64,000 nucleotides of DNA from Malacoraja senta (lineage: Eukaryota): the NCBI GenBank assembly GCA_038087875.1, contig CM075977.1, forward strand, positions 362,638,001 to 362,702,000, written 5' to 3'. Positions 1 to 64,000 of this stretch are shown one piece after another; positions within the stretch are counted from its first letter, which is position 1, and every line of letters begins with the position of its first letter. The notes under the pieces are model-generated. The model was not told the origin of the DNA. It worked only from the letters and a program-made list of their open reading frames with translations, and did not search any database. The translations under genes were made by a program, and so were the position numbers.

Positions 1-4
1 TTCT

Positions 5-198
5 TGTGCTGGCAGCTCAGTCACGCAGGACTGGTGGTTGGGCAGCTCAGTCACTCAGGCCTGGTAGGCTGGCAGCTCATCACTCAGGCCTGGTGGGCTG
101 GCAGCTCAGTCACACAAGCCTGGTGGGCTGGCAGCTCAGTCACTCAGGCCTGGTGGGCTGGCAGTTCAGTCACTCAGGCCTGGTGGGCGGCAGCTCAG
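5..198. repeat. 30-bp minisatellite (GGCAGCTCAGTCACTCAGGCCTGGTGGGCT), about 6.5 copies
   Basis: GGCAG(C/T)TCA recurs at 11, 41, 71, 100, 130, 160 and 189. Confidence 0.95.
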
Positions 199-658
199 AA
201 ACTGCCAGAAATTCTGCGCAAAACAGGTGAGAGACTCTGTGAGAGAGAAGGGGGAGAGGGTGGAGAAACAATTTTAGACATTTTTCATCTTTTTCTGCAG
301 ATCACAGCAATGAAGGAGGAAAGTCTATTCCGGCCTGGATCTCACAGGGAGCCAATGAAGGGAGGGATAAAAATACTGGGGTGACGTTTATTTGAATATT
401 GTAGAAGAATACTTACTGATGGGCCAAAGGGACTCCTCCTGAGCTAGTACAGGCCTGATGGGCCAAAGGGACTCTTTATAAAAAAATATATTTAAAAAAT
501 GAGTGAAATCTCATTGAAAGGCACTATTTCTGGACTTTTCCTGTCCTGGCATGGGCCCTTTGGGCCAAAATGCTCCTCCTGGGCTAGTACGGGCATTTGG
601 GGCAAAAGGAACTGGTATCTCGGCTAATAGGGGCCTTGTGGGCCGAAATTAGTGGTTT

Positions 659-1322
659 CAGGCAGGCCAAACAACTCATTTAATTTCATTTCCATTTCAA
701 ATTCAAGCACAGGGTAGGCCAAACAGCTCAATGAATTTTCATTTCATATCCATTTCCATTGCTGTTTCAAGCACAGGGCAGGCCAAACAGCTCAGTGCAT
801 TTTCATTTCACTTCCATTGCCATTGCAGTTCAAGCACAGGGCAGGCCGAACAGCTCATTGCATTTTCATTTCACTTCCATTGCCATTGCAGTTTCAAGCA
901 CAGGACACTCCGAAAAGCTGATTGCATTTTCATTTCACTTCCATTGCCATTGCAGTTTCAAGCACAGGGCAGGCCGAACACCTCATTGCATTTTCATTTC
1001 ACTTCCATTGCCATTGCAGTTTCAAGCACAGGGCAGGCCGAACAGCTGATTGCATTGTCATTTCACTTCCATTGCCATTGCAGTTTCAAGTACAGGGCAG
1101 GCCGAACAGCTCATTGCATTTTCATTTTACATCCATTGCCATTGCAGTTTCAAACACAGGGCAGGCCGAACGGCTGATTGCATTTTCATTTCACTTCCAT
1201 TGCCATTGCAGTTTCAAGCACAGGGCAGGCCAAGCCAAACAGCTCATTGCATTTTCATTTCATTTCCATTGCCATTGAAGTTTCAAGCACAGGGCAGGCC
1301 AAACAGCTCATTGCATTTTCAT
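659..1322. repeat. 64-bp minisatellite (TCAAGCACAGGGCAGGCCRAACAGCTCATTGCATTTTCATTTCACTTCCATTGCCATTGCAGTT), about 10 copies
   Basis: Unit starts at 702, 767, 830, 894, 958, 1022, 1086, 1150, 1214 and 1283. Confidence 0.97.
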
Positions 1323-1683
1323 TAAGGGCTAACAAATTATTTATTTCAAGTACATTGCAGACTCACAGTTCAGTTGATTCACAGCTTAGAATGAGAGTCG
1401 TGGCCTCTCTCTTGCAGTGTGACTGAGTCATCTCCAGGCATCCGGGGTTTTATAGTCCTGCCTCCCCCCCCACCCACAGAAGGGGCATTACCTTCATCAC
1501 GGTGATTGACATGCGAGAGGATCTCAAGATAACTCAGCAGAGGAGGACTGTGAGTAAGATGGCCAAATATCATAGCGATGTATGGTAGCATTAATTCTAA
1601 AATCAATATACAGCGCGGACAGGAAGTGGTCAAGATGACACTTTTATTTATATAGAATTTGCATTGTGACTATTGTTCAGAAA

Positions 1684-3338
1684 ATGGGGAATGTCTCAGA
1701 GAAGGACCTATCAAATAGACCCGAAAGCCTGATAAGAATAATTTGCGAGAAACTTCCGCATGAAGCAGAAAAATTAAGAGTATTATCTGGAGAATTAAAT
1801 GGAGTTTTGAGGAGCAAACTTCCTGGCTGCTGGGTGGACTAAAATCTGTAATAGGCATAAACAACATAGAAACAATTCTTAGATGATATGGAAGCAGTGA
1901 AGAAGGGAATGAGCTAATTGAAATATGGAGAATGTTCTTCACTAGAAGAAAAATAAATAAAGAGATCGTTCTGCTTTCTACTCTAAGAATGGCAGCGTAC
2001 AAATTAGGGATTAGAGGGGAACACGAGAGAACTGGTCCTTCTCGAGATATTCAGGAACAGGTAAAGGAAGAGAGTGGAAGCCAACAGCAGGAGCAGGAGC
2101 AGGAGCAGGATAAGGAGAGAATACCAGCTTCTAAAAGAGAAACAACTGAGATGGCTCTTAAAGGGGAGGTGCCGACTAAAATGAAACTTATTAAATTTAC
2201 TAAGAGTGCAGCGGTATCTGTGGACCTCGAAGGGAGAGAGGCTCACAATATGCCAGGGTGGGTAGAATTTTTCGGAATGGAGCCACAGCATTTCTCACCG
2301 CACTCTCATGTTCTCAGTTCAGAGACACCATGCGCAGCTTGCGAGCAGGGCACTGGGGAGGAAGCAGCGGTATCTTCGACTCCTCCCACTAAATTCAAAT
2401 CCTAAGTGGAAAAATCAGGGAAGGATCTTCTAGCTCCTATAATTGCTCTATAAAGGCAATTCCTTTGCTAGATGCAGGAAAAAATTGTCCAATTTTGGGC
2501 GAGTCCAGAACCAGGGGCCACAGTCTTAGAATAAAGGGGAGGTCATTTAAGACTGAAGTGAGAAAAAGCGTTTTCACCCAGAGAGTTGTGAATTTATGGA
2601 ATTCACTGCCACAGAGGGCAGTGGAGGCCAATTCACTGGATGGATTTAAGAGAGAGTTAGATAGAGCTCTAGGGGCTAGTGGAGTCAAGGGATATGGGGA
2701 GAAGGCAAGCATGGGTTATTGATAGGGGACGATCAGCCATCATCACAATGAATGGCGGTGCTGGATCGAAGGGCCGAATGGCCTCCTCCTGCACCTAATT
2801 TCTATGTTTCTATGTTTCTATGCTCCACCATTGGAGGATAGTATGGGAGATCAAGGAGCTAGAAGGAATGTTCCGCCAAAGTGGGTACCAAAATTAATTA
2901 GGAAATCCAGTAGTGGGAAAGTGAAGGAATCCTTCGTGAAGTACAGAGATAGTACGAGTAGCTTTTCTGAGGGTGAGACAGCAGGAGGATATCGATCCTG
3001 ACATCGATAGTATTATTAGGTCGGAGCAATTTCCTGACGAAGGGGGTATAGAACGGATCCCCCGGAGGCAATTCCTTTGCAGGAAGCTGCCTACTCCACC
3101 TCTGGTATTAGGTCCTGCAGTAGGTGTAAGTAATCCCCGAGCCACAGACGTCCACATTGTAATGCAACCTGGTCTGACGGCAGCTCAGAGACCCGTATTA
3201 AGAATTCAGAAGTGGGAAATAACTTCGGAGGAAGATGAGGAGGAGGAGGAACTTAAAGCTTGGATAGACATGCCATTCCGAGAGCCGACTTTTCCTCAGT
3301 TTGATTGGAGAGGGTATAGAGCTGTTAGACCTGATTAG
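1684..3338 (+). pseudogene. gag: Truncated Gag (MA, p12-like region, first residues of CA); frameshifted and interrupted by a HER1 fragment
   Basis: ATG 1684 gives MGNVSEKDLSNRPESLIRIICEKLPHEAEKLRVLSGELN...ELIEIWRMFF, matching ERV-B MGNHANKDMTADSESPLQEICSEFPQKADRLRILSGSLN...ELIELWRNYY. Further on, RQFLCRKLPTP..AVGVSNPRAT matches RSFPVREMPNP..AVSANNPRTI. Confidence 0.8.
2467..2822 (+). mobile_element. HER1/CR1-type LINE, 3' fragment
   Basis: ORF2 C-terminus SRTRGHSLRIKG..FTQRVVNLWNSLP..GYGEKA, followed by the 3' UTR and a (CTATGTTT)n tail. Confidence 0.92.
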
Positions 3339-3768
3339 TGCTACAACTGTCGCGAATTAGGATATTGGAGCCGATCGTGTCCTGTGAGGGAACATCGAAA
3401 AGGAAGGGGGCAAAGAAGAGGGCCACGGGTTTTCAGAAATCAGTGGATCCCGAGAGGTTACCTGGACACTTGGGACCCCGAGGGTGGAGGAAGAGGACAC
3501 TGGCCATGAGATCAGGGGGCAGGGACATTCTGGCAACCGAACCCATTCCGCTATCCCTAACCTGCCAGCAAATACAACATATGAAATCTGAAGGCATCCT
3601 TATACGGCGCAAAAATAACAATACAAACCAGTAAGAACATCACCCCCTTCCAAATCCTATGAGGAGAGACACAAAGAATCTAATTGGAATCGAGAAACCT
3701 CACTAAAAGGAAGGACTATGAAAAGAGAAACATAGTAACTGTTGGCAACGAGAATGGGAACTAACTAT

Positions 3769-4870
3769 GTAAGTAAGTAAGTAAGTTTATTGGCCAAGTA
3801 TTCACATACAAGTAATTTGCCTTGGTGCTCCGCCCACAAGTAACAACATGACATACAGGGACAGTTACGAATGACTCAGAAAACACTAAACATTAATAAT
3901 ACTAAAACATTAATGATAAAACACTATTGATCAAGCAGCTGAACCACAAAATACCAGTTCAAAGGGAGGCTACAGATTTTTGGTTGTTGAGTAGAGCAAC
4001 TACTCGTGGATAAAATCTGTTTTTATGTCTGGCTGTGGTAGCTTTGACAGTCCGGAGTGTGAGAGGGGTCAGAGATGATCTTGCCCACTCACTTCCTGGC
4101 CCTTGCAGTGTACAGTTCATCAATGGAGGGAAGGTTGCAGCCAATGACCTTCTCTGCTGATTGGATGATTCATTGGAGCCTCCAGGTGTCGTGCTTGGTG
4201 GCTGAGCCAAACCAGACCATGATGGAGAAGGTGAGAACAGACTCTAAGCTGGACCATCATTGCCTGAGGCAGATTGTGCTTCCTCAGCTGCTGTAGGAAG
4301 TACATCCTCTGTTGTGCCTTTTTGAATGTGGAGTCGATGGTAGCCCCCCACTTAAGGTCCTTGGAGATGATGGTTCACAGGAACTGAAAAGACTCCACAG
4401 ATGTGACTGTGGTGTTGTTGATGGTGAGTGGGGTGAGGGGAGGGGGAGCTCTCCTAAAGTCTACAATTAATTCCACTGTCTTAAGAGCATTGAGCTCCAG
4501 GTTGTTGCGATGGCACCAGGACGCCAGTTCCGACACTTCGTGTCTCTAGGCAGATTCCACCCCATCCTGGATCAGTCCAATCAGGGTTGTGTCGTCCGCA
4601 AACTTGAGAAGCTTGACAGAGGTGTCTGTGGAGTCTTTGGTGTAGAGTGAGTAGAGGAGAGGAGAGAGTACGCAGCTTTGCGGTGCTCCTATGCTGAGTG
4701 TTTGCGGGTCCGAGATGTGCTTTCCCAGCCTCACATGCTGCTTCCTGTCTGTTAGGAAGCTGGTGATCCACCGACAGAGGGGTTCAGGCACAGTCAACTC
4801 GGAAAGTTTGGAGTGTAGTAGCTCTGGCACAATGGTGTTGAATGCAGAGCTAAAATCAACAAACAGGATC
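3769..4870 (-). mobile_element. Rex1/Babar-type LINE, 5'-truncated
   Basis: RT motifs ILFVDFSSAFNTIVP, GAPQSCVLSPLLYSLYT and KFADDTT; (TTAC)n tail at 3769-3785. Confidence 0.85.
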
Positions 4871-5273
4871 ATAAGGAGAACTGAAATGGCACTAGGGAGA
4901 GAAGAAACAAACTTATTGTGCAGGAGGTATGGGAGTGAGGAAAGGAGCTATTGTACTAACTTGTTACTAAGTTTGTGCCTGCAGGACAGTATAATCAACA
5001 ACATGTTATCTGGGGAGTGAAGTAATAAATATACAGACCCCTTGAGAATGGGCAGAAGACAGCTCCCCAGAAACAGGAACCAACAAGAAGAAGAAAATAA
5101 TACTGTCCTGTCCCTTTAAGACAGATCTGGGAAGGCCAACAGATAGAGAAAGCTGCTCCTCAGTATCCCTACTCCTTTGAAACTGACATCAAGGAAGAAG
5201 AAAAAGATACTTAACCAGGTGCACAACTTTAACATCATCTAGCTTTTGACACCAGTGAAAGAAAGGAGAGTAA

Positions 5274-5961
5274 AGGGCCTGTCTCACTTGGGCTGTCACT
5301 TACGCGACAGGCCGTTAGTGACGGTCACGCGATGGTCCCGCGAGAGTCGCGCGCTTCATCATGCGCCCGCACAGCCGTCTGGAGCATGTGACGTCATTTG
5401 AAGATGGACACAAAATGCAGGAGTAACTCAGCGGGACCCGCAGCATCTCTGGAGAGAAGGAATGGATGATGTTTCGGGTCGAGACCCTTCTTCATTCTGA
5501 AAGAAGGGTCTTGACCCGAAACGTCACCCATTGCTTCTCTCCAGAGATGCTGCCGGACCCGCTGAGTTACTCCAGAATTTTGTGTCTATCTTCAATCTTC
5601 TTGGCCCCGCTCTGGGAGTAGGAGTGGGGGCGGATCCGGATCCGCAACGGCCGTGAGCCCCATGCTGAGTTCGACGATCGTTTGCCTGCTTCTGCTGCTG
5701 TTGTAGGTGAGATGTTGTGTCGCGCCAGGGGCTTGTGCCTGTCCCACTTTGGCCTTCAGTTACTCAACAGGCCGGTGGCGCGCGAAGATTTCGTGCAGGA
5801 CGAAGTCCACACTCCTACACGCCACTCCACACTCCTCCACACCACTCCATGCACCAGTCCCCGCGCTACCCACATGCTACCCACGCGCTACCCACATGCT
5901 ACCTACATGCTAGCAGGTCGCTTAAATGGTGCGGGAAAGACAGCCAAGTGGGACAGGCCCT
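5274..5961. mobile_element. PIF/Harbinger-type MITE
   Basis: 18-bp TIRs AGGGCCTGTC(T/C)CACTTGG at 5274-5291 and 5944-5961; 3-bp TAA TSD at 5271-5273 and 5962-5964. Confidence 0.88.
5398..5595. repeat. Head-to-head inverted pair of Penelope-derived short repeats (about 200-bp palindrome) with two degenerate hammerhead motifs
   Basis: Arms TTGAAGATGGACACAAAA...GACCCTTCTTCA and TGAAAGAAGGGTC...TTTTGTGTCTATCTTCAA are near-perfect reverse complements. Confidence 0.85.
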
Positions 5962-6529
5962 TAACACTATCCAAGATTTCCTAAAGAAACAACACCAACA
6001 ACCTATGACGACTATTGGGACGAGTTCCACTTTAAAGAACTGAATTTGAATTTGGAAAAATACATTCCTACGTGGTTTGGGGGTAAAACACTTACTTTGT
6101 GTCTAAATTATGATTATTAGAAATAAATTTATAAAATTTTGATTTCGGTCTCTAAATTGTATGATAATGAATTGGAGGGACTTTAAACTTTCAGATTTTG
6201 AACTGACTTGTGAGATTTGGCTTAGGAATATTTGGAGTTTGATTATTAATTGATATTGTTATTGTCTTATCCCCAGACAGGCATCCAAAGATGGGAAGGA
6301 TTATTCAGAGAACATCAGGAAGGATGGAACTTGGGAAGATCTGGTAACATGGAAATTATTCAGGGAACATGAGAGTTGGAATTGGAAATACTCAAAAGAG
6401 GAACTGTGAACAGCAAGACTTCCCTTTAAGAGACCAGACTAGAAAGTACTCAGTGGTTAGGAAACTAGTATAAGAAAAACCCCTATGGACTGAGAGCCGA
6501 GCCAACATACTAAGGAAGAAGTACTGGAG

Positions 6530-6960
6530 GAGAAGTTTATTGAATTAGAAGGAGAAACTTGAATGTGTGTGGAGATATCAGAGTCGATGTATTTGACCGA
6601 TGGATCTAAATTGTTTAACCCTTGATAGTAAAACGGCTTCGATTATCAAGGTGGAAAGAAATTGTCCCTAGAATTAGCATTCTTAATAGGATTTATGATG
6701 AAACTGACAACATATGGAAATTGATTGATTAAATTTGAACAGCTGGGAATTCCACAAGAATTGGAATGGAATTGTATTATCGGCCACAATGCTGTGGAAT
6801 GAGAAGGATGACACGAACACTGAAATTTAGAATATTAAATTGAAGGCTGAGACTGAATTTGGTTGCATTGAAACATTTTTCATGGTTTGCTTTAAATAAG
6901 AGTCACGCCTGTAGGGAAATCTGGACTGAACCCAGCTGAAATTTATATGAGAAACCATCA
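6530..6960 (+). pseudogene. pol: Heavily eroded integrase-core remnant of ERV-A
   Basis: Collinear DNA patches match the ERV-B integrase: TTATTGAATTAGAAG, GTCGATGTATTTGACCGATGGATC, TGTCCCTAGAATTAGCATTC, GAACAGCTGGGAATTC, AGAGTCACGC..CCCAGCTGAAATT. Confidence 0.75.
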
Positions 6961-7479
6961 TCAGATATACATATTACAACCTCATGTGAATACGGAGAGA
7001 GCTGATTAGTGTTGATCATAGGATAGTAAAGAGTATATTATAGAACAGAATAGTAGTAGGAGTACAGTGATAGTGTAGAATATAATAGAGCAGAATAGTG
7101 TAATGGGAAAGGGATAGTATTGCAGAACTACAGTGAATGTATGGGGAAGCATTAGTACATGAGTGGTAACTTGCTTTGTCCCAAGTTTTTCAGGAATTGT
7201 AGGTTATAGGTTAGACTATGGAAAGGGATGAAAGAAAGGGCAACAACACCAATGGAGGGAATTTTCGCCCACGAAAACTCGGGAGGTGAAGACTCATCAG
7301 ACGGAAATTGTGAAGCTATGCCTACAAAAACTCGGGAAGCTTGACAAGATTCTGGGAAGAAACATCATCATCTTGTTGTTGTTAATAGATGGAGAATGTA
7401 ATAGACACACATATGCATATCTGGTTTTCTGATTATCTGACTATTTAATTATCATAAATGATGGTTTATCATATATGAT

Positions 7480-8265
7480 AAAAGGAAGGAATGTTAATTC
7501 TGGCCAAATTGGAGAGGCCAGGACACTAAAATTGAGTAAAGGCTTCTGGGCTGCTAGGCTATTTGGTCAATTTAAATGTGCCTTCTGCAGAAAGAGGACA
7601 AGCTTCAGAATGGTGCCAGTTTGTCTAGAGCCTAAATAAGAGCTGCAGGAAGAGAATGGTAACATCTGCAGATCCTGACAATTAGGTGCAAATTGCATAG
7701 AATGGATTGGATGAATGCAAACCAGACATACACATTGTATATAATGTTGTAAAGCTTTGCTTTGCTAGATGTTGATTGGATTAAGTATTGAGCGTTGTCT
7801 GGGTTTCTTGAATATCAAGGCACATGTTGCGATGTTTGTTTCCACTTTGGAAGCACTGTTTCAACACATTGTATTAGTTACTGTATTATTGGGTTGGGGA
7901 AATGTCTATCATATACTGTATTAATCAATATCTGTTGGACTGTATAGAGACTGTATAGAGACCACCCCTATGTGGTTCGTCCCCTCAAGGTTCGGGGACC
8001 TATAAAAGACCGCTCCCACGAGGTCCTGTGTCGATCTTCTGGGTGAATGCTTAGGACTGCGTGACCCTCTGGAGTGTCTCTACTTGAACGAGGCTAAAGA
8101 GGGCTTGATCAGGCACATATGAGGATCAAACCCGCGGTGGTTAGGTATAGTAGAGGAACTGTAATTGTGTTTTGTCAAAATATAGTTTAGATGCGCAAGT
8201 GCTTGACTCAGTCATTTTTGACTGAAACTAGACTGGGGGGCAGCTTAGAACAAGCTATTTAAACA
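7480..8265 (+). promoter_or_regulatory. PPT (7480-7491) and 3' LTR (7492-8265) of ERV-A
   Basis: AAAAGGAAGGAA then TGTTAA...TTTAAACA; TATAAAA at 8001; the 3' half is homologous to the ERV-B LTRs. Confidence 0.88.
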
Positions 8266-9246
8266 AACAACTACAGTTTCTGGTTAACACACCAAGAACA
8301 CAAAGTGCTGGAGTAACTCAGCCGGTTAGGCAGCATCTCTGGAAACATGGATAGGTGATGTTTCAGGATGAGATCCTTCTTCAAACTATCGGTCCAGAAA
8401 AGGGCCTGGAATCCAGGAGAGTTGATGGCCCTGGCCTGCTGGTAGCTAGGAGAGAGGCAAGGATCAACAGACTCCATGGTTGCAGCCGTAGTGCAGGTAA
8501 GGGTCAGTGATGGCATTGAGGCACCAGGCGTGGCCTGGAAATGGCCATGGAAACTGTGTGGACTGGTGGTGGCGGCACATCACTGGTTACACTAAATATT
8601 TCATGTTTCAGTGTCCCATTTCAGAAGGATATGGAGGTTACAGAACAAAATTATTTGGATGTGGGAACGAAGAACTGCAGATGCTAGTTAAACACAAATT
8701 GACACAAAGTGCTTGTATACCTCAACAAGTCAAGCAGCATTTCTGGAGTACGTGGATAGGTGACTATTTGGGATGAGACCCTTCGATCTGAAATGCCTGC
8801 TGAGTTATTCCAGCAGTTTTTGTCATTTTGCGAATTATTTGAATGACAGCAGGAATAAGATGCTTTAGAAATGAAGAGAAGGATATTTAGAAAGTCTCCT
8901 ATTCTAAGCCCAAATTGGACAAAAACAGTTAGGGCAAATAAAATGAAATAGGGCAAGTCACCACTCTTTTTAGACTCGTGCATCACTTAAATTTGGTGGA
9001 TGAACTGACAGTCAAAATCCCACTTGGGTAATGGACATTTTGCCAATTAAACGTTAACATTTGACCAAGTAATTTGACCATGGTTTGAGAAGTCTCACCT
9101 CTGCAAAACATCTATTGAAATTATTCATGACATTTCAAACATTTAATTTGATATATTTAATTTGATGTTGTCTGAAAAGCTGTTACTCCAGTATGTTGTG
9201 TCTTTTTTTTGTAAACTAGCATATGCTTTTCCTTGTGCATTCAAAA

Positions 9247-9850
9247 ATTACAGCAGGATCTGGATCAGCTGGGCAAGCGGGCTGAGGAATGGCACATGAA
9301 GTTTAATGCAGAGTTGAAGAGTTGGTATGTCCCATTTGCGTAATGCTCATAAAAATATTTGTTTCTCTCTTTTTCCTCTTTCTCTTTCTCTTTCTTTTCT
9401 AGGGTCTATTTCTTAACTCTTTTTCTTTTGTTTTTAATTTTGTTCTTATAGGGTCTTTGTCCTTTTTGTTGTCACATTTTCTACACTCTCACTTTTTCCT
9501 TCACTTTCTTCTTTCTTTCAATCTTTTCCTTTTCTAGTGTAAAAAATAAATGGAGTACATTAATTGTAAGAAAACATAAGTGACGAGTACTAATGTATGT
9601 GGTTGTAATGTAATGTACTTCTAATAAATATATATATATTTTTTTTAAATAAAAAAAAAGTTTAATGCAGATACTGTAAGTGTGAGGTGTTGCATTTTTG
9701 GAAGTAAAACCAGGACAGGACCTTCACAGTGAATGGCAGAGCCCTGGGAGTGTTGTAGAGCAGAGGAATCTCAAAGTATAGGTTCATAGTTCCCATTAAA
9801 GTGGTGTCACACGTGGAATAGGGGTGGTCAACAAGTCTTTCCCTGGCTTC
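9247..9850 (+). mobile_element. Old CR1/HER1-like LINE fragment split by an L1 insertion
   Basis: LQQDLDQLGK.AEEW.MKFNA|..CEVLHF homology on both sides of the L1. Confidence 0.7.
9313..9657 (+). mobile_element. L1 3' UTR fragment with poly(A) and 14-bp TSD
   Basis: Near-identical to 25074-25417; TSD AAGTTTAATGCAGA at 9299-9312 and 9658-9671. Confidence 0.92.
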
Positions 9851-10821
9851 TGATTTAGAATAGAGTCGATTATGAAAGCTTTTAAAAGGTCTTTTGTGAA
9901 GCAAATAAACAGGAAAAGAAAATGCATTAAAAAGATGATGATAAATGTAGTGTGGAAATTTCAGCTGAAATTACAGCTCTGACAATCAGTTTACTTAAAG
10001 CGCTAGTTAAAATATCCTCTAATGTTTTACTAGATGTTTTACTAGAATGGATAAAGATGAGATTTGATATTCATCAGAATGATGGCTAGTTTTGGCAAGT
10101 AAGGAAAATTATTTCAAATGATCATTGAGGTGGTAATTAAATGACACAAATTTAATTTCCTCACAAGCCAAACACAGAGATCTTAGTAGAGGCAGAATCC
10201 ATAATAGCTTTAAAAAAGTAGTGAAATACGTGGAAAAAAAAATGATACATGGGAATGCAACATTAAATTCATAAAACGTTATTGATTCAACCTCCAGTTT
10301 GCATCATGCCTGGCTTTCCTGCCATTGAAGTCTGAAGATCCAGCTCCATATCTCTTTCAGCAGGCCAGCATAGGTGTTAGCTGAATGAGTTTGGTGCTGT
10401 AAATTCCTGTGATTCTGCAATTTCATTTCCACTGCTCAGTGAATTGGTAATGTATGATATAGTCTCCCTGCCACTTTAAATGAGTTTTCTAGATTTATCC
10501 ATCTTGCATTCATGCAATCTCAAAATTCCAGAAGCAATTACCAGCAAGGATTCAGACAATGGAGCACTGTAAATGGCCCTAGGATCATTCTGCTTTTACT
10601 TTTCATTGACTTGGCTACCATTGACAGACTCTGCTTAGTTCCACAGCATTTCAGCAAAATTGTAGCCTGGCTTATACAGCACATTACTGTCTTGGGAAGA
10701 AAAGCAACACAAGTAAATAAATCTAACTGACAAAAACAGTTTGAGACCAAATGTTGTGTCTCCGCACTATAATGATGTGATATTAACTTCCCTCTTTAAA
10801 ACATAGCAAAGGTATAAATAT

Positions 10822-11075
10822 AAGATATAGGACCAGAATTACAGAATAGGACCAGCCCATCAAGTCAGCTCTTCCATTTGATCATGATTGATATATTTTA
10901 TCCTCTCAACCCCATTCTCCTGCCTATTCCCCATAACCTTTGCCACCTTTACTAATCAAGAACCTATCAATCTCTGCTTTAAAAATATGACTTGGCCTCC
11001 ACCACTGTCTGTGGCAATGAATTCCACAGATTCACCACCTTCTGGCTAAAGACTTTATTTCTCATTTCCTTTCTA
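10822..11075 (-). mobile_element. Degraded HER1/CR1 3' fragment
   Basis: Reverse-complement match to the HER1 ORF2 end and 3' UTR (GAATCTGTGGAATTC, TATGGGGAATAGGCAGG). Confidence 0.7.
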
Positions 11076-12019
11076 AGTATGTTTATATGCTCTGGTGAGA
11101 ACCTTCTGATGTTGACTATTAATGCAATACTATTAGTTACAAATAATAATTTATACATGATTCTCTTTTAACCTCAATTATTCTATCATATGAAATTAAA
11201 TAAATATTTTGTTAACTGGCATTAAAGAGGCTTTGAGATAGACATGGATAAGAAAGAGAATTGAGGGATATAGTTCCTGTAGATTAGTTTCTCTTAGCAT
11301 CATGTTTGCCACAAATATTGCTGGCCTGTTCCAATGCTGTACTGTTCTTTGTCTTAAGACAGAATGTTTTGATGAGTGGCCTTCACTAGTCCACGATTCT
11401 AAATTTTATATATGTAATTAATTGTGTCCCACTAGGGTAATGGCACAAGTGGTATGAAAATATAATTCACATTTTTTTAATATCAACCCACAAAGTAAAG
11501 ATTAAACTAGTAGGTGAACTACCACAAAAAAAGTTGTTTAAAAAAAAATCATAGTTTCAAATATTTATCTGAGGACACTACAATCCATGAATGGAAAATT
11601 AGCTTTTCATTGGTCACAAAGCTTGTTTAGCAAATACACCATAAAAATAAGCGTAGAGTCATAGAGTGATACAGTGTGGAAATAGGGCCTTCTGCCAAAC
11701 TTGCCCACACTGGCCAACATGTCCCTGCTACATCCTCGTAAATCTTCTCTGAACCCTTTCAAGCTTGATAATATATTTCCTATTACATGGTGCCCAGAAC
11801 TAAACACAATATTCTAAATGCAGTGTCACCAATGTCTTATACAACTGCAACATGACCTCCCAACTTCTATACTCTAAGCTTACTTGACCTTCTGTTATAA
11901 AGTGTGAAAGTTTCCATGGACATTGCAGCAAACATACCCTGGAAATACCTGAAGGTCCTTGTAGGCAGGTGGGAAAAAAAGGGATGGCCAATGGAGATTG
12001 TAAAGAATTACCAGTTTCA

Positions 12020-12130
12020 GAGATCCAGCTTTGATCCTGACTACAGGTGCTGTCTGTATGGAATTTGTACGTTTTTCCTGTGACCGCGTAGGTTTACTCA
12101 AAGATCTTTGGTTTCCTCCTACACTCTAAA
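12020..12130 (+). mobile_element. HE1/V-SINE 5' part; target of ERV-B (3' part at 26316-26482)
   Basis: ...GGTTTCCTCCTACACTCTAAA|provirus|TAAGGACGTACAGGTTTGTAGG rebuilds the SINE seen intact at 42260-42300; (AAACT)n tail at 26460-26482. Confidence 0.88.
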
Positions 12131-12854
12131 TGTTAATATTGGCTAAATCCCTGCACTTGTCAGAATTGCTTAACCTTTGTCAGCTGAACTTTACCAGCTT
12201 TGATTGGCACCAGCCAGTCTAGGCTTGGTATGCAGGATGGTGAGGGGTCCAGGTGTTCTCCCCGTTTCTCTTAAATTGATAACATGTATAGCAGTTTTGC
12301 AAACGAGCCTTAAATGCATCATTTCGATTGGATCGCTGCAATAGCATTGTAAATAGTATAAATAATGTTGCAAGACAGCCATCCTGTTAATTGATGATTG
12401 GTCAAACATTTGAGCCTTGGAGAAACTGTTTGACTCTCAGGGCACGTTTCGATGTTTGTTCTTCTTTGCTTCCTTCTAGTGCTTTCTTTCTTATACAATG
12501 TATTAGCCACTGTATTATTGGGTTAGGGAAATGTCTGTAATTGGATTGTGAAGAGACCACCCCCATGTGGTTTGGCCCCTCGAGGTCTCTGGACCTACAA
12601 AAGTCTGCTGCCACGAGGTCCTGCGTCGATCTTCTGAGAGAGCGCTTGGGACTGCGTGACCTTCTGGAGTGTCTCTGAGCGAGACCTAGAGGGCTTGATC
12701 AGGCAGATACGAGGATCGAACCCTAGGTGGTTAGGTACAGTATTTGGAACTGTAATTGTGTTTTGTTAAAATAATGTTTAGATGTGTACGTGCTTGACTC
12801 AGTGATTTTTGACTGAGAGTAGACGGGGGGGAAACTTAGAACGAGCAATTTACA
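12131..12854 (+). promoter_or_regulatory. 5' LTR of ERV-B
   Basis: TGTTAATA...AATTTACA; homologous to 25686-26315; TATA box mutated to TACAAAA (12596). Confidence 0.95.
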
Positions 12855-12855
12855 T

Positions 12856-12873
12856 TGGGGGCTCGTCCGGGAT
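12856..12873 (+). promoter_or_regulatory. Primer-binding site, tRNA-Pro
   Basis: TGGGGGCTCGTCCGGGAT, the 18-nt tRNA-Pro PBS as in MLV, one nt after the LTR end. Confidence 0.97.
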
Positions 12874-14712
12874 CTCAACAGACCGTCAAACACAAGTTTG
12901 CGATCACAGGGGTTGAGCTGTTTCGATTGCGAGTGCAGAAATCGGAACCAATGTGCGGTTTTCGCATTGGTTTTCGGCACCGTTAGTCAGAGCGGATCGA
13001 TCATTCGCGGCCTTGGGAAAGGGTCTAATTGAGATCATTAGATCTGAGTCTAGCAAGCACGGGAGGGTGGTTAGCACTCCTTTGAGTTTGGAACCCATAA
13101 AACAGGGCATAGAGTGGCCCAAAATTTGGTCATAGTTGGCAGACTGCAGCAGCTTTAAAAAGAGCCTGACGCGCTTCATTTGGCGAGGGGTGGCCCAAGG
13201 TTAGATTTGGTATCCAATTGGAGGGGTATTGAAACACCTGTCTGACCTACGTATTTATCTTTCTTTGCCGTGAGCGCAGATTGGAAAATTGCGCTCTGAA
13301 AATCAACATCGAGAACTGCCAGAGCGAAGAGGCAAGGCGCTGAACCCTCAGTGCCCAGCAGAGAGGGGTGTCTCCGTGAAGATACCTGAGCCCCCCACTG
13401 AAGTGACAGACGAGGAATCTCATAAAGGTACTGGGCTCGGTGATCAGGGTATAGATTGGCTGGGAATACTCTAGTCCATTCGAGAATTTAATTGGGCAAT
13501 TTTAGTTTAATTAGCGAGCCCGCATATGTGGAGTGGTACGCACCAAAACTGGGAGTTCGAGAACGAGTCTAGATTTGCCGAATTAAATGTCCAAATACAG
13601 AATTTCACATTGAAGTTCTGCCCGTAAGGTAGAATTCGAATTCTTGTAGATAGAACTTCAGAGTTGGTGCATGTCCGTGATCGATTCCGAATAGCGGGTG
13701 AGCAACAGTGAATAGTACCCCTCTGATCGATTGTTGATTAGTACCTGATAGCGAAGAGTACCTGAGAGACGGGAACCGGTTTACTTGGTGAAAAATAATC
13801 CGAATGCGAAGGGTACCCCTAATTCTGTAGAACTTATAGAGGAGTGATAGAGGTCCCCCTATAGAAGTCCAGTCTTAGCGTGAGGATAGTAACATTCCGG
13901 AGGAAAAGTAGTCATTTAAGGAGTAGTACCCCTCAGCAAAGAGTAACCAAGGAAGGGGAAAATCTTCGGTATCGGAGGGAGAGGTTCACTGATTGATAAC
14001 AGTGTGACGCGGCATTGAGATCGAGTGTTTGTATACTGTGTGCTTGTGCTTTAAATCATTTTTGTAAATTGTAAAAATCTAGCTTTTTGTATTGTTATCG
14101 GATCCGAATTATGTAAATATTCTGTGTATGTAAATAAATTTAGAGTGTATTAAGATTTAGAAGTTAAGATTTGGAGTGTGTTAAGTTGGCGGACTGCTAT
14201 TTGTGTTGCTGCTTGTGTGAGTGTTTACGGATTTAGATACTTGAAGTAAAAGTGTGCTTGAGTTAAATATTTGTAATTGCTTACATTGTAGTATTGTGAG
14301 AATCTGAGTCATGGTATTTCGATCAGGGATTGTACTCTTTCGATCGCTGTGTTGAGGGAGGAGTCGTACCGCTGACCGATCGTGCCATGAGGAGGATTTA
14401 TTAGAGTGTGATTTACAGTCGTATTAAGTGGATCTTTGAGATTTATGCAGGAGTGTGGTTAGGTATACTTCTAATAAGTGGAATAATTTATTTTCTGTGT
14501 TCAATTTTGCTCACGTGTTTGGAGTTCATTTGCATGTGTTAGATTAAGGTGGGGGATAGGAAACGGGCTGCGAGAACATGTGTGATTGTGATTGGTTGTT
14601 TCATTGAGCATTTTGATTTGAATATTGTTTAAAACGACTGGTAATTTTGAAATTAGAAAGGGAAAAATTAAGAGGTGTGAGTAGCTTTAGAGTTGCTTCC
14701 ATATCCAATAGA

Positions 14713-16651
14713 ATGGGGAACCACGCAAATAAAGATATGACCGCTGACTCGGAAAGTCCTTTACAAGAAATATGCAGTGAATTTCCCCAAAAAGCTGATC
14801 GATTGAGAATTCTTTCCGGATCATTAAATAGAGAATTGGGGAGGGAATTATGGCCCCAAGTGGGCATAGATACAGTAAAGGGTTTGAAATACAGTGAGCA
14901 GATTATATGGCAATGCAGCGATAATACAGAGGAACTAATTGAATTGTGGAGAAATTATTATGAGGAACAGAAAGCGAGTAGAGCGGAGGAAAGAATGGCA
15001 AGATGGAGGAAGCAACTCTAAAGCGGGGGATAAAATTAGAAGATACAGAAGCATTTGAACCTCCAGGTAGCCTAAGAGGAGAGCCTGAGAGTATTAAAGA
15101 TAATGGGAGAAGGATATCTTTCACAGAAAGACTATCATCCATAAGTTTCAAGCGCAAGGATCCGATGGTTGGCACTGGTTACGAGGGGGATGACGATGAT
15201 TATTTGGAAGACTGGGAGTGCGTTAAAACTAGAATTTCACGTCCACCACCTTATTCATCTTACGATACCAATACCTTAGATGCACATCGAAAAGCTCGTA
15301 ATGGGAATAGACAATCAAATTCTAGGGCACAAACTTCCTTAACCCCGACCGCTCCGCCCATTACAGACCGTCCACGGTACCAGAAATCAGACTAGAAAAA
15401 TAACTAAATTAGTTAAGGAGAAAGAAGAGCATACCCCTAGACAAACTGAACGAGCAGTTAAGGAAGGAAAGAAATCATTTAGAAAGTACCGTGAACCCCT
15501 TGGTGAATGGGAAGATACATCTGGGGGTGAGATAACAATTGAAGAAGCTGACGTAGATCCTGAAGCTAAACAGACAACTCTTAGATCGTTCCCTGTAAGG
15601 GAAATGCCTAATCCTTCTTTTGATCCAACTAATGCAGTGAGTGCAAATAATCCCCGTACAATTAGAGTCTATTCCCCATGGAAGCCTAATGAGATGATGG
15701 CTATTTTAAGTCAAATACCCAATCGTAGAAAATCACCCGCTTCTTTTGTGGATCACTTAAGAACTACAATGCACATTTATCACACCAATTCCCAGGATTT
15801 ATTGGGCGGTGATCCAACAAATAATTACCCCAACTGAGCATAGCAGATTCCTAAAAAATTTAGGACATCCGTCGCATGAAGCTCTTGCAAATATAATAGC
15901 GGACAATGGTGCAAGGGAGGAAGCTGTTTTAACAGCCCTTGCCAACACGCTTCATAAACCAATCTAATATTAGATGTAAGACCATAAAGGGGAGAAGGAG
16001 CGGATGAGTTTTTAGAGCGATTCTCTGAATTATATATGGACCAATCGGGTGACTTAAATTACAGAAATGGAGTAAATTCCCCTCAATATTGTGCCATCTT
16101 ACTGAATTGCCTCCCCACCAACGTAGCAGAAGCCATTAAGACTAATAACATGGACTGGACAGAAAATAGTGCCAGTCAAATGGCTAGGGCTATAAGATAT
16201 CATTGGAAGGACATAAAGAAGCAGGATAGCCTGCCTGCAGTAAAACCAAAATGAATAAGTGATCAGAAAAGAAGTATTGAAATTCGACTCTGAATCATGG
16301 ATCCCTAGAGTACCAGCAAACTATAGACTGGGAGAAGTTAGAGTCCAGGAATATCCAGACTGATATTATAGAGAAGCATCTGCCCTAGAGCCAGCCCTCC
16401 AAAGACCAGGGTTGAGGACAGGCCTGCCATCAGGAGTAAGCCAGTTATAGTTGTGGAGGTGTAGGTCACTGGAGTAGGGGGTGCCCAAATAAACAAAAGG
16501 AACAACAGAGGGGGTCACAGAAAAAATCTCCAAGATCAAAGAGAATGAAGGGATCAACGTGATCCTAGAGAGCACAGAGGGAACTGGCAGGAAAATCAGG
16601 AGCCAAGGGGACAAATCTCATTTTCTCAGAGTAACCCATTCACAACCTTGA
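14713..16651 (+). pseudogene. gag: ERV-B gag (multiple frameshifts and stops)
   Basis: MG start; PPPY at 15243-15254; PTAPP at 15345-15359; CA-like VYSPWKPNEMMAILSQIP; one Cys-His box (S)YSCGGVGHWSRGC at 16443-16484. Confidence 0.9.
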
Positions 16652-19600
16652 TTAGCGAACCTGGTAGTGACTGGATGCAAGTCTGATGAGGAACCTATGT
16701 TGTCTCTACAGGTTGAAGGTAAAATCTGCACCTTCCTAGTGGACACAGGTGCATCCATGTCATCTCTTCAATCAATTTATAATTTACCAGACACAAGAGA
16801 AGTTCAAAACAAGTTTGCTAGTATCCCATCTCTGAGCCAGTCGAAGTAGTATATGGAGGAAAGGCAAACAAACGTAGATTTGTGATAACCAGTGGATTAG
16901 ATTGCAACCTGATGGCGAGAGATTTACTCTGTGCTTTCCAACTAAAAATACAGTGTGGCGATAAAGGTATAGTAGTTATCCCATGGGCCCCTACATGACA
17001 ATGTTACTCCATAGTGACCACTCAATGGTTGTCCTTAAATCTGGACGAAGAACCCGCACTTGACATTACACTGGCTTACGATAGGAGTGGAAAGGACAGT
17101 GAGCTGGAAACCTTCTTTAAATCATACGAAGGACATGAATGGGGAAATAGAAGTATTGGCACTAGTGGAAGGAAAAGAGGGAGCTGCCGAGTATGCTAAA
17201 ATACCAACACAGTTTATGGATAAGAACTGATGAAGTTGCTCTTCACATCACCCGAAAGGTGAATTTCCCGGCTAGAGCTAAAGACCTAGGAAGGATGGTA
17301 AGAAAGGCAATTACTTTGGCAGACCCAAATAATGACCAAAAGCAGAATTAGTCTAATCAATATGTTGTTGAATTTTACCAGGCCCCATTGAAAGTTGTTA
17401 CTCACTTACGTCATCATCTGGGGAGTGAGGTATACGAGTATGTGGACCCTCAAGTATGGGCGCAGGACACAGCTCAAGTAGGATGCGTGAACATCAATCC
17501 CATCCGTGTAGCTCTCCAGAAAAGGGAAACACTTCCTTCAATCCAACATTATCCATTGAAACTATAGGCCATCAGTAGCATTGACAAATTAATTTGATGT
17601 TTGCTAGAATAAGGAATATTGGTGAAGTGCCAATCAATCTGTAACACCCCTATTCTTGCCGTTCCAAAACCAGGAAAGGTGGGCCAATATAGACTTGTAC
17701 AATACTTAAGGGAAATCAATTCTGTTGTAGGACCACTTCATGTCCTAGTGCCAAACCCTGCCCATATCCTAGCCCAAATACGGGCTGAAGCCAAAGTCTT
17801 TTCGACATACGACTTGCAACATGCATTCTTTTCTCTTCCCCTTCATGAAGACAGCCAATATTTGTTTGCCTTCAATTATAGGTTGCCTCAAGGATTTGTC
17901 AATTTGCCTACTTTATTTTCCAGGTGTCTGCAGGATCAGCTAAGTATTTTATAGTTTAAAATGAATTCAACATTAGTGCAGTATGTTGATGACCTATAAG
18001 TGGCCAGCAAAGATGAATCCAGTAATCGGAAAGACACTGCACAACTACTAAATCATTTAGCTGATCTAGGATATGTAGTCTCACCATCAAAAGTACAGGT
18101 AGCTCAGGAGAAAATAAAATTTCTAGGAATTATAATTTTGGCCACCGAAGAATTGAGAAGAGCAGACTCGAACCTATCTGCGAATTTCAAATCCCAAAAG
18201 AAGCCAACATGATGCAATGTCTGTGCATGCTTAATTATTGCAGACCCTGGATTCCAAATATAGCTTTAGAAACCAAGGAGCTAACACCTTATACCAACAA
18301 GGATGGCAAATTTAAATTAACAAAGGCGGCACAGCAGGCATTTAAGAACTTAAAAAGTATGTTGATGCAAGCTCCGGCATTGGGAAGGCCATTACACGAT
18401 TGTCCTTTCCAGCTCTATTGTACAAATTTATCTGATTGTGGCACTTCGGTACTATCGCAAAAGCATGGGGATAGACATAGACCAGTTGCATATTACTCTT
18501 CCAAATTGGATCCAGTAGCTAGGGGACATCCCCTTTGCACTCAAATCTTAACTGCAATCTACAATAGTTTACAATCAGCTGCTAATTTGACACTCCAGCA
18601 GGAAATTGTAGTGTACAGTTCACATTCGGTATCGGCATTGTTGGGGCAGCTTCAAACCCAGCACTTGATAATGGCCCGCCAAAATAAGTATGAGATCTAT
18701 TTGTTGAACAATTCAAAATTACAGTTCAAACATTGTACATTGATTAACCCATCCTCTTTACGTATTTCATCCCCAGAAGAGCAATCAGAAGCAGGACATG
18801 ACTTTCTATTTGTTATAGAGGAAGAAACATGTGAGGGAGGTTTTGAGGGATGTACCCATGGAAGACTCTGACATCACATTATATGTGGATGGTAGTGCAT
18901 CCAATGGGTGAGAGTTTGTCTGGGTATGCAATTATTAATCAAAAGACGGAGATTGTAGAAACAGCTGCTTTTGAATCACCCTATTAAGCACAACAAGCTG
19001 AATTATTCGCTTTAATTCAGGCTTGTAGTATTGGGGAAGATCTAAAAGTAAATATTTACACTGATTCTCGATATGCATTTGGGGTGATGCATGATTTTGA
19101 ACAATTATTGGAAAATAGGGGATTCCTAACCTCTGCAGGAACCCAAAGATCACACAAACAAATTTATTGAAGGCCTTAATGATACCCAGACAAATCTCTA
19201 TAATAAAATGTACTGCCCATACTAAAGGACAGAGCCCAGTAGACATTGGAAATCGTAATGCCGATTTAGTAGCTAAGAAAGTATCATGGGAATGTAAGGT
19301 GGTGGTGCCTAGAATGATGAAGCAGACTAAAAGTATAACTAACAATTCTCTCTTGGAAAAACTGATGCCAACCATCCAAGAAATTGTTTGATTTCAAGAA
19401 GAGGCTACTGAAGTAGATAAGGAGAGATGGAGACAACTGGGATGTGTACTGGATTGCGTGACTGGGCTGTGGGCTACTCCAGCAGGGCAAACTTGCATGA
19501 CAGACTCATTGGCCGTATGGCTTATCGAGTGTATGCATTATGCAACCCATTGTGGTGCAAGGGCAGTATGGGACACTCTATTAGCTACTTGGTGGCATGC

Positions 19601-20512
19601 AAAATTACAATCCTTTGTTCAAAAGGTAAGCAATAATTGTCTAGTCTGCCAGTAATACAATCCAGGGAAAGGAATAGAATGTGAAGGAGGGAAAACACCG
19701 TTACCTATGGGTCCTTTTGAGACATTGCAAATGGACTATATTGAATTAGAAAGATGCCAAGGATATAAATACGTTCTTGTCATAGTCGATGTATTCAGCC
19801 GGTGGATCGAAACATACCCAACCCTTGACAATATAGTGACTACTGTTGTCAAGGTGCTAATGAGATTAATATGTCCCTAGATTCGGCATTCCCATTTGAC
19901 TTAGCTCAGATAACAGTCCACACTTTATTGGACAAATCAATAAAGAATTTTGTGAACAGCTGGGGATTCAGCAGCAATTACACTGTGCTTATCGACCACA
20001 GGCTGCTGGACTTGTAGAAAGGGCAAACCAGACCCTTAAAACTAAATTAGCCAAATTAAAGGCGGGGACTGGACTTGGATGGATTAAATTACTCCCAACA
20101 GCCCTATTTCAGATGAGAGTCACGCAGGAAAATCTAGATTAAGCCCAGCTGAAATTATTTATGGTAGACCCTTAAAAAACCCTCGGAACCAGAATGCAAT
20201 GAAACTAGTTAATTTCCACCATATGACTGCAGAGATGACCGACTATATCTTAGCATTAACAAGAGCTTTAAGGCATTTACATTGTAGAGTGAGAGCAGCC
20301 TATCAGGATATGCCTCATTATTAATTCCCATTAAAGTAAAACCTGGAGACTATGTCTGAGTGAAGAATTGAGTAAGGAAAGGTTCAGAAGTCCGTTGGGA
20401 AGGACCATACCAAGTTCTTTTAATAACTCCGACAGCAGTAAAAGTAGAGGGAAGAAATGCCTAGGTGCATCTCTATCTTTGTAAAAGCATTAGTGAAGGT
20501 ATCAGTAGTTAA
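16652..20512 (+). pseudogene. pol: ERV-B pro-pol: protease, 2H-like insert, RT, RNase H, integrase (disrupted)
   Basis: FLVDTGA; NTPILAVPKP, DLQHAFFS, LPQGF, QYVDD (about 17980); YVDGS; HYATH..CLVC; QMDYIEL, SSDNS, GLVERAN; WEGPYQVLL. Confidence 0.95.
17014..17340 (+). other. 2H phosphoesterase (CNPase/LigT-like) domain remnant between PR and RT
   Basis: L(D)ITLAY at 17059-17079, EGKEGAAEY, then LHITRKV..AKDLGRMVRKA at 17241-17310; reconstruction needs two frameshifts. Confidence 0.7.
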
Positions 20513-20552
20513 CTTGTTTTCTCCCAGGTTTTCTTAAGAATTCTCCACTCTA

Positions 20553-23500
20553 CCAGAAGAATTTACTTGTTTATTAGATTATAATATTAAAACCAATTGT
20601 AAGAACTTATCCTATTAACAACTTAATAAGTTATGCATGTTAGATTAGAATACTAACAAAAACAAAAATAAAAAATAACGAACTAACATACTAATATGAA
20701 TTTTTAATAAATTGAAACCTTATCTATAAGTGGGAGGAGGGGATGAGAAACGAGCACCTGGCTTAGGCCCAGGGGCACGTCCCGTTAACCCCTTCAACCA
20801 ACAGTTGATTCTTATTGAAGTCAAAAGTATCGGTTTAATAAATAGTAGTTAAAATTGCGATATATATATGATATGTTATAATGAAATATATAGGGTAAAA
20901 TTGTATTTATATATCTGAATGTGAGGCCACGTTTTAATATTTTAATATGTTATGATTAACCAAGAGAGCGGAGCTATTTGTTTAACAACACAATGGAAGT
21001 CAAAACAAGGTTTTTTCCCACCTACAGGTGGGACACTCGCTACAGTGCCGACTATATCAGACACTGTATTTTCACTTTTTTCGTTTTTTTTTTATTACCA
21101 CATAAAATCACATGTTTGTGTTTTGTGTTTAGTGATGAGCGTAAAATGGATATACCAACAAAACTTAAAAATTCAAAAGTTCCCCCAATACCCAAAGACC
21201 TGGGATATGGATGCACCACAAGATTTAAAGGTACTATAATTATACAAAATGCATGACACCAAACAAAAGAACCTAGGAGGAATCTCATTTTGTAGTTGGA
21301 ATATAAGAGGTATTAACAAACCTATTAAAAGGGGTAAGATTCTAACTCAGCTGAAACTGTACAACTCCGACATTATCTTCTTACAAGAAACACACTTAAA
21401 ATCTCAGGATCAAGTTAGGTTGAGGGCGAAACGGATAGGTCAAACATACCATTCTTCATTCACTTCGAAATCTAGAGGCACATCAATCATTATAAGAAAA
21501 GGTATACCATTTAAAGCAAAGAATATCATAACAGATATAGAAGGGAGATACTTAATAGTTAATGGAGAAATCCATGATACTCCACTTACCTTGGTAAATA
21601 TATATGCCCCTAACTTTGACAACCCCCACTTTTTCAATAAAATTTTCAACATAATTGCAGAGTTTAACTATCAAAATGTTATAATAGGAGGAGACTTTAA
21701 CTGTGTTTTAGATCCGTACTTAGATAAATCAAGCCAAAAACAGAGGGGGAATATGAAATCGAAAACCGGGGAACTTCTCAATAAACAATACTAATATAGC
21801 AGATGTTTGGAGAATTGTTAATCCAACTGGCAGGGAATACTCGTTTTATTCAATGGTACATAAGACACTCACGTATAGACTACTTCCTGCTGGATACAAA
21901 ATTAATCCCTCAAACATCAAACCCAACATACCACACAAATTCGATTTCAGACCATTCTCCACTAACTTTCTTTTTAAAACTGGAAGGAATGTTTAAGAAT
22001 AAATCGTTTTGGAGATTTAATTCTCAAATTCTAAAAGATCCACAAGCGAGTATATATTTAAAAGAACAAATGGTGGCCTTTTTTCAAATAAATGATACTC
22101 CAGATATATCGTCTACTGTATTATGGGAATCTTTTAAAGCATACATTAGGGGTATTATAATTTCATATCAAGCTTTTCAAAATAAAAAGAATAAGAATGA
22201 ACAAAGACAGTTAGAAGAACTTATTAGACAAATGGATATAGATAATGCTAAAGATCCATCAATAGATAAACATAATAAAATAATAATTTTGAAATTTAAA
22301 TTAAATAAATTATTAGCTGCCAAACTTATAAGACTTTTTCAAATTAGAAAACAAGAGCACTTTGAATTTGGGGATAAACCGCATAAACTTTTGGCCCGCC
22401 AGCTAAAAAAACGAGAAAAGGAACATACTATACCAAAGATTAAATCAGATAAAGGGGAATTATTAACAACACCGAAGGATATTAATAAAAGATTTGCGCA
22501 ATTTTATGAGAATTTGTATACATCTAAAACGACAATTGATTCCAATAATATCACAACGTTTTGGATAATTGTAATCTTCCAAAGTTAGAGCTGAAGGAAC
22601 AAGAGGAATTGGGTGCACAAATTTCAATTAAGGAATTAGAAGATACAATAAACTCATTAAAGAATGGAAAAACACCAGGCCCTGATGGATTTACTAATGA
22701 ATTTTATAAAATCTTTTATGATAAAATAATACCAAGATTACAAAAAATGTACCAATATGCTTTTAAAAAACAAATACTTCCTGATACATTAGCGGAATCA
22801 ACGATTACACTAATACCTAAGAAAGACAAAGATATAGAAGAACCGGGTTCATATAGAGCTATAGCATTGTTAAACACAGATCAAAAAATATTAGCGAAAA
22901 CATTAGCTAGAAGATTAATAAATACATTAGTAAATTAATTAACCCAGATCAGACGGGGTTTATCCCTAAGCTATACTCATCCAATAATATGAGACATTTA
23001 CTCAACATAATGCACTCACACAAATCTGAAGATCAAGAATTATCAATTATTTCGCTGGAAAAAGCATTTGATCAAGTAGAATGGAATTATATGGATAAAG
23101 TATTACAAAAATTCCAACTGGGAGAGAATTTTATTCTATGGATCAAGTTACTATATAATAAACCTACAGCTAGAATACTAACTAATAACATATTATCCTC
23201 GAAATTCCATCTATCAAGGGGAAATAGACAAGAATGCTCATTATCACCACAGCTGTTTGCTCTCATTATTGAACCGCTAGCAGAAAATATTAGAATACAC
23301 CCTGATATCCATGGATATAATACTAAAGACTCATATAATAAAATATCTTTATACACGGATGATATATTACTGTACATTACAAAACCTCAAATCACTATAC
23401 CAATTATATTAAATTTAATTGAAGACTTTGGATCTTTTTCTGGATATAGAATAAATTGGAATAAAAGTGAAATTATGTCAATAAAACCGAAAGATTCAAC

Positions 23501-25417
23501 ACATCTTTTAAAATTCCCTTTTAAAATAGCTACAGAAAAATTTAAATACTTGGGAATCGAAATTACTAGAACATATCAAGGTATGTTTAAGGCAAATTTT
23601 GAACCCCTACTTAATAAATTAAACACACTAATTAAATTCTGGAAAACGCTCCCGATGTCTTTAATATGCCGAATAAATGCAATAAAAATGATCTTTCTAC
23701 CACAAATTTTATACCTATTTCAATCGATTCCTATATACTTACCAAAGAAGTTTTAAAAAAAACTCGACTCAGATATCACTAATTTTATATGGGACTATAA
23801 ATCACATAGAATACAAAAAACTCATCTGAATAAACCTAAAGTATTAGGGGGTTTAGCACTACCTAATTTTATGTATTATTATTGGTCAGTAAATATTAAA
23901 AATATGATTCAACTGATGGATAACTCCGCACAGCAAGTGGACTGGATTGTAATGGAGAAAGAGGATTGCTCCTCTGGAAACATTGGAGCGATCCTCCTCT
24001 CTCCAATGAAACTGAATAATATAAATTATAATAAGAACCCAATTATTCATCGTACAATCCGAATTTGGAAACAAATAAAACAAAATTTAAAATTAAGAAA
24101 TTTATCACTTTTATTACCTATAGTTAATAACCCTTCGTTTAGTCCTTCTATTATAGATAAAGCTTATACACAATGGGATAGACTAGGAATTAAAACGCTC
24201 GGTGACTTGTATGAAACTGGAAAATTGCTTTCATTTCAACAATTACAAATAAAATATAAACTCGGAAATAATCAATATTTTAAATATTTTCAAATATGCG
24301 ACTATTTGAAAAAATATACAAAATATCATTATAATAACCCAGCAGATGTATTGGATGAGGCAATGCAGATAAAAGCTGAATCAGCAAACCTAATATCATA
24401 TTTGTATAATATTATCTTAAATGTACAAATACCATCTACGGAGGGTATCAGAAGAGACTGGGAACAAGAGTTAGCTATTAAAATTTCAAAGGAAAGTTGG
24501 AATGAACATTTATTAAAAGTGCATAAATGTTCGATTAATGTAAGACACACTTTAATACAATTTAAAATTTTACATAGATTATATTATTCGAAAACTAAAA
24601 TTCATAAAATTTTCCCAAATGTATCATCTATTTGTGATAAATGTCAATCCCAAGAAGCTACTATAGCGCACTCATTCGTTTTCTGTACAAAAATTCAAAA
24701 ATTTTGGAATGAAATTTTCGAAATCTTTACAAAATTATTTAAAATAAGACTGATACCCAAAGCAGAATGGATTATCTTCGGAATAACGGAAGATGGTGCA
24801 GAACTAAATGTGTTTCAAAAGAAACTAACAGACTATGGGTTAATAACTGGAAAAAAGCTAATTCTAAAATTTTGGAAGAAGGCTCCAATACCAACTATAA
24901 ACATGTGGATTTCAAATATGTTCGAAACATTACACCTAGAAGAGATAAGACTCCTCCTAGCAGGTAAACCAGATCACTTCCACCTGACGTGGTCTGCATT
25001 TATAGAATTATTACAAATATAGGGTGCAAAGGTACCTTAAAAAAAAATTGAGGTCAGGTAAGGGGGGATGATAGTTGAAGAGTTGGTATGTCCCATTTGC
25101 GTAATACTCATAAAAATATTTGTTTCTCTCTTTTTCCTCTTTCTCTTTCTCTTTCTTTTCTAGGGTCTATTTCTTAACTCTTTTTCTTTTGTTTTTAATT
25201 TTGTTCTTATAGGGTCTTCGTCCTTTTTTGTTGTCACATTTTCTACACTCTCACTTTTTCCTTCACTTTCTTCTTTCTTTCAATCTTTTCCTTTTCTAGT
25301 GTAAAAAACAAATGGAGTACATTTATTGTAAGAAGACATAAGTGACGAGTACTAATGTATGTGGTTTTAATGTAATGTACTTCTAATAAATAGAAAATTA
25401 AAAAATATATTAAAAAA
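20553..25417 (+). mobile_element. L1 LINE, 5'-truncated upstream of ORF2, inserted in ERV-B
   Basis: 17-bp TSD AAGAATTCTCCACTCTA at 20536-20552 and 25418-25434; TT/AAGA nick site; AATAAA and A-rich tail. Confidence 0.96.
21249..25022 (+). pseudogene. L1 ORF2 (APE endonuclease, RT, CCHC), frameshifted
   Basis: SWNIRG, LQETH, NIYAPN, GGDFN, SRIDY, SDHSP; PGPDGF, EKAFD, ISLYTDD, KYLG; CDKC..H..C. Confidence 0.95.
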
Positions 25418-25685
25418 AAGAATTCTCCACTCTATTATGAATCAAGGAACAATGGACTATCAGGATTGATGGATGGGAATTCGAGCCCACAAAAACTCGG
25501 AAGGCGAAGACTTATCAGAAAGAAATCATGGAGCTACGCCCACGAAAACTCGGGAAGCTCAATGAAATTCTGAGAAGCTACATCAACATCTTCTTGTTAG
25601 AACATTGTTAAAGTAGAGCAGTCATCATTGTATTCTGGAGTTATCAGTTATGATGAGGGTTATCATGAATGATAAAATGGGGGAA

Positions 25686-26315
25686 TGTTAATACTTGCCA
25701 AATTAAAGACACCATAAAATGGAGGATCTTTGCACTTGTCAGAATTGCAAACAAACCTTAAATGCATCATTTTGATTGGTTTGCTGCAAAAGCATTGTAA
25801 GTAGTATAAATAATGTTGCAAGACGGTCATCCTGTTAGTCGGTGATTGGTTGAACTGTTGAGCCTTGGAGAAACTGTTTGAATCTCAGGGAACATGTTTC
25901 AATGTTTGTTCTTGTTTGCTTCCTTCTAGAGCTTTCTTTCTTATACAATGTATTATTGGGTTAGGGAAATGTCTGTCATGTATGGGGTTAATCGATATCT
26001 GTAATTGGATTGTAAAGATACCACCCCCACGTGGTTCAGCTCCTCGAGGTCTGGAGACCTATAAAAGTCCGCTGCCATGAGGGCGATCTTCTGGGAGAGC
26101 GCTTGGGACTGCGTGACCTTCTGGAGTGTATCTGTTTGAGTGAGGCGTAGAGGGCTTGATCAGGCAGATACGAGGATCAAACCCATGGTGTTTAGGTACA
26201 GTAGTTGGAACTGTAATTGTGCTTTGTCAAAATAATGTTTAGATGTGCAAGTGCTTGCCTCAGTGATTTTTGACTGAAACTAGACTGGAGGGAAGCTTTG
26301 AACGAGCAATTTACA
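25686..26315 (+). promoter_or_regulatory. 3' LTR of ERV-B
   Basis: Follows the PPT; TGTTAATA...AATTTACA; TATAAAA at 26060. Confidence 0.95.
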
Positions 26316-26916
26316 TAAGGACGTACAGGTTTGTAGGTTAATTGGCTTGGTATAAATGTAAATTGTCCCCAGTAAGTGTAGGATAGTGTTAATGTGCATG
26401 GATCGCTGGATGGTGCGGACTCGGTGGGTCGAAGAGCCTATTTCCGTGCAGTATCTCTCAACTAAACTAAACTAAACTAAACTACTAACACTGCTAACAT
26501 GAAGCTTAGAATTGCTGCATCAAACAATCATCAAAGTCCAACAGTTGTTGCTAATTTCATGGTGCTTTGATGGCAAATATGCACCTTTGCATCATTGCAT
26601 TGCATCTACATATTATTGCCTACTAAGAAGCAACTGGTATATGACATGATGCCAGTTAAACAACTCTCTGGGATGGAATTATTTATCACTTCCATCTTGC
26701 CTGCAAACCTTTGAATACACTATGTTGCTTCAGTTCTTGCATCTTATAAAACCTGTTCAAATTGTCTCAATTGCACCAGTACCTTCAGTGTCAAAGCCCT
26801 ACGCTCTGGAATTCTTGCTTTAAACTATTCTATCTTTTTGCCTCCCTCTCCTCGTTTGATATCCTCTTTAGAAAATACTTTTCAACCAAGCTTTTGGTCA
26901 TCATCATCACTAATAA

Positions 26917-26945
26917 CTGAAGAAGGGTCTCGACGTGAAACGTCA
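26917..26945 (+). ncRNA. Penelope-type minimal hammerhead ribozyme motif (stem II partly mutated), inside a Penelope-derived repeat extending to about 27040
   Basis: CTGAAGA-AGGGTCTCGACGT-GAAA-CG-TC. Confidence 0.55.
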
Positions 26946-28087
26946 CCCATTCCTTCTCTCCAGAGTTGCTGCCTGTCCTGCTGAGTAACTCCAGCTTTTT
27001 GTGTCTATCTTCAGTTTAAACCAGCATCTGCAGTTCCTTTCTGTACATGTCATGTAGTATGTTTTCTCTCCGTAACTGAATATGTTGCTTTTTGAATGTT
27101 TTATCTTTAAGATACTTTATTAAAGCAATATATTGTTGTGATGCGTGAAATTGTAGCAGAATTGTTTTACCACAATTGAACAGGGAAATTTACAGATGAC
27201 TTTATACACTTAAAATACAATATTCACTTTCAATCTGTTACTAGGTGGTTTTAATTTCACAGAATTTTACAACTAGTTTTACATAAAATGAAATTGTTTA
27301 ATAACATGTTTATAAAACTTTCCTTTAATAGCATCAGTAAATTTAGCTGATTACGTTTCTGTAATTATTACATCAAAGTACAACATAAAATAAAATAAAT
27401 GGTTATTACATTGCCGAAAGTAATAAGTATTTATTTTTTACCGTAGCTTTGGCGAAAAGGCACCATTGACCTGAGTGGAATTACATGCTAATTCAACATT
27501 CTTTCGACTGAAAATGAATCCTTGAACATGACTTTAACTCTGGGGCCCTTGAGAACTTTCATTAACATTTGACTTGAGGCGCTTTTACTTCCAGTGACTG
27601 CCACTTGCATTTCTGTGACAGAACTGCTTAAATCTTGTTAAAATGCAAATTCCCCTGATGGTGTGGTGGAGTGACAGCAGGAGATCACAAATGACAGAGA
27701 GATAGAATCCATTGATAGGGCTACCAGATTTGACCTCAGTGACCACATGCAAGGGAGATGAATACACCCAAAACTGTCCCGCTGTAATTTCGGAAGTGTA
27801 TGATGTGAGAGAAGGATAGGATTGAGTTCAGCTGTGCCACTCAAAGATGCGGTGAAATCAATATGTCAGCAAAAGAAAATACTTAATTAGGGCAAAAAGA
27901 AAACAAAATATGCTCAAAATGTCTTGGATGAAAATGCAGCCAAAGAGTTTTCCATGACGATAAAACAGACAAGCAACATTTTACAACAACTAGAAACAAG
28001 CAACTGCAGATGCTGATTTACAAAAAAGATACAAAGTGCTCAGCGGATCAGTAGCATCTCAGGAGAACATAGTTAGGTCATGTTTTG

Positions 28088-29379
28088 CAGTGTTGCAGGG
28101 ATAATTTTTTAGGTGCCGGAGCTGTCATACGGGGACGTCATTTCAGGTTTTGTTTCGGGGGGGGGGGGGGTGGGTGGGGGGAGGGGGGCAAGCAAGTCTC
28201 CCAAGAGGGTCAAACAAGATTATAGCCTATGACTACATTCCAGTGTATAAACATATAATACTTAATTTAATAATATGACTAAATATTGCACAGTAGCACA
28301 CACTAATTATCATGAAATATAATTATCAAGCTGGTGTTGAAAAATACGGTAATCATGTATTTTTATAGAGGTGTCGGCTCGGCACCAACTCGCCCTGACT
28401 CTCCCGCAGCTCTGGGCCTACACTCAAACACACACTCACACACACTCACCCACTCACTCACCCACTCACTCACCCACCCACTCACCTACTCACTCACCTA
28501 CTCACTCACCTACACACTCACCCACTCACTCACCTACTCACTCGCTCACTCACCCATTTACTCAGCCACCCACTCACTCACTCACTCACCCACTCACCCA
28601 CCCACTCACACACACACACACTCATCCACTCCCTCACCCATTCACCCCCTCACTCACTCACTTACACACTCATCCACTCACTCACCCATTCACCCACTCA
28701 CTCACTCACCCACCCACTCACCCACCCGCTCACCCACCCACTCATCCACCCAGTCATCCACCAACTGACCAACTCACCCACTAACCCACCCACTCACACA
28801 CTCACCCACTCACACCTGCAATGGACCATAACTGTACTTCATTCGACGCCAGATCCATGCCCTCAACAAATGCTTCCACGCATATCTGGACTCTACCAAG
28901 GATCACAAGCTTGCCCTCCTCCAGACCGGTCACTCCACCGACACTCCTTGACTCGACCGCCCACCCGCTGGACCGCGGCGCCGCCTGCCCGACCACCGCG
29001 AGGCCAAGATGGCCACCACAAGGAGCAACAACAACATCCACCGCCTCTCCGACCTTCACCGACTTCCGGCCAAACCCAGGCCCAGACCACCAAAACTGCC
29101 GCAGCTGCCGATTCTCACTGCCTCCCTGGGACCACTGCTGTTGTCGCTGACTCTCACTGCCTCCCCGGGGCAACAGCCGCTGTTGCTGACCTTCACTGTC
29201 TCCCCACGGCCACCAATGCTACTGCCGCTGACCTGTATCTCTACTCCAGACCCCCACGGGCCTCCACCAGGGACTCTGCCAACCCTCGTCTATCCACCGG
29301 CCACCAGCGGACCAGAGCCGTCACCACACCAGAGTTCCAGGCTCAGCACCAGGTGAGCTCCGGCAGCACTGCACCCCTG
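28088..29379. mobile_element. Non-autonomous hAT element
   Basis: 8-bp TSD ATGTTTTG at 28080-28087 and 29380-29387; imperfect TIRs CAGTGTTGCAG / CAGGGGTGCAG; subterminal GCCGGAGCT at both ends. Splits a Penelope-derived repeat. Confidence 0.8.
28412..28816. repeat. (CACT/CACC)n compound microsatellite
   Basis: Directly visible. Confidence 0.95.
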
Positions 29380-29682
29380 ATGTTTTGGTCGGGACCCTTC
29401 TTCCAGCCCTTCTTTACAACGATAACTTATATTGATACATGTAATCATTTGCTTTCTTATGTCAAATGTGAGCTAGTCAATACTTCACAGGAGTCTTACT
29501 AACATCAAGAGAAATTAGGACAACAAATGCACCACTAAAGAGAACCAGTAAAATAGGAATCCACAGAAGGTTAAACACAGGATTCCATACATTTGTGACT
29601 CTGATATAGCTACGGATCGTGAAACAAATATGTGCATAATGTATAAAATAGGTCATAGTTACATAGTTGCTAAAGGAATATA

Positions 29683-30580
29683 CAGATACAATACAATACG
29701 GTTTTATTCGTCACATTGCACATAAAGTGCAAGTGAAATGAATTTGCCAGCAGCGGTACAATGAGAAAGAACACACAATACACAATAAAAATTTAACACA
29801 AACATCCACCACAGCATTCATCACTGTGGTGGAAGGCACAAAGTTTGGCCAGTCCTCCTCCATTTTCCCCCGTGGTCGGGACCTCAACCCTCCGCAGCCG
29901 TCGCTGCGGGCGTCCAGAAGTGCAGACAGGTAAAAGTCCAGGTAAGTCCAGAGTTGGCTCTTCCCCACCAGAGACCGCGGCTTTAGGTTGGTGTAGGCCG
30001 CAGGCCGCCGGTCGAAGATATAAAGTCCCCGCCACGGCAGCCAGAAGCACCGCAAACCGCAGGGCCGGCAGTCGAAGCTCCCCTCCAGGGGTGATGGTAA
30101 GTCCACGCCGGGCCCGCGGTAGAAGTAGGCCACGGGCCGGCAGTGGTGGCTTCTTCTTCTCCCAGGTCCCACACGAGGGATCCCGGGCTGCGGACGCTGC
30201 GCCAGCTGGAGCTCTGCAGACCGCGACTTCAGGCTGCCGGCTGCCGCGGGCCAGCGAACGGAGCGCTCCCCTCCGGCGAGCCCCAGCGAGGGCTCGCCCG
30301 CTCCACGCCGAGAGTCCACACTGCGCCCACTGCTGAAGCCCCGGGCACATCTCCGGGAAAGGCCACGCCGATCCTTATTGTTAGGCCACGGGGGAGGCGA
30401 CCTGGAAAAAGTCGCCTCTCCGTGGAGGAGGCGACCAAAACGGTTTCCCCCTTACCCCCTCACACCACCCCCCACACAAAACACACAGAGGAACATTAAA
30501 AACATACACTAAAACATACTAATTTTTTTTTTTAAAAAGCAGAAAAAAACGGACATGCTGCTGACAGGGCGCCGGCTTGA
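29683..30580 (-). mobile_element. GC-rich non-autonomous retroposon with a Rex1/L2-like 3' end
   Basis: On the minus strand: ...GCAATGTGACGAATAAAA followed by a (GTATT)n tail; GC-rich body without RT motifs. The family assignment is tentative. Confidence 0.5.
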
Positions 30581-31587
30581 GAATAGAGTAAACAATTAAA
30601 AGAAGTAGAAACAAGGTACTACAGATGCTGGTTTACAAAAAAAGGCATACATTGCTGGAGTAACTCAGCTGGTCTGGCAGCATCTCTGCAGAACGTGGAT
30701 AGGTGACATTTTGGGTCGGGATTTTTCTTCAGACTTGAAAGATTTAAACAGTTGGGGATAGAGCAGACAATTTTGTATACAATCACGAGAAGAATAGATA
30801 GGGTTAATGCACAGGTTTTTTTTACTCAGGATATGGGGAATCAAGAACTAGAGAACATAGGTTTAAGGTTAGAGGGGCAAAATTTAGTACAAACATGAGG
30901 GGCAACTTTTTTACTCATAGTGTTGTGGGTATATGGAACGAGCTGCCAGAAGAGGTTGTTGAAGCAGATATTATAACAGTATTTAAAATACACTAGATCA
31001 GGTACATGGATAGGAAAGGTTTAGAGGGATATGAGCCAAACACTGACAAATTAAACTGGGTTATCTTGGTCAGCATAGACAAGTTGGGCTGAAGAGCCTG
31101 ATTCCATGCTGTATGACTCTGGAGAGAGGCAGGCACTGGAGAGACACAAAGAGCTGGAGTAACTCAGCAGGTCTCAATAACTCAGGAATTACTCCAACAC
31201 TTTATGTCCTTTTGTGTATTTACCAGCACACGCAGTTTTTTTGTTTCTACAGATACTGGGAGGATTAAAAATGTGGGTAAGCATTTTAAAACTGAGACCG
31301 AGGAAGACTGTGGAGTGTCCATCGTTAACTGGTGAGTGGGATATAGAGTGACTGGTGAGTGGGAAAATAATAAACTTTCATTATTTTCATTTTATTTTCA
31401 TTTTAGGATGAACTCAAAGTTATGGACAGTGAGAGGTCCTTGGTATCGAAACAGTCAGCCTAAACACAGTGCCCAGAAACTGGTATGTGTAGGAAGGAAC
31501 TGCAGATGCCGGTTTACACCAAAGATAGACACAAAATGATGGAGCAACTCAGCGGGACAGGCAGCATCTCTGGATCGAAGGAATGGA

Positions 31588-31616
31588 TGACGTTTCGGGT
31601 GGAGACCCTTCTTCAG
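31588..31616 (-). ncRNA. Penelope-type minimal hammerhead ribozyme motif, core intact
   Basis: Minus strand CTGAAGA-A-GGGT(CTCC)ACCC-GAAA-CG-TC, inside a Penelope-derived repeat at 31485-31652. Confidence 0.65.
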
Positions 31617-33069
31617 ACACTCATTCCTTCTATCCAGAGATGCCGCCTGTCTAGAAACTGGATTGGCCATTGGAGGGACCAGCATGTCATATATAAAAAA
31701 CAAGAGATTAATTCACACCCACTCCTTGCCTGCAGATTTAAAGTTAAATTTAACTTCATTGGATCTCCTTTCTGCACTGCAACTTAAGCTGTGTGTTATC
31801 ATTGTACAAGAGCTGTTTACCCACCACCACAAGTGCAGTTCCATTAACCTCAATGGAGCTGATTGTGAATACAAATGGCTGACATTCAAACCTGTGTCAC
31901 ACTCCAAACAAAGATAAATCCTCCAGTTCATGAATTTTAGAATAGGGTACTACACAAATGCAAGACACTGACACCAAGAAAGCAGAAATTTGCCAATATC
32001 TTTAAAAAAAAGTGTTTTATACTTCTGATATTGCCCTGATATTATTGTTTCCAACACAAATAGAAAAAAACACACATTAACACCCGCAGAAGAGACTAGT
32101 TGATAAATCTCTGCAGTATATAACTTGCTTTAAAATGGGTTCAGAAGCTGCTCTGTCAATTATTGTGTCTCTTGTGTTAAATATGTCATCAAAAGAGTGA
32201 GATATGATTAATTCCGAAATCTCATTAAATATGTTTTTCCCCTGATCACCTTCTGTATCCTAATGCATGAACAATTTAAAATAGTGTCCGGAATCCCTTA
32301 AGCATGTCAATGTCCTGAAATATACACCTGAAGCAAATTTACATATAGCATTAAATCTGATTAGAGACAAAGTGCAAACAATATGCATGCTGTTCTGTTT
32401 TAGTGGATAATTATCCATATTGTAACAGCGCAGGGAATTGCTCCATTGTTACTGAAAGATTTCATTTCAATATGGATAGGCAGTTACAAATCTCAAAAAT
32501 CAGTAAGGAACAGATCAAATGGCAAGCAACACACATAATTCAAGCATGCAAAATTGTATCTACCATCTGTCAATAAAAAAAAAGTCAGCCTTTCTTTATT
32601 CTTTTGCCAATAGACAAATTTCATTTGAACATCAAAGTGATACCTTTCTGTTGGTATTTCTGGGTCGGCTTTGCTCTCCATAACATTAAAATGAATCATA
32701 TTATGAAGCCTCAGGGATGTGATACTATGGATTAGAACACAGTTCTTTCATCCTTTAGACCCGGGGTTGTATCCATCGCAAACTAATGGGATTAAAAGCT
32801 TTTCTCTCTGACAGCTGTTAAGGGTCCTAGTTGAATCTGAATTTGGATAGGCTCAATCCAGTCTCCAATGGGCATGAGCCCACATCTGAGTACTGCCCAC
32901 AATTTGGCTCTGTTTGGAAAACACATTCAAAAGGTCAGAGCTGCTTTAATATACGTGAAAATGCTACATTGCTAAAATGAATGATGATTCTTGAGCATGT
33001 AAAAAGTTTTCAACTATTTTTAATCCCACAGTTTATCTGGCCAGGCATAATGACACTGAATGCCCAATT

Positions 33070-34430
33070 TCTCCATTAAATGCTATCAGAGTGCATAATG
33101 AGAGTAACATGAGAGAGACAGAACACTTGGTTGAATGGTGCTGCAACATTAAGCTTTCACTCAATGTCAACAAAACCAAGGGACTAATTGTTGACTGCAG
33201 ATAAGTGAAGTCAGTAGATCATGTGCCAGTTTTCATTCTCAGTGGGTCAGGCAGTATCCACGGAGGTAATGGAAGGCAATGTTTCAGGTCTGAAACCTTC
33301 TGAAGGGTCCTGACATGAAATGTCGCCTATTCATTCCCTCCACAGATGCTGCCAGGCCCGCTGTGTTACTCTAGCACATTGCATTTTGCTCAAGATTCTA
33401 ACATCTGCAGTTCCTTGTGCCCGCTAATTTTCATTCATGCGTCAACAATGGAGAGAATCTGCAGCTTCAAATTCTTGGACATTAACACATGTGTCCAGTA
33501 CTTTGATGTAATTATGAACAAGGCGTGCCAGTGCCTCTACTTTATTGGAAGTTTAAAGAGATTTAATATGAGATTTACGAGGATGTTGCCTGGAGGATTA
33601 GTCCAGTGTAGTTTTGTTTATTGTAACATGTCCCCAGATTTGAGGGACTGGGATATGGAGATGTTGGAGCTGCCAGAAGAGGTAGATGAGGCAGGTACTA
33701 TAACAGCATTTAAAAGACATTTGTACAGGTACATGGATATGATAGGTTTTGAAGGGTATGGGCCAAATGCAGGAAGGTGGGACTAATCTAGATGTATCAT
33801 CTTGGTCGGCATGGTCAATTTGGGCCAAAGGGCCAGTTTCTATTATGTACGACTGCATGACTCTATGTCATCTGACATTCAAACAAACTTCTACTTGTTT
33901 CATCATGCAGTGGCACGGTAATTAAAATTCACAGGAATGCAAGAGGCCACAGAGAATGGTGGGATTATCCACGTCCATCATTGGCACTGCCCGCCCCGCC
34001 ATTGAAAACATCTTCAGGAAGCATGCCTCAGGAAGGCGGCTCCTATCATCAACGATCTCTACCATATGGATCATGCTTACATCCCCTATGCACAAGTCCC
34101 ACACCTGAAGATTCCAGAGCACCTTCATTCCTTCATCCATAAGATTCTAAACTAACCTACACAAGCTTAATCCTACTTCAGCAACAGAGCATTATAGACC
34201 ACCTCTTGCACTAACATGGGTTTGTTTTATATTGTGCCTTTGCATAAACTTCCTGTTTTGTACATATATATTTTTATTTTCACTGTCTTTTACAAATTTA
34301 TGAATACTTTATATACAATTTACGCTTTGTGTGTTGCCTGAGCCTGTGATACTGGTGAAAGTGAGATTTCCAATGTAGTGGTACCTCACTGTACTTGTGT
34401 AAATGTGAATAAATCTGATTTGACTGAAAA
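33070..34430 (+). mobile_element. Mosaic of degraded Rex1/Babar, Penelope-derived and HER1 fragments
   Basis: WC..N.LSLNV.KTK..IVD and FKFL..LYF..LKRF (Rex1-like); HER1 3' end at 33660-33868. Confidence 0.55.
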
Positions 34431-35499
34431 ATGCCAAATAGCTGTGGATGAAGCTGCCTACAAAAAGCTTATTTTGCATTTTATACATAAGTGAGAGTTT
34501 ATGCTTATGCACAATCAGCTCTCCGGGTGTAATTGTACTTAACATTTTTTGCTAGTTTTGAGAACCTTATTTTCTCAAATTCTGATGAAATCATCTGCAT
34601 TTTACTGAACAAAAAACCTACTATGAATGAATGCAATCAAGCAGTGTATTAGAAGAAGTGGAATATTAATTCCACTGTGCTTAGAAAATCTAATTAATCC
34701 ATGAAATCATGTGTAACACATACTTTTGCATTGCAAAGATACATTATCCAGTTTCTGCTAGTCGAGAATTTGGACGGGCTATTTCATCTCTGCCTATCCA
34801 CCAGATACAGGGTCAATAGACAATTAAAAATATAAGCATGACTTGTCTGATGAGGCCCAATGTCCTCCCATAACTTCCTGTTTTAATCTGCTTTTAAATA
34901 ATGGCTTCCTCTTTTAAATACACAAATTGAACTTTGATTATATCATTGGCTTGACTGTTATTTTAATCAGAAACCTGAATGGTTTGGTATCAGTGCTTCG
35001 AATGTCGAACAGGCAGTGTCTCCTTTTTGGTACTAACTGAAAAGTTTGCTTTTACCCAGAGTAAATCATGCCAGCAAACCATTCCAAATTAATTCACATG
35101 TAATATCATACTGGACAATCCTTTACAAATTCACCTTTACACATTAATGTTTCGTGCGACTGACCTCTCCCAGTCTGTCGATGATTGTCATAACTTACTT
35201 ACCATATACTTCCACCCATATTCATATAAATTGAATCTCGATGCTCCTCTCCACAATACTACAGAACAATCTCAATGGAACTGGGAATAGATCCTAAGAT
35301 GGCGCTTCAACCCGAAACGTCACCCATCCATATTCTCCAGAGATGCTGCCTGATCTGCTGAGTTGTGCCAGCACTTTGTGTCCTTTGTCATTTTGCTTAT
35401 TTGGTGCTTTGAGAGACATTTTTACAAAAGAAATGTATCAGTTCTTTAATGTGCAGCAGGATGTGGACTATAGCAGCTGAGCTCGGACATAACAAGAGC

Positions 35500-35725
35500 C
35501 AGGGTATTTGTACGTTCTCCCCTTGACCTGTGTGGGTTTACTCTGAGATCTTCAGTTTCCTACCGCAATCCAAAGACAAAATCCAAAGATAGGTTAATTG
35601 GCTTGGTATAAATGGATAAATGTAAAATTGTCCCTAGTGTGTAGGGTAGTGTTAACTTGTGGGGATCGCTGGACGGTGCGGACTTGGTGGGCCAAAGGGC
35701 CTGTTTCCATGCTATATCTCTAAGC
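35500..35725 (+). mobile_element. HE1/V-SINE, partial
   Basis: V-domain TTTGTACGTTCTCCCC and 3' GGGCCTGTTTCC. Confidence 0.75.
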
Positions 35726-36349
35726 TATTGCTGTTCAAACATATTGGTTAATTAATTCCATTCCCACTCCTCACACATTTTCAGCATCAATGTGGAATTG
35801 TGGTGAATGTGCATTAGAATATGTAATATGTAATATTCTATATTCCCAATTGGCAAGTCAACTTTTAGTAGATTAAAAGAAAAATCTACCAAATAAAGCA
35901 GATTATTAACAGATTTGACAAGCAATTTGTACAACATGGGTGAATATTTATGACAAACAGTAGGTTACCTTCTGGCTTTGTAACTAAATACACAAAAATA
36001 TAATTGTTCTATTATAATTGACAAAATGATTATCTGCTCCCAATTAAAGTGTGCTCAAGTGTATGTTCTTGATCAATAAATTATTGGCGTGATGAGGGGG
36101 GATGAATTATTGGACTTGGTTCTGGGAATTACACCAGGCTAAATGGAGCAAGTATCATTGGCGAACTTCTAGAAAATAGGATTGTGTTCGCTGTGGAAAA
36201 AGATACAGGATCCTTTAAATAAAATTAATCAATTGGAAAAGAGTATCCTTCAATGAGATCAGATCAGATCTGGTTGAAATAAATTGAAAACAAAATTTGG
36301 CAAGGAAATATTAAATTGAACTAGGCAAATATTTTAAATATTTGTATGT

Positions 36350-37051
36350 CCTTCTTCTTGTGAATGAAACATAAAGCAAAGGAATAGTTAGATCTCAAGC
36401 CGGGTGTTGAGCAGCCAGGTTGTTGTCTCTGTGGCAATGTCTGCCAGGCCCTGAGCTCCATTTGGTGGGTGGTAGAGCGGGCACCCAGAGATGACATGGT
36501 TACCTGTCTGTTGTTCTGCTTCGCATTCAGAGGCTGGGCTCTGGAGCCCCATCTTCACATGCTGGCATTGAAATGCCCAACTCCAGTATGAAGTCTGTTG
36601 AACTTCACCCATGCTCCTCTGGGGAGATCAGACCCTGGACAGCTTTTATCTGGTGTAAAGATGTAGCTGTGTAATGGAGATGAGGTTGCCTTCCACTCCT
36701 GTGACCACTTGGTGGCTATCCAGTGTGCTTGGATGGATGGATGCTAGGAGTTGTTTTCCATGTGGAGCAAAGGGGTGATGGGACGTCAATCAGGGTGGCC
36801 TCTGCTCTCTGCTGATAGGCTGATGGAGGAGATCTGGGTCCATGGCACGATGAGAGTGCCAGAGTTGCTGCATGCCTTCGGATCCCTGCAGGCGGAATGC
36901 CTGCAAGTAAAGAGAGCTGCTCGACTGAAGTAGGTTGAAGGCACCCAGTGATGGTTCACCAGGTGCTGTTCAGGCTCGTGTCTCTCAGGCTAGTATGTCT
37001 ACTTCTACTCCATATGGGTGCGCAATACTCAGCTGGGGCATACACAAGAGC
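36350..37051 (-). mobile_element. Vingi/Ingi-type LINE, 3' fragment
   Basis: Translates ALVYAPAEYCAPIWSRSRHT..ITGCLQPT..LAGIPPAGIRR, then C-terminal (S)EC..QT.NHVISGCP; short (GAA)n tail. Confidence 0.75.
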
Positions 37052-37494
37052 ATACACAATTTATGTCCTTATGATGCAGAAAGGGGTGATTCAGTTCTCC
37101 CATCCATTCGACTTGTCGAGTACATCCATCAGTCCTATTCCCCTACTTATCCTCCTACAACTCCCATTGGAAAGGCTAGCTACACTTTCCACTGGATAAA
37201 TGGCCAAAGTGTTGCAAGTGACATAAAACCTGTAGGCATAATAAACAGTGCAGGGATAGAAATAGATTTCAAGAAGATGTCTCCAGCAAGAATACGTCGG
37301 CTCTTGGGGTTTTGGTTAAAGAAATAACATTTGGAAATAGCTCTTTACTCTCTCTTCTAGAATGAACTTTTTGCATCCCATCAATGTGATGCAACAGTAG
37401 AACTTGAACCATTCCACATCACAGCTGCTTTGATTCATTCACATTAGAAAACGTTTCTAGTTTTCTTCAAATTTGTCTTGACCAAAATATATTA

Positions 37495-37684
37495 GTTTAG
37501 TTTAGTTTAGAGATACAGCATGGAAACACGCCGTTTACCCCACTGGGTCCGGGGCGACGAGCGATTCATGCAAATTAACACTTTCCCACACACATTAGCG
37601 ATAATTTTTACATTTACCAAGTCAGTTTACTTACATACCTGTACGTTTTTGGAGCAGGGAGGAAACCAAAGATCCCGGAGAAAA
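37495..37684 (-). mobile_element. HE1/V-SINE, partial
   Basis: (AAACT)n tail and reverse-complement SINE body. Confidence 0.75.
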
Positions 37685-37855
37685 CCCTTTTGTCATTTTT
37701 TTTGTGCAATGGTTGAATAGATCAATGGTTCTTTAATGTCACACATGCACCATGCAGTGAAATTCGTTTTTGTATAGCTCACACATGCACAGTCAACAAT
37801 ACTTTGGCGCCATTTACTAAAAGAAAAATTCCAAAATCCACATGCTGGATGTACT

Positions 37856-40800
37856 AGAAACATAGAAACATAGAAATTAGGTGCAGGAGTAGGCCATTCG
37901 GCCCTTCGAGCCTGCACCGCCATTCAATATGATCATGGCTGATCATCCAACTCAGTATCCCGTACCTGCCTTCTCTCCATACCCTCTGATCCCTTTAGCC
38001 ATAAGGGCCACATCTAACTCCCTCTTAAATATAGCCAATGAACTGGCCTCGACTACCCTCTGTGGCAGACAGTTCCAGAGATTCACCACTCTCTGTGTGA
38101 AAAAAGTTCTTCTCATCTCGGTTTTAAAGGATTTCCCCCTTATCCTTAAGCTGTGACCCCTTGTCCTGGACTTCCCCAACATCGGGAGCAATCTTCCTGC
38201 ATCTAGCCTGTCCAACCCCTTAAGAATTTTGTAAGTTTCTATAAGATCCCCTCTCAATCTCCTAAATTCTAGAGAGTATAAACCAAGTCTATCCAGTCGT
38301 TCTTCATAAGACAGTCCTGACATCCCAGGAATCAGTCTGGTGAACCTTCTCTGCACTCCCTCTATGGCAATAATGTCCTTCCTCAGATTTGGAGACCAAA
38401 ACTGTACGCAATACTCCAGGTGTGGTCTCACCAAGACCCTGTACAACTGCAGTAGAACCTCCCTGCTCCTATACTCAAATCCTTTTGCTATGAAAGCTAA
38501 CATACCATTCGCTTTCTTCACTGCCTGCTGCACCTGCATGCCTACTTTCAATGACTGGTGTACCATGACACCCAGGTCTCGCTGCATCTCCCCTTTTCCT
38601 AGTCGGCCACCATTTAGATAATAGTCTGCTTTCCTGTTTTTGCCACCAAAATGGATAACCTCACATTTATCCACATTATACTGCATCTGCCAAACATTTG
38701 CCCACTCACCCAGCCTATCCAAGTCACCTTGCAGTCTCCTAGCATCCTCTTCACAGCTAACACTGCCCCCCAGCTTAGTGTCATCCGCAAACTTGGAGAT
38801 ATTGCCTTCAATTCCCTCATCCAGGTCATTAATATATATTGTAAATAGCTGGGGTCCCAGCACTGAGCCTTGCGGTACCCCACTAGTCACTGCCTGCCAT
38901 TGTGAAAAGGACCCGTTTACTCCTACTCTTTGCTTCCTGTTTGCCAGCCAGTTCTCTATCCACATCAATACTGAACCCCCAATGCCATGTGCTTTAAGTT
39001 TGTATACTAATCTCTTATGTGGGACCTTGTCGAAAGCCTTCTGGAAGTCCAGATACACCACATCCACTGGTTCTCCCCTATCCACGCTACTAGTTACATC
39101 CTCGAAAAATTCTATAAGATTCGTCAGACATGATTTACCTTTCGTAAATCCATGCTGACTTTGTCCAATGATTTCACCACTTTCCAAATGTGCTGCTATC
39201 CCATCTTTAATAACTGACTCTAGCAGTTTCCCCACTACCGATGTTAGACTAACTGGTCTGTAATTCCCCGTTTTCTCTCTCCCTCCCTTCTTAAAAAGTG
39301 GGGTTACGTTTGCTACCCGCCAATCCTCAGGAACTACTCCAGAATCTAAAGAGTTTTGAAAGATTATTACTAATGCATCCACTATTTCTGGAGCTACTTC
39401 CTTAAGTACTCTGGGATGCAGCCTATCTGGCCCTGGGGATTTATCGGCCTTTAATCCATTCAATTTACCCAAAACCACTTCCCGACTAACCTGGATTTCA
39501 CTCAATTCCTCCAACTCCTTTGACCCGCGGTCCCCTGCTATTTCCGGCAGATTATTTATGTCTTCCTTAGTGAAGACGGAACCAAAGTAGTTATTCAATT
39601 GGTCCACCATATCCTTGTTCCCCATGATCAACTCACCTGTTTCTGACTGCAAGGGACCTACATTTGTTTTAACTAATCTCTTTCTTTTTACATATCTATA
39701 AAAACTTTTGCAGTCAGTTTTTATGTTCCCTGCCAGTTTTCTTTCATAATCTATTTTTCCTTTCCTAATTACGCCCTTTGTCCTCCTCTGCTGATCTCTG
39801 AATTTCTCCCAGTCCTCCGGTATGCTGCTTTTTCTGGCTAATTTGTACGCATCATCCTTGGCTTTGATACCATCCCTGATTTCCCTTGTTATCCACGGAT
39901 GCACTACCTTCCCTGATTTATTCTTTTGCCAAATTGGGATGAACAATTTTTGTAGTTCATCCATGCAGTCTTTAAATGTCTTCCATTGCATGTCCACCGT
40001 CAACCCTTTTAGAATTAATTGCCAGTCAATCTTGGCCAATTCACGTCTCATACCCTCAAAGTTACCTTTCTTTAAGTTCAGAACCATTGTTTCTGAATTA
40101 ACAATGTCACTCTCCATCCTAATGAAGAACTCAACCATATTATGGTCACTCTTGCCCAAGGGGGCACGTACAACAAGACTGCTAACTAACCCTTCCTCAT
40201 TACTCAATACCCAGTATAAAATAGCCTGCTCTCTCGTTGGTTCCTCTACATGTTGATTTAGATAACTATCCCGCATACATTCCAAGAAATCTTCTTCCTC
40301 AGCACCCCTGCCAATTTGATTCACCCAATCAATATGTAGATTGAAGTCACCTATTATAACTGTTTTGCCTTTGTCGCACGCATTTCTAATTTCCTGTTTG
40401 ATACCATCTCCAACTTCACTACTACTGTTAGGTGGCCTGTACACAACACCCACCAGCGTTTTCTGCCCCTTAGTGTTTCGCAGCTCTACCCATACCGATT
40501 CCACATCCTTGAACCTAATGTCCTCCCTTTCCATTGCGTTAATGTCCTCTCTAATCAGCAACGCTACCCCACCTCCTTTTACTTTCTCTCTATCCCTCCT
40601 GAATATTGAATATCCCTGGATGTTCAGCTCCCAGCCTTGGTCACCCTGGAGCCATGTCTCCGTGATCCCAACTATATCATAGTCATTAATAGCTATCTGC
40701 ACATTCAACTCATCCACCTTATTACGAATGCTCCTTGCATTGAGACACAAAGCCTTCAGGCTTGTTTTTACAACACTCTTACCCCTTATACAATTATGTT

Positions 40801-41310
40801 GAAAAGTGGCCCTTTTTGATTTTTGCCCTAGTTTTGTCTGTCTTCCACTTTTACTTTTCACCTTGCTACCTATTGCTTCTACCCTCATTTTACACTCCTC
40901 TGTCTCTACGCTCACACATTTAAGAAACCCTTTCCCTTTAACTCCATCCTCCACTATCCCATTCGACACCCCACCTCCCTTATTCAGTTTAAAACCACCC
41001 GTGTAGCAGTGGCAAACCTGCCTGCCAGAATGCTTGTCCCACACCTGTTAAGATGCAATCCGTCCCTTTTGTACAGTTCCCCCTTACCCCAAAACAGATC
41101 CCAGTGATCTAAGAATCTAAATCCGTGCCCCGTGCACCAGTTCCTGAGCCACACGTTCAGGTCCCGTATCTCCCTGTTCCTGCTCTCGCCAGCATGAGGA
41201 ACTGGAAGCAAACCGGAGATAACAACCCTGGAGGTCCTGCTTTTCAGCATTTTTCCGAGCTCTCTAAAGTCACGCTGCAGAATATTCATCCCCTTCTTTC
41301 CGACATCGTT
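37856..41310 (-). mobile_element. Young HER1/CR1 LINE, truncated within ORF1
   Basis: (CTATGTTT)n tail; TGTACT on both flanks (37850-37855, 41311-41316). Confidence 0.95.
37952..41044 (-). CDS. HER1/CR1 ORF2: APE endonuclease and reverse transcriptase; uninterrupted frame (first ATG at 40888, 978 aa)
   Basis: CLNARS, ITETW, VYRPP, GDFN, SDH; PGPD, YRPVSLTS, DFQKAFD, GVPQGSVLGP, KFADD, RDLGV. Confidence 0.93.
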   Translation of the reverse strand: MWDKHSGRQVCHCYTGGFKLNKGGGVSNGIVEDGVKGKGFLKCVSVETEECKMRVEAIGSKVKSKSGRQTKLGQKSKRATFQHNCIRGKSVVKTSLKALCLNARSIRNKVDELNVQIAINDYDIVGITETWLQGDQGWELNIQGYSIFRRDREKVKGGGVALLIREDINAMEREDIRFKDVESVWVELRNTKGQKTLVGVVYRPPNSSSEVGDGIKQEIRNACDKGKTVIIGDFNLHIDWVNQIGRGAEEEDFLECMRDSYLNQHVEEPTREQAILYWVLSNEEGLVSSLVVRAPLGKSDHNMVEFFIRMESDIVNSETMVLNLKKGNFEGMRRELAKIDWQLILKGLTVDMQWKTFKDCMDELQKLFIPIWQKNKSGKVVHPWITREIRDGIKAKDDAYKLARKSSIPEDWEKFRDQQRRTKGVIRKGKIDYERKLAGNIKTDCKSFYRYVKRKRLVKTNVGPLQSETGELIMGNKDMVDQLNNYFGSVFTKEDINNLPEIAGDRGSKELEELSEIQVSREVVLGKLNGLKADKSPGPDRLHPRVLKEVAPEIVDALVIIFQNSLDSGVVPEDWRVANVTPLFKKGGREKTGNYRPVSLTSVVGKLLESVIKDGIAAHLESGEIIGQSQHGFTKGKSCLTNLIEFFEDVTSSVDRGEPVDVVYLDFQKAFDKVPHKRLVYKLKAHGIGGSVLMWIENWLANRKQRVGVNGSFSQWQAVTSGVPQGSVLGPQLFTIYINDLDEGIEGNISKFADDTKLGGSVSCEEDARRLQGDLDRLGEWANVWQMQYNVDKCEVIHFGGKNRKADYYLNGGRLGKGEMQRDLGVMVHQSLKVGMQVQQAVKKANGMLAFIAKGFEYRSREVLLQLYRVLVRPHLEYCVQFWSPNLRKDIIAIEGVQRRFTRLIPGMSGLSYEERLDRLGLYSLEFRRLRGDLIETYKILKGLDRLDAGRLLPMLGKSRTRGHSLRIRGKSFKTEMRRTFFTQRVVNLWNCLPQRVVEASSLAIFKRELDVALMAKGIRGYGEKAGTGY

Positions 41311-41315
41311 TGTAC
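40984..41315 (-). pseudogene. HER1/CR1 ORF1 C-terminal part (SGNH esterase-like)
   Basis: (G)TNDV, VISGLLP and RDGLHLN motifs; 5'-truncated. Confidence 0.88.
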
Positions 41316-41780
41316 TGGAGCGCCCCTGATCCCAGCAAGCCCAGGTAAGCCCCAGGCTGCTGCTGGGCCTCCTCCATCACCCTCGACCAGCTCGGCCTGC
41401 AGACCAACGTCCCTCTCCTCCTTGTAAACCAGCCTCTGCAGATCCTTGGTCTATGATTTAACTTAAATGACTGTAAACGTCTGGGATTTCCTCTCATTTT
41501 GAACGGCACCCTGTAAATGCAGAATTTTCCATCTTTCTTTCATTGAATGTCCACATAAATGAGTGAGGAGTCCTGCAGGTTATGAAGTGTTGAGATGAAG
41601 TCAAGAAGATCTTTATTGTGCCAATCAATCAAACCTCAGAAGGGAAATGTAAATGAGATAACTGTGTTAATATGGCATTAACAAACACAGTGAAATAACT
41701 TCTATATCTCTGAGATTATATCATATCCTTTTGACCTTCTAGCCCAATATATTAGTCTCAGGACTATGATTCTATGATGA

Positions 41781-41946
41781 GTGTAGAGTTAGACAAAGCT
41801 CTTAAAGATAGCAGAGTCAAGGGATATGGGGAGAAGGCAGGAACGGGGTACTGATTGTGGATGATCAGCTATGATCACAGTGAATGACGGTGCTGGCTCG
41901 AAGGGCTGAATGGCCTACTCCTGCATCTATTGTCTATTGTCTATTG
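41781..41946 (+). mobile_element. HER1 3' end fragment
   Basis: GGATATGGGGAGAAGGCAGG...GGCCTACTCCTGC and (CTATTGT)n tail. Confidence 0.8.
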
Positions 41947-42171
41947 TAATCACATGCAATTTGTGTGTGAAAATATTATTGCTCTCACCAGCCCCCTGTT
42001 CCATTTGCAGAAATAAGGATAGATTTTCCTGACTCTGCATATAGATGTACTGGATCACTGTGATGCAGAGAGCATTAGGAAACTGTAAGCTTGTGCTTAG
42101 ATCTTTAATGGGTTACCCTTGTCAGAGTCATGTGCTTTGTTGATTCTTCAATGCAGTTGCTGAAACCAACA

Positions 42172-42420
42172 GTGACACAGTAGTGCAGCGGTAGAGTTGC
42201 TGCCTTGCAAGGCCAGAGACCCGGGTTCGATCTTGACCACGGATACCTCCAGGTGCTCCGGTTTCCTCCCACACTCCAAAGACGTACAGGTTTGTAGGTT
42301 AATTGGCTTGATAAAATGGTAAAGATCGTGCTAGTGTATGGGGTGATCACTGGTTGGCATGGAGTCAGTGGGCCAAGGGGCCTGTTTCATGTGCTGTATC
42401 ACTACACTAATCTAAACTAA
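42172..42420 (+). mobile_element. HE1/V-SINE with internal deletions
   Basis: tRNA-like head (GCAGCGGTAGAG; B box GGTTCGATC) and HER1-like tail. Confidence 0.85.
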
Positions 42421-43196
42421 ATATGCAATGTATCAGTGACTGTCTGTTGTACTCGGCTTGTGAATTATGGCTCTGCAAGTAATACAATGCTCAGCACTAC
42501 TTTATCTAGCTGCAGGGATCAAGAATCCATTTCTACCCCCAAGTACTTGGCACAGAATCAGGAACATCCCCTCCATAAATTGACATATTAGACTTCTCTA
42601 CTCTTTGATTGAGGAGATCAGAATACTTTAGGACACTGTCATTTTCAATAGCCCAAACCCTGTCAAAACCGTCAAATGTACTTTTGTTCTGTGACATTTC
42701 AGTATTGCATTAATATAGATCAGCAATTCGGACCAAAGAGTATCTCATTGATCTTGAGCCGTAATTTATAATTCATGGTATACATTAACCTAGAATTGTT
42801 TGATGGAGCCTTGTCAATAAATACCCATTATACTGGATGATTTTTCTGTTCTCTTCCATAGGACCTCTCCACTTCTATAATCCCTATTGAAATACATGAT
42901 GGTTTGAATCTCATATGAGGTCTACCTCTTACATTTTTGCAGAACGATTTTAAATTGGAAATGGTTGTGGCAAATGTCACACTGATCTAGAATTGCTAAG
43001 GCTTCAAATGGTTATTAAACAGATGGAAGAGATGGAGCTACAGTTGATTTCTTATGGCACTCTTGCACTGGGCTGGTGATATTTTCATAGGGGTTTGGCA
43101 GGGAGCAGCATTGCAACAATTATTTGCTTCTGTATTTGTTGAGAGTTCATCAACTGATTTAGAATAAACACATACATTCACCGTGGGGTTGCCCTG

Positions 43197-43521
43197 GGGT
43201 GGCACGGTGGCACAGCGGTAGAGTTGCTTTCTTACAGCACCAGGGACCTGGGTTCGATCCTGTCTACGGGTACTGTCTGTATGGGGTTTGTACGTTCTCC
43301 CCGTGATCTGCTCGAGTTTTCTCCGGGAGCTCCGGTTCCCTCCTGCACTCCAAAAACGTACAGGTTTCTAGGCTAATTGGCTTGGTAAACTTGTAAATTG
43401 TTCCCAGTGTGTGTAGGATAGTGTTAGTGTGCGGGGATCGCTGGTCGGTAATCGCTGGTCATGCGTTCGTGGGTTGAAGGACCTGTTTCCACGTTCTATC
43501 TCAAAACTAAACTAAAACTAA
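43197..43521 (+). mobile_element. Full-length HE1/V-SINE
   Basis: A box TGGCACAGCGG, B box GGTTCGATCC, V-domain, (AAACT)n tail. Confidence 0.9.
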
Positions 43522-44640
43522 ACACCATATCAGCATAGGCATCAAAATAGGAGAAATCTGCCTACTCAGAGAAGGCTGCCATTCTTCACCAAGAATGGAA
43601 AATTTACAAGATTAACTGTTAACATTCATATTGCATAGAATAAAATTAAAATAATTGAATCAGGAGAATCTAAGAAATTAAATAATCAATTGTAAAAAAA
43701 ATTAACACACATTTGCCACCCCTCAAGTGATTGCTTTTCAGACAGAATAGCAGCATAAACTGCACATTAGTTATCAGTCATCAATCTGCAATAGGTAAGC
43801 ATTTATAATTCAGTCCAATTATTTCACGGCTTCAGGAGTTATGACTGGATGCTACAATCCCTCATATGTATTTAAGTAGAGTGACAAAAATTACCACTAA
43901 TTGAGAAAGGTGGTTTAATGAGTTAAATCAAACCAGCCAAAATTATCAACCACTCTCTCCCCATCTCCAATTTACATGGTCCAATAAGATGTGTCAGGTC
44001 ACACAAAATCAGAACTGCTGATGATTTTGTTTGGTACTTCCAGCAAGATATGAACTTACATCTTTTTCTTTAAAAGCATTTATTATATAGATCAATCTTT
44101 CTTTGAGATGATTCCTTTCAATTCCTTACGGTGGAAGATGACTTGGATTCACTCCAGTTCTGAGCAATGGATGATGCCTGAACATGAATATATTTGAAAT
44201 GAGGTAGTCATTGCCCACTTGGTGATTTTGATGGAGCGAGGTTATGCCAATAACAAGGGAATGCAAGACAACTGGAGCCCAGGATTTGCTGTTCAGACAA
44301 AGCAAGCAGTATGTGGACACACGATCACACACCCACTCACACATAAACAGCACGCACACATGCATGTGCGCACACACACGCATACACACACAGCACAGCA
44401 CACAGCACAACACATGGCACATAAACTGAATATCACCCTTTTCATTGGATATTATGGACATTAAGGACATTATTCCCTTGAACATCTCAGCTGTGATGCC
44501 CTCCTTCTTTTAAGCAAGTCTCCCTCTAACTCCACACTCCCCCAGTCAGGCTTTGATTTGCATTAATCCATTCCTTCTTCCTTTAATTTTTGACACAAGA
44601 GCCCTCTCTCCTCCACCTCTCCCCCCACCCACCAGCTGCC

Positions 44641-45205
44641 AGCTGAGGCTCTATAAGGTGCTGGCCAGGCCACATTTTGAGTACTGAGAGCAAATTTGGG
44701 CCCCGATATCTGAGGAAGGATGTGCTGGCTCTGGAGAGGGTCCAGAGGAGGTTTCCAGGAATGAGTGGGTTAGCATACGATGAGCATTTGACAACACTGG
44801 GCCTCGACTCACTGTAGTTTAGAAGGTTGTGTGGGGACTTCATTGAAACTTGCAGAATAATTAAAGGCATAGATAGAGTGGATGTGGAAAAGGATGTTTC
44901 CACTGATGGGAGTGTCAAGGACCAGCGGTCATAGCCTCAGAATTAAAGTGTGCTCTTTTAAAAAGTTGGTGAGGAAGAACTTCTTTAGTAAGAAGGTAGT
45001 TAATCTGTAGAACATTGCCTCAGAGGTTTGTGGAGGCCAAGTCAGTAGACATTTTTAAGGCAGAGATAGACAAGTTCCAGATTAGTACAGGTGTCAAGGG
45101 TTATGGGGAGAAGGCAGGAAAATGGGATTAGGTGGCAGAAATCAGCCATGATTGAATGGCAGAGTAGACTCAATGGGCCGAATGGCCTAATTCTACTCCT
45201 ATAAT
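44641..45205 (+). mobile_element. HER1/CR1 3' fragment
   Basis: LRLYKVLARPHFEY..W.P.LRKDV.ALERVQRR homology and 3' UTR. Confidence 0.85.
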
Positions 45206-45919
45206 ATATGAATGTGTGAACTTTTGTGCTTACCTCTTCATGTACGAGGTAATCACTTCTGCTTCATCACTACTACATCTCTCTTTTGGGCATTCCAAGA
45301 CTATCAAGCACTCTTCTTCCTTCACCTCGTTACTTACACTACAACAAGAGCACTGCCCAAGGCCTGCAGACTGGCCAAGAAACCCTGAACCTCTGGAGGA
45401 GAGGCTTCAGTTATTTGCCTGGTGCTGCATGATATACGAAGATCACACTCCCAGTGTTCTGCTGCACTTGATCTCCTAACTGACGGAGGTCAGTTTCATC
45501 CTGCAGGAATGGAAGTATCTCACTTACATCATTGTTTGGCAAATGCAATGGCCTCAAAATTAGAGAGACTTTTTTTCCTATGACCCATCCTTATTCAAGC
45601 CAGGGAGACACCAAATCGCAGTGCTCTTGCCATCCTGTAGAGGTTGGAGACAGACTGGGACAATAGTTGACTTTACTGTGTTGCAGCTCTAACAATGCAA
45701 ATGCAAAGAATCATAAAGTCACAGTCACACTTTGTCAGCACGGAAACAAGCCCATCGGCCCAACTCGTCCATGCTGACAAAGATGTCCTATTCTAAGGTT
45801 GTCCAATTCATCTGCTTTTGCCCCAAATCTCCCTAAAACTTTCTAATCCCTATACCTATCCAAATGTATTTTGCAGCATAGGCAACAGGCAAGTGTCAAA
45901 TCCTGCTCTAACTTCATCT

Positions 45920-46430
45920 CTAGGTTTGCAGTTGACAACGCTGTGGTGGGCCAGATCTCAAACAATGATGAGACAAAGTACAGAAAGTAGATAGAGAGCG
46001 TAGTAACGTGATGTCAGGGCAATAACCTCTTCCTCAATGTTAGCAAGTTGACGTAGTTAGTTATCAACTTCAGGAAGCATGGTTGAGTACATGCCTCAAT
46101 TAGCAGTCATTGATGCCGAAGTGGAAATGGTTATGAGCTTCAAGTCTCTATGCATAAATATTACCAACAATCTGTCCTGACCTAACTACATTGAAGTTAC
46201 AGCCAAAAAAACACACCAACGCCTTTAGTTCCTCAGGAGACTGAAGAAATGTGGCATGCCTCTAATGACTCTTGCAAACTTTTGTGGATGCACAGTAGAA
46301 AGCATGCAGTCAGGTTTGTTTGGGAACAGCTCTGCCCAAGAATGCACAAAATTGCAGAGAGTTGTGGATGTAGTCCTGTCCATTACATAGACCAGACTAC
46401 CCACCATTGACTCCATCTACATTTCACACT
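45920..46430 (+). mobile_element. Degraded Rex1/Babar RT fragment
   Basis: FA(V)D..VVG.ISNNDE..YR.., NNL.LNVSK, FLRRLKK. Confidence 0.65.
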
Positions 46431-49224
46431 TCAAAAAACTCAATAAAGTTCAATTAGGACCACAGATGCAGTCCATGAGATGTTTGCATCATCTCCCTGA
46501 GACCTTGCGTGTTTCTGCCCAAAGCCTAGTTTCAAAACTCCAAAGACATGCTGATAGACTTATTTGCACTGTGAATTAACTGTTGGTGTACGTATATGCT
46601 AAAACTAAATAAAAGGTAATTGGCAGGCATATGAGTGGGCATAAGTTGCAATGGGTAGGAAAAAACTGCAGATGCTGGTTTAAATCGAAGGTACAGTAGA
46701 TACAAAATGCTGGAGTAACTCAGCGGGACAGGCAGCATCTCTGGAGAATAAGTTGCAATGGTACAGGGAAAGTTTTTTGGTTGTCTGTGATTTTAAAATA
46801 GTTGTAAATCTAGGCAAGTGGAACTAGTGTAGATGGGACATGTTGGTCAGTGTGGGCAAGTTGGGACAAAGGGCCTGTTTCTACACTGTAGGACTCTAGT
46901 ACTCTTGACTCTATGACCTGAAGATTGTGAAAATTCAGAGTTCACTAAAGGATGAAATTGATAGGAAAGAAACCATAGAATGCAGAGTAATAACAGAGGT
47001 AGAAACAGACTGTCTGAGTTTCTCTGTGTAAAAAGGAAAATATTTACTTAAGTTGATGTGGTTCCCTTGCAAATGTAGACTGGAAATATTATGGTGGGGA
47101 ATAAAATTAAAATGACAGTGTAGGCTATGAGCAGGATTCAGAATATCTTCGGAGATATAGACACACTAAATGTTTTTTATTTTGCATGAAGAGAGATTGT
47201 GGATCAGGACATTCCACTCTGGAGTCTCTAAGAATAAGTGGCCTCACTGAGATGTATGTTCTTATGCTATTTGACAGTGTAGATGTGGAGTTCATGTTTC
47301 TCAATAACTCCGACAATTTCTTTATCTGACCACATTAACAACCAAATCCTGAGCTCCCTTCCTAATTGTCTTAGTCTTGACCATTCTTTTCATTGATTTT
47401 ACTCCACTGCCTCAAGATTCCTCAGAACTTCCTACCTTACAATCCCATCCCATTTGTTCAACCGCACAATCTAATCACAACCCCATCACCTACAATTCAG
47501 CCCCAACATGACTTGCAGTTACTCCTTATGGATCCCAAATTGTAAGTCGCCTTCTGATGCTTGAGCCAACCCACTCACTCCCTGATGAGTCCCTTTCCAC
47601 AGGGCTCACTGGAATGAACTCTGTGCTCTACTTTATGTGATTTCTTTCATGGACTCTACAATTTTAGAGCAAGTGGATAGACTTTCTTTCATGGTGAAAA
47701 ACCTGTTCAGTAATTCATGTTGCTGTGGGCTGCCGCAATCTGACTGCTATCCAAGCAAGGTTTTCAAAAAGAAATCCTTGGCAACAATTCTTTTTAATTC
47801 TCTTTTGATTTTTCTTCCAAGCTACATGATTCAGGGTCCAGGAGTTAAATCTGGAGATTCAAGGGCAACCCTGAAGGACTGGAAGTTTTATTGCAGAGAT
47901 TCATATGTCAACAGTGCACATCACAGAGCATTAAACACAACACCAGGGTGAATTTTGAACTTGACTGCTGAGATGAATACAGGCAGTAATGGACCAGCTG
48001 ATTTACACCATGGAAAACGGAGGTCTAGATTTAAATGACTAATGGGTATTCAGTTGGAAACAACGATGACAAATTAATTTCTCACCCATCCATGGCAGAG
48101 TAAAATTTCATGTCAGATTTTAGGTCCCATTTAAATTGGCTGGAGGTGATAAATATCACTGCCAAGGCGACGAGGTAGGGTGCACCTGTCAGCATCTGCT
48201 AAGTCAGAGGATTGGCATTCCTACGGAGATATTATGAAGGGAAATTAGTCTTGTGCCTAATTTACAAAAAAAAGTTACAAAGTGCTGGAGTAACTCAATG
48301 GGTTAGGCAGCATCTCTGGAGAACATGGATAGATGACAATTGACAATCTGGTCAATAGGGGCAAGAATCTCCACCAATGCATATGTTTTCCAATTTGGGC
48401 TCATTTGGTTTAGTTTAGTTTAGTTTAGTTTAGTTTAATGTCACATGTACAGAGGTGAAAACCTTTTGTTGCGTGCTAACCAGTCAGCGGGAAGCCAATA
48501 ATCCCCAGTCAACGGAAAGAAATGGCAGAACAGTTAAACGAGTACTTTGGTTCTGTCTTCACTAAGGAAGACATAAACAATCTCCCGGAAATACTAGGGG
48601 ACCGAGGATCTAGTGGGAGGGAGGAACGGAAGTGAATGCACATTTGTCAGAAAATGGTGTTAGATAAACTGTTGGGACTGAAGGCAGATAAACCCCCAGG
48701 GCCAGGTTGTCTGCATCCCAGAGTACTCAAGGAGGTGGCTCTAGAAATCGTGGATGCATTGGTGATCATTTTCCAAAGTTCTCTCGACTCTGGATCAGTT
48801 TCTGTGGACTGGAGGGTAGCCAATGTAACTCCACTTTTTAAGAGAGGCGGGGGAGAGAAAACGAGGAATTGTAGACCAGTTAGCCTTACATCGGTAGTGG
48901 GGAAGATGCTGGAGTCAATTACTAAAGATGTTATAGCAGTTAATTTGGAAAGCAGTGACGGGATCGGTTGTAGCAGCACCTGCTGGTGCCTGTGAGTAGC
49001 CGAACCCTGCGGTCGGCTACCTCAGTCACGTGACCATGGGGAGGGGTTTGTTTTCACGCGCTTTTCTGGGCAAGCCCATTCATTTGTTAACCACCGTTGT
49101 GGTAGTAATACTGTATTTAGCTGCCACAAGATTACCATTGTTTTCACCACTTTCGCAATGAAGCTCGTTTGGAAATCAACCTATCGTCTTGACTCGCTAA
49201 ACTGTTGACCCCAACGCGCCCAAT

Positions 49225-49935
49225 ATGCAGGACGCCGCTGTTCCCGATGCCGTTCCCGATGCCCATCAGAGTGCCGTCAGTCTCAAGCTGCCGGTGTTCT
49301 GGCCTGAACAGCATCAAGTGTGGTTCGCGCACGTGGAGACGCAGTTCCACATGCGCCATATCGTAGTTGACGAAACCAAATATTTCCATGTTGTAGGTGC
49401 CCTTATGAAGGAGCCAGCGTCCCATCTGCTGCCCTTCCTACCAAACTCACCCGCGACCGCCAAATACGAGGGCCTCAAAGCCCTACTCCTGCAGACTTTC
49501 GGGGTCAGCCGCCGGGACTGCGCCGCCCGCCTTCTGCACATGGATGGCTTGGGAGATCGCAAGCCGTCGGTTCTCATGGCTGACATGCTCGCCTTAATGG
49601 ATGGCCACCGCCCATGCCTTATGTTCGAGCAGGCATTCTTAGAACAGATGCCGGACGACGTCCGCCTCATGCTCGCAGGTGCGGACTTCGCCGATCCTCT
49701 GCAGTTCGCCGAACAGGCCGACGAAACACCAAGATGGCGGCACCATTAACCGTGTGTCTGCACCAGCGCGCCATTCTCCTCAGCAAGACCGTGACGAGGC
49801 CCCGCCCACGAGTTCCAGTGCGTAGCCACAGTAGCGATCCGGGACTCGTGGTAGCGATCCGGGACTCGTTGGTGTTTCTATCATCTCCGATGAGGGGCGG
49901 AGTCCCGATGCTGCTGCCAGCCTTGTGCATTTCAG
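49225..49935 (+). pseudogene. gag: Gypsy gag with CHCC zinc motif
   Basis: AVSLKLPVFWPE..WF..VETQF, LGDRKPS; CFYH-x9-C-x3-C at 49873-49926. Confidence 0.88.
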
Positions 49936-49959
49936 GGATATGCCTCAGCCGATCATCTG

Positions 49960-52900
49960 TAGAGGCGATCACGATCGGCCTGAACACCGCCTTTACGTCC
50001 GTGACCGCCACTCCGGCCGCCGTTTTCTTGTGGACTTCGGTGCAATTGTCAGCATCCTCCCTCCTACCGGGCACTACACTTGTGCTGGTAAGCGTGGCCC
50101 CATGCTCACAGCCATCAACGGGAGCACCATCCGAACGTACGGTACGCGGACCCTTTCACTTACCTTCGACTCCCGCCCGTACGACATCGTGGCAGACATC
50201 GCTCAGCCGCTCCTGGCGGCTGATTTCTTGCGTGCCTTCTCCCTCGTCGTGGATGTTCAGGGCGGCTGCATGACTCCGCGATCGGCCATCGGCTCCACCG
50301 CGCCGCTGCCCCCGCCCCCACCCAACTCACAGCTCAGCGTCGTCGCCGAGGTCAACGGTCTTTACGCCGCCCTGCTCTTGGATTTTCCTGAGCTCCTCGC
50401 ACCCCGTTTCAGCAGGGGGTTGTGCACCATATCCCCACTGAGGGTCCTCCGGTGCATGCCCGGGCGCGTCGCCTCCTGCCGGACAAGCTGTGCATCGCCC
50501 GGGATGAGTTTCAACTAATGGAGGACATGAGGATTGTTCGGTGGTCCGACAGCCGATGAGCCTCCCTGCTACATATGGTCCCGAAAGCTTCGGGGGGGGG
50601 GGTGGAGACCATGCGGGGATTACCAGCGTCTGAACACAATGACCACGGTGGACCGCCACCCGGTGCCCCATATTCAGGACTTCTCCGCACACCTCGAGGG
50701 CACCGCTTTCTTTTCCAAGGTTGACCTCGTCCGAGATTACAACCAAATCCCCTTGCAGGACGACGACTTTCCAAAAACCGCCATGATCACCCCGTTCAGC
50801 CTGTCTGAGTGGCTCTGAATGCCTTTCGGGTTATAGAAAGCCGCGCAGGCATTCCAGCGGCTGATGGGCCAGGTCGGGCGGGGTCTACCTTTCATGTTTA
50901 TGTATTTGGACGACATTCTGGTCACCAGCACCTCGCAAGAGGGGCACATCACCCACCTCCAGACTTTGTTCCAGTGCCTCCGTGAACACGGCCTCGTCAT
51001 TAACCCTGTGAAGTGCCAGTTCGGCCTCCGCTCCATCTCCTTCCTGAGGCACAACGTTACTCCCCAGGGTGCTACCCCACTCCCCGCTAAGGTCGAAGCC
51101 ATCCGGCAGTTCCCCCGGCCGCTCACCATGAAGGGGCTACAGGAGTTTGTTGGCATGGTGAACTTTTATCACCATTTCGTGCCGGCAGCTGCTAACATCA
51201 TGCGCCTCCTGTTCCGGTGTCTGGCAGGTAAGCAGCGGGCCTCGCGTGGTCCGCGGAGGCGGACATGGCTTTCGAGGGTGCCAAGGCAGCCCTGGCCAAA
51301 GCTACCATGTTGGTACACCCACGTGCTTCCGCCCCTACTGCGCTCACCGTAGACGCCTCGGATGCTGCTGTGGGTGGTGTTCTGGAGCAGCTCGTCGACG
51401 GCCGCTAGCAGCCGTTAGCCTTTTTCAGTCGCCAGCTGCGTGCGCCAGAATGCAACCACAGCGCTTTCGACCGCGAGCTTCTAGCGCTGTATCTCGCCGT
51501 CAGATATTTCAGATATTTCCTCGAGGGCCAGGCATTCAATGCTTTCATGCACCACAAGCCCCTCATTTTCACCCTGGGCAAGATCGCTGATCCGTGGTCC
51601 GCCCGTTAGCAACGGCACCTTGCATATATCTCAGAATTTACAACTGACATCTGCCATGTCATGGGTAAACTCAACGTCGTTGCCGTCGCCTTGTCCGGAC
51701 CCGCCATTACCTCCATTTCGGCCCTCGACCATGCGTCGGCTATAGCCAGCTGGCTGCAGCGCAGCGTGCAGACGCGGGTATGGAAGCCTACCGCACAGCT
51801 GTTTCTGGCCTTCGGCTGGCCGAAGTGCATTTCGGAGCGGCAGGCAACATGGTCTTATGCGACGTCCCCAGGGGTCGTGCCCATCCCATCGTCCCTGTCA
51901 GATGGCGACGACGGGTTTTTGATGCTGTCCATGGCCTGGCTCACCCGTCCATACGGGCAACGTCCGCACTGGTGGCGGCCAAGTTCATCTGGCATGGGCT
52001 GCATAAGCAGGTGGCTGCCTGGGCCCGCGCATGTGTCCCATGCCAGTGGCACGTGCGTCCCCCGGTGCAGGAGTTTGCGCTTCCTGCGGGCAGATTCCTG
52101 CACGTACATGTCGACCTGGTGGGCCCGTAGCCGCAGTCCCGCGGCGCTACGCACCTGCTCACCATAGTGGACCATTTCACGCGGTGGCCAGAGGCGATCC
52201 CACTTACTGATACGTCCGCCCTGGCTTCCGCTCGGGCTATGGCGGCCCACTGGATTGCCCGGGTCGGGGTGCCTTCTTTTTTAAATTTTTTAAACAAATT
52301 TTATTTATTAGAAGTACATTACATTACAACCACATACATTAGTACTCGTCACATATATCTTTTTACAATTAATGTACTCCCTTTGTTTTTTACACTAATA
52401 AAGGGAAAGGATGAGATTGAGAGAAAGAAGAAAATGAAGGAAAAGGTGAAAGTGTAAAAAACGTGACAACAAGAAAGAACGAAGACCCTATAAGAACGAA
52501 ATTAAAAACAAAAGAAAAAGAGTTAAGAAATAGACCCTAAAAAAGAAGAAGAAAGAGAAAGAGGGAAAATAGAAAAACAAATAGTTTTGTAAGCATCACG
52601 CAAATGGGACATACCAACTCTCCAACTTTCATCCCCCCTTACCTGACCTCAGGTTTTTTTAAGGTACTTTTGCACCCTATATTTGTAATAATTCTATAAA
52701 TGCAGACCACGTCAGGTGGAAGTGATCTGGTTTACCTGCCAGGAGGAGTCTTATCTCTTCTAGGTGTAATGTTTCGAACATATTTGAAATCCACATGTTT
52801 ATAGTTGGTATTGGAGCCTTTTTCCAAAATTTTAGGATTAGTTTTTTCCAGTTATTAACCCATAGTCTATTAGTTTCTTTTGGAACACATTTAGTTCTGG

Positions 52901-54660
52901 ACTATCTTCCGTTATTCCAAAGATAATCCATTCTGCTTTGGGTATCAGTTTTATTTTAAATAATTTTGTAAAGATTTCAAAAATTTCAATCCAAAATGTT
53001 TGAATTTTTGCACAGAATACAAATGAGTGCGCTATAGTAGCTTCTTGCGATTGCCATTTATCACAGATGGATGATACATTTGGGAAAATTTTATGGATTT
53101 TCGTTTTGGAATAATATAATCTATGTAAAATTTTTAATTGTATTAAAGTGTGTCTTACATTAATTGAACATTTATGCACGTTTAATAAGTGTTCATTCCA
53201 CCTTTCCTTTGAAATTTTAATAGCTAGTTCTTGTTCCCAGTCTCTTCTGATACCCTCCGTAGATGGTATTTCTACATTTAAGATAATATTATACAAATAT
53301 GATATTAAGTTTGCTGATTCAGCTTTTATCTGCATTGCATCATCCAATACATCTGCTGGGCTATTATAATGATCTTGTGTATATGTTTTCAAATAGTCGC
53401 ATATTTGAAAATATTTAAAATATTGATTATTTCCGAGTTTAGATTTTATTTGTAATTGTTGAAATGATAGTAATTTTCCAGTTTCATACAGGTCACCGAA
53501 TGTTTTAATTCCTAGTCTATCCCAGTGTGTGAAAGATTTATCTATAATAGAGGGATTAAACGAAGGATTATTAACTATGGGAGATAAAAGTGATAAATTT
53601 CTTAATTTTAAATTTTGTTTTATTTGTTTCCAAATTCTGACTGTGCTATGTATAATTGGGTTCTTATTATAATTTATGTTATTCAGTTTCATTGGTGAGA
53701 GGAGGATCACTCCAATGTTTCCAGAGGAGCAATCCTCTCTCTCCATTACAATCCAGTCCACTTGCTGGGCAGAGTTATCCATCAGTTGAATCATATTTTT
53801 AATATTTACTGACCAATAATAATACATGAAATTAGGTAGTGCTAAGCCCCCTAATACTTTAGGTTTGTTCAAGTGAGTTCTTTGTATTCTATGTGATTTA
53901 TAGTCCCATATAAAATTAGTGATATCTGAGTCCAATTAAAAAAAAAACTTCTTTGGTAGGTATATAGGAATCGATTGAAATAGGTATAAAATTTGTGGTA
54001 GAAAGATCAGGGTCGGGGTGCCTTCTGACATTTCCACTGACCCGGGGGCCCAGTTCACATCTTCCTTGTGGTCTGCCCTAGCCCTCGCTACGCCGCCCGG
54101 TTACACCTTACGACCGCCTACCACCCACAGGCCTAGTGGCTCGTCGAGCAGTTCCATCGGCACCTCAATTCGGCGCTGAAGGCTCGGCTCACAGGCCTGG
54201 ATTGGGCGGACCAACTGCCATGAGTCCTCCTTGGCATACGCACCGCCCCCATGGAAGATTTGGCTGCTTCCTCGGCCGAGCTCGTGTATGACTCGATTTT
54301 CTCCCTACCGCCTCTGGCCAGGCCGCATCAGCCCAGGTGTTGCTAGCTGGCCTTCGGGAGAGGGTGAGCACGTTGACCCCTGTTCCCACTTCTAGGCACA
54401 GTTCGTCCGCGGTGCATGTGCCCGTGGTGTTGCAAAAATGTGCTTATGTTTTAATTCGCAGGGACGCTCACCGCTCGCCATTGCAACGAGTATACGAGGG
54501 GCCATTCCGGGTGCTGTGAGCCGGGGTCTACACGTTAACTGTGGACGTGGGAGGCCGGGAGTAGTTTGTTTCCGTCGGCCGTCTCAAACACACCCCATGT
54601 GGATGTGGACAGCCCGGTGGTTGTTGCTTCGCCGCGACGTAGAGGTTGTCCACTGGCCGT
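49960..54660 (+). pseudogene. pol: Gypsy pol (PR-RT-RH-IN), disrupted and interrupted by an L1
   Basis: FLVD(F)GA, WRPCGDYQRLN, YLDDILV, VDASD..VGGVL, HGLAHP..CVPCQ, HVDLVGP, YEGPFRVL. Confidence 0.9.
52278..54009 (-). mobile_element. L1 3' fragment (ORF2 C-terminus and UTR) inserted in the Gypsy integrase
   Basis: 17-bp TSD GGGTCGGGGTGCCTTCT at 52261-52277 and 54010-54026; protein highly similar to ORF 23871-25022. Confidence 0.95.
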
Positions 54661-56317
54661 TCCATCCGCACTGATTGTGCCTTTCCCCGCCCGTTATTTT
54701 CACCCCGTTGACTGATCCCGGCCTTGTTTCGCCAGCCCCCCATGTTATGCCCGCCCCGCCTTCGCGGACCTCACGTTCTGTTCGTTCCATACAGGTGCCC
54801 GCTCGGTTCTGTACCTCAGGTTCTGGGGGGGGGGTCCTGTAGCGGCACCTGCTGGTGCCTGTGAGCAGTCGAACCCTGTGGGTTTGTTTTTGCGTGTATT
54901 TCTGGGCAACCCTATTCATTCTGTTAACCACCGTTGTGGTAGTAGCACTGTGTTTAGCTGTAACAAGATTACCATTGTTTTCGCCACTTTTGCAATAAAT
55001 CTCGTTTGGAAATCAACCTACCGTCTCGATTCGCTAAACGGTCAAAGTCAGCATGGATTTATGAAGGGGAAATCATGCTTGACTAATCTTTTGGAGATTT
55101 TGAGGATGTAACAAGTAGAATGGATTAGGGAGAGCCAGTGGTGTGGTACATCTGGACTTTCAATAAGCCTTTGACAAGGTCACACACAATAGATTAGTGT
55201 GCAAAATTAGAGCATTGAGGTATCCTACCCCCAATATTGGGGGTAGGATACTGATATAGATAGAGAACTGGTTGGCAGAGAGGAAGCAAAGAGTATAAAT
55301 TAACAGGTCCTTTTCAGAATGGCAGGCAGTGACTAGTGGGGTGCCGCAAGGCTGGTACCCCAGTTGTTTACATATATTAACGAATTAGACGAGTGAATTA
55401 AATGTAACATCTCCAAGTTTATGAATGACACAAAGCTAGGTGCCAGTGAGAGCTGCGAGGAGAATTCTATAAGGCTGCAGGGTGACTTGGATAGTTTAGG
55501 TGAGTGGGCAGAAGCATGGCAGAAGCATGGCAGATGCAGTATATTGGGGATAAATGAGGTTATCCACATTGGAGGCAAAAACAGGAAGGCAGATTATTAT
55601 CTGAATGTTGTCAGATTAGGAGAAGGGGAGGTGCAACGAGACCTGGGCGTGCTGTACATCAGTCATTGAAAGTATGCATGCAGGTACAGCAGGCAGTGAA
55701 GAAAGCTGGTTGCCATTGCGAGAGTATTTGAGATTAGGACCAAGGAGGTCCTATTGCAGTTGTACAGGGTCCTGTTGAGACCGCACCTGGAGTATTGTGT
55801 GCAATTTTGGTCTCCTAATTTGAGGAAGGACCTTATTACTGATGAGGGAGTGCAGCATAGGTTCACCAGGACTGAGATGAGGAAAACCTTTTTCACCCAG
55901 AGAGTTGTAAATCTTTATAATTCTCTGCTACAGAACACAGTGGAGGTCAATTCATTTGATGTTTTCAAGAGAGTTGGATTTAGCTCTTAGGGCTAAGGGA
56001 ATCAAGGGATATGGGGAAAAAGTTGGAACGGGGTACTAATTTTTAGACGTTCAGCCATGATCATATTGAATGCCGGTGCTGGCTCAAAGGGCCAAATGGC
56101 CTACTCCTGCACCTATTTTTCTATGTAAAACATAATTACAATCAAGCAATTTACAATGTACAGATACATGACAGGGAATAACATTTCCCATGAGAGGCAC
56201 ATTTCCTGCCTGCTGTATGAGAGAAGTCATTATAAACATGCCATTTGCAGACTTCTAACAACAAATCACTTAATCACTGGGCTGGTCTACCAATAAATTT
56301 AATGTCATTTCTTGTTC

Positions 56318-56999
56318 TGTAAATTCCGGTTCTAGACTTACCCCCTTAGTCTGGTTTACTCAAACACTAAGTAAAACTCTGGTTCCAAAACCTTACTTTA
56401 TTGAAGAACAAACTGCAGGAATGGTTGCTGATCCACCCACGCAAGACAATACTATCTCGTGCATACAGAACAGAAGTCACATTCAACCGACACACCCTCT
56501 TGTAACCTTCCAAACTAAGGGTGTGACATTACTTGGGGGAGGAAACCCTACAAACCAATAACACATATTAATTATAACAGTACATAATTGACAGTTCTCT
56601 AACCCAATAATATAATCTTATATACATTGTATTCGAAAGAAGCTTCTAGAAGGAAGCAAACATAGCAACATGTGCCCTGGGATTCTGACAGTTCCTCCAA
56701 GGCTCAACATTTCAACCACTCAGTAACTATCCAAATAAGACTTTGCAACATTATTTACACTATGTATATCTGGTTTGCATTCACCCAATCAGTTCCATGC
56801 AATTTACACCTTATTGTAAGATTCTGCAATGTCCCATTCTTTTCCTGTAGCTCTTTTCTAGGCCATAGACAAACTGGCACCATTCAGCAGCTTGTCCCAG
56901 TTCTGCAAAAGGCACATTTAACTTGACCAAAATGGCCTAGCAGCACACAATTTACTCAATTTTAATGTCCTGGCTGCTCCAATTTGGCCAGGACTAACA
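56318..56999 (-). mobile_element. Solo LTR (ERV-D) of the same ERV family
   Basis: TGTTAG...AATTTACA on the minus strand; 4-bp TSD GTTC at 56314-56317 and 57000-57003; 5' U3 matches the ERV-A LTR. Confidence 0.9.
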
Positions 57000-57675
57000 G
57001 TTCAAGCCAAATTGCAAATACTACAGTCAAATCCAGGCCATGTATTCAAAACATGATGTGTGTATGGGGAAAATGACAATTATTATTGCCATTTTGCCCA
57101 TTATGGCTGGGTGGGTAGGCAAATTTAAAGTTGCTCTCTGAAACATATAAATCCTGGAATGTTTTGCACTCCAGCTTAAAAAAAGAGGCATAAAAGATAT
57201 GTGTACCTTACCATAGGCAACTATAAATGGTAGCATGCAAACATCTCTTGCCAGAAGTGCCAGGGTGCTTTACTATTTTGCCACCCACCTGAATTGTTTA
57301 CCATCACAGAAGCGGATTTATTCCATTCCATAACATTTTAAGAAACATCCAAGCCTGCCGGATTCATCAAAAGCAATGGGACAGTGTCTGCAGTCTCCTG
57401 TATTTCCAGGACAGCTTCCCAGTTGAAGTTAGACACATAAGGCTGGAGTAACTCAGCTGGTTGGACAGCATCTCTGTAGAAAAGGAATAGGTGACATTTT
57501 GGGTCAAGACCCAGCTGCAGTGCCAGCATTATTTGTGTTTCTGTTTGGAGTCTTCCAGAACTAATACCTGCATAACAATGTGGAAAAGTGGCCAACTATG
57601 ACCAGTCCACACACAAAAAAGGAGGAATCAATTCCAGCCAGGTATTACACTATTTCTCAATCATCAGCAAAATAA

Positions 57676-57860
57676 TAGAAACATAGAAAATAGGTGCAGG
57701 AGTATGCCAATTGGCCCTTTGAGCCAGCGTCACCAATCAATATGATCATGGCTGTTCATCCAAAATCAGTACCCCGTTCTTGCTTATACCTTGATATACA
57801 ATATACCTTGATTCCATTACCCCTAAGAGCTACATATATCTCTCTATTGAATATATCGCT
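57676..57860 (-). mobile_element. HER1 3' end fragment
   Basis: TAGAAACATAGAAA tail and UTR. Confidence 0.75.
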
Positions 57861-58859
57861 AGGTGTTCTCAGCAATGCTGTTATAAGACGTTTGCTTTCT
57901 AATCACCTGTTCACCATTACTCAGTTTCAGATCCAGAAGTAATTTGAGTGGTGGGGGCTGGGAAGCGGCAACTTTGAAGAAAATATGAACATGACCAGAG
58001 TTCCAGCAGTGAGGTAAGATTTGACTGCATCTGACATGCAGGGCATCAAATGTGAATTTGATCAAATGTGATCTCAATGGAAACCATAGAAAAGAGTCTT
58101 CACTAACACATACCAAACACAAAGGTTGATGGTTGTGGTTTTAGGAAGTCAATCATTCTATCCTCCACATATAATGAAATTGCAGGGGTTTTACAAGGTA
58201 CTCAGCCCAACTTTCTTCAACTATTTTTTTTCTTTTAGAAGTGGGAGCATTTGATAATATATACAATTCCAATCATATCCCCTTGGATGGTGAAACATTT
58301 GTGGCAGTACTCTCTCCCTTGGATGTTGCACTGATCCCTATCGCTGGCAGACTGATCAGGAGAGGCCAATCCCCAGCATTATGGGTAACAGCTGGCATTC
58401 TGGCCAGAGAATGAATGAGAGAAATAGAGAAAGAGAGAAAGTTGATATTGATTAGGCAAGATATTGATATTGATACTTTATTATCACGTGTACTTGGTAC
58501 AGTGATATTCTTTGTTTGTATACAGTATAAATATGCAACAGATGTCATGTAAAGGGTGCCAACAAAATTACAAAATAATTCAATACGGTCCTACTTCCTT
58601 CTCCCCCAACAACCCCCCCCCCCATCCTCCCTCAGTCCCTCCTTGTTCTGGGCAACCCCCCATGCTGTGTCCTCCTTGTTCTCAGTGCCACGTCTTCCAC
58701 CAACCGCCGGGACTCTGGCGGACTCTGGCTCCGACCACCCTCCACTCTCGCTGACGTCCCTCTCGCTCGCCAACAGCTTGGCTTGCTTGTCAAAGTTCCT
58801 ACATGCTCCGGGTCAGTTCTCCCTACTCCTTATAAAACCCAGGCATCCCAGCCAGAGGA

Positions 58860-58940
58860 GAGGATGAAAGAGAGGAAGAGAGAGAAAAAGAGAGAGAAAC
58901 AGAGAGAAAGAGGTGAAGAGGGAAAGAGAGAAAGAGAGAC
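58860..58940. repeat. GA-rich simple repeat
   Basis: Directly visible. Confidence 0.85.
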
Positions 58941-59348
58941 CTCCCTGCAAGCTATGTTCTCCTGTTGCAGGTTCAAGGAAGACAGGGCCACTGGGATGAC
59001 TCTGAGACTACTAGCGCCACCATGTGGTCAACACTGGATAGCCAGGAAAAAAACCTAGACACCCAGCGCCTCTAGTAAGTGGCCGGGCAAGCCTGAGATG
59101 CCAGAACCTTTATCTGCCCAGTGACAAGGAGGGACTGTGCCCACACACACACACAAACACAGACAAGGACTGGCCACCAGGATGATCTAGAGACCACCAG
59201 TGTTGCCACTTCAAGCCCTAAGCTGAACTGCCAAGAAGGAACCTAACACTTTCAGCGCCTCCTCTTGAGGCAAGTGAGATCTGCAGGAAGAAGCCTGAGA
59301 TTGTCATGTCCCTTCCTTTGAATATGAGGACTAGGCTGCTGGGACAAA

Positions 59349-60606
59349 CAATAGACAATAGACAATAGGCAATAGACAATAGGTGCAGCAGTTGGCCATT
59401 CGGCCCTTCGAGCCAGCACCGCCATTCAATGTGATCATGACTGATCATCCCCAATCAGTACCCGGTTCCTGCCTTCTCCCCATATCCCCTGACTCCGCTA
59501 TCTTTAAGATATCCCTATCTAGCTCTCTCTTCAAAGTATCCAAAAAAACGGCCTCCATCGCAACCTGAGGAAGAGAATTCCACAGTCTCACAACTCTCTG
59601 TGAGAAAAATTGTTTCCTCGTCTCCGTTCAAAATGGCTTACCCCTTATTCTTAAACTGTGGCCTAAGGTTCTGGACTCCCCCATCAGCGAGAACATGTTT
59701 CCTGCCTCAAGCGTGTCCAAACCCTTTATAATCTTAAATGTTTCCATAAGATTCCCTCGCATCCTTCTAAACTCCAGAGTATACAAGCCCAGCTGCTCCA
59801 TTCTTTCAGCATATAACAGTCCCGCCATCCCGGGAATTAACCTTGTAAACCTATGCTGCACTCCCTCGATAGCCAGAATGTCCTTCCTCAAATTAGGGTA
59901 CCAAAACTGCACACAATACTCCAGGTGTGGTCTCACTAGGGCCCTATGCAACTGCAGAAGGACCTCTTTGCTCCTATACTCAACTCCTCTTGTTATATAG
60001 GTCAATATGCCATTCCCTTTCTTCACTGCCTGCTGTACCTGCATGCTTACTTTCATTGACTGATCAACAAGGACCCCCAGATCCCGTTGTACTTCCCCCT
60101 TTCCCAACTTGACACCATTTAGATAGTAATCTGCCTTCCTGTTTTTGCTACAAAAGTGGATAACCTCACATTTATCCACATTAAACCGCATCTGCCCACT
60201 CACCCAACCTGTCCAAGTCACCCTGCATTCTCATAGCATCCTCCTCACAGTGCACACTGCCACCCAGCTTTGTGTCATCTGCAAATTTGCTAATGTTACT
60301 TTGAATCTCTTCATCTAAATCATTGATGTATATTGTAAATAGCTGTAGTCCGAGCACTGAGTTTTGCGGTACCCCACTAGTCACTGCCTGCCATTCTGAA
60401 TGGGACACGTTAATCCCTACTCTTTGTTTCCTGTCTGCCAACCAATTTTCTATCCATGTCAGCACTCTACCCCCAATACCATGTGCCCTAATTTTGCCCA
60501 CTAATCTCCTATGTGGGACCTTATCAAATGCTTTCTGAAAGTCCAGGTACACTACATCCACTGGCTCTTCCTTATCCATTTCCCTAGATACATCCTCAAA
60601 AAATTC
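59349..60606 (-). mobile_element. HER1/CR1 LINE 3' part (RT to tail)
   Basis: DFQKAFD, GVPQ, KFADD; (CTATTGT)n tail. Confidence 0.92.
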
Positions 60607-63600
60607 ACATGGGAGTGGTTTCTTAATAATCCAATTACAGATATCGATTAACCCCATACATAATAGACATTTCCCTAACCCAATAATGCAGCAGCTCAAT
60701 ACATTGTATAAGAAAGAAAGCTCTCGAAGGAAGCAAACAATAACAAGATTGAAACATGTGCCCTGAGATTCAAACAATTTCTCCAAGGCTCAACAGTTCG
60801 ACCAATCATCAATTAACAGGATGACCGTCTTGCAACATTATGTATACTGTTTACAATGTTTTTGCAGCAATCCAATAGAAATTATGCATTTAAGGTTAGT
60901 TTGCAAAACCACTATACATGTTATCAATTTAAGAGAAACAAGGAGAACACCTGGTCCCCTTACTATCCTGCATATCAGTCTGAGCCTAGACAGGCTGGCG
61001 CCAATCAAAGCTTGTAAAGTTCGGCTGACAAGGGTTAAGCAATTCTGACAAGTACAGGGATCCTCCATTTTATGGTGTCTTTAATTTAGCCAATATTAAC
61101 ATTCCCCCATTTTATCATTCATGATAACCCTCATTATAAATGATAACTCCAAAATACAATTATGACTGCTCTACTTTAACAATGTTCTAACAAGGAGATG
61201 TTGATGTTGCTTCTCAGAATTTCATCGAACTTCCCGAGTTTTCGTGGGCGTAGCTCCATGATTTCCGTCTAATGAGTCTTCATCTCCTGAGTTTTCGTGG
61301 GTGCGAATTCCCATCCATCGATCTTGATAGTCCATTGGTCCTTGATTAGAATTCCTAAGAAAACCTGCGAGAAAACAAGTTAGATACTGATACCTTCACT
61401 AATACTTTTACAATGATGAAGATGCACCCAGGCATTTCTTCTTTCTACTTTTGCTGCGGTAGGAGTCATTAAAAGAACTTGGTGCGGTCCTTCGCAACGA
61501 ACTTCTGATCCTTTCTTTACCCAATTCTTCACTAAGACATAGTCTCCAGTTTTACTTTAATGGGAATTACTAGTGAAGGCATATCCTCATAGGCTGCTCT
61601 CACTCTACAATGTAAATCCCTTAAGGCCTTTGCCAAGGCTAAGATATAGTCAGTCATCTCTGCACTCATATGGTGGAAATTAACTATTTTCATTGCATTT
61701 TGGTTCCAAGGGGTTTTCATGGGTATACCGTAAATAATCAGAGTATCATCTGAAATAGGGCTATTGGGAGTAATTTGTCTATCCAAGTCCAGTCTCTGAC
61801 TTTAATTTAGCTAATTTAGTTTTAAAGGTCTGGTTTGCTCTTTCTACAAGTACGGCAGCCTGTGATCGACAAGCACAGTGTAATTGCTGCTGGATCCCCA
61901 ACTGTTCACAAAATTCTTTATTGATTTGTGCAATAAAGCATGGACTGTTATCTGAGCTACGTCGAATGGGAATGCCGAATCTAGGGACAATTTCTCTCAT
62001 TAGCACCTTGAAAACAGTAGCCGCCAAGTAGCTAACAGTGTGTCCCCTACCGCTCTTGCACCACAATGGGTTGCATAGTGCATACACTCGATAACCCATA
62101 CTGACAATGTGTCTGTCATGCAAGTTTGCCCTGCTGGAGTGGTCCATAGCCCAGTCATATAATCCAGTACACATCCCAGTTGTCTCCTTCTCTCCTTATC
62201 TCCTTCAGTAGCCTCTTCTTCGAATTGAACGATTTCTTGGTTGGTCGGCATCAGTTTCTTCAAGTGGGACTTGTTACTTACACTTTTAGTCTGCCTCATC
62301 ATTCTAGGTACCATCACCTTAAGTTCCCATGATGCTATTTTCGCTACTAAATCGGCATTACGATTTCCAATGCCTACTGGGGTCTGTCCTTTAGTATGGG
62401 CACTACATTTTATTACATAGATTTGTCTGGGTAGCATTAAGGCCTTCAATAAATTTGTCACCAATTATTTGTGTGATATGTGGGTTCCTGCAGAGGTTAG
62501 AAATACCCTATTTTTCCATAATTGTCCAAAATCATGCACCACCCCAAATGCATATTGAGAATCAGTGTAAATGTTTACTTTTAGATCTTCCCCAATAATA
62601 CAAGCCCTAATTAAAGTGAATAATTCAGCTTGTTATGCTGAATAGGATGATTCAAAAGCACCTGCTTCTACAATCTCTGTCTTTTAATTAATAATTTCAT
62701 ACCCAGACAACCTCCAATGGATGCACTACCGTCCACATATAATGTGATGTCAGGGTCTTCCATGGGTACATCCCTCAAGTCCTCTCTCACTGATGTTTCC
62801 TCCTCTTTAACTTATGGACAGTTGTGTCCTGCTTCTGCTCGCTCTTCTGGGGGTGAAATAAGAAAAGAGGCAGGGTTAATTAATGTACAGTGTTTAAACT
62901 GCAATTTCGGATTGTTCAACAGATAGATCTCATACTTATTTTGGTGGCCATTGTCGGGCTGGTTTTGAAGCTGCCCCAACGATGCCGATACCGAATGTGA
63001 ACTGTACACCACAATTTCCTGCTGTAGTGTCAAATTAGCAGCCGATTGTAAAATATTGTCGATTGCTGTTTAGATTGGAGTGGAAAGAGGATGTCCCCTA
63101 GCTACTGGATCTAATTTGGAGGAGTATTATGCAACTGGTCTATGTCTATCCCCATGATTTTCCGTTAATACCGAAGTGGCACAATGGCCTTCCCAATGCC
63201 GGGGCTCGCATCAAAGATCTTTACAAGTTCTCAAATGCTTCCTGTGCCTCCTTTGTTAGTTTAAATTCACCCCCCTTGCTGGTATAGGGTGCTAGCTCCT
63301 TTGTTTCTAGAGCTATATTTGGAATCCAAAGTCTGCAATAATTGACCATGCCCAGCCATTGTCTCATTTGTTTGGCTTCTTTTGGGACTAGAAATTCGCA
63401 GATAGGTTCGAGTCAGCTCTTCTCAAGACTTCTTTCGGTGTCTGAAATTATAATCCCTAGAAATTTTACTTTCTCCTGAGCTACCAGTACCTTTGATGTG
63501 GAGACCACATATCCTAGATCGGCTAGATGATTTAGTAATTTTTCAGTGTCTTCCTGATTACTGGATTCATCTTTACTAGCCACCAATAGGTCATCAACAT

Positions 63601-64000
63601 ACTGCACTAATGTTGAATTAATTTTAAACTTTAAAGTACTTAGCTGATCCTGCAGACACCTGGAAAATAAAGTGGGCGAGTTGACAAATCCTTGAGGCAA
63701 CGTGGTCCAGGTATATTGTTGGCCCTTATAGGTGAAGGCAAACAAATATTGGCTGTCTTCATGAAGAGGAAGAGAAAAGAATTCATGTTGTAAGTCGACT
63801 ATCGAAAAGACTTTGGCATCAGCCGGAATTTGGTCTGGGATATGGTCAGGATTTGGCACGAGGGCATGAAGGGGTTCTACAACAGAATTGATTTCCTTAA
63901 GAGTTGTACGAGTCTATATTGACCCTCCTTTCCTGGTTTTGGAATGGCAAGAATAGGGGTGTTACAGATAGATTGGCACTTCACCAATATTCCTTGTTCT
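60607..64000 (-). mobile_element. pol: ERV-C: second copy of the env-less ERV (pol 61380-64000; PPT 61102-61113; truncated 3' LTR 60607-61101)
   Basis: LPQGFVNSPTLF, QYVDDLL, HYATHCG, SSDNS, ERANQT; LTR homologous to ERV-B. Confidence 0.93.

Follow-up and report, generated by a model that had tools for sequence, protein, structure and literature searches.

A predicted twin-hairpin RNA module in the env position of an env-less endogenous retrovirus lineage of Malacoraja senta

Three related insertions and their env position

The window, meaning the whole stretch of 64,000 nucleotides (64 kb) of Malacoraja senta DNA analysed here, holds three related endogenous retrovirus (ERV) insertions, A, B and C, and the genome searched for further copies comprises 1.94 Gb. 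In ERV-B, a 5' LTR and primer site are followed by a long leader, by gag and pol and finally by a 3' LTR at 25686-26315, and ERV-C lies on the minus strand, extending from the window end to 60606. The reverse transcriptase (RT) finds its best match among gammaretroviral RTs (E 1e-32), followed by foamy (2e-21) and Ty3 (6e-13) enzymes, and this closeness to gammaretroviral RTs places the lineage, as far as sequence can assign it, among class I (gamma/epsilon-like) ERVs. The lineage is env-less, and the claim that all three insertions lack env holds, as none is found between pol and the polypurine tract in A, B or C. Between the pol stop or acceptor and the polypurine tract lies an element of about 150 nt, carrying a 17-nt motif twice, and the features of this region are as follows.

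7167-7193, plus strand: ERV-A TAAC, pyrimidine tract and two AGs (7184-7185 and 7192-7193), acceptor-like by sequence
7238-7385, ends approximate, plus strand: whole predicted module of ERV-A (5' arm, hairpin 1, hairpin 2 and 3' arm), from folds of natural copies
7257-7295, plus strand: predicted hairpin 1 of ERV-A, with motif 7268-7284 as its tip
7302-7354, plus strand: predicted hairpin 2 of ERV-A, with motif 7321-7337 as its tip and three compensatory pairs in the lower stem
7480-7491, plus strand: polypurine tract of ERV-A, immediately 5' of the LTR start TG
7492-8261, end approximate, plus strand: 3' LTR of ERV-A
12131-12873, plus strand: 5' LTR (12131-12854) and primer-binding site (12856-12873) of ERV-B
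20510-20538, plus strand: pol stop of ERV-B (TAA 20510-20512), overlapping TAAC, pyrimidine tract and AGs
20553-25417, plus strand: LINE insertion in ERV-B, separating acceptor from module, with target-site duplication 20536-20552 / 25418-25434
25475-25513, plus strand: predicted hairpin 1 of ERV-B, motif 25486-25502, a decayed copy whose minimum-energy fold lacks hairpin 1
25520-25572, plus strand: predicted hairpin 2 of ERV-B, motif 25539-25555
25674-26315, plus strand: polypurine tract (25674-25685) and 3' LTR of ERV-B
61355-61382, minus strand: pol stop of ERV-C, overlapping TAAC, pyrimidine tract and two AGs
61274-61312, minus strand: predicted hairpin 1 of ERV-C, motif 61301-61285, stem decayed in the window copy
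61215-61267, minus strand: predicted hairpin 2 of ERV-C, motif 61248-61232
60606-61113, minus strand: polypurine tract (61113-61102) and 3' LTR of ERV-C, interrupted at 60606 by another repeat

The primer-binding site of ERV-B is presumably of the tRNA-Pro type. The LINE located between its acceptor and its motifs measures 4.9 kb, with a 17-nt target-site duplication; it bears an endonuclease-RT frame and has a second copy, 93% alike, at 52277-54009 on the minus strand. Another LINE family, with an endonuclease-RT frame open for 1031 codons, occupies 37952-41047 (minus strand), having decayed copies elsewhere in the window, and the broken gag-pol-like frames at 49200-52400 are what we take to be of gypsy type. 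In addition, a lone LTR at 56310-56999 (minus strand) consists of an A-type U3 fused to an unrelated R-U5, and this LTR type flanks module-carrying elements elsewhere in the genome.

All six motif matches described in an earlier note on this DNA were recovered, at 7268 and 7321, 25486 and 25539, and 61301 and 61248 (minus strand), where 0.05 would be expected by chance. Regarding the acceptor proposed in the same note, the TAAC, pyrimidine tract and AG are present, with the TAA being the pol stop in B and C, but the AG singled out there is mostly AAG in A copies; an AG ten bases downstream is better kept, as CAG in 37 of 43 A copies. In a set of 121 copies selected through the module or a single exact motif, 110 retain acceptor-like sequence 80-100 nt upstream, including family A with its dead pol, and the acceptor-to-motif distance is variable (81, 93, 94, 101 and 102 nt), falling in all three phases. 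In the same set, motif 1 lies 181-226 nt 5' of the LTR in 103 copies and farther in five, the LTR start not being found in 13, so that the module has the CTE-like 3' position in genomic RNA, near the polypurine tract. The spacing between the motifs is less rigid than the fixed 53 nt once claimed: it is 53 in 107 of the 121 copies, whereas six older copies have 54, which is divisible by 3. A search for the exact twin motif at spacings of 54-76 gave a single match, this pattern being blind to the older lineage, whose tips differ, and the exact motif had no match among IMG/VR contigs.

Copies, relatives and conservation

Genome searches yielded 655 candidates with the C module and 849 with the A module, the best 40 being scored from each, and the exact motif occurs 343 times in the genome, compared to none for the reversed control. 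When loci were picked by integrase only, which avoids module bias, both motifs were present in 23 of 30 and at least one within 1.5 kb in 27 of 30; the env-less class I lineage thus assigned has hundreds of copies in the genome. The LTR pairs are 88-94% identical in 8 of 20 long loci, and the insertions are therefore old. Family A has no RT and, compared to a B/C copy, shows 72-78% identity over the first 1.7 kb of the leader and 61-65% over gag and the integrase remnant, retaining leader, R-U5 and module despite the loss of RT. From this we infer that family A is a non-autonomous partner of B/C, to which it is joined by intermediate subfamilies. Downstream of the primer site, the leader extends over about 1.7 kb (window 12856-14600; loci L091, L093, L096 and L102) and may contain a large structured packaging region. 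A subfamily with unrelated R-U5 has both motifs in 7 of 25 loci picked by its LTR; the remaining 18 have no motif upstream, and five or six of these have a primer site on their 3' side and are 5' LTRs. Some copies are rearranged: recombinants have breakpoints inside or beside the module (L126, L140 and L144), L141 has lost one unit and is a single-hairpin copy, such single-unit copies amounting to 1 of 61, and L056 carries a third motif within a rearranged LTR.

An older env-less lineage, obtained from lower-scoring integrase matches, carries the module in the equivalent place. Of 20 fetched loci, 11 are env-less, ten of these with motifs, and the other nine belong to an env-bearing sister (TLV_coat, E 2e-9), in which the motif is present at none of the nine. 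The motif spacing of the older lineage is 53 or 54 nt, and position 7 of its motif is C or T, so that the A-U pair closing a putative AAAC tetraloop is broken. In the integrase tree, read with the mis-cut and overlong row L049 disregarded, the sister has a long branch that joins next to the oldest env-less copies, which fits a gain of the module near the time of env loss, their order not being proven by the tree. The sister loci (L247-L255), mostly on unplaced contigs, are 92-99% alike in the LTR region and possess an AT-rich spacer of about 250 nt between pol and env. One env-less relative with a different LTR (L256:1080-1550) keeps the acceptor and hairpin-1-like fragments and has neither motif.

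These relatives bear on the alternative, also raised in the earlier note, that the module is a stub of the env leader. No similarity of the slot to the env of the sister was seen, as comparisons with its env start, SU and TM end, at DNA or peptide level, gave p<0.05 in 3 of 42 tests, within multiple-test chance, and none below 0.03; the sister is distant (branch 0.5), and the result bears only on less-old remnants. Searched as an 'env leader' peptide, the slot gave no frame longer than 158 codons among the best 150 of 915 matches. In env-bearing ERVs found through TLV_coat, the motif (up to 3 mismatches) was present in 0 of 30 loci and 0 of 20 longer loci, three being shared, and these ERVs, with pol only 30-46% identical, are poor outgroups. 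At least two more env-bearing class I ERV families, distant from the env-less lineage, were encountered (L061-L090 and L172-L191).

Regarding sequence conservation, the excess difference of A versus B/C over the within-A level is 0.08 for the 100-nt core, 0.05 for R-U5 and 0.14 for the acceptor, compared to 0.15-0.24 for the flanks of the core, 0.18 for U3 and 0.19 for the integrase remnant. The claim that the block is much better kept than the integrase of ERV-A is borne out by these values. Relative to the LTR, the core stands above U3, as well as above its own flanks, but not above R-U5; it is kept at the level of R-U5, a known cis region, and no better, so that the refuting condition named in the earlier note, conservation no higher than in flanking LTR sequence, holds in half. 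Between B/C and the older lineage, core (0.75) and integrase (0.74) are equal in identity.

Predicted fold and coding potential

The natural copies are predicted to fold as two hairpins with the 17-nt motif at each tip, and the two hairpins probably sit on a basal stem; we infer both the fold and this stem from a structure model that was drawn from the folds of the very copies tested. The 43 A copies are set apart from the 32 B/C copies by 8 of 94 columns, and six of these eight combine into three base pairs of hairpin 2, all in its lower stem (C-G/U-A, A-U/G-C and G-C/A-U; P=1.2e-4 against random columns). One of these swaps is B/C-specific and two are A-side, and the G-U state present in 14 of 43 A copies, together with intermediates, indicates that the pairs were swapped stepwise, in at least two steps, the mismatches between the compensated pairs being left unchanged. 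The older lineage adds swaps from C-G to U-A (5 of 48 rows) and from G-C to A-U (7 of 48 rows). Among variant types at non-CpG pairs, those shared by at least 4 of 98 copies keep pairing in 9 of 13 cases, compared to 9 of 59 for private types (p=2e-4), CpG columns being excluded and nine of 107 copies having been dropped as near-duplicate, truncated or shifted. Moreover, G-U states outnumber their antisense equivalents at three pairs (17:2, 12:1 and 8:0), and the mean folding z of ten copies is -3.4 for the module, -1.3 for its antisense, 0.06 for integrase and -0.4 for U3; a predicted folding of the sense strand is supported. The number of pairs with two-sided change is not above that in shuffles (274 of 500, or 109 of 500 with the older lineage included), and the covariation case consists of few events over related copies, all of them double transitions.

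RNAalifold, applied to 56 copies, recovered hairpin 2 in its lower stem and hairpin 1 at its tip, but missed the lower stem of hairpin 1. The motif tips show no covariation, and the fold of the hairpin 2 tip is ambiguous, with 0.16 for the register proposed earlier and 0.65 for an alternative one. The bulged-A hairpin with an AAAC tetraloop envisaged for the motif is thus not upheld, lacking covariation and having its closing A-U pair broken in 13 of 48 diverse copies; on the model, a conserved loop carried by a C-G-rich helix of ambiguous register would be a better description of the tip. As for the basal stem, an A arm is calculated to pair with A at -15.1 kcal/mol, with B/C at -7.3 and with shuffled sequence at -6.9, and the diverged flanks pair better within A and within B/C than across, which suggests a Y-shaped fold standing on a basal stem. 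For the older lineage, no such advantage of own over foreign flanks is seen, the basal-stem signal being limited to A versus B/C. Conserved secondary structure of a CTE-like kind is therefore found in the lower stems, the tips and basal stem being less certain. Overall, the module is very probably an RNA structure under selection, and the RNA-level, cis-acting role suggested for it gains support from the lower-stem compensations, the sense-strand fold, its retention in the RT-less family and its absence from the env-bearing sister.

A spliced accessory micropeptide had also been proposed; its start, frame and exon phase are not kept across subfamilies. Of 43 A copies, only the one in the window has the CAATGG start, the others mostly having ATG in a different context. 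The CGA>TGA stop reported for B is real but is the majority state, with TGA in 23 of 32 B/C copies, CGA in two and other codons in seven, which makes the 37-aa form of C exceptional. The frame in question possesses an ATG and runs uninterrupted across the two motifs in 97 of 107 younger copies. Within it, each of the three differences between families alters the residue and none falls at a third position; among 12 older copies, 11 lack an in-frame ATG, and a spacing of 54 nt changes the reading frame. Another frame, with a basic and then a hydrophobic stretch, is open for 89 codons in family A only, where 4 of 8 family differences fall on third positions. The conserved ATG falls within a predicted GAUG/CAUC pairing, and the three short frames had no match in Pfam. 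On these sequence comparisons, constraint appears to act at the nucleotide level. No RNA data set was listed among the sequencing runs carrying the sequence. In one poly(A) run from another organism, depth over LTR, module and integrase remnant was low, mainly sense, and similar across the acceptor (4-5 versus 7); no joints into the acceptor were among those listed, at a depth below 10, with references diverged from the reads and a table crowded by another repeat. Taken together, the earlier observation is confirmed in part and its interpretation supported in part.

Known retroviral elements and possible functions

The IAP and MusD families are env-deficient, with the MTE in the env position, and we know of no twin 17-nt tip in the IAP RTE or the MTE. 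Both are transport elements of mouse LTR retrotransposons, and the RTE matches the module in its position, 3' of pol and before the polypurine tract (PMC4383553); they are, however, class II elements of the mouse, longer than the module (412 nt for the MTE of MusD; PMC11379458), and the likeness is one of description. The MPMV/SRV CTE is like the module in its 3' position next to the LTR (PMC12789967), its size of 150-175 nt, its structured nature and its two similar sites (PMC7551171). That CTE, a betaretroviral element, forms a single long stem-loop interrupted by two internal loops, whereas the module, from a class I ERV, is predicted to have two separate hairpins with identical tips. The RSV DR, also repeated and located in the 3' part, acts in cis on export and stability (PMC3856414) as well as on packaging and assembly (PMC3856414, PMC12193657), but it consists of 115-nt whole repeats flanking src, whereas the module repeats only 17-19 nt, 53-54 nt apart, on separate stems.

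The gamma-CTE, CAE and PTE of MLV are cis export elements of a class I retrovirus; they differ in lying in coding regions (pol), and the gamma-CTE holds AAGACA, a site for NXF1, which is absent from the module, where AAGACT stands in A and B/C and GAGACT in most older copies. A CTE or gamma-CTE proper was considered and is ruled out by the predicted two-hairpin fold and by the presence of AAGACT or GAGACT only. Rec/RcRE and Rem/RmRE, whose export proteins derive from the env leader, would match the arrangement of an acceptor with a short basic frame behind it, but no frame is conserved across the module subfamilies. Rfam covariance models gave chance-level matches only (E 0.5-3), no description of the module was found in the literature searched, and the motif itself occurred in none of the papers covered; most subscription papers and repeat databases fell outside this search, and a repeat name may exist. 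We regard the module as a real and undescribed structured RNA element.

Simple retroviruses export unspliced RNA through structured 3' elements that recruit host factors (PMC12789967). We lean, at somewhat better than even confidence, towards a comparable role here, in which the module in the env slot would act in cis on export or post-transcriptionally, in the manner of the CTE, RTE and MTE. Unspliced retroviral RNA needs to leave the nucleus, and the module, probably gained around the time of env loss, would supply this exit in cis, being needed in cis also by the RT-less partner. The two identical protruding tips would form a two-site scaffold, on which each tip probably holds a single protein copy, and the stems would be free to vary provided that pairing persists.

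The same RNA structure could instead serve packaging, dimer formation or intracellular particle assembly, its tips binding the own Gag, a reading that is unlikely yet the main rival. It agrees with the retention of the module by an RT-less partner that must be packaged in trans, with the packaging and assembly effects cited above for the RSV 3' repeats, and with the C at motif position 7 of both tips in the older copies L236, L240, L246 and L262, as expected of a co-evolving, lineage-specific partner, although three other older copies have this C in only one tip. The module lies, however, downstream of the acceptor and so on spliced RNA too, and the loop is not self-complementary; moreover, the 5' leader is long, conserved, already present and the usual place of packaging signals, and was for this reason counted for the export reading. 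An improbable explanation is that the module is a passenger, an old short duplication or env remnant homogenised by template switching between co-packaged RNAs, with the compensations produced by inverted-repeat correction. The recombinants that break in or beside the module imply that exchange may have homogenised it, and the loss of one unit in L141, as well as conservation merely at the R-U5 level, would agree with such an origin; nevertheless, the compensations are stepwise, with G-U intermediates and untouched intervening mismatches, the G-U bias is strand-specific, single-unit copies are rare, and neither similarity to the sister env regions nor a long 'env leader' frame was found.

Control of splicing, where the module would dampen or tune the retained env acceptor just upstream, has little probability in our estimate. 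Cis elements limit splicing in simple retroviruses (PMC12789967), and the acceptor-like sequence persists even in the pol-dead family A, but its distance from the module varies (81-102 nt), and no acceptor joint was among those listed, with sense depth alike on both sides at shallow coverage. Very improbable is the view of the selected unit as a micro-ORF, be it the 30-37 aa peptide or the overlapping frame that is basic and then hydrophobic. The open frame of most younger copies and the third-position differences of the 89-codon frame of A favour it; against these stand the residue-changing family differences, the missing older start codons, the frame shift at 54-nt spacing, the acceptor distances in all three phases, the predicted pairing of the ATG and the lack of a Pfam match.

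A more specific and rather doubtful version of the structural readings is that the twin hairpin is a two-site operator, gained at env loss, for a partner that co-evolves with it (the family's Gag or an RNA-binding protein of the germline); it would direct genomes into intracellular particles and would have licensed the spread of the autonomous and RT-less partners to over a thousand copies. Env-less ERVs are reportedly the high-copy kind. If the operator reading were true, the module would be without a described precedent as an 'env-slot' RNA switch outside mammals and birds, and its fold would differ from those of the CTE, RTE and MTE. In the literature searched, no description was found of how unspliced RNA of class I retroviruses leaves the nucleus in fish or other non-amniotes. 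A compact 150-nt element, with natural compensatory variants over a ladder of subfamilies and a module-free, env-bearing sister, makes the export question testable, and the module would count as one more case in which a 3' RNA element linked to the loss of env arose independently.

Follow-up and report, generated by a model that had tools for sequence, protein, structure and literature searches.

Extra enzymes are rare in retroviral Pol, the textbook case being dUTPase. In the window (the whole 64,000-nucleotide stretch of Malacoraja senta DNA analyzed here), a decayed endogenous retrovirus (ERV) carries an extra segment between protease (PR) and reverse transcriptase (RT), which raises the question of what this segment encoded, what it did for the virus and whether its presence is connected with the lack of an envelope gene (env) in this element. 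A first-pass annotation of the window had read the segment as about 150 codons interrupted by two frameshifts, with paired H-x-T motifs characteristic of the 2H phosphoesterases. Comparison of the window frames with L018, a natural open copy of the same ERV family, recovered the extra segment, both frameshifts and the paired motifs; the PR-RT insertion itself was thus upheld, but its size had to be revised to approximately 135 codons, extending to about position 17411. The features referred to below are as follows.

12131..12854, + strand: 5′ LTR, 724 bp
12856..12873, + strand: primer-binding site, the sequence directly after the LTR end
14713..16651, + strand: decayed gag, terminating in a TGA common to the family
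16652..17004, + strand: protease, broken, with the catalytic Asp codon at 16742
17005..17411, + strand: predicted CNPase-clade 2H phosphoesterase domain, ~135 codons, disrupted in the window copy, which has two frameshifts, one stop codon and an Asp residue in motif 1
17062..17070, + strand: motif 1, Asp-Ile-Thr in the window copy
17244..17252, + strand: motif 2, His-Ile-Thr
17412..20510, + strand: RT, RNase H and integrase, decayed
20553..25417, + strand: LINE inside the ERV, with a 17-bp target duplication (20536–20552, 25418–25434)
25435..25685, + strand: integrase-to-LTR spacer with a polypurine tract and no env
25686..26315, + strand: 3′ LTR, 630 bp
60606..64000, − strand: another copy of this family (85% identity), whose 2H domain lies immediately outside the window edge

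The peptide quoted in the first-pass annotation is present in the window across three forward frames (17000–17410). Relative to L018, the domain is frameshifted near 17135 and again near 17212; stop codons interrupt the frame at 16996, just upstream of the domain, and at 17349, inside it. The Asp codon (GAC) at motif 1, which had been regarded as a single change from His, is found in the window copy, and His is present in the consensus and in all 30 of the other copies. This Asp is a private decay of the window copy, in which the domain is dead. To characterize the domain elsewhere, the genome was searched for family copies, which yielded 581 candidates, of which 40 were scored and 30 fetched. 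Motif 1 begins with His in all 29 of the fetched other copies (26 HIT, one HIA, one HIK and one HFT), for motif 2, the sequence HIT is shared by 29 of 30 copies with the window counted, and the two motifs are separated by 180 nt in 20 of 30 copies, i.e., by the 60 codons that had been estimated. In a larger set (53 loci, from which 10 duplicates were dropped), His is retained at motif 1 in 41/43 and at motif 2 in 39/43 copies. The copies diverge by approximately 8%. An uninterrupted domain is present in 8 of 31, and in L018 the end of the protease, the domain and RT form a single open frame of 534 codons. For the neighboring copy, the domain had been predicted to lie slightly beyond the right end of the window, and it was found there, with HIK and HIT motifs 180 nt apart. 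This copy also contains a 606-base insertion at the protease-domain boundary (L031:1591–2196), which is likely a repeat, because part of it recurs in L052 (94% identity over 220 bases).

The host element has the layout LTR-PBS-gag-pro-pol-PPT-LTR with a class I Pol. Its LTRs are 88% identical over 598 aligned bases (K2P 0.126), and its primer-binding site is presumably of the tRNA-Pro type, as in MLV. The leader (12855–14712) is long, at 1.86 kb, and contains short open frames, three of which showed no Pfam match. The position of the TGA that terminates gag is shared by 25 of the 27 copies aligned, from 30 examined, and the gag-TGA junction is likely a UGA read-through site. The gag terminator known from gamma- and epsilonretroviruses is TAG. 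All three 2H-bearing families of this genome have a gag that terminates in TGA (window 16649–16655). The protease of the natural copy L012 matches Pfam RVP with an E value of 7e-4, just under the cut-off, and the RT of L018, which is in frame with the domain, matches RVT_1 at 7e-27. The assignment of the element as a chondrichthyan ERV fits its nearest named homologues, which belong to skates, a catshark and a devil ray; its RT is 64% identical to a skate ERV Pol. The label “epsilon-like” is used here provisionally, on the basis of the homologues and of two papers (PMC4422223; PMC4977317).

When the LINE is removed, only ~300 bases separate integrase from the LTR. The same spacer follows the end of integrase in 29/29 other copies, and the LTR begins within 300 bp in 27 of these; the 29 copies were chosen by likeness to the integrase end, and at least 10 of them represent the same elements as loci found in the domain search. 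The ERV family is therefore env-less. A 72-codon open stretch present in the spacer of several copies gave no coding signal (ratios of 0.81, 0.75 and 0.92 in the three frames). A run resembling a splice acceptor follows integrase at window 20515–20552, and a spacer of 250 bases takes the place of env. The LINE itself is approximately 4.9 kb long, has endonuclease and RT matches and a 421-codon open stretch (23757–25022), and is 93% identical to window 52277–54009.

The domain is not confined to this family. A full HMMER scan gave 37 matches. Both motifs are covered by 32 of them, and in 28 of those 32 both are intact as H-x-T/S; one repeat protein (P0038) and four matches covering one motif only were left out of the motif counts. 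A second search returned 20 long proteins, including 14 with named teleost sources; both motifs are intact in every one (20/20), and the domain lies upstream of the RT active site in all 17 proteins of the 20 in which that site was found. Domain identity is 31–42% for the five homologues compared. Within the present genome, the domain also occurs, with its two motifs preserved, in two other families, where its identity is 41% and 33% (64% and 55% in RT); one of them has an env frame of 432 codons (Pfam TLV_coat), and the other has an env-like stretch in one copy (E 1e-10). The first-pass annotation had placed the domain in an env-less lineage. A special link to the env-less state is not supported, since two env-bearing families in the same genome carry the domain, which is therefore not tied to env loss. 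PR, domain and RT are in frame in the natural copies. These comparisons indicate that the domain is ancestral to the group and was inherited, not acquired, by the env-less family. The possibility that the insert is an unrelated piece of inserted DNA was ruled out by its occurrence at the same position and in frame in three families and in many fish ERVs. As for the families themselves, the second is younger (L093:1369–6553), with a 2H domain, an env frame and long open pol frames, of 1335 codons at 7 places among the matches listed; the third (L062–L068, L092, L094) shows 92–93% protein identity to P0009, which matches a skate ERV Pol; its open frames reach 1140 codons, and one copy retains an env-like remnant.

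Selection on the domain was assessed in 43 distinct copies (the 53 loci less 10 duplicates), with variants found in at least three copies defined as shared. Among 257 non-degenerate sites, 72 carry shared variants, compared with 34 of 53 fourfold sites, which gives a ratio of 0.44 (p 1e-6), or 0.49 (p 0.007) without CpG sites, these p values being generous since neither sites nor copies are independent. The corresponding ratios are 0.20 for RT and 0.30 for the protease half, and singletons in the domain are evenly distributed (0.61 against 0.62 per site). Pairwise K0/K4 is marginal for the domain, at 0.55 (CI 0.35–0.90), or 0.64 (CI 0.39–1.20) without CpG sites, compared with 0.36 for RT and 0.81–0.96 for the LTR control. 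Nei-Gojobori ratios (0.38 for the domain, 0.33 for RT, 0.45 for PR) were not used, since transition bias depresses such ratios even in the absence of selection. The domain was under purifying selection while the family spread, with a constraint looser than that on RT. The earlier claim that it was retained in an env-less lineage agrees with this result, and the shared variants could predate the loss of env.

The structure of the L018 domain was predicted from a 28-row alignment, giving a model with a pLDDT of 91.4 and a pTM of 0.81. In a Foldseek search of the PDB, CNPase and its fish homologue RICH account for 40 of the 41 matches listed (best E 1.7e-5, TMq 0.70), and the remaining one is an entry titled fungal RNA kinase; PDB 6u05, which we take to be the kinase-CPD part of a tRNA ligase, matches at 4e-4. 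When 48,161 chains were compared using VIA-align, CNPase scored Z 13.4 (140 residues aligned, rmsd 4.1) and was the only chain with Z of at least 8, followed at a distance by rotavirus VP3 (6.0–6.4), Acb1 (5.3), MHV ns2 (5.2), the penguinpox cGAMP phosphodiesterase (4.9) and AKAP18 (4.5); ranks 1–12 are all 2H-type phosphoesterases. The model thus makes it nearly certain that the predicted fold is a 2H fold, as the first-pass annotation had proposed, and that it is CNPase-like; this fold is modeled as closer to CNPase than to LigT, AKAP7, ns2 or Acb1. ESM features give best matches of 0.95, to clusters carrying tRNA_lig_CPD on 11% and 31% of their members, and point to phage and tRNA-ligase CPD proteins; the skate domain scores 0.81.

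At the sequence level, such relationships are faint. The domain has no match in Pfam, either in 5 natural frames or in 37 homologues, none in a PDB sequence search and none in an IMG/VR scan, and a word-based protein search with the single domain yielded 0 of 372 candidates; alphaRep matches in the PDB sequence search were dismissed as chance. A search of this genome with PF05881 found the host CNPase gene only (2 candidates). A profile comparison with the exon of host CNPase gave a weak score (probability 4%, E 0.01); in it, the second motif and the conserved Gly located 15 residues after His2 are aligned. Vertebrate CNPase and fish RICH (PDB 2xmi; PF05881) share with the viral domain the two H-x-T motifs and this Gly, but differ from it in length (216 vs ~135 aa), in identity (11–16%) and in motif spacing (79 in CNPase, H230/H309 according to PDB titles, vs 59–63 in viral domains, typically 60). 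In addition, CNPase has Val at +12 from His2 and Arg at −2; in the viral domains, Lys or Arg replaces this Val in 35/35 rows (one misaligned) and in 19/20 of the second set, and there is no Arg at −2. The fungal and phage tRNA-ligase CPD domain (PF08302) is nearest by language-model features, although the viral domain has no ligase or kinase partner and no sequence-level Pfam match. MHV ns2, rotavirus VP3, AKAP7, Acb1 and the poxvirus phosphodiesterase have membership of the 2H superfamily in common with it and, for the viral ones, a virus-encoded origin, but these 2-5A/cGAMP phosphodiesterases remain at Z 4.5–6.4, well below CNPase. The domain is accordingly best described as a predicted CNPase-clade enzyme outside PF05881 proper.

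The existence of such a domain is not new: 2H domains in fish retroviruses, including WDSV, are described in a published article (PMC9503650, citing Mazumder 2002), and CNPase-coding epsilon-like fish ERVs in another (PMC4977317, citing Basta et al. 2009). Epsilon-like shark ERVs have also been reported (PMC4422223), in a paper whose first part leaves the domain unmentioned. The word retrovirus is absent from the accessible portions of two works on viral 2H nucleases (bioRxiv 2025.08.21.671373; PMC13577500), and those of three further texts (bioRxiv 2021.11.23.469661; PMC3758190; PMC7599744) contain nothing on the domain. A literature search, beyond whose reach lay the founding papers (Mazumder 2002; Basta 2009), found no assay of a retroviral 2H domain; the Pol and Env positions discussed below may have been described there already. 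The 2H domain of fish retroviruses has thus been in print for more than 20 years, and its function is an old question. The results added here are the finding that the domain was under purifying selection in the copies of a family now without env, its predicted placement in the CNPase branch rather than the 2-5A branch, and the existence of small natural open versions, such as residues 126–262 of the annotated skate protein XP_055501356.1.

CNPase and the CPD domain of tRNA ligase convert a 2′,3′-cyclic phosphate into a 2′-phosphate and a 3′-OH. The predicted fold suggests that the viral domain probably has chemistry of this CNPase type. In the reading preferred here, to which a probability of roughly 0.5 is assigned as a whole, the domain would be synthesized as part of Gag-Pol, likely via read-through of the gag TGA, packaged in the particle with Pol at Pol’s low copy number, and active there as a 2′,3′-cyclic phosphodiesterase that opens cyclic phosphates on RNA. 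Its likeliest substrates would be RNA ends generated by host endonucleases, for example on the primer tRNA or packaged RNA, because extension by RT requires a 3′-OH. It would then represent an accessory enzyme of long standing in epsilon-like fish retroviruses, and would imply an unknown step in fish retrovirus replication or an unknown host defense. Several considerations count against this reading: 2H folds switch substrate readily, the active site differs from that of CNPase, selection is weaker than on RT (0.44 vs 0.20), and the gag-pol frame is divided between 276 nt (7 of 24 aligned copies) and 277 nt (also 7/24). To our knowledge, gammaretroviruses replicate without such a domain, which is therefore not a universal need.

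The healing of cyclic phosphates would fit the modeled CNPase-clade fold, and the degradation of 2-5A or cGAMP would fit it poorly, because the enzymes concerned score Z 4.9–6.0 vs 13.4 and teleost hosts are without OAS-RNase L. The domain might nevertheless have degraded such an innate-immune messenger in the entered or producing cell, as ns2, VP3 and Acb1 do. Coronavirus ns2, rotavirus VP3 and Acb1 are 2H proteins present in the fold list, an Acb1-labelled phage protein ranks 11th among the viral folds of BFVD (E 7e-3), the host OAS cluster is expanded (51 exon matches), a constraint weaker than that on RT is common in conflict proteins, and the OAS-RNase L pair works in a cartilaginous fish, the ghost shark, according to PMC10400998. 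The same paper reports the loss of OAS and RNase L in ray-finned fish; the ERVs of teleosts retain both motifs nonetheless, which argues against 2-5A as a general target and bears on 2-5A, not on cGAMP, the latter appearing disfavored by modeled fold distance only. Moreover, the Z values of these enzymes (4.5–6.4) fall far short of the 13.4 for CNPase, Pol at its low level would probably provide a poor dose against a cell-wide messenger, and the main text of a 2025 structure-guided survey of viral 2H proteins (bioRxiv 2025.08.21.671373), as far as available, is silent on retroviruses. Degradation of a messenger is considered unlikely on balance. The OAS-like genes form a tandem cluster of at least 8 (G000:C4:6.10–6.37 Mb), with a near-duplicate on another contig, and a shallow search of the genome for RNase L (4 candidates scored) gave a single match, which is IRE1.

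If the chemistry is that of CNPase, its target could still be a small molecule, such as 2′,3′-cAMP/cGMP released by RNA decay or ADP-ribose 1″,2″-cyclic phosphate, so that the domain would damp stress signaling rather than heal RNA ends. These are classic substrates for CNPase and the CPDases, which provide the top and several of the following fold matches, and macro domains also occur in fish ERVs (PMC4977317). However, a polynucleotide end would be better accommodated by the compact, open core and by the basic residue that replaces Val in the pocket, and the neighbors in feature space are proteins of the tRNA-ligase CPD type; a small-molecule role is rather improbable. Far less credible is a non-catalytic part, in which the domain would act as an RNA-binding or spacer domain of Pol or as a decoy for host CNP, an interferon-stimulated antiviral gene (PMC3832489): selection weaker than on RT would accord with it, but both H-x-T/S motifs are kept in skates and teleosts while the rest of the domain drifts to ~30% identity.

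The healing of RNA ends within the particle might extend to the walleye viruses, which share with this ERV the 2H/CNPase-like domain of fish epsilon-type retroviruses. In BFVD, a WEHV-1 protein ranks first (E 6e-7) and a WDSV protein fourth (E 4e-5); these matches (Q9WHI8 and A4GTG3, 1317 and 1159 aa) are only 15–18% identical to the domain and are labelled envelope polyprotein. In contrast to these Env-labelled matches, the domain of the present ERV is located in Pol, between PR and RT, in an env-less family of the cartilaginous-fish type. The revised topology of WDSV Env places membrane helices at 850–874 and 1045–1069, flanking a cytoplasmic loop of ~170 residues (PMC3185748). To judge from the label and the loop size, this loop could accommodate a domain of 135 residues inside the virion, and if this position is right, the domain reached the virion interior by two routes. 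It is conceivable, though doubtful, that fish retroviruses carry a particle-borne RNA end-repair enzyme at two addresses, the protease-RT junction of Pol in sharks, rays and most teleost ERVs and the inward loop of Env in walleye viruses, and that primer tRNAs or genomes cleaved by endonucleases of the host are rescued by this enzyme. Such an arrangement would be the first case of RNA healing in the retroviral cycle and would suggest that fish germ lines possess a defense that cuts RNA.

The window also contains a 64-base tandem array (661–1323), followed by the gag-like remnant of another element (1640–2400), which is 36–40% identical to the matrix region of the present ERV (E 1e-10).
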